Shown piece by piece: positions 1 through 64,000 of a stretch of 64,000 nt of DNA (positions within the stretch are counted from its first letter, which is position 1; each line of letters opens with the position of its first letter). Made by a program: the position numbers and the translations under genes. The notes under the pieces were generated by a model. The model worked only from the letters and a program-made list of their open reading frames with translations. It was not told the DNA's origin and did no database searches. The stretch covers positions 2,690-66,689 of the forward strand of contig ADNK01002373.1 in the NCBI GenBank assembly GCA_000320545.1. The letters run 5' to 3'. Origin of the DNA: Bigelowiella natans CCMP2755 (Eukaryota; Protista; Cercozoa).

Positions 1-54
1 ACAACTTTGCCTTTACCATCATCATCTTCTTCATCATTATTATCATCATAACAG

Positions 55-300
55 GCACTATGAGCAAGCTCGATCGTTGGCCAAAAGATGGCAGTATCAT
101 GCTTGGTACTTACGAGTCAGTTTGGAAAAGCTGAGCTCTCCATCAGATGCGCTTGTTTACATCTCTACGCTGCCTCCATCGCTACAGGTACTACTACTAC
201 TAGCACTATTACTACTAGTTGGTGGTGGTAAGGGTTGTAAGTTTATTATTATTGTTAGTAGTAGTATTCGTAGTAATATTTGTGTCGTCAGATAGATAGC

Positions 301-332
<32 letters not shown>

Positions 333-1030
333 CTACCATCATCAGCATCATCATCACCATCGTCATGATCATCATTATCATTAAATATCATCATGATTAT
401 CTAATCAATAACAATAAAATAGAGCGAATTTCTGGGTAAGTATGGCAAGACTTTGATAGAGGAAGATGCTAAAACTACAACCAGACTACTTTCAAATATT
501 TGTGGCAAAAAGGTGAGATGTGATAGGATGCGGAGAGAAGTAAGCCTATTGAATATGGGACTTATGATGATGATGATGATGATGATGACGATGATGATGA
601 TGATGATGACGATGATGATGATGCGTGTTGGTTGTTGATTCTCGGTATTTCTCATTGTTTCAATAATCATATTGAGTAGACTGAGAGGAAACTACGTCCA
701 AAAGCTGACAAGTTTCTGCACATTTTCCTTGGAGAACCCAGGTAGTAGTTGATGGTAGTAGTAGTAGGCAGGTATTGTAGTCATCATCATCATCGTTTCA
801 ACTGAACCACCACACGTCGTGTACCTCATCATCAGACGATTCTTGGATTTTCTCAAAAAAGTTGTTGAGGAGGTGACAATCAATAATAGAAGTGCTTCTT
901 GTTTTTCTCTTAATTTTTCCTCCTCCCTATTGCCGCATTGATGAAAGAGTGGATGATATCATGATGATAATGATGATGAGAATGATTGTGTGTGTGTGTG
1001 TGTGTGTGTAATATGGGCTTATTAATTTCA

Positions 1031-1070
<40 letters not shown>

Positions 1071-1790
1071 ACTGTAGGTCCCGAATCAAAGCGCTGTAGT
1101 TTACAATACGTTGTTGGATCTATATCTCACTGTGCACCTATATGATGATGATCATCATCCTTCTTCTTCCTCCTCCAAGCATCGCGTCGAGGTTGGCGAT
1201 CAAGGTCTTGATTCAGAAAAATCATCATCACCGTCTTCTATATTATGATCATCATCATCATTATCATCTATTATCATCATCATATTACTTACATCTCCAG
1301 CAGACCCTCTTCGTAAAGGGGTGGTAGCAAAAGCAGGCAAACACGATGACACTAAGCTTACTCCACAACAGGTGTAGTAGTAGTGCAATAACATCTTATG
1401 GTTGTGCTAAATTTCTAATAGCCCATGTATTATGTCAACATCATCACCATCATCATCATCATCATCATCATCCTAATCATGCGTCTAGATCGAAGAAAGA
1501 GAGGCAAATTTCCAGAAAGCTATGCTGGTGAACAACATCTATCATCCCTGTTATCATCATCATCAACAATAGCATAATCGCTCTTTCCTTTGCAATATGC
1601 TGCTGATGATGATGATGACTCATTTTCATATTCGTGATCATTGTGTAAGATGTGTGTTGTAATATATGTATGTTGGTGTTTAGTTGCTGAAAAGTCAACA
1701 GGCGTGTTACGACGTCAACCAAGCTCTCGTATCAGCAAAAATACACAAGTTTGAGAAAGGTGTGTGCCTACTGCAGTGGGATGTAAATAG

Positions 1791-1836
<46 letters not shown>

Positions 1837-3797
1837 GCTTTATTACAAGCACCTGCTTATCGCTACTATTATCATCATCATCATCAGCAGCAGCAGCAGC
1901 AGCATAACACTCTCGATATTACGTGTGCATGTTGTTGATGGATGATGATGTATACGTGTGCATGCTGTCACATTCCTTTGGTAAATTGTTACGTAATGTT
2001 GTTGTCTTTGCTTTTGCTTTTGTCAACGAAAAGGAATGATCTATTTGTACGAAAAACTGCGTTTGTTCGGTAAGAAATGGGTTGTTTGTGGTCGTGATGA
2101 TGATGATGATACAGCATAGTTAATTTAGTACTATCCCTTCTTATGGGTTGTTGATATACAAATAATGTGGGAATGTGTTACTAGTTGTTGATGGATGATG
2201 ATGTATACCACATGTATGAATATGAATCCAATCAGGTGAAATACTGCAGTATTACATGGAGACTGGCAATCACAAGCGTTTAATACGTGCTTGTGTAAAT
2301 CATGGAACCACAGACCCTGATCTATGGGTTCAGGTAAATGTCATTACTATTACTACTACTAGTAGTAGATGCTGCTGATGATGATGAAGAAGAAGAAGAA
2401 GAAGAAAACACGGAAATATTAGCAAAGGCAAGAGCAAGTATTTTGCTTAGGAGAAGAGGAAGTTGTTGTCCTTTCTTCCTCGCTCCCCTTTCAAGAAGCT
2501 TAGTCGTATATTCATTCTTATTGATAAATGACCCCCCCCCTTCTCTCTTTCTCTCTTTCTCTCGTTATGCACAACCAGGCACTGAAGTACTTCGCTGAGC
2601 ATGAAGATCCCTGTGAGGTAGAGAGTGCAGATTCTGCTGCTGCTATTGCTACTGTGTGAGAGAGAATTACTACTTACTACTACTAGAAGTAGCAGTCTTT
2701 GCTACTGCTGCTGTACATAGGCACTGATGATACTCTCCTCCATATGCTCTTACTATTATTAACAAATGACATTTTGAATATTGCTTCAGGACGAGATCGC
2801 ACAGGTAACATACGAAGAAAGCAGTCAGTAATTTTGTCTTATTGCGTTGATAGAAATGAGAGAAAAAATAATAGAAACAGCATGAAAACATGATGAATGG
2901 CCAATATTGGGGAGAATGAGATGAAGATAGAGATTGCAATGCAAGGGGGGGGGGGATCTAGATACTTATCTAGTATGTATGAGGAAAATGACGATGAAGA
3001 AGAGAGACTTATCTATTATGTGTGAGGAATTAGATACTTTTCAAACCAAACATTTCTTTATCCAGGTGCGGTCCACTAGTGCTACTATATCATGATCTTT
3101 CTTCTTCTTTTTCTTCTTCTCACATTATTGTCATTATACATTTGTTTATAATGTTGTTGTTGTTCAGGTTCTAGAGCACATCGAGGATCCCAAGATACAG
3201 CTAGCCCCTCTGATGGTTGTACTCTCTTGTACTGCTGCTGCTGCTGCTGCTGATGCTTGAAACAAGGACTGCTACGTACATAATACACGATGCTATTAAA
3301 ACACACACACACACATATATATTTATGTGTGTGTGTGTGTGTGTGTATTACTCTAATGACTACTATTATCGCAATGATGACTGACTGACCTGCTTCTAGG
3401 TGCTTCAAATCTTGTCGTCACACGCAAAGAAACCCTTCGGTGTAATCAAAGACTACGTGATCCGCATATTGCAGGTTTTTAATTACTACTTGACATCATA
3501 TTGGCATATTGATTTGAACATGCCAATATTCTTCATCGTTTTTTCCTTCATAGCCATATTATCATCATCATCATTATCATCATTATCATTCCCCACCGCG
3601 TTCTTAACCAAAGTTGCCACTGACTACTATTACTACTATTACTTTTAACTACTTCAATAGAGAGAAAAGGACCAGATCGAAGAGGATGAGAAGGCTATTG
3701 AAAAATTCCAACATGAAACATCAACAATGCGAAAAGAGGTGCTGTTCACACTAAGCGGCATGCTGTTTTTGATGTCAGGAGGCACAAATGGAAGATT

Positions 3798-3831
<34 letters not shown>

Positions 3832-3905
3832 CGTTGATGATGATGATAATCGGATTCATAGTTGTCCGTAATTTTGAAGTAAATTCTCATAATGTTATTT
3901 TACTA

Positions 3906-3939
<34 letters not shown>

Positions 3940-4293
3940 GTACTACTACGACTAGAACCAATGTTCCTATTCCTAGTAAATTAAAGTATCAAAAGTTGAT
4001 TATTGGCAGCCACTCACAAATAGTTTAGTCTGTAGTTGTTGTCCTCTCCTCATCGTATTTTTCTTGTCACCAGATCGAAGATTTGACAACAAAGCCGACG
4101 ACATTCATGCCATCGCGAGATCTGATGCTTCCTGCTGTTCACTTCCTATGCAAGCATTCGTACCACGAGCAGGTAATTAAGTGCGTCAGTGCGTGCATGC
4201 GTGTGAGAGAGAGAGGCGCATACTTAGTAGTGATAGAAATGGTAGTATTAGTAGTAGTAGCTATGATGCAAATCATAGCGTTGTTTACCCCAT

Positions 4294-4326
<33 letters not shown>

Positions 4327-4353
4327 CATACTTGAGGATGATGATTATGACGA

Positions 4354-4386
<33 letters not shown>

Positions 4387-4804
4387 AGTGCTGCTACATA
4401 GTCAGTGCTACTTATCCTGCTGTCCTCATGGGCCCTTTCTTGCTGCTTCGATGTCCTTGCGTCGTTCTATCTGTTACTGTGTGCTTTCAGGTGATTGGAA
4501 GCCGTGAATGTCCTAAGTGTGCCCCTGAGTATCGTTCAGTCATGGAGATTAAGGTGATAATCATGATAATAATAATAATGATGATGATGATAATGGTAGT
4601 GGTGGTGGTGGTGGTCACGTGTACGTGGTCTCTTCCGGGGTTTCACAGATAAACATTGACACTGATCATTTGGCATAATGTTTTGTTGTTGTATCGATCA
4701 GGAACAAGTGCGACAAAGCGCTTCGCAGCATGAGCTATTCTTCAAGATGCTGGTATGGAACCAATCACTGTTATTCTGATAGAATAATATATATAATAAT
4801 AATT

Positions 4805-4856
<52 letters not shown>

Positions 4857-5002
4857 TATTATATACATATATTGTGGTAATCATCGTCGTTGTTCTGCTG
4901 GTTTGTTTCACATAATAATAGGAGGGTTCCAATGACGGTTTTGGTGTAGTGGCAGAATACTTTGGGCGAGGAATCTTAGATTTCGAAAAGAGCGAAGATT
5001 AG
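55..5002 (+). CDS. VPS11: Vacuolar protein sorting 11 (HOPS/CORVET core), C-terminal part, multi-exon; 5' end outside window
   Basis: Spliced exons give HYEQARSLAKRWQYHAWYLRVSLE, VVYNTLLDLYL, GMIYLYEKLRLF, DPDLWVQALKYF, LPAVHFLCKHSYH (4074-4172), ECPKCAPEYRSVMEIK (4491-4553) and EGSNDGFGVVAEYFGRGI...* (4922-5002). These are the characteristic VPS11 clathrin-repeat, RING and VPS11_C segments, with GT-AG introns in consistent phase. Confidence 0.95.
188..4920. repeat. Microsatellite-laden introns (representative span: VPS11; same in ankyrin, TBC, ARS2, EGF, TMF1, G-alpha)
   Basis: (TA)n, (GT/CA)n, (CT/GA)n, (GAT/CAT)n, (GTA/CTA)n, (CAG)n and (CTT)n tracts occur in most introns. Confidence 0.95.
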
Positions 5003-5349
5003 TAATTTCTTTACCACGAGTTGGTTCTCAATAAAAGTATGCATAGATGGCAGGGTAGTTGCATACAAGTTTCTCCCACCATACTGCGTGAATGTCGACT
5101 AATGATGTACATGCCAATACATGTGATCTGGATGTTGTAAAACTGTGTCTAGTGCGTACACAAAGTAGTCCTCGCTGTATGCTAGTACGTACCACACGCG
5201 GAGCGTCGCAGTGCACTGAAGCACCAGACTCATGAACATTAGTGTTGTTGCTAGACATACCATCATTGTTTGGCTGTGCATCATTGCGAAGATAACAAGC
5301 CATGAATTTTTCATGAGATTCGAACGTTCAAAATGAAGCGTACGCGGCG

Positions 5350-6940
5350 GATCGACAACGACGACACATTGCAGACCGCGGGCACAAACATGCAACAAAC
5401 ACGACAGGCCAGTGCGTAGCTCGATCATGGATCGGACAAAGTTGTGCATCATGACCCATGCTCATCACAGACAAAGTCACATCGTGTGTGTGATGTGTGT
5501 GCATTGCATGTCTAGCTAGCATTCTCTAGATTCTGCTAGCATCATTTGGCTAGCGCAGCGCAATGACTCAGATGCGTGCGCGGCACATGCTAGCGCTAGC
5601 TAGCATGCCTGCGTGGTGCGTGGGTGTGTCTGAAGTGCATGCCAAGATCTGGAGATGTGGCACACCATGGCACACATGCCATCCTGGCATGCGCTAGTGC
5701 GCTAGACGATCTAGATGCTGGCGCATCTGGAGCATGCTGGCATGGCATGAGCATGCACACTTGCATCGTGCGTGTGTGCACGTTGCAAACGATGTCAGGT
5801 GTGTCCAAAGTCAAACACAGCTAGCCAGCTGGTCAACCAGACAATGCAGCATCGCTGGATCGTGTGCGCATCAGGTCGCGATTGATCAAAGAGGAAGTCC
5901 CTTCCAGAATCGAACTGCGACGAATCACTGCGATGGGTCCTTCCCTTCATTCGCCCATCCTCTGGTCGCCAAAATGAACGAAGAATCAATCAGTTCCAGT
6001 GCAAGTTGCAGCTGAGAGGATCACCAGTTGGGGAGTGGTCCATGGCTAGATGGGTCCTCAATTGGCGGCCCATGACCTTGAATTCCCCTGGTCCTCAATG
6101 CGCCCCAGACACCATGTGGAGATCGCAGAACATTGAACATTGAACATTGAAGAAGCATTGATGCAAACCACACGAGCAAGAACCACATGAGAGACATCAA
6201 TGAACAATGAACAATGAACATTGATGAAAAACTGCACCTCCAAAGTGTGACATGACACTTGCAAAGTGCGAAATGCAGTGCCTCGAACTGGCTTCAGTGA
6301 GGACTGACTAGCAAGCTAGCGGGGATCGTGCAAAATGGCACGAACCAAACATTGAATGCATCATCACTGACAGCTACGACCAAGGCATCAACAACAATGA
6401 ACAATGATGATGAACAATGAACAATGAACAATGAAGAAAGCGTTGATCAAAACTGCGTGCGCCAGAACCACATGGGAGACAGGCATTTGCACGCAGCAGA
6501 GCCTCAACAACACTCGTTGCAAGGACTTGACAAAAAATCAGCCGCATCCCATGAAATTGGCATGGATGCCGATTGATGGTGCCGTTGAGATGTGAATTGA
6601 TTGGAACTAAAACTGGCATCTTGGATGCCGAACAGCAGCAAAATTGTCAAGCAGGACAATGGTTCGACGGAAAGCCCTGTCGATTTCTTTGTCAGTCGAA
6701 GGGACACCAGATGTGGCCCCCAAAGCAAGGCAGAACTTGTCATGGGAAGACATGGCTGAGAAAGCACGCAACGTGACCACATCATCATTGGCATCAGGTT
6801 GATGACGAGACACCAGGTGACGAATCCTGGTCCAAAAACGGTCTCTGATGTCGCACGTTCCTTGGCAGGAGAACAAAAGGTGCATCAGGGAACTACATTT
6901 CCAAAGTGTTGCAAGACTCTGATGTGCTTTTTGGCAGCAA
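5350..6940. other. TpA-depleted, CATG/TGCA/CTAG-rich intergenic island, probably containing decayed repeats
   Basis: By-eye count is 7 TA in 5821-6900, all preceded by C. In 5350-5830 nearly all TA are in CTAG. Confidence 0.85.
6129..6480 (+). repeat. (AACA[A/T]TG)n heptamer arrays within a diverged ~67-bp duplication (6129-6195 vs 6413-6480)
   Basis: Three heptamer arrays. Both duplicate copies run from the array through gaagaa-gc.ttgat to agaaccacatg.gagac. Confidence 0.8.
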
Positions 6941-7079
6941 TCTAATGGGTGAAAATTGTACAAATTCCATTGGATTTCTCACCTACGACAAGCTCGTGTT
7001 TTAAGACTTTAACAAGAAAATCCTAGTAGCGCTACTAGTCTATCTACCACTACTCTTTGGATCATTTCGTATCGCAAGG

Positions 7080-10926
<3,847 letters not shown>

Positions 10927-10999
10927 ACGTAAGCTGTTAATTCCATAGTTAAAGAGTAGTAGTGGTGGTACTAGCAGTTTGTAGCAGTAGCACAAACGT

Positions 11000-11033
<34 letters not shown>

Positions 11034-11164
11034 CAGTACGGATACCGTACGCATGCATGGCTAGATGGGCTATTATTAGTAGTACAAAGAACGAAACCCC
11101 CTACTATCTTACACCCAGCTCACTGCTGTATAGCTGTGCTACTATTGTCATCTTAATAGATATG

Positions 11165-11222
11165 AGACGGATGTAATGATATGATTAAATCTTTTTAATT
11201 GTCATCCTAATGTACAGCTCTA
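11165..11222 (-). mobile_element. Extremely truncated second copy of the same retroelement 3' end
   Basis: 11161-11214 aligns with 34607-34659 and encodes YIRMTIKKI* versus YIRMTIEKI*. Both copies share the terminus AGACGGATGT. Candidate TSD AGATATG at 11158-11164 and 11223-11229. Confidence 0.75.
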
Positions 11223-11958
11223 AGATATGGGTGCATGGTTTTGTACGCAGCAATACACAACCCTTCCATGCTATACATGGTGCGTCTAAAAAAGTACAAA
11301 TTAGTAACGTCAGACATTTTAGGCAGTGCATGCATGCATGTGCCGAACTAGCTAGCTAGGGCAGCAGTAGTACGCATTATCACAGTATTATGCGATTGCC
11401 GTCAATAGAGCTGCTGCTGCTGATGTGTGAAGTAGTGTCCTAGCGTCCTAGCGCAGCTACGTACGGATCTTGATGATGCTCCGATCGATTGCATTGCAAA
11501 CTGCATGAATAAAGTGAGAATAATGCTAATTTTCATACTGAGCCTCGTATATTACAGAAGCAAGAACATAGATGTACGCAGCAGGTATAGATGCAATGGC
11601 ATATATCCAGATCGACGGATGTGTGCTATACCACGTGCGTCTACAAGACGTATATGCATGATGCGTACGTACCATGTGACTTTGTTGAATGGAGAGTTTG
11701 CGATTTGTTTCATAATAACGTTGCAATGAACACAAAGTAGGCAGTGGCAATCAACACAGTAGCAGAATATCATTTCCCGGCTACTGCTTTCCTTCATTCC
11801 TAGATCTCCACACCTTCTGGACCTTATTTGTTGGTTCCGGAGACGTCATTCTTAGAACAATCTAGAATCCTCTTCTGCATTACCGCAGCAGCCAAATTGT
11901 GTTGATCATCATTAGCTATCTTGAGATCTTCTTCTTCCTCGCAGTTGCGCCCACCATC

Positions 11959-13284
11959 TTAGGATATTGACCTATCATCATCACACTTTTTCCGTCGCTG
12001 GATATCCTGTATGAGTAATATCAAAGTTTTAAAAAACAGGAGCAGACATCAGCATCAAATTAGCAGTTTACTACAATCTTACTACAACTATAACTACTAC
12101 AGCCTGTTGTATTCTTGCATCATCATTCATTTGTTTATATTGTAAGAGACTCATACACATTTATTGATGAGAATGAGGGTGATGATGATGATAGCGCGGA
12201 ATGAAAAGTCAGGTTCCCCTTGTTAACAGCATCGTGATGGACTCAAGTCAATGAACGAATTATTGCATCATCATCATCATCATGATAATCATCATCGTGA
12301 CCGCGGCTAGTCGTAGAGAGCTGATCCAGACATGCTTGCTTGCTTCAGAATCAGCGGAGATGTACAAGATGACATCATTAGAGGAGTTACTGGAAATCAC
12401 GTGCTTTATGTCATCGTCTCCCCTCATTTCTGCTACTATACGTCGTTGATCCCTCCCCGCTTCCATTCCCCAGCTCATCGAGAAGCAGAATCTCTGTAGT
12501 AAGTAAAGGTGAGAAGACGACACAAAGAAGATAATAATACTAATTAGCATCAACCAAAGGATTACACCCCCCCTGCCCTCTCTCTCTTATCTTGAAACAC
12601 ATTTGTAATCTCGTCAATATGTTTTAGTGTCTTCTTCTTTTTCATTTTCTCATTTTTACATGTTGCGGCAGTTGTTCTTACCTGCTCAGAGTCAGCAGCA
12701 GCATTGATTTTGCAGTTGAGTAGTGAAATCTTTCGCGGCTCGCTCATAAATGACGACGGTGTTGACAATGATGGCGATGATGACGATGCAGTAGACTTGG
12801 GGGAATAACGTATAATACTAGCACGCTGCTGGTTCTGTGATGGTGGTTGGCGTTTATTCGTTGGAGTTGTATGATCCACTCTTTCTTTACGTGTATTGAT
12901 AGGGTGATCTTGATGGTGATGGTGATGAGAGAGTGACACATAAAAGTCATGTCCTTTCAGCTGAAACCATCGAAGGGAGTAACTAGCTTGGCACTCTTTC
13001 TCGAATATGTTACTAGCTTGTGGTGATGATGATGATGATGATGATGACCCCTTCTGCCCGCTGCAAATACTACTACTGCTGCTAGAACCAGCATTGCCTT
13101 TAGGAGGAACTACAACTGGCTTAGAAGACCATACCTGTTGTGCGGTATATGGTGATGATAATGATGATGATGATGATGATGATGATGGTGACGATGGTGA
13201 TGACAACGATGGTTTGATGATGACAACGACGGTGTGATAGTTGTTATCGGACGATTATCATGTGACATGCACAAGCATCATCAC

Positions 13285-13320
<36 letters not shown>

Positions 13321-13543
13321 TGCTATCACGACCTTAAGATAGCCCTTTACGCTCTGCGACATTGGGATGACGAGCTCATCAGCTTGCTCTGTCTGGAGCT
13401 GCTGCTGCTGCTGCTGCTTCTGCTGCTTTTGATGCAACAAGTTTATTTTGCCCCCCTCGATCTTATCTCGCTGTGTCTGTACTTTGACACTGTTTTCCTC
13501 TTTCTCTTCCCATCCCCCTTTTCTCTCCGTATCATTATTATCC

Positions 13544-13578
<35 letters not shown>

Positions 13579-14318
13579 CGGACTCTCCCCATGTTGTTGC
13601 TGTTGTTGTTGTATACGATCTTGCTGCTTTTGATAAATATTTTGTGCTTGCAATCGACTGCTGGCATAAGCGTCAATGCCGTTATCATCCCCCGTTCTTT
13701 CACTGTTGAATAACTTAGAATGGCCTACTCGAGAATTGTGGGAGGAGGGAGAAATCTTTGCTTCTTCATCTGATTGAGAACGACGGCTACTGTTAACCGC
13801 CTTGGCCTCATTAGTAACAGGAAGTAATGATAAAGTGGGGCTGGGGGTGGAAGATGGAGGAGGAGGAGGAGGAAGAAGCTTACTACTACTACAACTGTTG
13901 CTGCTTCTATCTTGTTCTTCTTCAAATTTTTCTTCCTCCCTAACAGGAGTAGGTTGCTGAGTCATCCACTTGACTAGTTGTCCAAACCATTTCTTGCTGC
14001 TGCTACTGCTTCTGCTGCTTTGTTGTTGCTGCTGCTTCTTCCGTTTGCTCATAAGTGAACGTGATGACGAGGTATGAGGAGCTTCTTGATGCTCCTGTTC
14101 CCGCTTATTCTTATCATTCCTCTTCTCATGCTGCACAACTGCTGCTGGTGCTGCTGGTGGTGATGCTACGTTGCCATTGTTCTTGATCCCATCTTGACTA
14201 CTTTCGCAACCACCATTTTGAGTAGAGCTTCTTCCTTTAAAAAGGAGGTTTGCCATACCCATACTTTGCAGAAATGACTTCTTCTTCTTACTCTTCCCTG
14301 CGCCACGAAAGTTCGTAG

Positions 14319-14353
<35 letters not shown>

Positions 14354-14405
14354 AATGAGTATGGCGCTGAATGAAGAGGAGACAGCCCAATTCCTGAGAC
14401 AGACG

Positions 14406-14436
<31 letters not shown>

Positions 14437-15680
14437 TGAGCTTGGACTATATTATATTTCAGCTAGCTGCCTGTATCAAAGCTGCTAGCAAAGTTTCTGC
14501 GATTGTTCTTCTTATTCAACATGTTTAGATGAAGGACAAGTACCTGCAGCTTTCTGTCTTGCTCTACGTAACGAGCTGTCGTCGAGAATGGGAGCAGCAT
14601 CAACTGCCTCAGAGGAGCTGTCAGCATGTGAAAATGATGTAAGTAAAATAATAATTCTTCAAGGGAGGAATCAAGAGAAAGAGTTTGTGTTGTGTTGCTC
14701 TTCCTATCTCATCATCATTATCGATGTCATCGTAACCGTCATCATCTCCATCATCATCATCATCATCGTCGTCACCTTTTATACTTCCCGTGCATTAGAT
14801 AGTATGCAAACCGAATGATTGGAGTAAAATCGTCCGTCTTAAAGAAGTAGAAGAAGAAGAAGAAGAAGAAAGAGAAGAGGCAGCAACAAGAGCGAGAACA
14901 TCTGTTATGAGGCAACGTAAGATCACACGAGAATACAACTTCGACTGAGACCCTCCATTATCCCTCTCCTCCCCCCTCCTCCTCCTCCTCCTCCTCCTCC
15001 TTCTCCTCCCTTAGCAGCTTCTTTGACTATTCATCTCCTTATGACATATGCATAGCTTCACGATGATATCAGTATTAGCTTATCATACCTCCGGATACTG
15101 TAAGAGGATGGCAAGCTTCATCACCTCGTCAGACTGACAAAATAATAATATAATAATAATAGAGTTGTTCATCATCATCATCATTCTCATCATCATCGTG
15201 TATATCATCATACGCATCAACCAATATCATTAACGAACAACGAGATCTATCTTCAAATTTAGTAGTAGCAGCACGACAATGATGAGGCAAAAACCACATA
15301 TACCAACAATCAAGATGAAGAATTATTATTCTTTTAATGGGTTTTCCTCCCCCCCCCTCTTTTCCTTCAAGTAAATAATGTCAGTCGAACATACATACAT
15401 ACATACCTGGATGATCGGTCTTCGTGCTGCCATGAGCATTGCTACGCAGAAGTGATCCAATGCATGCAAGGGTGAGCTTGTTAACAGCAAGAAGTCCCAC
15501 ACTCTGCAGCAAGTACAAGAGAAAGCAAGGGAGAGGAAAATTGAATAAGATTTTAGAGACAGGCATCTCAAATATGACAATACTATCATATATAAGCATC
15601 AGATTCTAACATTATTGTGCTTATTTTTGATAATTCCTACGATGTTGAGGATGGGTTAGAGAGGGGGGGAGAACAAGAAA

Positions 15681-15723
<43 letters not shown>

Positions 15724-16998
15724 AGATGGTATTGTTATTGTTATTTAATTTGTTATTAAATATGTAACAACAATAATAATATCTGGAGAACCGAAGCAGC
15801 TGGTCAATAGGGATCTCACGAGAAAAAAGAACACGAATCCAACGTAACAAGTATACTTGTGGCATTACCCCCGCCCTGTGTATTACCACATTATCCACAT
15901 ACAAAAGCAATCTCTTATTTTCCCAACCCTTTCCATTTTGTTATCATCACTTCATTATCGATATCATCACCATTGCATATTACTTTTGATCGTGGTGATT
16001 ATAATATACTTCCATTATTCTTGATGATTATCATTATCATCACCCCCCACCATTATTATTACCTTTCCATTTCCCTGAAGAGTTCTGGGTCGTTATGGCG
16101 CAACAAATCGTAGTGAATACGCTGAAACCTATGCAAGTTGGCAAGTGGTACATTGTAAAATATGGGGGAGGAGAAGGTGATTCGGATCAACATTCCCCTC
16201 ATTTTCTTATCTCCTCCTCCTCTCTTTCTTTTAATCTGAAATAAACTATTCTACCACGATGTCTTTATGTTGTTTCCTGTTGTGATTTTGGAGGAGGAGC
16301 TAGCTAGCTACTAGGAGGTATATTTCTTTGTCGTACCAACTATCAAATCAACAAAAACTTTGAAGAAGATACAGAAAAAGCAGCGCTGTTTTGATTATCG
16401 GTGGTACATGCTCACTTACTTGTTAAGGAGGGCCACGCTAGAGTCTGCTGCTACTGCTGCTGCTGCTGCTCCTTGAGAGATCGTTGACGACGACGATGAA
16501 GAAGAAGAAGAGGAAGAGTTTGCTTCACCACCTCTCCCAGTAGATGATGATGATGATGATGATGTTACAGTAGCAGGACTGGATGATGATTGTGGTGATA
16601 ATGGTGATGATGAATACTGTGCAATCTTTTGAGGAGGAGGAAGAGAGGAGCTGTTGGTTGAGCTTGGAGTGAAATCAGAACTTCCTTCAATACTAATAGG
16701 GGTTCCTCCAAGTTGTTTTCTACTTGTTCTTCTTTCTTCTCCTCTTCTTCTTCTGCTGCTGCTACTAGTGGTAGTTGTGGGCGAGGAGGAGGTTAATAAT
16801 GCAGGTGTAGCATCAGTATCGGCATTAGCAGCAGCACAGGACTCTAGAGCTGCAATTTTATTACTCAGCTCGTGTGCGTCTAGAAATCGTTGCTCCTTAA
16901 CAGCGATCTCGAGTTCTTGACGAAAAATCGATATGGCTTTCTGCATTGCGTCAGAGGAAGAAATGGTAGAAGAAAATTTGCTACTATGATTTGTGGTG

Positions 16999-17029
<31 letters not shown>

Positions 17030-20000
17030 AAGAAGAATCGTTGATGTGACGGCTTGCCGCAGAACCACCATTCTTATTACCAAGGAATTGACTATTGGCT
17101 TTCTGCTCAATTTTCCTTTTGCCCCCTATAGAAACGACAACAATACTTTCCTTATTCTGCTTGATGTCGCTATCATCAGAGACTTTATCATCTTGCATCA
17201 ATCCTCCGCTATCCAGATAATAGTAGTGGTGGTGAGCATTTCTTCCTCCTCCTTCTCCTCCTCCTCCTCCTCCTCCTGTCTCTGTTTCCATTCTCGAACC
17301 TGTTGATGTGCTACAGTCTCTATCATCATGATCGTTAGTAGAAGCAGTAACTGGAGCTTTCCCTTCATTATCATCTTCATTATTATCTTCTCCTTTTTCC
17401 TCATTGAAATCCTCATTTCCAGTCGTGGTTTCTCTTCTTCTTCTTCTTCTATTGATGTAGTATTCTTGCGCCAAAGCTACCTCTTGCTCGACCAATGCGT
17501 ACATCACCTGATAGGGAAACCAATTGTGCATAAATAGTAGTAGTAGTATTAGTAGTAGTAGTTGTGACCACGTGCAGGTCCAAGAAAATAAGCAAAACAA
17601 ATGACAGTTAAAAGAAAAAACAGAGGAAGAAGAGGAAGACGATACTTTTTCAAAAGAATGTCACGAAGATGGTGATGTAGTTTTGATGATCAAAATATGG
17701 TGCTTGTTCCACAATCAACATACCTCTTTCTCCTCCCCTAGATATCGGTATCTAGCGGACATTGCGAACGTAGATGACAAAGTAGAAGAAGAAGATGATG
17801 ATGATGATAAAGTGGAATGGGAGGATACCGCTGCTGGATTATTATTAATGTTGTTGGACGATCCTCCTCCTCCTCCTCCTTGCGGCATACTTGTTGGTGG
17901 GAATCCATACCAAAGGCACATGTGGTCCATCAGTCCGCAGAAGAGTGCATAGGCGTCGGCTTCCATATCACCCTCGCTCACAGCAGATATCAGCTCAGGA
18001 GCGACACCTCCCCATCCGCGAGGCAAAGGAAAATTAGAGCAGCTTGAATTCGCAGCACTACTGTTATCCTTGCTTTGATTTCCCTTTAGATGATTATGAG
18101 TATCGTCCATCAGCGTTGAGTGATGAGAGAAAGACTTTGCCCATCCTCCGTCATTTACCTGATGACGATTTTCTGCTCCTCTTCTTTCACTTATTGCCAA
18201 TGGTGGTGATGATGAGGACGATGATGATGATGATGATGCTACTAGCCCTGACCGCTGCTGTGCTAATTGTGCTTCAGCGACATGGCCGTGGTCCTTGATG
18301 ATGGTATATAATATCAGAATCAAGAAGGTGTAATCGTAGTCGCGGTGATGATGATGGATTATTAAGAGTAGCAGTAGCGGCAAAGGGGATAGTATGAAAT
18401 GCAAAAAATGAATGTTTGCAGTGAGAGAATGGTGGGTAAATAGACGCAAGACGAAGATATATTCTTCCATCTATCTAAAGGACTAATGGCTGCAGTACCC
18501 TCTGTAATGCAATGACAATGACCGCAAGTAGATCGTTCATCCCTTGTCTTGATGATCAGAATTATTTCAAGAAGAAGATAACAACCATCGTTTGCGTCTC
18601 AGAATCATATTACAGAGATGTTAAGTAGATGAGGCTCTTTCTGTCATCAATATCACCAAAGGCTCTACTGCAATAAGTTGTTTTTGTGTTGCCTATGGGC
18701 AGTTGTTGGTATGTATGTATGTATGTATGTATGTATGTAGTGTATGTCTGTATGTAGTACCGATAATCTCTATTTGGGCATGCGCTTGAATACACCACTA
18801 AGATATTCATCAAGGCTCTCTGGACGCTGAAGAAATAGGCCATTAAAAACGATCGGAAGGAGGAGGAGAAGATAAGATTATAGTGCTTTAAACACATTAG
18901 CATATACATGGGTTTGTAAAATAAACCAATACACAACAACCGTATACTACTACTACTACAACTACTGCTGTAACTACTTCCAATGATAATATTTATCAAT
19001 ATCGATTCCATGTCAATACTCATCAGAGCACACCCACGTAACTACTAACATCGTTGTGATCATCATCATCATCATCATCTCATCCATTCTGTATCGTCAT
19101 CGTTTATTCAGATGCAAGTGATATTCTCCGAATATTCGGTACTAATCCTCCTACTATTTATATAACTGATGGTGTTAGCGATGTTTCTTACCGCTTACGA
19201 CGGAAAAAGGCTATGTTTTGTCTTGTTCTCTTTACGTCGATGTACACGTCTCGCAACAGGGCTGAGGATGGGACGAGAAGTTAGGGACGAGAAGTTAATG
19301 ACGACGAGAACGAATATGAGGACTTTGATTATGATTATGATAATGGTGATGATAGCGATGATGATAATATGGTGTAAACTATCTAATAGAAACAAGAACA
19401 TAAGAATAAACTTATGACACTGCAAACATTTTAATGTATTTTGATTTTCTATGGTATTTTATCAACTGTATATGACACCAACGGATACTACTAGTTAGTA
19501 CAACTACTGCTACCACCATTTACATCATCATCATCATCATCATCATTATCATTATCATCATCATTATCATAATCCTATCGTGATTCCACCTTTGCGATCG
19601 TTTAGGCGTTCTTGGTCTTTATCGCCCTCCTTGTGTGGCGTTGGCAGCCTCTCCCCTTCCTTTTTATCGGTGTTTTTATTGCTTGCTTTGGCTTTTCCCA
19701 TGAGCCTATCCTCGCATCTTCGCATTTCCTCAGATGTCACCCCTGCAGCAATAATAACAACAACAACAACAATAATAATAATTATAATAATTAAGCACGT
19801 AGTTATGCAAACCAGCTACTTAACAAAATAGAAAGAGAGAACATAGTGAAACAAAATATACATACACGTACACACACAGAGAGACACACACATATATGTG
19901 TATGTTTGTGATATTCATGTTCTTCCTCCTAAATTTTCGCCTCTACTCACCGTATTTGGCTTCAAGTGCATTCCAAATCGCGCGTGATCTTGCCACCTAA

Positions 20001-20556
20001 ATTCGTGTATGAATCAATCCCTCCATTTAAATTTGTATTGTTTGGATTTATATCTTGATCCAGACATTGAAAGAACAACAGAGACCTATTGTTTCTCTCT
20101 CTCTTTCTCTCTCTCTCTCACCTTTCCCCTCAGTGTTCCCACTACTACTACTACTGCTACTACTACTACTATTACCGATCTCAAGAAGTCCTTCGGCTCC
20201 CTGGAATTTTCACCACAAAGTGACTCTCGCCAGGAAAAATACCTCAGGCCTGGTCTCAAGACATATTTCCCCTTAACTTTGTCTTTCCTTTTCCATTTCT
20301 CAAAAAATCGTGAGCTGGTTCGAAACCGATGAGTGAAGGGAGTTTTTGGCATGGGGAAGGAGGAGATGTCCAATTGATCTTGCTGCTGCTGTGGTAGCTC
20401 ATGAGGGTTACGGCAAGCATGATTTGACCTCCGTAGTACGCCATGAGTGCCACGTACACCACGTCGTATAGTATTATGATGACATTGATGCTGCTGTCGC
20501 TCCTGTCGCTGATTCTGTTGTTGAGAAATACAGGAATAATAAAATATAATTAGCAT

Positions 20557-20623
<67 letters not shown>

Positions 20624-20901
20624 GTATAGATATTTATATTCTATGCATAATGCTATATTATAAATAATGTGAATAATAAAATTGAAGTACATGGTATGAA
20701 CAAATTGGATCAACGAATAGTATCCACCGACCAAAGTGTTACCATTTAGTAACTTCTGCAAAAAGTATGTGCAACTATTTGTTTCTTTCCACAACCGATG
20801 TTAAATATCCTAAGTCCGTCCAATCCCTATCTTCGCTGGCTACAGAAGAGCTTGCGACCTTAGAACACAAAAAAAAGGAGTGCAAGGAGGACTAGTTTCG
20901 A

Positions 20902-20939
<38 letters not shown>

Positions 20940-21314
20940 TGTTTCATATTATTTATGTTCCCTTCAAATGACAACAATCTTACCGTTGATTGCGCCGATG
21001 CTACAGTTGAAGAAGATGGTGTGACCCTACCTCTTTTGGAACCTCGAATCATCACACTCTGAGAAGACAACACGCAAAGCAAGCATTTATCTGACTTGAT
21101 GTATTGCTGCTACAAGTTGGGCTTAAAGTGTGGGTTGCTAGTGGGAAACCATGAGTTGGTCGTGCTCCTCGCGCGTAATAGCTCCATTGAGAAATTTTTT
21201 GTTGAGCAAGTGTTGAATATCAGCAGTAGTGTGATCATGCTGGATGATGGCGTCCCAGTGATCCGGCATGTCATCATTCGAGTCCACAGAAGGATTGAAT
21301 GTTGGTATCGACAT
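11959..21314 (-). CDS. TBC1D5: TBC-domain Rab GTPase-activating protein (TBC1D5-like) with long low-complexity inserts, a UVR-like helix pair and a C-terminal PH domain
   Basis: Arg-finger exon LLRDVYIDVKRTRQNIAFFR (~19195-19257) and Gln finger DYR|QGMNDLLA (~18762/18550). Further TBC segments: EADAYALFCGLMDHMCLWY, PQVYLLRWIRVLFSREIP, VWDFLL...FCVAML. PH segments: KGYLK, SLRWFQLKG, KISLLNCKI, LYISADSEASKHVWISSL. Start, stop and some internal exons are tentative. Confidence 0.85.
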
Positions 21315-22107
21315 AGTGCCGTGAAAGAGATGGGGGGGCGTTTTAAGGACGAAGTGAGGGGGGATGAAGTGAGGGGAGGTTCCAGGCGATGGGCATCATC
21401 TTCGTAACTGGAGGTTATTACGATAGTCAGCTTGCCGTCCTTAGAAAACGCAAGCCAAAATAGATGCTGCTTCGTTTAGAACCGGGATTCGGCAAGGGCG
21501 CCCTCAGAAGGTTTGTTCTTGTCAAAACGCAGTAGATCTACGAGTAGAGAAACTTAGTTAGTTAGTTAGTTAGTTATTCTTTTCGCGCCCTTGACTTCCC
21601 AGCTATGTTGTTACACCGAAGTGAAACTGTGAGCATTTTTCTTGTCGTTTCGTTTTTAGCAGTTGGTTGATGAAGAAAAACTGCTCCTAAACAACAACAA
21701 CAACAACAACATGATCATACTGTTTGTAGTTGGTAATACTACCGACATGTTTGCTCTCATATCGACATCATCATCACTTGCCATCATCAGTCCATTAGTA
21801 GTGAAATAAAGAAACAACAACAATAAAAACAACATCGGCATAATAACCCATATGTTTGTTCACTCACATCATCAACTCGTATCTAACGTTTCTTTCCTAC
21901 TCTCGTTTCGTACTGTCTGCTCGAGCACACGGTTTTTCAGAAGGTGTGGGATGTGGGAAGACTTGGATTGGGAAGGGAGTCGAACAGAATCTGAATCATT
22001 GCAGCCTGAGCAGAAACCGTTTTAAAGAGAATTTGTCTTTGGGGTATTTTTGACAGACAGGCTTCCCAAAAGGAATTTATCAAGTTTTGTAGCTCGTATT
22101 GAAGAGA
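21315..22107. promoter_or_regulatory. Divergent promoter/5'UTR region between TBC (-) and GYF-EF (+)
   Basis: Head-to-head gene starts. Contains the palindrome GTAGATCTAC and (TTAG)5. No TSS data. Confidence 0.55.
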
Positions 22108-23317
22108 ATGCCGGGTGTTGAATGGTGGTACATGGATGTTATGGGAGACAAGCAGGTAACTGGTATTCTAGGCTAAAAATAAGGAACCTTTGTGCAAGAT
22201 CCTTCTAAATATTTTCATTGTTGTTTCCAGGGCCCGGTGACGCTTCAACACCTTAAAGACCTCTACAAAAAAGAAAAGGCACACGATTACTTCTTCGACT
22301 CTGTTATATGCTTAGGATTTATACCTAAAACAGATATTCCTCGGAACACAAATTTGGGGCACAGGCCAGGGGGAATGGAAAAAGTTATGGGAGGTGAGTT
22401 CTAAAAATTTCCCTTCTACATGTGCACATCGCACTGACTTCAAGTACATTTAAAGATGCCAACCATACGCAAAATTGTGGCTGGAAAACGGTTTGTAAAG
22501 CTTTGGAGCACTACTACTAGTTTAAATTGTATCATAATACTTCCTACACCGTTGTCCAAAAGTAAAAATGAACTCTGAACTATGTAGAGATGAAATTACA
22601 TATGTTCCTCACGAAAAATCCAAGCCCGCACAACATTTTCGAATCCCAGACGAAAAAATGTGCGATGAGGTAAACAAGCGCAGATCTTTAAACGTTTGAC
22701 ATGTGTCCATCCAAGTAACTTCGAGTCTGGTCGCACCATTTGTGCTAATAGGTATTCAAAAGATTGAAACTTGACAAGAAAGATGTAAAAACAATCGTTC
22801 AATTTTGCTTCAAGGTTGTAGAAAATTAGATGTTATTTAAAAACAGGCAATAGATATCTTACAATTCATGTAACTACTAGGAAATCGATCAAGACCAATC
22901 CGGAACTCTCGAAATATCAGAAGTGAAAAGCAGCCTTGTAGCATTTTGCAAGCACTTATCAACGAAAGGAGCTGTAGTTTGCATTCCTTCGGACGACGAT
23001 ATTCGTATGTTAGTTTACTCGCTCGATAAGGTTTTGACCAAGCACATTGTCCGAATTCAACACCCTTATATTGTCAATTTTCTGCTAGGACGGCAATGGA
23101 ACTCTGGAGATCTCTGAGATGGACAGGCTTGCCAAAGGTTTTCTACATATCAACCTCAATTGTACTTATTGTTGTTGTCAAAACAATGCTTCATTTTAAT
23201 CATACATCACAACAATTATTAGGTTTAGCGGCTCGATACTACATTCAAACTAGAGACAATCTAAAAGATATGAAGGAAGAGTTTATTAAGTTGAGCAATG
23301 GCCCGTCCCCAGCGTAG
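22108..23317 (+). CDS. Small GYF_2-domain + two EF-hand protein (9 exons, short introns)
   Basis: MPGVEWWYMDVMGDKQ|GPVTLQHLKDLYKKEK|IFLGTQIWGTGQGEWKKLWE fits the GYF_2 pattern. EF-hand loops are DQDQSGTLEISE and DK|DGNGTLEISE. Stop TAG at 23315-23317. Confidence 0.85.
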
Positions 23318-23399
23318 TGCAGGGATGGAACAGAGGTTTGCAAAATGGAATGAAAGCGAAATGTCAAATAGAAGAAAGATCAACTAGAAGCAATTGATT

Positions 23400-24125
23400 T
23401 GTGCATTGTGCAATGCAATGATGACATCAAACCATGTGACGTACTCTGTGCAGCATATAGCAGGGATGCGTTGCATGCACGTGCACTAGCTAGTTCACAA
23501 TGTACGATCGGTCCGCACATTTTCACATCGATCGGTGCTACATGTGCGATGGTAGCAGCGGAGCCCACCTCGCTCTACAGATGAAAATCGATGCGCGCAT
23601 GTGCACATGGCTAGATGGGCAACACATACAGCGCGAGCGATGAAGGCACGAGCGGATAGTACAAGACGTGATTGATCGCGATGTGCATGGTTTGCTGCGC
23701 ACGATATTAGCAGCCACATTTGGTGACTTTGCATGCCAGGCTGATCCATGCATTGGTTTTGATTGTTTCATTTCTGTTGGGAGCAGATCTGCTGGCCCGA
23801 TGTAGCTCCACACAGAGCTGGGGACATGTGATGAATGTGCCATCGCAAACATTAGCAACATGGCGGCAAACATGTTCCCTGCATGCTTGTCGGAGATGCG
23901 CAGACCTGCAAATCTAGAAATGTGCAACTCTCACTGCCATCACAAATCAAGACCAGACGATCTACCCTCTGAGGGAACTCCATCTTTGCACATTTTCATG
24001 CTATGACCCTTTTGTTCACGTTTGATGCTCCAACTACAGATGAATGATTCGCATTGACAGATGATCAACCTTCTCTCAGATTCGCATGCAAAAAAAAAGC
24101 GGTTGAGTCCGTCGCAAATTCTAGA
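23400..24125. other. TpA-depleted island downstream of the GYF/EF-hand gene
   Basis: In 23710-24125 every TA I could find is in CTA or TAG context. CATG, TGCA and GCGC are abundant. Confidence 0.75.
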
Positions 24126-24745
24126 ATTATCACACCGAGTTAATTCCGCCCCTGTAATTTTCATCTAAAATTATTCTTTGGTTGCCATGAGCTTAGCTCA
24201 GCCACCCTTAGACAATTGCAGCGAAATGCATTGTTGCATGGAGGGCATGAAAGTGCTGTAGTTCTACGTCCGACGAGCCAATGATCGTAGATAGTCTCGG
24301 CTCCAGAACACAGAGAAGAGACGCCGGTGTGCAGTAGATCTAGATCTACTCGTATTGACAAGAAATAGAATTTTGGGTAGTAACCGGTAGTAGCAGCAAG
24401 CAGTATCAGAAGCAGTACTTTTAAATCTAGTAGGAAACTGCGACAACGACATTATTTTCACTATTATTTAATATTAGTGAGTAGATCTAGTAGATCTACG
24501 ACATTATTATTATCATTAGATCTATTATTGTGACAACGACAAACAACGACAAACAAACAACGACAACGACGACGACGACCCACCACTAGCCACGAGACAC
24601 GAGCCACGAGCCACTCCTTGAATGGCTCATTCGGATCCACCTTTACGCAAAAGGAAAAGGTATTAGACTATATAGCGAGCTCCCCTAAGTGATTCTGTTC
24701 TAAGTTCTTGCTAATTATCTGTCTAGAAGTAAAAGTGAAGAGAAT

Positions 24746-26103
24746 ATGGGCGAGGAGAAGGAATTGGGGGGAAGCTTGCTTAAACGTAATGCAGACCGAA
24801 AGCAGAATCTCGCGGATCTGAAAACGTGGTGGGACGGGGCCTTCCAAAGTCATTCTCACTCTTCAGCGAAGAATATTTTGAACGCAGCGCTGGTTATATT
24901 TGGAGCCTTGCCTACGGTAGGGATAACAGTTTGGGTTCTTAGCTGCAATCCTACTCCTAATAACGGAAATGTTGATGACTTGCACACAATGAAAGAGGCT
25001 TATGAGTCAAGTTTTCGTTCTCTTCTCTACTGGAGTCCATTATTCTTAATCAACTTCGTATTCTTCATCAATGTGGATATCATATTTTACATAATCGGTT
25101 TGCTGCAACGATCTTTCTGGCTAATCGATCCCTACTGGACACTGTTTCCTTCCATTTTTGGGCTTATTTGGGCCAGTCATCCAATGGCGGTTGTGAACGC
25201 TCGTACAATAGTAGCAAATATCCTTACCCTAATCTGGGCTATTCGCCTTACTCACAGTTATTTTCGCCGCGAAAATTGGAAATTCGGCGAAAGAGAGGAT
25301 TGGAGATATACGAAGATGGCAATGGAGCATGGAAAGCCGCTGTGGTATCTGATAAGTTTTTTTACTGTCGGTGTGGCACAGCACCCTATGCTCGTGGGAA
25401 TATCTCTACCGCTATATTCAGTAGCTTTTGGACCATATGCAAAACATTCTTCTTTTGATTGGATTGATGGAATCATCACGGTAAATAAGGAAATAGTTTG
25501 TTCAACAGCAGATAGCGGTGCCCTGTTCTTTTTCCGTGGTTGTTGTGACCTTCATCATAGTAGTATATCATATATAGCATTTTATAGGTTAGTATATTTG
25601 AAGGATAAATATAGTATTCTACATTAATTAATAAAACTATGATGGCAGTTTCGACCCAGGCGCGATTTGTGATAAAATGCTTTCTGTGTTAGGTACTCTG
25701 CCTCACAGGAATTACAATAGCATGTATCGCTGATAATCAACTTCGATCATTTATGATGGAAAATGAGTCTAGGCGCTCACAGGGCCTACCAAAGATCCGT
25801 CTCCTCAGAAAGGGTTTATGGAGATATTCAAGACATCCGAACTATTTCGGTGAACAAATGTGGTGGTGGAGCCTAGCTTTATTCTCACTGAAAGTTGGAC
25901 AGTACTGGGCAATAGCCGGTACAGCTCTTAATAGCCTTGTACTTGCAATTGTAACGGTTATGACCGAATCCAAAATGCTAAGGGAGTGGCCACCAGAACG
26001 TGCTGCTTTATACAAACAATATCAAAAAGAAGTAAGCGCCTGTTTTCCTTGGTTTCTCTTCGGGCGTGACAAGTCAAGCGGCGACGAAGACCAAGACATT
26101 TAA
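24746..26103 (+). CDS. DUF1295 / steroid 5-alpha-reductase-family membrane protein; exons 24746-25480 and 25693-26103
   Basis: Motifs WLIDPYW, WAIRL, REDWRY, IADNQLRSF and GLWRYSRHPNYFGEQMWWW, with multiple hydrophobic helices. One phase-0 GT-AG intron at 25481-25692. Confidence 0.93.
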
Positions 26104-26877
26104 GCATTTGTGACATTTCTTAGGAAACTTTAAGAAAGTAGGCGCTCGCTCAAAGGTGTAATCCACACTAAATGATTCGAGAGTCGTGTGCACGTTGCAC
26201 TGTAATCTTATTATTCGGTGACATCAGCATTCGCATGCAAGCGCCTAGTGCATACATGTGCGTGTCGTCATATAGTCACATGTTGATTACTGTCTTGTAG
26301 CTACACATGTGAAAATATACGTAGCATCTCTATGGATGTATATAGGATGCAAAAATTCGACAATAAGAGATGTGATTATAGTCGATAATTAAAGCACTAA
26401 ACAATAGACACAGTATATATGATATACGTATGTCTATAGTCTAAAAAGCTAGCTGTATGTGATTTGCGGCAAGTGCTCGACATGCGCTGCATGCGACGTG
26501 CGCTGCTATATGGCATTGGCCAGTTTTCTAGCCATACGGGGCGCCCAGGAAATTGTGCTTGTGCTTGGCCAGCAGCGCAGCTTCCTTGCTACTCATTATA
26601 CATTGCTAGTAGTATATGCAGAACGATTACGCTTAAATTAACATGATGTGTGTTAAAATAATATAATGCTGCGATGAACATGCAAGATCGAATTGCGCTG
26701 TTCAATGTAATGTGTGAGTGTAACAGCACATGAAGGATCATCATCGTCCTCATCATAATCATCATGCATGATGCATTTTCAAGCTTCTATACTATCCGGA
26801 AATGCGCTGGCTACAGATATCTACAAGATCAAAACCAAGAATCTTGGAGTTTGTTGGAGGATTTTCAACAGACGAAG

Positions 26878-26963
26878 CTACATAATTTTGGCTTTGCTGA
26901 AATCCATCTCTGGATGCTGACCCAATTTAAACACCCATATTACATAAATGTTACATAAACATA

Positions 26964-27000
<37 letters not shown>

Positions 27001-28795
27001 TGCGTGTGTTCTCTCTCTGTGTAACACGAGCCATTCTGTTAGTGTAAACAACGAAGTTTATTCACATGACATGAGCGCGATTGCAAATAGGGCATATGTA
27101 ATACAACAATATGTGTGAATTATGTTGTCATCAAAATGAAAAATAGATGACAATAGAATACCTGCTCCATGAACTTTTTGAGCATATCTTGTTTTTTCAT
27201 CTCGTCACTCGTTGGCTTTCCCATTCTCTTTTGGTTTTGGTCGAACATCATCTTCTCTACTGTCTGGCGTGTGGACCCATCCTACACCCACAGAGGAGTA
27301 CACAAGAATAAGTGATGACTATAAATGGCTTCATGTGACGACGATGATGATTATGACGATTATGATGATTTCTATTTCCAATTCTGATCATGAGGAGGAT
27401 ACCAAATCCGATAACTTTGAGTTTTCCGGTTGAATCTTTTGGGTGTCAATTTTTGGGCCCCCCTTCAGTGCGCACTTTCAAAACAACAACAACAACCACA
27501 TCCACAGGTTATTATTGCTTAAGACATGATGGGGAAGTGGGGATATGCTGCAACTCACGTTCCACCAACTCATTTGATCTTGTTTCTGAATATAGCTCGT
27601 TAGCGCTTTCTTGCCGTCGTGCTCATCTAATAAAAAAGAACGCAATAATAGTGAGTATTGAGAACATAAGGAGAAAAACGAAGAAATATAGAACGTAAAA
27701 TTGTACGTGTTTTTAGGATACACAATGGTGACTGATGATAATATCTCATAGCAGTATAACTACCGATGATCCACGTCGTGTCGTCGATGATAATCTTATG
27801 AGGCCATTCGCCTTCAATCACCACCTTCTTGTCCGCCTTACTAGAGATCTTTATTCCTTTAGGGTTGATCGATACATCGAGATCCCGAGCACGTTTCGCG
27901 GCCTCAGGTAGCCATATGTGCATCGTGACCTCTTTCAACGTCTGCGTCCATACGTACTGATCAGTACGCCCACCATTTCCTTTTGGTGCTTCGGATACGT
28001 CATTGTCCTCGTTTTCGTCATTTTTCGGATCCTCTTTCCAGGCCTCCTTCAATCCCGCATGCTTCTCGTTGATAGGATTCAAATCGTCATCTAGCTCAAT
28101 GACTTCGTTGGCAGCCGATTCGTTGTTCCTAAATACAATTTCACAGCCATCATCGTATGAATAACTTGCTCATGATAAATCCAGTGATTGATGCATATAA
28201 TTAGTACTGTGAAGAAGCACGATCCTCAGTAGGTGATGGCGCCTTTTGTTCTTTCTCTTGTGTGGGAATATTAGAGCTCCCCTGTTGTTTTTAAAACAAG
28301 CATGTTGAGAAGTGGCGAAATGAAACGTTAAAGTGTACTGATGTATAATTGAAACATTTGTACGGACGTCCCATACGATGTGATAACAATGAGATATTTT
28401 TTTTCAATTTCCAACCTTAGAATTTGATGCCTCTACCTCCATCTTCTTAGCGTCCGCCTTAGCACGTTGAACGTGCATTTTGGCCATCTTCAGCACCTTG
28501 CGAGCGTGGGAATCGTCTGTAAAAAACGAATGCTTTCGCCGCATAAATCCAAATACAGTTTGGATAAATTTGAGTTCCTGCCCTATTCCTTGGTGCGCCG
28601 AGAAGACTTGCTCTGATGAACAAACACACACGATCGATCATCGCGCATATAGAATTGCCGCGTGCCAAGCAACAATACCAAGAAAAACAAGGTGATACCA
28701 TCCTATTTGTAGTAGCAGAACACCAAAAAGAAAATAAAGTCCGCCCACCAATCTACATCAAAGTAACCTAGGGCCGCATCGTGCTTAGTCGACAT
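26878..28795 (-). CDS. NUDC: Nuclear migration protein NudC / BOBBER-like co-chaperone (CS/p23 domain)
   Basis: N-terminal [11 protein letters not shown]; CS domain [18 protein letters not shown]; [12 protein letters not shown]|[40 protein letters not shown]|[12 protein letters not shown]. This is the canonical NudC C-terminus. Confidence 0.96.
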
Positions 28796-29360
28796 ATCAG
28801 CGGTTCTCCAGTTGTGGGTGGATGCGGTGTCGTAGCAAGTTCCGAACCGCGTTGGTGCGGTAATAGACAAAGTTGCGACAATAAATTTGCTATGACAGCA
28901 ATAGAAAATATGCCCTTTTTACGTACGTATTTTCCTGGAACTAATTCGCGAAGTCCCCGCAGCATCTCTTAAAATAGCCTTTATTTCATATCTTACGACA
29001 TCAGTGAAGCATAACCATTACTCTGTGCCAGATCTTGAATGTTACCACTGTGCGGAGGGTCGAAATAAATCCCATTTTTGGCCTAATGTCGAGTAACTTT
29101 ATCTCAATTCGGTTTTATTATGGGTCATTTTTACTATTCTCAAGACATGGTGTGATCCTTCGTGAGTCTTATCTGAATTAGCTGTCGAATTTGCGCAGCC
29201 GAAGTGCCACAGCATTCTCCTCCCTCTACGAGGTGAACTGGAAGGGACTGGGAGAGCCACACTAATTGCGGTAATCCTCGTATCAATACGAAGTATTCTT
29301 ATTCTTTTTCTAGAGATTATTAAAATTTCGTCAACAAAATGCAGACGAGGAACGATTAAA
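28796..29360. promoter_or_regulatory. Divergent promoter region between NudC (-) and ARS2 (+)
   Basis: Head-to-head ATGs ~565 bp apart, with no microsatellites between them. Confidence 0.6.
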
Positions 29361-31963
29361 ATGAGCAAAGACATCACAGAGAAGCGGAAGAAGCGTTCCC
29401 GTGAGGAGAGTGAAGAAGGGGGCGACAAAGATGTCGAGAACAAAAATAATGTGGACGATAGTGGTGACACTGACAAGCCCAGGGAGAAGAAACGGAAAAT
29501 GGATGAAAAGAACGACAAAGATGACGACACACAAAATGAGAAAGATGGTAAAGACAAGGAGGGAGGCAGAGATGATGATACCAAGGATGCGAATGATAAA
29601 GGCAAGAATAAAGATAAAGAATCCGTTGAAAACGAGGACACATACACAGACGCGTTCGGTAGGGCTGTACCTCGCGGTCGCGGGCGATATGAAAGGTATA
29701 ACACACCAACGACAAACCTAACCTACCCACCCACTCTCTCTTTCTCTCTTCTCTGGAAAATGATCATGCTACAGAACATACATACTACACCAGATCTCAA
29801 TCTAGTTTTTGTCCTCCTCCTCCTTTCCCCCTCTAGTTCTTCAGACAGCGACGACGATGATGCAGGGAGGGGCCGCGATTACAGGAGAGGGGGGCGGGGA
29901 AGGAGGCGCAGCCCGTCGGACGACAGACGAAGACGTAGCCGTAGTCGCACACCACCACCTAGAAGGGGGGGATCCTCATCCCCTCGTTCAGATAGTCGTA
30001 GCAGGAGTAGAAGCCGCCCCCGTGATAATAACAGAAGCAGCCGAAGATTCAGCACTTCACCACCTCGCCCTCGTCACCGAAGTCGCAGTCCGAGCCCCCC
30101 CCCGGTTAAGAGAAGACGCTATGACGGAGGGGGGAGCGGAGGAGGCGGGGGCTCTTCGAGAAGGCCGCTGCCACCACCCGTGAGAGGAAGAGGGGGAAGT
30201 TATGGGGGCGGTCGACTACCTACTTCCAGAAACAACAACGGCTCACTTGACACTACGTCCCCTGGAATGATGCGTAGCACCAGACGCATGGATCCTCAGG
30301 AGGGAGCAATGCTGTCTTACAAGGAGTTTCTTATCCAGGAAGAGGATGATGACCAGATCACACCCGAGATGGCAGTTAAGAAGTACAACGAGTATAAGGA
30401 AAACTACAAGAAGAAGTGGGAGCGCAGGTCCTGCTTAAAACACGATACGCACGACGCATATACACGCTCACATGCAACCATTGAATTATCTCTATGATAC
30501 AAGACAATTTGTAAACGCATCTTGTGTCTATATGCATGGATAAATTCATGAAGAATGGGGTTGTAAAGCACTTGCTGCTACTGCTGCTGCATTGATATAC
30601 TACTCCTCCTCCTCCTCCTCCTACTACTACTATCTTACAGATTTTTCAACGAGCACAGCTTGGACCCATGGTTCCAAGGCTTATACCTTCCTAGTCACTT
30701 AGCTCAAATATTACCCGAACGCGACGCTCGGGTAGAAAATAATATAGGAAATATAACGATGGAAAATGTTTCACATATATTGATGGGATTTGGATGAATA
30801 TTGTAATGATGATTAAGCAAAACAACCGTAAATGCATGAAGAATAAATGTTGTTGTACATCATCATAGATCAAAAAGTACTACGAAGAATTCATGGCAGC
30901 TTACAAGGAGAAAGGGGCGTTTCCTAATGCCGAGATAGATTTGGTTAAAGATGACGATGATGATGATGACGAGAATGGCGCTGATGGTGCTGCTGAAGGA
31001 GGACCAAAAAGTAAAAAAGACGAAGAGGGCAAAATCAATAGCAAAAACGAGAGCAAAAGCAGCAGTAGCAAGGCGAAATATTACCGTAATTGTGTGCTTG
31101 TGAAGTTCATTCCAACTGATACCACGAGGACTGCTCTGCTGGACGCGATAAAGGTAGCAAGTAACAATCATACCGATTACTAGTAAGTAAGTGAGTAGCA
31201 CCACTTAATGTTGTCGTCGTCATCGTCGTCGTCGTATTTTCTATATCTCTCTAATTCTTTCTGTAACAAGGAAAAGGACGGGTTGGAAGGCGATTTTATG
31301 TTCCGTCCAGACACAAGGAGTAGGGATCTGACAAGGTCGGCGTGGCTTCAGTTTTCAGATGAAGCAAAGTGCGAAAGTGTGGTCAAGCAGCATTCCACCA
31401 TCACCATCAACGACCGGAGACTATCACTTCTACCTGCGGAAAAGGCCAGGGACGCTATTGTTCCTAAGTTTACACTCGACGATGAAAGGGTGGCGGCAGA
31501 TCTGGACATGGCCACCAAGGTGAGTGTGTGTGTGTGTGTGAGTGTGTGCATGCGTGCGTGCGTGGTGTTCCTCCCTCCTTCCATCTCTATTAAGTACAGT
31601 ATGGGGATATACATTGCATCATAACACAGAAGAAAATATGTTAGCTGTGTTTAGATAGAGGAAGTTGAAGATGGCGGCGACGACGATGACGATGATGATG
31701 ATTATCATGACTTTTTGTATGTGAAATGTTGTAAAATGTAAAATTGTATGCACGAATGATTAACACCTAAATGATGGACAGTACTCAACACAGACATGCA
31801 TGTAAGAATAACTAATCTGTAGAGGTCCTCCACCCCCCTCTAACCCCTTCTTCTCTTCTTTTTCTTCTTCGTCCTTCAGCTGGCGAATAAGCTCGACGAA
31901 AGGCACGGCATCAAGAACGAGTTTCTATCGAGAATGGATGATGCTGTTTTCCGCGGCTTTTCG

Positions 31964-31999
<36 letters not shown>

Positions 32000-34288
32000 T
32001 TGCGGTTCCTTCGAATAAATCAATTTACAACAGTTATTCTTAGTGATTGATTCTTATCCGTCATGTGTGTTCCTCTGCCTTCTTGCCTTCTGTTTCTTGT
32101 TTTGCCTCTTCTCTCACCGCATCATCATCATCATGATCATCATCTGTGTTTTTTGCTCTCCTCCTTAGACACTAAAGAAGCTAAACATCGTGGTGGAGTA
32201 TCTTAGGCGTGTACATCTTCATTCGTACTATGTGCACCAGAGCTTCCAGACTTACGAGGAGCTTCTCTTCACCGTTGGAGAAGTAATAATGACAATAATA
32301 AGTAGTAGTAGAAGTAGCAGTAGCAGTAGTAGAATTAGTTGGAGGAGGAGGAGGAGGAGGAGGAGGGAGAGGAGAGGTAATAGCAGGAAAGGAGAGGAAG
32401 AGAGAGAGACCAATCGTTGGCCAACCACACAGTAACTAGAAGCTTGCAGCAGCAGCAGCAGCAGCAATTAGGGCTTGACCTTTACAGCACACCCCCCTCC
32501 TCTCATTTTTATTTATTTGTTTGTTTATCGATCGATTGGTCGATCATTGGCAGAAATTCACGCGGTCTGGAACTGAGAATGATGCAGAAAGCTGGTACGC
32601 AAAGCTGAGAGAAGAAACGCAACGATTGATTGACGGAGATGTGGCATCATACGCCGCTGCTGCTTGTGGTGGTACCGGAGACGATAATGAGGATGATAAA
32701 GCCTCATCGTCACCTGACTATGAGGCTCCTGTACAAGAGTTTTTGGAGGCAAAAACTATCAAATTGTCAGAACCTGGAAAATTTAGGTTGTAGTTCCCCC
32801 ATCCCTTCTACAGATCGTGAGATACAACACAACCAACAGCACATTGTAGCATTCACTCCAGTAAAGAGAAATAATAACCGCTGATTGTTTATTATTACAT
32901 ATCTTTCTCCACTGGCATCATCATCATCATTATTCCCATCTCTGATGATGTGAGTGTTCCTTTCGTCGCTTTGCTCACCGGCTGTTTTGCTATTCCTACT
33001 CTTCTTCTTCTTCTACTTCAAGATGTGCTCTATGCACCAAACTGTTCAAAGCTGACTATTTCGTCCACAAGCATCTTCGCAATAAGCATAAAGAAGAAGT
33101 GCTTAAGGTAGAATATTGTGATCAATTTAGACGACTTCGAGCATTGATGTGACACCCAACAAGCACAGCACTACTCGCTTATAGGAGAATGGAGAAACAG
33201 AAAGAAAGAGAGATAGAGAGGGAGAGGGGACAATCCATCAACTGATTAATTAGAAGGGCCAAAAGAAAATTGTTATTGATGATGATGATGATGATGATAA
33301 TGATGACATTTGGATAAATAGGCCAAAGTAAAGGCACAAGACGAGCAGTTCTTCGCTAACTATCAGTCAGATCCACACCGAATCGTGCACCTGCCTCCTC
33401 CCCCTTCCACAGGCCCGCGTAATAGTGGTAGTAGTAGTAGTAGACGAGGAGCAAGATCATACCGAGGAGAAAGCAGCTATAATCGTGGCCCTCCAATGTA
33501 ATAACAATCAGCTTGTAGCAGCACAAATACGTATTATTATTATTAGTAGTAGTAATAGTAGTAGTAGCAGTAGTAGTGGTGGTGGCAAAGAGTCCACCAT
33601 AGCGATTATCGGTATAGGCAATGATAATAATATCATGGTATCAATGATGATGATGAGGAGGAGGAGGAGGAGGAGGAGGAGGAGGAGCGGCAAATGAGTA
33701 CATCTGTTGTTGTTGCTGTTGTTGTTGCTTCTGCACGAGGCAACAATAGAACAGTCACCATCCTTATGATCGTGGTAGCGTGTATCATTCACCAATCTTC
33801 ATCATTATTATGATTTATTGATTGCGTGCAAACAACTCAGCAGGTCCTCATCACAACGGGGTAGAGACAGAAGAGAGTACGGGAAAAGCAGCAGTAATCA
33901 CTATCGAGGTGGTTATAGAGGAGAACATCATAGCAGCTCCACTAACAGAAGGTCGTCACCAGCACCATCATCTGATAGACGCTCTCCAAGGAGAGGAGAG
34001 AGGAATAAAACCTCTCCTAGAAGCAGGCACTATTCGCCAAATCGAAGGTCCTCACCACGTCGATATTCATCTCCTCGTCGTTATTCGCGCGGATCGCCAG
34101 GACGGACGCGTGACCGCTCGCCCCGCCGTTACTCTCGAGGAGGGGGAGACTATAGAGGGGGGGGGGACCGATCACCAAGTAGAAGAGATACAAGCGTCAT
34201 CGTGAATTACGAGGATATAGATGCTGTGCAGGAGGAGGAGCTGGTGGTGGACTATGAAGGCATGAACCTTGAGGACTTGGAAGACTAA
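29361..34288 (+). CDS. SRRT: ARS2/SERRATE RNA effector protein with RS-rich N- and C-termini
   Basis: MLSYKEFL...AVKKYNEYK...FFNEHSLDPWFQGLYLP, an RRM-like middle region, KLNIVVEYLRRVH, C2H2 finger KFRCALCTKLFKADYFVHKHLRNKH (~32778-33090), FFANYQSDPHR, and C-terminal VNYEDIDA. Confidence 0.93.
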
Positions 34289-34610
34289 ATACTTAAAAAG
34301 CATGCTAAGCACGCACTAATGAATAGATGTGGTAGTATGTAGACGTAAGCAGCAGTGAAATGTGTACAATTGTCATCACAGCATCATTGAAACGACAACC
34401 CGTAAATGTGCTCATTCGCATCCCAGACCCATTAATGGACGCAGCGGTGTACATGCACATTCATACTTGCGCACGACACTAAAAAGTGATACCTGGCTAT
34501 GGCATTTACTCATTTCATCGTCATATTCGCATGCTGCGCTAGCTAGCTATACTAGTATAGGTCGCATCGCATGCATTGGCAGATATCAATGAAAGCACAC
34601 ATGAACTGTG

Positions 34611-35168
34611 AGACGGATGTGATGAAGAATCAAATTTTTTCAATGGTCATCCTGATGTAGCTGTGCAATGCAGCGGCTACAGCGCTAATGTTGCATCTGT
34701 TGGTTTCTGCCACAATGTGTTTCATGCATTTGAAAGCGTCCTCATGCGACCGATGTTGCCGCGCACTGCGCGCAGCAGTTCTGGATTCAATTTCAGCCTT
34801 TGTCAACCGGTTCGTGTCGTCGTTGCGATTCATGATCGCGCGCATTTGATTGCGCAATCTGATTTGTTCTCGACCATGTGTTGGACATTGCAGGAGATGA
34901 TCCATGTCCTTCAGGATGCCACATGCATCGCACGTGGCATCTTCCTCTGTGCATTGTCCACGTGACAGCATGAATTTGCCAAGATTGCCGACACCACAGA
35001 TGGCGCGCATCCATGATGTAGCAACACTTGGAAGTTTCAGTTTGATGCCGGTGATCGAAGATGACGGGAGGAAACCAAGATTCTTGAGATGCACAGCGCG
35101 CAATGAATCATTGGACCATTCCTCTTCGAATTCGTTGAAAGCACAAGATTTCATCACCTTGTGATGTT
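34611..35168 (-). mobile_element. 5'-truncated non-LTR retrotransposon (LINE-like) 3' fragment with 18-bp target-site duplication
   Basis: ORF 34630-35157 contains CDACGILKDMDHLLQCP, the CCHC zinc knuckle typical of LINE ORF2 C-termini. It is flanked by direct repeats AAGCACACATGAACTGTG (34593-34610) and AAGTACACATGAACTGTG (35169-35186). Confidence 0.85.
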
Positions 35169-36127
35169 AAGTACACATGAACTGTGTCACACATGTTTCA
35201 AAGTGCACGTGTGCCAAAGACGGTGCGCGCGCGTATACGCGTCAGAACCCTCATTGAGGCTACATGTGCCCATTTTGCCGAATGACACACACAGTGCCGT
35301 CGTAGTGACGTACAGGCTCGATCAAGCTACGCTATCTAGACATATCGTATACGACGTGGACGGAGGCCAACACGTGTAGCATAGTAGCTAGGATGACAAG
35401 CTGGCGCAGTCTATGCTAGCGCAGCACGTAGCTAGGTAGCCATTATGGAGCTGCGCGCCGCCGATGCATGCCTGGTGTGCTATAGTGCACCTATCTAGCT
35501 ATACCTCATCACGTATCGCATGTGCGGCCATTCTATATCGATCTCTAGTACAACGATGATGATGTCATTTGAAATAATTAATAGGCATCAAACTTAATGC
35601 ATTCATTGCATTACTACCAATCTAGCAATACCATACATGCATGTGCAGAAAAACTTGGATGTTCGTGTTGGCATTCTCTACTACCTAGGCCCATAGAGCG
35701 TTCTAAACCTCTCGTAAACTGCTCACTACTTTTGTTGATGCGCACGAGTGAATGCCCAAAATTTAAAAGAAAAATCGTGCATGCTTAGAGGAGACTTGAT
35801 TGAAAATATGGACTCAACTAAACAAACGTCGTAGTGCATCGTGCTGCGTTATGCGAACAATCAAGGTCACAATAGGGGGGAGAGGGGGGACGAATGATGC
35901 TAGGACCGCTGCCAACTAATCCCATCCCACCGAAGAGAAAAATAATTACAATTGCCCCTCCCCTTCTATAAAACCAGAATTGTAGCACGTGCCTCTCTGC
36001 AAAGAGGGTGGCTGCAAAGACTGCTCCATCACTGCTACTGCTACTACTACTACAACTACTACTATAACGACTACAGCACCACATCTGCTTTATCATCAGA
36101 TTATCACCATCATCATCATCATCATCA

Positions 36128-37107
36128 TTATTCCGGCGGCCTGTGAACTGTAACAGGTCTAGAACAGTCGCTGAGGCTCCAGCCTTCGTCGCACTTACAC
36201 GTCCGAAATACGTAGTCGCACTCCCCGTGGCCTGAGCAGTCATTAGGACAGTATCCGAAACGACAACCACCTCCATTCGTGCCATACCTACAGCACAATG
36301 GATCATTATCATGGTAATCATTCAAGCGATGATGATGAAGATGAAGATGAGTATGGTGATGCTGATATGGAAGTAGCCCCTCCCACTAGCTAGCCCATAT
36401 ATGATGGTGATGCTGCCTCTCCTCCCGCTCTCCTTCTCCTCTTTAAGTTCTAACCAAGTAGCGTGATCACAAGAACAGTGCCCAGTCTCTACGTCGCATA
36501 TGCCAAAATCCGAGCAGTCATCCGTACACTTGGCGTACTGACAGAATTTTCCATGAAACCTGGGAGCAAGTTGATGTTTAAGAGAGTACATTTTAGAGAG
36601 AGAATGAGATAGGCAAAGGAGGACGTGTGGGGTGGTGGAGACGATTATTACTTTAGGAGCATCAATTCGGATCACGGCACACATATAGCGGAAACAAGCA
36701 ACAACAACAATTACTACTTCTACTACTACTCCTACTACTACTACTACTACAGCAACAAACTAGTGCTATCGTCGAGTACTACTGCTACTTCTACTACCCA
36801 CCCTTTATAACATTTGCACTCTCCGCTGGGATAGTCACAAATGCCACGACCATAGCAATCGTTGTCCAAATCAGGTCCACATAGAAGTTGCTCGCAATGT
36901 CGTCCGAGGAATCCCTTGTCACAAGTGCAGACACCTGTGTCAAAGTTGCATGCACCGCGTCCAGAGCACCGCTCTCCGGTGCCTTGGAAAGGTTTGCAAT
37001 CGATTTTGAGGCAATCATCTCCCATGTATACGTTGCCCTCTGCGTCCATTGGCTGAGGAGGAGAAAAAGTAAGTTGAGATGAAGTGGGGGGGAGGAGAGA
37101 GAGAGAG

Positions 37108-37148
<41 letters not shown>

Positions 37149-37676
37149 AGATAGGAGATAGGAGAGGAAGACGGGCAAAGTGTAACAATTTTGTTTCTAA
37201 CTCATCGTTCATTGCCAGCACCCATCAATCAACCAACTTATTATCATCATCGTCACTGTCATCACCACCACCACCATCACCATCATCATCACCATCATCG
37301 TCATGTAGAGGCATCATCATAAAATTATCTCTCTTAGTCAATGGATAGTTGTATTATTGATATTACGCAGGTGCATTTCCCAGTTTCCTTGTTGCATGAG
37401 CCGCCATGATGACAGACTGGGCACGCTATTTCAGCACATCCAGGTCCAGAGAAACCGTTATAGCACTGACAGTATCCTTCTGTGTGAATACAGTTTCCAT
37501 TGTTGTTACAGCTCCGCCCTCCAAAGCAGAGCATTTTGTATTCCACGTCCCTCGTAAGAGTAAAGGCGTCGAATGAAGGGAGTGGCTCCTCCACGGGTTG
37601 GGTGATGGGGTCCACCACCACAACAGGAACAGTTACCTATAGTTACACCCATGCAGCATTTGCCATGACGGCGATA

Positions 37677-37708
<32 letters not shown>

Positions 37709-37865
37709 CATTCTATCTACTCCGTGGTAGTACGTAAAACGGCATTACACTCCAAAGATGCATCATAATCCTCAGAAAATAATCCAGCAATAATAAAGTA
37801 ACAAGCGCAATGATACCACTAAAAACAATAATCGTATGTGCATATTGCTATCTCCGTCTAGAATA

Positions 37866-37899
<34 letters not shown>

Positions 37900-39395
37900 T
37901 GACCTCCTGTCTTATATCCGTATCCCACGTACAATCAACACACGCAATGATGGTAGGCGACACAGTCGTAGGCGATTGTGTAGGATTCCTGGTCGGAGCT
38001 TGGGTGGGAGAAACGGTTGGAGCTGCGGTTTTGTGTGTACGGTTATAGGATGCGACGCATTGCGAGCGCTTGGAGATCATCGCTTCATATGGTATTTCCT
38101 TTGCTTGGTACTTGATGTAAGGGCGCTCTTGTGAGGTTTGGTAGCTTCGATCCCTGCGAAAGGAAGGAAGAAGAAGAAATAGTGGATGGTGATGTAAGAA
38201 TCATAATCTTGAGGCAGTGTAGCCATCTATTGTTATTAAAAATATTCTCTTTGAGTAGTAGTACTACCAGCAGAGCTGTGCGTCCCATATGTTTCTTAGG
38301 ATAAATTGGAAGATACCCTCACTACCGAAGCCATTAGAGTATGGCTCCTTCCAGTCAAACATGTAGTGAGCATCACGGGAGGTTGCAATAGGGTTATCGT
38401 ACGACTTTCCCCACCCTGATTTTATAGTTTTTATTGCAGACCACGATTATTACATGAGTATGATGATGATAATGTCGTCGCAGCAGGAGAGAAATTCTTT
38501 GAATCATATTCATCATAATCTAGAATTCGGATCAGTAATCATCATGAAAGTTTACGCACGCTTCTTGTTCTTCTTCAAAACAACAACGACACTACTCCTA
38601 CTACTACAACTAGTAGTACGGCAACCTGTTGTGCTATTTCCAATAGTCAAGATTTCAAATCCCTGGTCCACAAAGCAGTTGACATACTCACTCATTATAC
38701 TCTTCTCCGTCTTATTAGGAGCATGCCGCATATATACGATCAGGAACTTATTTGCGCCTGGACGGGGAGACTATTGGATAGACCAAAACCAATGCATAAC
38801 ACCAGCAAAACTTAGAGTAGTGCAGGTATAATGGAAACAACACTGTTAGAATAGCAGCTGCCGTAATTAGTAAGTAGCAACAGCAGCAACGAGAACCACT
38901 TCAAGAAGAGCAGTACCATCGCGATCATTCCAGTGCCTCCATTATTCAAATTGTTGATGTTTTACTACTACCTGGGATAGTGAATCGTTGCGCACGTCGT
39001 ACTTCAACAACGCGTCACATGTAAGCTGTTTTATAGCAATAGAGCAGATGAGTATAAATGCAGTTTTGATATAACTATAATCACAGGTATACAACGAATG
39101 GCCCTTACGGATGCTGCTACGGTCATCAAGGCAAAACAACGTATCATGATTTGTGCCAACACTGTCTTTGTAGACGAAATACGAGTAGTTATTGACAGAT
39201 TAGGTCTCGTTCTATGTCAATACACAGACAACAAATAATACGTGCCTAGATGAATGTATGCTAGTGACGACGATGACTGTGTGTTGGAACAGCAACGTAC
39301 TCTGAGGGCATCGCCCACTTTCTCCCCCGAGGTTCCAGAATTGTATTCGATCTTTAAAGAAGGATGTAAACAGAAGGATGTAAACAGTGATATAT

Positions 39396-39440
<45 letters not shown>

Positions 39441-40133
39441 AAGCATCATCATCATCATCATCTTTTCTTCTTCTGTTTTCCACATAATCTTTGAGTAAGG
39501 AAGTCATTCTCTGATGAAATAAAAGAAGTGATGCGTATGTATAATAATGTCCTACCGCATGAGCAATGTCGGAGTATATAGCGCTGTAAGTGTTTCTGTT
39601 GAAATAGATATTATTAAAAATACATAGGGCAATTGCGAGAAAAGAGATACAGATCTAAAAGACAAATCGTTTTCTTCTTCTTCTTCTTCTTCTTCTCTCT
39701 CTCTCTCTCCATCCTCTTCCTCCCTCCTTCCCTCCGGCCATCTGAAGGGCCTATTATTACCTCCATTTAGGCTGTGCAGGGATAATAGCATTACTATATC
39801 CGGCAATTGCCATACGTGTCATCTGACAGAATATGAGTAGCATTGATAGTATAACAAAAAATGGCGATGTTAAGCACTGAAGGTCTACCCTTCCCAAAAC
39901 CACAAGTCCTCTACAACAGCAACAAGCAAGCAAGCAATTCGTAAGCGTATGACGACCTGGTCATTGTTGTAGAACATAAACTGCCGCACAAGCGTTCGCA
40001 GGTGGGTCTGTAGTTTATTCCAAGATGAATCGCTCATTGATGCACCGTCCTAACAATTATAACCAATCATAACAAAGTTAAGCTGTGAATGTTTATAAAA
40101 CACACACAGACACACACACACACACACACACAA

Positions 40134-40173
<40 letters not shown>

Positions 40174-40305
40174 CGTGTGTGTTGTAGGGGAGAGAGAGGA
40201 CTTGAGTGACATACTATGCCGCACGCAAGTACCGAAAAGTTGAAGAACGCGTCGTTGCCGTTAGGTGCGAGGATGATTATATCCGCCTTTCCGTAGTGCC
40301 ATATG

Positions 40306-40354
<49 letters not shown>

Positions 40355-40458
40355 GTAATGCCTCAGCATTCAAAAACAATGTTTCTGCAGTAGTAGAAAC
40401 CGAATCAATCCCCCGCCCAATTTTCACCCAAACACTTTCCTCTTCCTTCTAGGATAAG

Positions 40459-40505
<47 letters not shown>

Positions 40506-41022
40506 GTCAGGATAACAATACGGTGACATGAACATTACGGGTACATGGGTTTATATTGGTTAAGCACCTTCGCTGGTATTTGATCATCTGAAGGTGCGTT
40601 GTTTCCATCGTTCACCTCTGAGATGCCTGCAAATGGAGGATTGGGAGGAAACACACACAGAGAGAAATGATGATGACGAAAATAATCATTATGGTTTACA
40701 ATGAAAAAAATTAAAGTATCGGCTATTACCGTGTGATTAACAACATCAAAATGAGTCATATACATGATTTATGTGTTGACTACAGTGTGTGTGTGTATTG
40801 TATTTATGCGTTTAATTGTTGATTCGTCCTCGTAGCAGTAGATGCTCATGTTTTCTTTTTATTATCATTGTTGTTGGGGAGGAGGAGGAGGACCATGAGC
40901 GTCTGAATATGGCTGTGGACGCCCTTCCTGGGGAAATCCAGGAGTATTCACGAGCTGCGTAATGTTGGCATGGATGGCGGCCTAAAATAACAACAGGTAG
41001 GAGGACAACAGAGATCAGAATG

Positions 41023-41058
<36 letters not shown>

Positions 41059-43406
41059 GGAAGAAGGACAAATACTAAGTATGTAGTAGCATCATCTACC
41101 TGGGTTGCACAATGAACTCATGCTACATTCGTCATGTTAATCTATATTTCTTCTCAAGTATCCCGTTTTCGAATTTTCCCCCCCCCCCCCCCCCTCTCCC
41201 CCTTTCTCTTTAGCATTCTATCTAGTTATATTGAGTATGATCGTTTCAGATCTCACCTTGCAGATAGACGACCCAATATCATAGGTCCCTTCGATATTAT
41301 TAAAATCAAAATAATCAGAGGTGGTGGTGGTGTTGTCGGAAATGAGGTCAACGACAAAATGGAACAAGTATGTTAAAATATTGGAGAGTAAATGAATCAT
41401 CATCTGTATTGGCAATACTACTACTACTACTACTACTACCAACTGAGCACAAACAAACCTACTAGAAAGTGAGAGAGTGGCTACGATATAACAACATTAT
41501 ACTCGTTGTAGCAAATAGTCATTTGTATATCTTCGAATCCACCAATAACATAGTAGCATAAAATGAACAGCTGCAGGGAGTCAACACTGAGTAGTAAGTA
41601 ATAGTACCTCCTTGTCCAATGACTTTGCCAGGATATAGATGGCAGTTTGGAGGGCAAACAAACGTAGATTCGCCCCGGGATACACCGAGCGTGTAGCCCT
41701 ATTATTGAGTAATTCAGAGCACCGGAGAACAGATGTGTGTATCATCATAGATACCATTGCGTAAGAAACAAACAACACAAGAGGACATAGAGGAGTAGCG
41801 CTGCACAATGTTCCACTATTGCTACTACTATTAATAAAAATAATGATCAATAATGATGATGATCTTACCGTCGCTGCACAAGTGAGCTTGTCTAGGGAGC
41901 AAGGAAACTTACCCGTGTCGGTTTTGTGGGTACCGACCTGGTGTTATGTTGATAACAAGATAATAGACATTAATCACCATTTTAACACGAATGAATCATG
42001 GTATCTGGAAAGAATCATCAAATTCTTAATACTGTTCCTATTATTAACTCTCTTTCAATCCCCTCTCTATTAACTACCGTGAGCAGAAGAGCATCCACTG
42101 AGCTCGAGGGGGCAGGGTATACGCTCCATTCCGAAGCATTAGATTTGTGGCCTTTGAGCAGGACGTGCATATTTTCACAAACGTGAAACACAAAGAACGA
42201 GTGAGAAGTATAGCGAACAACGGGCAGTTGAGGTAGCTTCGATAGAACGAAGAAAGAGGAGAAGAAGAAGAAGAAGAAGAAGAAGAAGAAAGGAAGGGAG
42301 GAAAACCTCAACATAACCACATTACTATTCACAGCCCTAGACATGCAATCACCGTTAGCAGCAGAATCATACGAATATTAGTATCTTCGATCATCATTAT
42401 GTGTAGTAATAATGACTGCAGCAGAAAGGAAGGACCTCTCTCTTTCCAACGACCCATGTTACCCTCCATAACCCATGATTTACGTGCGAGCCACTTGTTT
42501 TTCTATAATAAGTATATGATGAGCAGCATAAGGAAGATGATGATTAATACTGAGCAAAGGCATTGATCGTATATGTGCCCTGAAAGAGGAGGAGCCGATT
42601 ATTACTTCTGAGCTTCCTCTATCAAACTCACATACATACCAACCTGCTACATCTACCACTACTACTACTACTACTACTAATACTAATACTACTACTACCG
42701 TAGCCAGTGGGTCGCCGTTGATGTTAAAGCCTGTTCCAGCTGTTTTCATCGCTGGCATCTATTGTGTATTGTGTGTTTGTGTGTGCGTGTGTGTGTGTGT
42801 GTGTGTGGAAAAGTATGTTTGGATAGATCGATCCATTAATCATTTGCGACTTGATGATACGTAGATTCTTGCATGCATCGCATGTGACATTACCAAATAA
42901 AATATATTAACACCAATAAAAATGTAAGATACAACGAATTTTATCGAAGAACCCACCTTTTCCTTCCCTATCGTGTCAATGATAATTCCTAAGATGAGAT
43001 TAATAATTAGATGCTGCTTTCTTAGGGTACATGCCTCACAGGAAACACTATAATTAGCATCCCCCTGCTGTTGATGTGATAATTGCTAGTCTTTCCCTTC
43101 GACTGTAGATAATATAACAAGAATTACCGTTGTGGAGTAGAGCTAAAGCATCGTTGCCGTTGAACCTGATATTATTGGTAGCAAGAATTCACCTATGCTA
43201 GCGATTACTATCTTCTAACATGCTCTGTCAATTCTCCATTATATGTCTGCGTATTGTGTGTGTAATAGCATATTCTCAACCAGCCGTAGTAGGTCCCTCC
43301 TTCCTTTTGATAGATCTGTCATAATTTTAAAACATAACAACACGATCACGGAGTGAATGGGGGGGGGGGCATTTCAGGTCAATTCTTCCCCCCCCCACCA
43401 CCTTCC

Positions 43407-43454
<48 letters not shown>

Positions 43455-44533
43455 GTGTGTGTGTGAGTGTGTGTGTGTGGTTGCATTGTCTTGCCGAGTT
43501 GGATTTATATACTTTCGATATTCATTGGTACAGTCTTTGAAACATGCATATGTTTGACATAATTTCACTCAAGAATTGATTACTTACCCTGCTACTAGAG
43601 AGATACTTGTCAACATAAGTTGGCTCGAGCTGTCGATTGGTAATCGCTATCGTCGAAGTGATAATAATAATAATAATGAGAATTTTAAATGGAAAATACT
43701 AGAATCTTGAAGGAGAGGGTAACTAGCAAAATTCTGCTTCATGGAAATTTTAAGCGCGTCTTCTCTGTACAATATACATGTAAAAATATACATACGTTCT
43801 TTTTCGTATCTTACTCATACATTCATATGGTTTAAAAAAGGTGGTATACAACATATATTATGAGATATTATGAGCAGCAGCAAGCATTGTTTTCTAGTAC
43901 GTGGCAAGTAGTTAGTCTTGAAGTCATCAGATGCTATGACCCACGTCCCGCCTCCCCCGAGTTTCATGGCGGCTGCATTATTCAATGGTATATTCATCCA
44001 TGCATTACATGTTGATTTGATAATATATCGGTATTTTAAATAATTATTGTAATTGGAATTGACGTACGGTCTCGGGCAAGGAAGAACTGGCTTCCATAAT
44101 TCCATGCTCCCCCATCTTTAGCCACGATGATCGAAAATTCATTTAATGGGGCCTTTCGAAAGAAATTAAGAGTCGAAATCAGATAGATATCCGAAGAGTT
44201 GTTCGGGTTTTTGAGTGCAGACAAAAAGTAAATTATTTTTTTTATGTAAGGAAAAGACGTGAACTAACTCCAATTAAAAAGAACTAGCGAATTGCAACAA
44301 TATTGAGCAACATCAGCAACAACGACAGCAGTAGTAATTCATACCTCCATACACGATGGGTTGTATATTTCCACCAATTGGCGTGCCTCGTCAGCGTGGA
44401 CATACTTCGAGAAGAACAAGCGCTGTGCAGATGCTTGCTCGAGACATACCAAATTCCATGTTATTAGCAGAAGAGCGGCTCTAGCATAACTGAACGACGA
44501 GCGTGCAGCGGATCCAACTCCCCGCATCTTCAT
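36128..44533 (-). CDS. Secreted protein: signal peptide, lamin-tail (LTD)-like domain, unassigned middle, P/T linker, ~6-7 tenascin-type EGF repeats; many small exons
   Basis: Hydrophobic leader, then RLFFSKYVHADEARQLVEIYNPS, FNGNDALALLHNG and IIDTIG. Linker APTVSPTQAPTRNPTQSPT. EGF units include CSGRGACNFDTGVCTCDKGFLGRHC and CPNDCSGHGECDYVFRTCKCDEGWSLSDC. The middle exons are only partly resolved. Confidence 0.78.
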
Positions 44534-45104
44534 CTTAGATGAGCTTACACTCTAGTATGAACGAAGTACGATCCAATCTATGGAGCAATGTGCTATAAAA
44601 GAGAGTAAAGTCATGACCTAACCGGCTTTTCAAATTGTTCTCTCCATCTTGATATTTCTGCCTCACTGATTCTCTACCTTCTTTACCCCTCTTCTTATCT
44701 CCCTCTCCCATATCATTTGTTCTCTACTTCTCTCTCTTACGAACAAATTCTCTGCGCCCCCAACCCTACCGAACCCAACCAGTTATTTTCAAGATTCTGA
44801 ATCCCCGTACATTAGCAGTGAAGTATTTACGCAAATTCTATGACGCATGCTTAATATCCCTGTCATTTTTAGTATCAGTAGCATGTGGCAAGAAATCATG
44901 ATCGTTGCCATGAGATCGCTACATGACCAGAAAATACCAGCAGGAGATGGAAATGCCCTGTGTTTTGGTTGAATCTCTGTCATTGGAATTATTAACACAG
45001 AGGAGAGATAGACAAACAGACGACCTGCATTCTCCTTACGATGTTTTTACGATAAAAATTTTGACAAGAACATGAGAGGAACACATTTTTTTCCGTACTG
45101 CGAC
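44534..45104. promoter_or_regulatory. Divergent promoter region between the LTD-EGF gene (-) and the hypothetical gene (+)
   Basis: Head-to-head arrangement with a pyrimidine-rich tract. The call depends on the + gene being real. Confidence 0.4.
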
Positions 45105-47091
45105 ATGGAAACGACGACAATAGAATTGATTCGACGTTATCGAAAAAGGCAGGAGAATGGAGTTGACAGCATCTTATGTCGCGGTATCTCCTCGAGACAT
45201 ATCTCTTAACTGCAAAGTTCGTCCTTCACCCCTCCGAGAGAATGAACCAGTTTGTGAGCATTTAAAACCGAGTGCAGCAGTATTATCACTCGAACTACGT
45301 ATAGGGATAACAGACCGTGCGGTTGGTACTCTGGCCAAATTGAGGAGGCTCGCCTGAGGAAAAGTCATTCGAATCCTGGGACAAATAACCCTAGTTATTC
45401 ATGCGAGCGCGTACACCCCAAAAGTATGGCAATCAGGACAAGTTGTAGAATTAAGCCTTAGAAAAAACACATAGTCTTGATCAAGCTGCTGGCAACACTT
45501 AGACAATGACACAAAAAACTATCCTCCAACCTGCCGTTTCCTTGCATTCAATGCCTGTCCCTTCTAGAACTTTCGAACATAAATATGTACTGTGCGCTAG
45601 TCAATGTCGATCGCAATCCTAACGTCTGCTTTATTATTCCGCAGAAAGAAGCCTCTAGCAGGGATTACATTTGACTTTTCCTTCGATGCAAAACCAAAGA
45701 AACGGAAGTAAGGCGCTACGTGTAAATGTGCGTGCGTGCGTGCGTGTCTCTGTGGGGTGTTGATAGATATATGTGGAATATGTCCTCTCTATGTAAGATA
45801 CAGAGTGTGTCTACTAACTGTAAGATTCAGAATTTGATTACGCCCCTTGTACTAAATATCTCTAGGAATCAGTTGAAACGACAAAAGTCTAAGCGAAAAA
45901 AGGAAAAAATCCGCTACCCTAAGAAATCTGCGTCTCCCAAAATTTATCAATCTGGAATGGGGCCCATCGTCGAGCCAACGGGGATTGATTTTACAAATAC
46001 GATACAAGTTACCTCATGGAGAGTACGCACGGCGAAGATGATTTATGAGAAAGGGAGAAGGTGGGTTTTCAAACATTGACATACTATCATCCCAAAGTGT
46101 CCATAATGTGCGCACGTATTGTTTCCAGGTTTACACAGGAAGGAGATAGAATGAGGAAAACAATGCATAAGCCCGCATCACCAGTCTCTAACTCTAAACC
46201 GATAGGGTGGGTGATCAGACTATTATTTTCTTTCACTCATGACCGTATCACCTATATTCCAGCAAATAATCATGTTTTCCGCTGCTGTATGAGAGGCGCT
46301 GGTGCATGCGTGGAATTGTAGCTGCTCTCCCTCTTAAACCCACGATTTTCCCCTGTCCTTCCTCCTTCAGATTATCGTCTCCTGAATATAGGGATGGAGA
46401 TAAATCAAAAGACAACTCAAACACCAAACCTGATATTGATGCCGCTCCTTGCCAGCATTCAGTACCGTTCAGCAACGCTCCCTCTCCAACCAAGAAAAAG
46501 GGATTTTGTTTTAAGACTTTAAATGATAACCTTAATATAAAATCCTCCACGTTATTTGCGAATAAAAAAGGAGAATCCTCAAATAGAAGCAGGCTCGTTC
46601 TCAAAATGCCGAAGGCTCACAGTAGTATCTCACAGTCTGCGCGTCGACCGCATCAAAATACTTATTCGGTTGGAAAATCAAGAACCCCAAGAACCGCAAG
46701 GAAGGCTGGCAGTCCGACCTATCATGGGTCTCGAAGAGGTTCACGCAACAGGATGATGTTCAGGCACACTTTCCCGGTGGTGCGAGAAGCGCAACAAGCA
46801 TGGAAGATCCACGGTACAAAAGTGGCGCAATCTAACCGGGAAGAAATGTATATTCGTCGTCTCCAGAATCTGACGCTGCAGAAAAGTAATAATCTGCAGA
46901 AAATAGATAGAAAAATGTCGAGCTTTGATTATTCACCGAGGCGGTCTCATGGTCAGAAGGGTAAGAAAGCATGGGCAGCTATCGAAAAAGAAGACTTTCA
47001 AAGCTCTATTCAACATTTCGAAGAAACGGTTCTAAGAGCAGTGGTTAGAAGGAGGATAAAAATAAACGGTTCAAACACAGTGATAAGATAA
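45105..47091 (+). CDS. Hypothetical basic, low-complexity protein (multi-exon; boundaries uncertain)
   Basis: 261-aa ORF 46306-47091 plus upstream K/R-rich segments bounded by AG/GT (e.g. ~45866-46007). It lies divergent to the EGF gene. No recognisable domain. Confidence 0.45.
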
Positions 47092-47879
47092 TTATATGCC
47101 ACGTTCCACAGTGAGGGAGGCATTTTTTGAGAAAACGAATGATCTTTGCACTGCGCCGAGTAGTGTCTCAGGAGACAGATCACGATTTCGGCTGGTAGTT
47201 TTGAACAATGGTCATTCGATCGAGTGAGTGCGGGTGTGGACCTGCGATTCCCTCCTAGCTTTGCATGTCAGCGTGTATGCCATGCTAGCATGTACGCAGC
47301 ACGCTAGCACGTCTGACATGGATCACATGCAAGCATGCCCAGATGCAATAAAGAAGCACAAGTCTAAACGTCAACTATGCTAGCTACCGCGTGCGTGATT
47401 GCTGAACCTAGCTAGCTAGCTTTTATTAACTAGGTGTAAATGCACATGCGGGAGAGCACTACATGCCAGGCGAGAGCACAATTGTTGCTACGCACGCAGA
47501 GCATCTTGCACATCATTCATTGGCTGCCTCTGATCCTGTAAATGTCACATCGCCTGCGCTAGAACGTTGCGCTGGCATGCGGAGACGAACCACCCTACTA
47601 GCCTAGCACATGCTAGCATGTCACACTGAACATTACCTAGCTACCCGATGAACGACGGACACAATGTGCCAAACTTATCGACTAAATAAATGTACATGTA
47701 TGTGTTGAATGCATTTAGCATTTGCATACGACTAAAGGAATATTCACTATGCTCGAAATTCAAGATAGAGCTGTAACGAAATGGGAGATGACCAGGAACT
47801 GAAGTTCCGCCTGTCTAGCTGTCTAGCTGTGGGTGAGTGCACACTACTAGAATTAGAAATGCCGTCCTCGTTAGTCTTG

Positions 47880-50800
47880 CTAGTGGTTCGGATCCAAGCT
47901 CCTTTTATGCTCCAAATGCTGCGGATGCTGCGGCGATATCTGCTGCGATTGTAGCTGCATGGGCTTATTTCGTTTTTTGTCACGTCTAATTTTGGGTCGG
48001 TTTGTGTTAGGATCGTCATGTTTTTTGGGATAAAACTTTTGTGTCTTTGTAAGCGTGGCCTTGCGGGGTTTTTTAAACCCGCATACCAAACACTGCAGCA
48101 GATCCGCAGAGTTTTTTAGAGTACACATACTGCACTGCCATTCTTTGGTGTCATCGCTCATCTCATCGTCATCTTCGTTCTCGTCTTCACTTCCGAGTTC
48201 ACTTTCACTGTCACTATCTTCTACCTCCATCACCGACTTCTTGTTCGCCTGTGGTTTCGGTCTAGAGACAGTGGAAAGGTTTTTGCTAGAAACGACTGTA
48301 GCTGCTTTGGATAGCTGTTGTTTTGGGATACGGCGAATAGGCGGGCGTGGCTTGCCTTCATTTGCCAAGATGGTAAGGCACTTACCATCATCAGATTCTT
48401 CCGAAGAGTCGCTCAGGTCGCTTGAGTCATTTGAATAAGGCGAACTGGATTCTTTCCTTGATGTAGCCGCAGCAGTTGTAGTTTTCGAGGAATTCAAAGT
48501 GCCTTTCCTCTTTACTACTCCCAGATTATGCCGACCACCATTATGCAGAACTTTAGGCCTTTTGTTTGCGCTGTTTAAACCATTCGCCAGCTTGCCTGCA
48601 TTAGAGTTCGATCTCTTTACATATGGCTGCTTAATATCCCCGGCCTTCAACAACCCCTTCTTGTGACGATTTTGGGGATTGGAAGAATTAGCGCCAGTGT
48701 TTCCAGCACCTGAGTGATTTGCCCCTGAGGAAGAGTTCTTGAGAGATTTAGAACCAGCAATGCTCCGTTTGTCATGTTGCTTGCGATTACTGGTTCCCTG
48801 GCCACTTTTAGTGCCAATCCCACCGGAAACCTTCGATCCGATGAAGCTGGGTCTTTTGTCGCGCCGTTTCTGAGCATCCAATGAACCCATAGTCTTCTTC
48901 TTCGAAGTAACCATTGAACCTGCTGAAACCTCACCTTCGATAGGTTTCCTTTTCTTTTCTTTTCTTTTTCCTAGCAACGAAGAAGAGGAATCCTTTGTGT
49001 CTTCTTTATCCCGCTTACGTTTCTTGGATTTTACGGGAAGGCCTGATGACTCTCTGTTGCGCTGGTCATTCTTCCTAGACTTAATATTTTTCTTTTCTAT
49101 ACTGGATGCAGCATAGCGGTTATTCTCAGAAGACAAAGCTGTATCAGTTCGGCTTCCCTTGGCCTTCTCCCCTCCACCTCTAACCTTCCCAGCCTTAATC
49201 ATAGATCCTTTGTTCTTATCTGATTTTACTTTGTCGCTACTTGAGCTCCCTTTGATCTTATCAGCTCTGCTGCGGTCAGTTTTAATTTTGCTCTTATCGG
49301 TCTTAATTCTCTCGCCTTTTAGCCTCTCAGCTGCCTTCCCCTTAACCCCATCTATCTTTCTCTTCTTCGCGTCAAAACTGCTAAGGCTGCCGCCTTCCGT
49401 ACGCTTTCTAGGTTCGTCACGCTGCTGTTTTCTGCTGGGCCCAGATGTCTTATCGCCCAAATTGGGTTTCTTGATAGTGGCCTTCATGCCGGAAAGACTT
49501 ACTCGTTTCTCGCCAGACACTGATCGTTTAATTGAGACCGACGTTGACTTTTCGGAGGAAGGACGACGCTCCCGTTCCCGCTCACCGTCAACAACATTAG
49601 AATTGCTAACATTATTTTTTTTGGTAATCCCCTTTTTTGCTGACAATGATTTCTCAGAGGTAGACGGAGGGCGACGCTCCCGCTTACTGACGATGGCGCC
49701 AGGAGAAGTGCTATCATTATTCCTCTTCGTACCGCTTTTTTTAGACGATTTCGTTTTATTACTATCGACACCAGTCGTAGCTGCAGATAATGAGAGTTTT
49801 CTTTTACCAACACTAACTGCACTCTCGCTACCACCACTATTTTTATCTCCGTTGTCCTTTATCTTTACTCCTTTATTTTTCGAGAACTTCTCACCGTTGT
49901 TAGATCCGCCCATACCCTTCTTCTTTTTCTTTTTTTTCTTTTTTTTCGGCTTTTTCTCGTGTTTAACATGACGTTCTCGGTCGCCTTCTACACTATCTTC
50001 TACCTTTGGGATATTATTTTTCTTTGATATTGACTTCTCGGCTGAGGTAGGGTGTTTCTCGGAGTGCTTGACCTTCAACTTGCCCGAACTTTCTCTTGAG
50101 GTTTTTTTTTTCAATGATGAGGCCTCCTTTGTTTGTGAGTGTGATTGGACACCGGTCTTCGATACCGCCTCTCCAATCTTGGTTTCGGAAGCACTTTGAC
50201 TTCTTCTTAAGTTACCAGTTACACGGTGCTTTTGGGTAATTTTAGCGGACCTAGAATTTTCATTAGCAAGATGTGGAGTCGTCTTCTTGTTTTTTTCCTC
50301 TTGCGATTTTTTCGTCTCAGATTTGGAAGCTAGGTTTTTTTGTACAGCTTTAGGATCGGGATCAATCTTCTCCTTTTTGGCTACATACTTAGGAATCTCT
50401 GTTGTTATGTTGGAAGGATGTTTCTCTCCTTCATTTTCTCGGTGCCCTTCCAGCGCTATTTTCCCCACTCCACATGGACTTCTACGCGAAGATACTTGTT
50501 GCTTCTTTTGTTTTTCCTCGGACTTCTTTGTTAAAACACTATCTCCTGCATGTTTTAAGTTTTTCAGTAAGGCAGTGTCTCTTCTCTCCCCTTCCTCAGA
50601 TTTGCTAGATATAGAATCGCCCGACCTCTTTTTTTTGGTAGGGATCTCTTTTTCAACAACCAAAGGGATTGCTGTAGGTATCCCAATCCCAGCCTTTTCT
50701 AAAACAGGTTTTGCCTTGGGTGCGTCTTCCACAGAAATTTTGGCAGATTTCTTCATGTCTGATGAAATGCTAGGCGAGTCTTTCTCGACTTTTGTTTCTG

Positions 50801-53109
50801 CATTAGGCGCTTCTTGATCCTGCCTCTCGAATACTTCCTTCTCTCCCGCCTTCGGCACGTGTGCTGCTATTTCTTTTGGATTATTCCTTCCTTTATCCTT
50901 CTGCTTCATGGGTGATGGGCCGTTGCTAACAGCGTCTTTCTTAACTCCAAGGGTTTTGTTTATTGTGTTAATGCCATCACTTGTGTTTGGAGGATTTACA
51001 GGTGAGGCAGTTTTATCTTCAGCTGATGGAGCATTTGCTTTTAATGGAGGTGTAACAGTAAAAGAACTTTCTTCACATTTTAAAGACGAGTGCATTACTC
51101 CATTCCTAACAGCAGTGACATTGACAGTACTTTTCTTCGACTTTGAACCTACAAACTGAGATTTCGACTTCATTTTTGTGGTCACCTTTGCTGATGCATT
51201 GACAATTGTTGAGGTCGATTTCTTCTCCTTTACAGCTGCGGAAGATTGCAACGGTTCCGTCTTCACAGAAGCTGTCGATGCTCCTCCTGGACCATCCTTG
51301 TCATCCTTATTAGTCTTAGTTAAATTCTTTACTCCCGCGCCCTCCCCACTGCTCCCTGCGATGTCCTCCATTACTTTCCCGGTTTTCCTACTTCGCTTCT
51401 TACCACTTCGAGGGGTAGACTTCGCAGTCTCTAACTTTTGAGCTGAACTGGCATGATTGGACATTATGTCCACAGTAGACAAATTTTGTTGGCCATTGGA
51501 TGTTTCTTTCCCACGCCCAACTAATCGGGAGCTTCCCGAGATTCGAGCTTGAGTTTCACTTAGTATCATCGCCTCCATTTGCTTCTGACGCAATTTGATT
51601 ATGTCTGTGGCAGTGTCAGCTTTGCCTTGGAGAGCCTTTCTCCGCTTTCTAGCACCACACACGACACATTTAACAGACTCTGCCTTATTCTCTAGTGTAC
51701 ATTGGGAGCAAGTCCAAGTCCCTGCGTCCGTACGGCTGCCCTCTTTTGGTTTTGGATACTCCTCATACTTAAACCTCTTCTTGTGGCTTTTCTTTGCACG
51801 TGTTGAGCCAGGTGTGTCGCCATTCTTGGTAACCTCCCTGTGCCGCGTACGTTTCCTTGAATTTGGAGTAGAATCATCGGATCTGCGCTTGTGAGACGAG
51901 CTACTACCATTGGCAATTGCTTTCTTCTTTTTTGAATCTCTATGCCGTAAAATGCTTTTCAGCTGCTTCCAATCGCTGCATATAATTCGCAGATTCTGGC
52001 CATGCAAATTCTTATGATTAGCATTTGCGCCGCGACTAATAAATAAATTAAGGATCTCGAAATTTCCTTTTCTACTTGCGATGAAGATGGGCGTATCACC
52101 ATCTTTATTAACTTGCTCGACATCTGCTTGTGCTTTAAGCAGCACTTTTACAACTGAGGTTTTGCCAAAATAAGTAGCGACTGAGAGCGGACAAAATTTG
52201 TCTACGTCTGTTATCCTTGTGTCTGCCCCAGCGTCAACTAGCTTCTGAGCTATTGCTGCATGGCCATACCTCGCCGCACACATTAATGCCGTCCACTTGT
52301 GCACCTGAATGCAATTTTTAATTAGAGAAGAAAAATGTTTAATTCTTTGAATTCGAGCTTTACCCGACACTGAAAATCAAGGTCTGCACGGGCGTTTATC
52401 AACTCTTGTACAGCATTGGCTTCTCCGTAGTAAGCCCCTATCATTAGAGGAGAATGCCCTTCCTGTTCACGAAAAAATTACATATCATCCGACTATCGGG
52501 AGACTGGGAAATGCCCTTCCTGACCTTGCTTAGAGCTCTATGTCGAGCGCCAGCATCAATAAGCATTTTTACAACTTCTAGCTTGCCATATCTTACAGCG
52601 AACATAAGTGGCGTCCATCCGTGTTCCTAATCAATTGAGTAACATCTTAGGAAAATGAAGATATTGCTGTTCATTCACGAAGAGGAACCTTATCCTTGCA
52701 CTCAAGATCCGCTTTCTCGCGTATAAGAAGGTCTGCAACTTCTGTGAGACCTCTCCGCGCAGCATGTATTATCGGTGTCCATCCCTTAGGTATTAGGTTC
52801 ATGGAATATAACAATCTTTTAAAAGTTGTTCCAAGCGATGTTCTTCCACAAAGACGAAGTACGCATTAAAGTATGACAATATTTAAAATGAAATAAATCG
52901 AATGTTGCAGCATTTGTAATGAAGAAAGAGAAAGCAAGTGAAACAAGTTATACCTTGCTTTCCAAATTGACAGGGCAGCCCAGTTGCAGTAGTTGTCGAA
53001 GCTTCTCTACATTCCCTTCCAAAGCGCACTTAAAGAATTTTTTCCTCAACTGTCTTCTTGTAACCTTTGGCTGTGAAGGGGGTTCGTGGACCCCCCGAGA
53101 ATCACCCAT
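47880..53109 (-). CDS. Large protein with N-terminal ankyrin repeats, two RanBP2/NZF zinc fingers and a long K/S-rich disordered region
   Basis: Ankyrin exons GWTPIIHAARRG, GWTPLMFAVRYG, GHSPLMIGAYYG, WTALMCAARYG and GDTPIFIASRKG. Zinc fingers WTCSQCTLENKAESVKCVVCG and WQCSMCTLKNSADLLQCLVCG. The final exon is 52304-47880. An alternative upstream ATG lies at 53205. Confidence 0.9.
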
Positions 53110-53205
53110 CTTAATGTGCAGCGAAATTCGGGGTTTGGTCGGGGGGGGGCAAAGTATTTTCAGACTTGGTAATTCCAGTCCACATACCTTCAAGTCACAG
53201 TCCAT

Positions 53206-54203
53206 TTGTCCTAAAATACAGTATAAATAAGAAAAGCGACGACAATAGAATGTTGTCTTTATTCTAGAATAAGTGCTTTCATCATTGTCTTCTTGACTTT
53301 TCAAAGATTACCAACTGCCTTATTCTTCGGCCTATCGGATGCCTTCTATTATATACAATCGTCATACAAAAAAATATGACGTAATCAAGTTTTTAACTAC
53401 ATTTAGTTGAAAGAGCTAATTTGTAGAGTTAAAAGTGAAGTTCGTTCGCCCAGGTATAACGAGGGTAGACCGCTTTCAACACTTTACAGGGGGTTTCTAC
53501 TCAATATTCTCTGTTTTTGGTTTCCGCTCTGACATAAAAAGCATCTATTTTAGGAAGGAACTTCAAGTTCATGTGCACTCCGTCTGAAAAAATGTATCAG
53601 AGTGATCCAAGCAGCAATCGCTATTTGAAGACCCGCGAAATATCCAAGTAATCAAAACTTCTTGGTGAACACGGGAAAATAAGCATGTATCTTTTTAAGA
53701 TGCACGAATCAAACACATTCTTTTCTAGACTGAAGTTTGGATATGATCGATCTCAATTTGCCTCTCTTGTGGTCTCTTTTCCCGTTAAATTCTTGTTTTC
53801 AAGGGCTTATATTTGGTTTTCTTCAGGTTTCTCGCAACAGATAGATCTAGGCGTAAAAGGCTTCGCAAATTCTCGGTGATTTCTCGGAGATAATTCAAAT
53901 CACAGCTTGCCAGTACGAGGGAAACGTATTAGGTAATCTATTGACTACGACAAGACAAATACTCACGCATATGGACTTTTTAAGTGTCGACTCGATTTTG
54001 GATAACGTGCCTCCCTTTACAAATGTGAGACAATTTCATTCACTTGACGTTCCTTAAACGACAGGGTATGACGTGGTATGTCTGAACGATCACAAAGCTG
54101 CTTTGTCTGCCGTAAAATTAGTAAATTCTATGTCGTACATTTAAATTAGATCACAATTTTAGCACACTTGGAAAGTTGAAGTAGGAGGGAGGAGTCAAAC
54201 ACG
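53206..54203. promoter_or_regulatory. Divergent promoter region between ankyrin-NZF (-) and TMF1 (+)
   Basis: Head-to-head genes. Three TGACGT (CRE-like) hexamers near 53377, 54046 and 54069. Confidence 0.5.
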
Positions 54204-57200
54204 ATGTCCTCCTACTGGTCAGGCTCTGGGGCCACATGGGACCGCCTGAAGGTTGCTTTGGTTTAAACTAAGTTTATATGACACCTTTCAAATGTGCGAC
54301 TGTTGTTGTAATCGTATTAATATATAATTGTAACATGAAAATATGGTACCGGAAGTGCATGAGTCTTTAGTCCCGAAGCGCGTTTACTTAGCTTCCTTCG
54401 CTAATGTACTCGCTATCTTTTTCCATATACTATGATTTTTGCTTTTCAAAGTCCCTGGCCCAAGACACCGACTGGAAGAAGCTCCAGAATTATGCGCAAA
54501 CTGCGGTAAAGCATGTGGGGACTGGCATTGACCGAGCTATTGGTGTGCCAGGGGAGGTTCGTTTTGACTTAATTATCCACCCCTATGGTATTGAGAGGCT
54601 AATGGAAAACACATATCAGGCGAATGAAGGACTGACAGCGCAGCAGCAAACAGTTGGAAAGGTCTCTCTTGCGTCTAAATTGCAATACTATTTTTGAAAC
54701 ACACACATCCGCAGTTCATTCCCTTCATGATTCAATGGTTGCCACTGGTTTCCTCAGAAAGTGACACGAAAGCTAAATGTTAAACGACGGTCGAGCACAT
54801 CGTCATTAGAAGGAGGCAGAAGGTTGTTAGCAATATAAGCAATATATCCATCCAGCGTGTAGAAATTAGAATACTGCATCTAGTAAGTAGAAATTATAAT
54901 ACTGAAATCTCTCTCATCAGACACGGCAACAGCTCGCAAGTTCCTTCATCCTCGAATGAAGTGATGCCTACTGTAGCCCAGAAGACTAATGAATCGGAAA
55001 GACGACAGCAGCAGCCATTGAAGCAACAGAATCAACATGGAAAAACGCAGAGGCACGATTGGGGGGAGGATACCCGAGGTAATCAGGCAATGGAGATTGT
55101 CAACGATGATGCATTGAAGGAGGACGGGGAAGTAGAAACCAAATCTGCGAACTATCCTCATCAACATGGGGTGAGCATAAACAAGGGTAGAGGAATTCAC
55201 AAAGGTGAATCGGGAGAAAGGGTCAAGCATCAAAACGTTCCGTCCGACAAAGAGAATCGAGGAAATCCCCCTCCTACTGGAACTGGTGTTGGCATGGTTG
55301 ATGTTTCTCTGGATGGAGAAGGGGACGAGGAACAGTGTGATCAAAACGCGCACGGAAAGAAGAAAAGACCAGATGGTAGGGAAAGAGGGGACAACGAGGA
55401 AGAAGAAAAGGAAGAGGAGAGGGATGGGAAAGAAGAGATGCCGCAGTTGCATCCAAAGGGTGGCAGCGTAAATGATTCAGAAACCAAAGATGATAAAGAA
55501 ATAGCAGGCTCTTCCTCTAGTAGCAGCACAGTCACCACAAAAAAAAATGCTCCTGACGAGAAGAGTGAAGGAAACAACCGTGCCGGAAGCTCGACAGATA
55601 ACCATAAAGCTAATCATCACCCCCAACAGCAGCAGGGGCATTCTGAACTGAGCAAACATATAAGTAAAAACCATGACACAGCGTGGGGGGAGGAAGTAGC
55701 GAATAATACCCAGCAGGAAGTATTACCGACTCATGCACACAATCATCTCAACAATCATAATCAACCAATTGAGGCAGCACCAGCACCAGCAGCAACAACA
55801 TTTGTACCTTCTATATCTGGCAAGGAGGAAGAGGAAGGGGACAGCATAGAGGTTCATGGTAGGAAATTGCCAGCTGAAAGAAAAGGATGCTCCTCATCCT
55901 TACCCAACTCCCTTGACGACGACAAAAACGGTGAAGGAGTAAAAGAAAAATACTCCGTTAGCACCACCACCACCACTACCACCACCATTAAGACTGATAA
56001 TGAAGATGGAGCTGATTCGAATGGGGCACACATAATAAGCGATGATGGAAACGACGTTAAGGCACCAAAGGAGGCGACTAAGCAGAAGGGGGCAGGAGGT
56101 CCAATAGGAGAAGGAGGAGGAGGAGAAGACCAAGATAATGAAGAAGGCCAGCACCCTGTTAGTGGCAGTAGTAGTAGCAACAATGATAGCAATGCAGCAG
56201 CTGTTATCGATCCTATCACGCTTGAAATTCTATCTCAAGCAAAGGAGGAATATGAGAAACTCGAGAGCTATACAAATCAGGTAGGTAGTAGTAGAAACAC
56301 AGCAAACAACACAGTCAAGATTCGAGAATTAAGGAATAACCATATCGTGAAACTAACTCACCCACTCAATACTACAAGTAAATCGCAGCTGCTCAATGTG
56401 ACCACCACCTCTGTTTTGCCGTTATCCTTTATTCAATCCAGATAGAGGAGCAGAACAAAGCTCTTCGGAAGTCTTTGGAAAAGGCGAAGAGTGTTGAGGG
56501 CACATTGGCGGCACGAGAACAGCAGATCGAGTCACTGAGTCGAGAAAACGCGCGCGTCTCCGAAGAGAATGGGTCGTTGAAGGACCTACTCGGAGGTGCA
56601 GAAGACCGAAACAAGACTTTGCTAGGAAAGATTTCCATCCTAACGTCCAAACTCTCAGAGATAACCAAAGTAGTAGCTACGAGTCCTTGTCCTTGAATGT
56701 TCAATATGACGATAAACTTTTCCCATACAATGATAATTACTTATCGCCCAAACATTATAACAATATAAGTTTGCATGTTGTTAGTTGCTCCTCCATCTCC
56801 TCCTCCTCCTTCTCCTCTTACTCTTCCATACCGTTACTTCTTCTTATGCTTCTACTACCGTTATATCTCTAATAATAATTCTTTCTCTTTGCTAATTACC
56901 TATTACTACCACAGCTGAAGCAGCAGCTGAAGGACAAGGACAAGGCCTTGGAGCGGTCGCAACGGGCTCTTGGTGCAAAGGAAAAAGATGTAAAGTTGGC
57001 CATCATGGAGGGCCAGAAGATGTCGAAGAAACAGCACGGAAAGGATGTATTGATTCGGTCGCTCAGAAAGGAGCTCGAGGCACAGCAGCATAAAATAGAG
57101 AAGCAGGGCCGTGAACTAGATGCTAAGATCAGCGATGCAAATAATGCACAGAATCGAGCCAAGGCTGCAAGTTCTGAGGGTGCGTATAGTAGTATTAGTG

Positions 57201-57359
57201 GTAGTGGTAGTAGTAGTAGTAGTAGTAGCAGTAGTAGCAGTAATGATAGACGAGCGGTCTCGAGCCAGCAACGTAGCCTACCCATCGTGATGATGTGTGT
57301 TTAGTTGATTTCGTAATAAGCCTCTCTTCTTTCTCTACGTCCTTCGACGGCGGTGAATA

Positions 57360-57390
<31 letters not shown>

Positions 57391-57418
57391 TGATTACTGA
57401 GATCCCCTTTTCCTGCTA

Positions 57419-57453
<35 letters not shown>

Positions 57454-57804
57454 TACTGTCCGACCAAACAACTCTTATACCACTTAACCTCCTTTCTTAG
57501 CTGAGGAAACGACGAGTAAGCTATCTTTATTGACGAAGAAAAACTTAGTTATAAGTGACCGGCTGCTGGAGGCAGAGAGTCAGGCACATAAATACCAACA
57601 GCTTGCGACAGAACATGCAAAGATTATCAAAACGCTCAGGTTGCAGCAAAGAGGACAAGACTCAAAAATCAAGAAGATTTTTGCTAGCCTTAACGAGAGA
57701 AAAAAGGTGCTTAAAGTTAGTTGGGTGGGATAGGAGACGGATGAAGAAATCAAGAAATCATGTTGGATGTTGAGCTCGCTCTTATGTTCTTCGGATGCTA
57801 AGTT

Positions 57805-57839
<35 letters not shown>

Positions 57840-59522
57840 ATATATGTCATTGCATCGTCAGGAAAAAGAAGAACTGCAAGGTAAGTTGGACTCGTTGGAA
57901 AAGGAAAAGGATCGTTTCGTTTCGTTGTATGAAAATTCACGTCGTTCGCTTAAGGATGCTGAGGTGCGAAGCCACCAGAAGGAAGAAGCCGCTGCATCAC
58001 AGGAGAAGACCTTACAAAAACAGATGCAAGATTTGAGGCAAAAAGCTCATGAAGCTGATCTTCGCAATCAAGAGCTTGCTGAGGCCATACCGAGTGCCAC
58101 GCAACCTCTTCTACGGCAAATAAAGATGCTGACATCTAACGCGCAGAGTACGAAAGAACAATGGCTTCAAGAGGAACGACGGTATATCATGAATAACAAT
58201 GACTATAATCATGATAATCAACAACACCAACCATAAATTGCTTCGTTGACTACTCGATGATGTACCTAGTTCTTCCTACTACTGCAAATGACATATTATT
58301 CTCCCTCTCTCTCTCTCTCCCCGCTGTTCCTACTACCTCAAACAACTAGATACAAAGCTGAGATTGTACAGCGTAAAGGGGAGCTCAAGAAAGCCCAGGC
58401 GGATAGTGCAAAGAAAGACATGGTGATGAAGCGACATCGTCAATTAGCGGAGGAAGCCACAGAACGCCTGTCTAAGTCGGAAGAGCGTTATAAGAAGTTG
58501 CAGATGGATTATAAAGAGGAATGTCAAAAAGCGGTGCGATTGGAGCGTGACCTAAAGACCCTAAGGGATGAGACGAATGACCTTAAGGTAAACATACTGA
58601 GAGGAGGGGTGGGAGAGGAGAGCGATGCATATACTCGTTTCCCCATTACGATTATTATGATTTTCAATGATTGTCTCGCTCAACACTCTCTCCTTCCTAC
58701 TTCCAGGCAAATCGCGAAAATTTGTCCAAACAAAGAGAACGAGCTGAGGAGAAGCTACAGCAGTTGTTAGTGAGCACACGCCTAGAGCAAAACAAGTTAA
58801 GGCAGACGTTGCAACTTGAACGAAGGAGACGTAAGGAGATCGCAAATCAACTCAAGAGTCTAAGAGCACGTGTTGCGACTGCTACTACTACTACTACAGC
58901 ATCGGAAGGGAAAAGCAACAATGCTGTTTCTCTTACGACTGCTGTTGCTGCTGCTGCAAATGACAAGATAAGTGGTACCCTGCATCGCAACAACAACAAC
59001 AGCAACTTCGATGGAGTTAAACAGACACCTGAGAGTGAGGAGCAAGTGATGCTTACATCGCTCAGAGGAGACGTCGTGATCAATGGTGGTGCTCGTAGTA
59101 GCAGCAACAACAACGACAAATCCATTGAATTAAACAGTGAACAGCATTGGCAAGTCATGGAGAAACTTCGGTCAGAAAATCGACGAAAGGACGGCGAGCT
59201 GTTTTCACTTCGGCAGCGCATGGCAATCCTTGAGGAGCACCGAAAGATCTTGTCTGACAAGCTGCATCAGCTAACGACTGCCAATGCGGAGAATGAGACC
59301 AAACTGCAAGATGCAGAAAAGGTCGAGAGAGAGCTCAAAGAGCTTAACACAAAGTACTACGTCGTTGTGGACCTTCTAGGTGAGAGAGAGGAAGAGCTGC
59401 ATCATGCTAAGGAAGATCTCGAGCACGTGAAAGATACCTTTCGCAAGCAGGTTGAATCACTTCTGGATCAGATCGAAAAGTTGAGAGCAAGCGGCAGCAG
59501 CAGCAGCAGCAGGCGGGAATAA
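54204..59522 (+). CDS. TMF1: TATA-element modulatory factor / golgin (TMF1, GC5, Sgm1 family)
   Basis: N-terminal ...AQTAVKHVGTGIDRAIG, IMEGQKMSKKQ...IRSLR, IPSATQPLLRQI, long coiled coils, and C-terminal YYVVVDLLGEREEELHHAKEDLEHVKDTFRKQV. Confidence 0.9.
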
Positions 59523-60449
59523 ACAAAAAACAAAGTGGGATGGTAGCATCTATTAACAGCAGTTGGAGATGATGGTGATGATGATGATGATGATGATGAT
59601 GTCATCTGCTGATACATCGGCTCTCCGCTAGATAGGTCAGCAGTGATATTGAAAACTATATCAAGCTCGATCGGTGACAACAGCCACAAATTGGATCGGG
59701 AAATAAGGCTGCCTGCCCATCATGCAAGCATTGCCCAAATACCACCATGCGCGTAGCTGGTCATCATACACAGCAGCCCCTCGCATCATAGACGCTGCAC
59801 AGCACAGTGCGCATGCATTATTCTAGCACTGACGGGCTGCCAAATTTATCTAGATCGATGTAATATGCATAGTGTAGCTTATAGAGCCATAAAGGCTATC
59901 TAGCTATAAGCGCATGTAACGCAGTGTGTGGTGTGCAAGTGCACAAGTACCAATGACAATTGCAGTTACTGTAATCGCCAATGTGGCGGTATGGTGTGCA
60001 AAGCACACCCTGCTAGCCTGGCAAAGCGATGTGATTGCAACAAACATGTGACACTACCATCAGCCATACCATCAGCAGTTGTGACAATTCATCGTTATTG
60101 TAGCTCATTGCGCGTGCACGCACGTGCGCATGTGTTTGTATGAGTGTATGAACCAAAATCGCGCGAGCAAATAAAATCAAGATCTTTGTCACAACAACAT
60201 TTTTTTCACACCTCGCGTGCGCTGTAGCTGTGACAAGATGCGCGCGCGACACAAGCATGCACACTTGATCATTAGCAGCAGCACTTGGATCCAATCATGC
60301 ATGCTTTGTGCATGACGAACGTGTGCACCAAAATGTAAGTCATAGTTGCTGCTGTAACCTAGGTTGAACATCATTGAAGCGACTAATGGCGTCACATCTG
60401 CTGCTGGAGACCCTGTGTCTAGATCGATGCTATGCATGCAGCATGCTAG

Positions 60450-60489
<40 letters not shown>

Positions 60490-60577
60490 CTTTAACACAG
60501 ATTATGCTAAGTTGTGCTCCTAATGACTAACTACATGTTCAGCTAAGCTCGTATGCTATTTTGCTGTGTGTCAAAGA

Positions 60578-62086
60578 TCACAAAAAGTCACTTCTACAAC
60601 TTTGTATTCCGCGGGATACTACAAGGGCTGCTACTGATCTCTCAAACATAGGCGATATGCATTCCTAAATAGAAGATGCACAATAACACATCATTCAGCA
60701 CGGCAATGTATATTTTAAGCAGAAAGCAAAATGAAGAGAGGACCTACCAACTGTTCTTTCATGTTCTGCTATTACTGAGAAATAAAGTATGCCACAAAAC
60801 AGAACTACTACCGTTTCAATTGCCGTCGTGACGTGGATCATCAGAGTCCTAATTTGAAACATGGAAGAACAACGCAACGAATATCAACACAGCAGCTAAT
60901 GAGATGCATTGAATACACAAGAGACTTTATGAAAAAAGGAATCATAGAAGAAGACGAATGAGACCAAGACCATTGGGACAACCAACACACTGTGAACTAT
61001 AACAACTACAATACCTTTACATATCTCTACACACATGCCAATAATTAATGTTGTGATTAGGTATATAGAATGTTTTTGACCTATCTTTGTAGGCGTTGCA
61101 TTGCCGGTACTTCGCAGCTATAAATTCTAAGGCTGAACGATAATAACATCAACAACAATAATAATAATAATAATAACAATAATAACCGGGGAAATGAAAA
61201 ATAGCGTGACCAGCTGCATACACTATCACCATTCTAAAGCTGCTGCACAAAGAGAAAAGGCTCTCTTTCCATTTCTACGACGACGACGAAGACGATGACT
61301 ACTTCTACTGCTAGACTGTTAGTAGCAGAAGTAGACATCCTTCGCAACAAACTAGGTAATAAATCACCGTAGAAACTACCTACTAATTTCCCCTTCGGCA
61401 GGAGCTAGATCCCTGCCGAAGGGCGAAGAGACACTACTACTACTACTACTTTTTTCCAGGTGTTGTGCTCAGTAACGAGGGGTAGTTGTCACATCATGAG
61501 GAGGAGGAGACTAGTATGATGTTTCTATGATCATTACGATTATCATCATGCTTACCCTCTTTCGCATCGAATCCGCCGTAGTATTCAGGAAAAATCCTCC
61601 CAAGCTCCTCCGTCTGGTGTTGTGTTTGTTTTTTCATTGTATATCCGTATTTGTATGCGTGCGTAACGTTTATTTATGCACACACACACACACACACACA
61701 CATACTTAATATTTCTCCACTCTCCCCCTCCCCCCCCCCTCTCTCTCCAAAGAGGATCGTATTAGTTGATACCTTTATTTTTTCTTGAAATATATCGTTT
61801 TTGTTCAGAAATAGAATGACCGGTGTCTGAGTAACATAACAAGAAATAATATATATTATATCTTTGATATGTCGACAGCAAGCAGCACCAAATTCTGATA
61901 GACTAAAGATGGCATTCAGTCCACAGCTCAACACAACACAACACAGCGCCAATATACACAGTTATATCACACTCATACTCTCTCTCTCTCTCTCTCTCTC
62001 TCACTCACACACACTTACCTCTTTGAACCATATGAGGCTTAAAATGCCTTCGAATAACGACACTGTACCATATAAATTACACACGC

Positions 62087-62123
<37 letters not shown>

Positions 62124-62537
62124 ATACACACGCACAGGAGCGAATAGTTAGGAAACATGAGGAAGCAGCAGCAACCAACATTGCCGTACGTCTTACTTGT
62201 TCATCATCATAATCATCATCATCACACTAATTCGTTTCTCCTCCCCCCACCCCCACCCCCCTTCTTCTTCTTCTTCCTCCTCCTTCTCCTCATCTACCAT
62301 AATCTATCGAGCAGCAGTACTACTCCTACCACCACCACCACCACTACCAGCAAGCAATATAGAACAACTAACTAGTGTTGAGCGATATTGCAATCCGTTG
62401 GTAAGGATGTTGTGAGCACTAGTAGCTGTTAGAGCAAGTAGTAGTAGTAGTTAGTAGTAGGAGTAGCACACACATATTACATGATTCCTGCATTCTGTTC
62501 TTGTTTCTATCCTCCTCCAGCACCTAGCAGGTCAGGT

Positions 62538-62571
<34 letters not shown>

Positions 62572-63663
62572 CGATGATATTTGTGACAAAGGAAGAGGAT
62601 GAGATCCTTTTACGGACAGATTACAATCGATGATGCTAGGGTAGTGGTGGTAATGTGAAAGTTAACAGATGATGATGGATTTAATACCTGATCGTACTCG
62701 CTTAAGCTAGCAACATACCCAATTATACTTACGCCTTGATTATTGTATATATCGTATGTATATCATCTATTGATGTACTGTGCAACGAGAGAGAGACGAC
62801 AACGATTAAGGGGATGATAGTAGGTAGCGACGACAAACCCCTCAACGTCTTCTCATTCTCTCTTTCCTCACAACAGACTTTGCAACCACCACACAGCAGG
62901 ACCAATTGCTGCTACTTACCATCAAAGATATGTATCCATTTTTTGCGCTCTCCTACGATGAGATATCAACAATCAGCAACGATAATGATGGTCCACTCAC
63001 CATAAACGAATATCGATCTTAAGTCTGAATTGTCGTTGTTAGCAACAATTCAAGCAGCAGCAGCAGCAGCAGCAGGTCATCAACCGAGTACAGTCATCAC
63101 GACGATGCGAAGAAAATCAGCCAACAGAATCAAACGCTTACGTATATCATAATGGCTATTATCATCACTATCATGGTCATCATCACCGGCCGATTACCTC
63201 TCTGCCCACCAACGTCGTATATGACACATGGTTGGTCATTCATTGTGAACTATAAACATAAGAGTGATATGTCACATGGTTGGTCATTCATTGTAAACTA
63301 TAAACATAAGAGTGATATGTATGTATGTATGTATGCATGTATGTGTGTATGTGTGTAGCAGAAGTTAGTAGGGAGGGAGGAAGGAAGGTGTAACAAAATG
63401 ATCATTAATGAGGTCATGAAGCAAATAAGGAGTCGGACAGGATGTAAGGGGGGGCTAGGGAGGCCGGCATTTATTGTTGAGATTGTAGCATGAGTGTGGG
63501 AAACAAGAGCTAAGGAGCAGCATTCACGGCGGCGATTAAAGGTAAGGCAGTAAAGCAAGCGTTATCATATCATCATCATTATCATCATCATCATCATCAT
63601 CAATGAAGCACACACCTTCGTCTCTTCTATCCCTCTTGTTTTCGTTCGTGCTCGTAAGATGTC
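60578..63663 (-). CDS. Heterotrimeric G-protein alpha subunit, C-terminal half; 5' part lies toward or beyond the window end
   Basis: Exons give DILRARTKTRGIEETK|FTMNDQPCVIYDVGGQR|GERKKWIHIFD|GVSIIGYVASLSEYDQ|VLEEDRNKNRMQES|LSLFEGILSLIWFKE|TPVILFLNKNDIFQEKIK|...|MIHVTTAIET|...SCRSDFL*, containing the G2-G5 motifs. Confidence 0.96.
61391..61423. repeat. Perfect 12-bp GC-rich inverted repeat (9-nt loop) in a G-alpha intron
   Basis: CCCTTCGGCAGG-agctagatc-CCTGCCGAAGGG. Confidence 0.9.
63221..63316 (-). repeat. 48-bp tandem duplication spanning a G-alpha 3' splice site
   Basis: Units 63221-63268 and 63269-63316 differ at 2 positions. The duplication is also visible as a 16-aa repeat in ORF 63152..63358. 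Confidence 0.95.
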
Positions 63664-63835
63664 CTAAGCACATTACACATAGGTGAGGTGTGATCATGAT
63701 CATCACGCGTGCAGGCAAAGTGGCATTCAGTTGCAGCAGCATAGTAGTGGTAGTAGTAGTAGCAGTAGCAGTAGCAGCACATTCTCCTCGACAGGTCGCG
63801 GCTCTTGTGTAATAAGTAGTAATACACGCACGCAC

Positions 63836-63889
<54 letters not shown>

Positions 63890-64000
63890 TCTTGAAGAAA
63901 TAGAAGAAGAAGGAGATATAGCGTATCTCTCTGACGCCAACTTGGGAGAACGTAGTAATAATTCTTTTTTGGAGCGCATACCACCCTTATCCCCCCCCCC

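Follow-up and report, generated by a model that had tools for sequence, protein, structure and literature searches.

How does a spacer directly downstream of a gene come to be almost devoid of the dinucleotide TpA? This question is raised by a locus of Bigelowiella natans (the organism was shown to be this species), which lies in a stretch of 64,000 nucleotides that we analysed as a whole and that is called here the window. An earlier note on this DNA had listed seven TA-poor spacers and proposed a directional TpA to TpG/CpA process that spares CTAG and acts on terminator or repeat chromatin. By direct count, positions 5821-6900 (1,080 bp) hold 7 TA in comparison to 66.6 expected from base composition (o/e 0.105), in agreement with the claim of seven where several dozen should stand; all seven are in CTA and four of them in CTAG. 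At 5350-5830 there are 13 TA, 12 of which are in CTAG, mostly GCTAGC, thus the survivors are indeed almost all CTAG. The o/e of CpG at 5821-6900 and 5350-5830 is 0.65-0.75, with 0.79 for the window, and this dinucleotide can be regarded as not specially depleted, as had been stated. The strong signature described at 23710-24125 and 34681-35160 was recovered as well (TA o/e 0.24 and 0.065, respectively), and the CpA+TpG rho of the three depleted islands is raised to 1.64-1.76, compared to 1.20 for the window. The partial or weak TA loss reported for the four other spacers was not found: the TA o/e is 1.09 at 47220-47700, 0.84 at 59700-60450, 1.12 at 11250-11750 and 1.09 at 26150-26750, while the window mean is 0.84. 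In two of these four the share of TA that falls in CTAG is raised (39%, p = 9e-10, and 16%, p = 0.003; window 4.6%). A sliding scan of the window gave no other intergenic island of comparable strength.

A process with this outcome has been published for the same organism. In a mutation accumulation study of B. natans (Mettrop et al., bioRxiv 10.64898/2026.01.13.699255, 2026), TpA was converted to TpG or CpA in integrated viral DNA: 231 of the 302 de novo SNMs were located inside two integrated viral regions, and 230 of these 231 were A>G or T>C, all at TpA. The rate was ~6e-7 per site per generation, a subset of lines was affected, and the viral DNA that was hit is single-copy and silent. The same preprint describes 124 genome clusters that are TpA-poor and rich in CpA+TpG, each of at least three consecutive 1-kb windows, and an enrichment of RT, endonuclease-RT and DDE domains among TpA-poor coding sequences. 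Its leading candidate mechanism is A-deamination, and the ADAT2-like protein Bn78255 is proposed as the DNA adenine deaminase. To avoid mis-mapping in highly repetitive regions, its callable genome leaves out every site at which the depth exceeds two times the mean. Word searches of the preprint text for CTAG, flanking context and retrotransposons gave no hit, and no statement on within-element polarity or tyrosine loss was seen in the sections consulted. A literature search for Bigelowiella and TpA yielded this single linking paper, and one for TpA depletion in LINEs in general yielded nothing relevant. The core inference of the earlier note, a TpA>TpG/CpA process, is therefore right but was already published in 2026. 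When the footprint cut-offs of the preprint (a TpA rho of at most 0.43 combined with a CpA+TpG rho of at least 1.52) were applied, 5821-6900 (0.11/1.64), 23710-24125 (0.24/1.69) and 34607-35168 (0.11/1.69) were all found within them, and the four other spacers were outside the TpA cut-off, their CpA+TpG rho nonetheless being raised (1.46-1.77). These four spacers consist of YR-step-rich DNA with many microsatellites and normal TA, which may be the source of the weak signature seen earlier.

We consider it very probable that the TpA-specific A:T>G:C hypermutation of B. natans has, over a long time, left its footprint in the three islands, visible as LINE tails plus some spacer DNA. The spacer at 5350-6900, referred to as island A, and its gene neighbours are made up as follows:

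4921-5300, plus strand: last exon and 3'UTR of the upstream gene (RNA contigs and 3'-tag reads; splice acceptor before 4921/4923; plus-strand frame)
5350-6100, no strand assigned: single-copy TA-poor spacer, CTAG-rich, starting just past the gene 3' end
6100-6405, minus strand: fragments derived from the LINE-A tail/3'UTR, with ~120-bp sub-repeats and AACAATG repeats
6405-6894, minus strand: 5'-truncated LINE-A copy, with the last 118 codons of ORF2 running from 6894 to 6541, followed by the 3'UTR
7045-8733, plus strand: downstream gene, with ATG at 7081 and GT..AG introns (RNA contigs, splice sites)

The upstream gene has a double stop near 5000 in the plus frame and its transcript contigs stop at 5290-5296. 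As judged from RNA contigs, splice sites and frame, island A is a head-to-tail spacer directly downstream of the 3' end of a plus-strand gene, and the gene-3'-end placement given in the earlier note stands for this island. An arrangement between divergent genes was ruled out by the splice acceptor and the reading frame, and because run X21 is of the 3'-tag type. The coding part of the LINE-A copy (6541-6894) is 94% identical (tblastn) to the end (residues 537-654) of an RT-bearing ORF of 654 aa at C1194:9905-11866. There is one TA in the 485 bp of this copy, and the TA-free zone stops at its truncation point, which forms the right edge of the island. A search of the 91.4-Mb assembly (3,736 contigs) with 6405-6894 gave 815 candidates, 90-97% identical and with one common end. 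The adjoining fragments at 6100-6405 are TA-free and of high copy number, with very high depth in DNA run X1. Run X21, which behaves as a sense-strand 3'-tag library, contains minus-strand, i.e., LINE-A sense, RNA at 6240-6775; since this RNA covers the TA-free LINE-A tail, at least some copies of the purged family are transcribed. At 5350-5830 both CTAG (12 vs 1.9 expected) and CATG (15 vs 1.9) are enriched. The ORFs of the unique islands 5350-6100 and 23710-24125 gave no protein domain in Pfam, and no mobile or foreign origin was detectable for these unique parts. Island A is thus a composite of a LINE-A tail, tail-derived repeats and a unique CTAG-rich spacer.

A second repeat-derived island, referred to as island C, is of simpler make-up:

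34607-35168, minus strand: 5'-truncated LINE-C copy (last 562 bp), recognised by a ~17-bp target-site duplication and by identity to full-length copies

Its ORF2 part comprises the C-terminal ~175 codons, with a CxxC...H...C knuckle among them, and is followed by a short 3'UTR; the duplication lies at 34596-34613 and 35171-35188. There are 2-3 TA in island C, and both flanks are normal in TA. The island matches the full-length copy at L035:2445-7408 with 100% identity, over LINE positions 4403-4964. Full-length LINE-C, a young element, has 4,964 bp with an intact ORF1 (480 aa) and an intact ORF2 (1,164 aa), the latter with Exo_endo_phos_2 (AP-endonuclease) and RVT_1 domains, as in an APE-type non-LTR element; LINE-A is only distantly related to it, the RT domains being 22-23% identical. 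Eleven LINE-C copies are ~100% identical over a 2.5-kb internal query, the 5' ends of LINE-C copies are staggered, and among first-look candidates the tail is in ~20-fold excess over the body (1,355 vs 70). A related TA-free tail (L045) is 80% identical. As island C is identical to the tails of active full-length elements and its flanks are normal, the lack of TA was inherited at insertion and not made locally. The earlier note had named active full-length elements that are equally TpA-free as an observation that would speak against its reading; this is what was found for island C, and it counts against local production there. The stretches L035:1200-2445 and L038:5800-7000 are also TA-poor; the former adjoins the 3' end of the full-length LINE-C copy, which suggests that new LINE insertions often land beside already purged DNA.

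Three further features of the window are the following:

23710-24125, no strand assigned: single-copy TA-poor island B (TA o/e 0.24, CpA+TpG rho 1.69), ~860 bp upstream of a DUF1295 gene
24746-25627: DUF1295 ORF, to which the first exon of Bigna1 protein 42280 of B. natans is identical up to the exon boundary; the two fall in one 99%-identity cluster
11163-11214, minus strand: older LINE-C-like 3' end of 52 bp, in which four sites that read TG or CA in the LINE-C tail are still TA

No paralogy was found among the islands of the window, and Rfam gave no match on the whole window. Elsewhere in the genome, TA-free tracts of 3-12 kb are piled LINEs, with LINE-A tails among them, and LINE families besides LINE-C are TA-free over 2-3 kb or more. 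One such tract (G000:C1194:~9900-22400, i.e., L041-L043) has ~15 TA in total over ~12.5 kb and holds LINE fragments with RT ORFs, which are uninterrupted solely through the loss of TAA and TAG. In 65.6 kb of TA-poor domains the o/e of TA is 0.05, and that of CA and TG is 1.61 and 1.63, respectively.

The direction of the change was assessed by comparison of repeat copies. The LINE-C body has a TA every 6-62 bp up to position 4222, while the last 742 bp contain only 5 TA, all five in CTA or TAG context. In an alignment of 14 LINE-C copies, with changes polarised by majority and older copies (67-92% identical) left out, a change of TA to TG or CA is seen in 15 of the 167 cells at positions 3901-4250, compared to 0 of 900 at positions 1-3900 (Fisher p = 5e-13). 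The polarisation of substitutions between repeat copies, which the earlier note had called for, thus gave an excess of TA>TG/CA. These conversions amount to 10 distinct events in 5 of the 14 copies, with some events common to several copies, and no other substitutions are present at 3901-4250, in comparison to a normal low rate at 1-3900. A single LINE-C copy can carry A>G as well as T>C. The T>C change at position 4120 is spread over copies in a pattern at odds with the other subfamily markers, as would be expected if this site had been hit independently more than once. The LINE-A tail alignment has ten columns with both TG and CA, several of them also with TA (TA/TG/CA counts of, e.g., 4/7/4 and 5/11/4), and T>C at TA reaches 0.83 per site in comparison to 0.10-0.15 in other contexts. 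Taken together, the LINE-C front, the mixed LINE-A columns and the older 52-bp tail show that the tails once had TA and that its conversion to TG or CA took place many times, in independent events. Thus, the claim of a directional TpA to TpG/CpA process is supported by the LINE copies as well as by the published mutation accumulation. In the active LINE-C, conversion is restricted to the 3' end and the stretch bordering it upstream: it has reached saturation in the last ~740 bp, and in the ~350 bp before them it is under way in individual copies. In an old LINE-C copy (L039:619-1294 in G000:C2862; 97% identical), four new TA that arose by C>T or G>A stand unconverted. As these were not purged again, there are loci at which the process does not act continuously. 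When the loci were compared all against all for TA-rich copies with a TA-poor counterpart, too few of the pairs were informative.

The surviving TA were used to examine the sequence preference of the loss. In TA-poor domains 38% of the surviving TA are in CTAG, compared to 5% in normal DNA. Survival is 0.36 for CTAG, ~0.10 for CTAN/NTAG and at most 0.03 for ATAT, CTAT, ATAC, GTAT and TTAA. A two-flank multiplicative model with values of 0.60 for C, 0.17 for T, 0.16 for G and 0.03 for A per flank fits all ten palindrome-merged classes, under the assumption that the NTAN spectrum of purged DNA was initially that of its surroundings. CTAG is spared, as the earlier note had it, and this sparing is shown to be the extreme of a graded flank preference in which a 5' A is the most sensitive and a 5' C the least. 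Sparing alone cannot explain the CTAG content of 5350-5830, since it is ~6-fold above composition there. CTAG clusters of 25-27 per kb, mostly GCTAGC, were seen at 5151-5950, 35151-35800 and 47051-48000 (window 3.2 per kb); all three apparently adjoin gene 3' ends, and only 5151-5950 is TA-depleted.

A sequencing or assembly artefact has a negligible chance of explaining these data. Of the words of 4000-8000 in the window, 0.83-0.90 are present in 14 independent DNA runs from 13 studies, the sequence is found in RNA contigs too, and hundreds of copies agree. The 14 runs, of 2025, fit the mutation accumulation lines of the preprint, for which JGI did the sequencing. It could also be proposed that no host mutator exists and that active LINEs are selected at the RNA level against UpA, by avoidance of nucleases or poly(A) signals, so that the islands merely inherit the composition of their sources. 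This would be in line with the full identity of island C to tails of the active element and with sense transcription of the LINE-A tail, and the effect would look symmetric because TA is self-complementary. We nevertheless regard it as highly improbable, as TpA>TpG/CpA arises de novo in single-copy, silent viral DNA (Mettrop et al.), the same sites have independently become TG or CA in LINE-A copies that are truncated and dead, the changes in individual LINE-C copies affect TA and nothing else, and the unique non-coding islands have the same signature. Three other candidates were considered and rejected: decay of methylated CpG (CpG o/e 0.65-1.08 in the islands), fungal RIP (of opposite direction, since here TpA is lost and CpA/TpG gained) and ADAR-type RNA editing inherited via retrotransposition (A>G and T>C are found in single copies, and TAG and CTA contexts are the least affected).

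The place of island A bears on another proposal, namely chromatin-targeted erasure of TA in transcription-termination zones, possibly through a modified thymine similar to base J or hmU. Island A begins just downstream of a gene 3' end and the three CTAG clusters apparently lie beside gene 3' ends. However, the TA-free edges coincide with LINE edges, on both sides of island C and at the right edge of island A, four of the seven listed spacers have no TA depletion, and the 3-12 kb TA-free tracts elsewhere are piles of LINEs. The clean transition spectrum, moreover, would fit A>I better than a modified T. We therefore judge this proposal unlikely. The substrate that was seen consists of LINE tails and not of terminator chromatin, and that part of the earlier reading finds no backing; insertions that are tolerated beside gene 3' ends may be a simpler explanation of the placement. 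Nothing supports a base-J-like thymine modification; the genome gave no match to Tet_JBP (PF12851), although neither did the control genomes. The boundary in LINE-C calls for a separate consideration, because the TA-free tail could have been gained in one step, by recombination or template switch with an old, fully purged LINE, with the boundary near 4250 as the breakpoint. The boundary is sharp, further LINE families lack TA over at least 2-3 kb and the L045 tail is related, all of which is compatible with such an event. Nevertheless, the DNA immediately upstream of the boundary is the only place where TA-specific changes of several copies are clustered, the spread of 4120 T>C suggests recurrent hits, and the older 52-bp tail still carries TA. 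One-step acquisition is accordingly rather unlikely, but it is not mutually exclusive with a moving front, and the boundary could partly be an old recombination breakpoint.

Under the preferred reading, TpA-specific hypermutation by the host, TpA would become TpG or CpA according to the strand hit, and the process would act on mobile and foreign DNA plus some spacer DNA. In the family of the LINE-A tail of island A, copies have resolved ancestral TA sites independently to TG or CA; island C took its TA-free state from a source element that was already edited and still active. In the active family the editing is regional, with the last ~740 bp saturated and ~350 bp upstream under conversion. 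Sites with a 5' C or a 3' G are least affected, so that CTAG persists, and as in-frame stops are never created, ORF2 remains open while tyrosine declines. What aims the process may be related to the 3' polarity of LINE-C, the ~20-fold tail excess, coupling to target-primed reverse transcription, or past recombination. The enzyme would be a DNA adenine deaminase that acts on either strand at TpA, as the preprint proposes. Adenine deamination is supported by the pure transitions, by hits on both strands and by the fact that tRNA adenosine deaminases act on A after U. A profile search of the genome revealed six loci of the CDA fold (TadA/ADAT-like) and one A_deamin locus. The latter, G000:C2414:14438-15741 (+), is the sole match to PF02137 (ADAR/ADAT1-type) and consists of three exon-like pieces, the best of which scores 57.7 bits. 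The candidate search of the preprint was apparently limited to ADAT2/ADAT3-like proteins.

A further suggestion is put forward tentatively, as possible and not as probable. The TpA editing of the active LINE would be regional and polar from 3' to 5', perhaps coupled to target-primed reverse transcription or aimed through RNA or homology from the >1,000 truncated tails, and the element would carry, tolerate and keep extending a TA-free and tyrosine-free tail. Independently of this, the CTAG-rich spacers downstream of genes may owe their origin or protection to another process, e.g., a CTAG-specific adenine methylation that blocks deamination.

The effect on the encoded proteins is visible in both families. 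In LINE-C the tyrosine content is 4.2% before the boundary and 0.4% beyond it, the LINE-A ORF has none (0 of 654), and the frames remain open. The genetic code implies that in-frame stops cannot arise when TA undergoes A>G or T>C, in contrast to RIP and APOBEC editing, and thus an edited element can presumably still amplify. To the published process this analysis adds retrotransposons in repeated DNA as substrates, which lie outside the callable genome of the preprint. It also adds that editing of an active LINE is limited to the 3' end and appears to move upstream. The graded flank rule is a constraint that any candidate deaminase must reproduce, and a process that creates no stop codons would allow an element to remain active while it is edited.

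Rewriting of invading DNA by the host through A:T>G:C changes at TpA is a rare form of genome defence, the nearest analogues of which are RIP and APOBEC. APOBEC3 converts C to U (G>A on the plus strand) in a strand-asymmetric manner coupled to reverse transcription. The islands share with it a deaminase-type hypermutation of retroelements with a dinucleotide context; the changes here, however, are A:T>G:C and fall on both strands. In A>I editing the product reads as A>G; ADAR favours a U before the edited A and a 3' G, and A34 of tRNA always follows U33. In contrast to these ADAR/ADAT (TadA-type) systems, the changes described here are fixed in DNA on both strands, and a 3' G disfavours the loss. 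Fungal RIP turns CpA into TpA (C>T) in repeats, by which it makes TpA and introduces stop codons. The likeness is that a host process causes dinucleotide-specific transitions in repeated or foreign DNA and leaves compositional islands, whereas here TpA is destroyed (A:T>G:C), no in-frame stops are possible and, according to the preprint, single-copy DNA is hit as well. The closest system is the TpA hypermutation of the preprint itself. Its measurements concern single-copy NCLDV and virophage regions, while the islands described here are mostly repeated LINE DNA, and under its cluster definition of at least three consecutive 1-kb windows only one 1-kb window here falls within the cut-offs. The organism, the dinucleotide target and the TpA>TpG/CpA outcome on both strands are nevertheless shared with the islands, as are the end state of low TpA with high CpA+TpG and the link to RT/endonuclease coding sequences.
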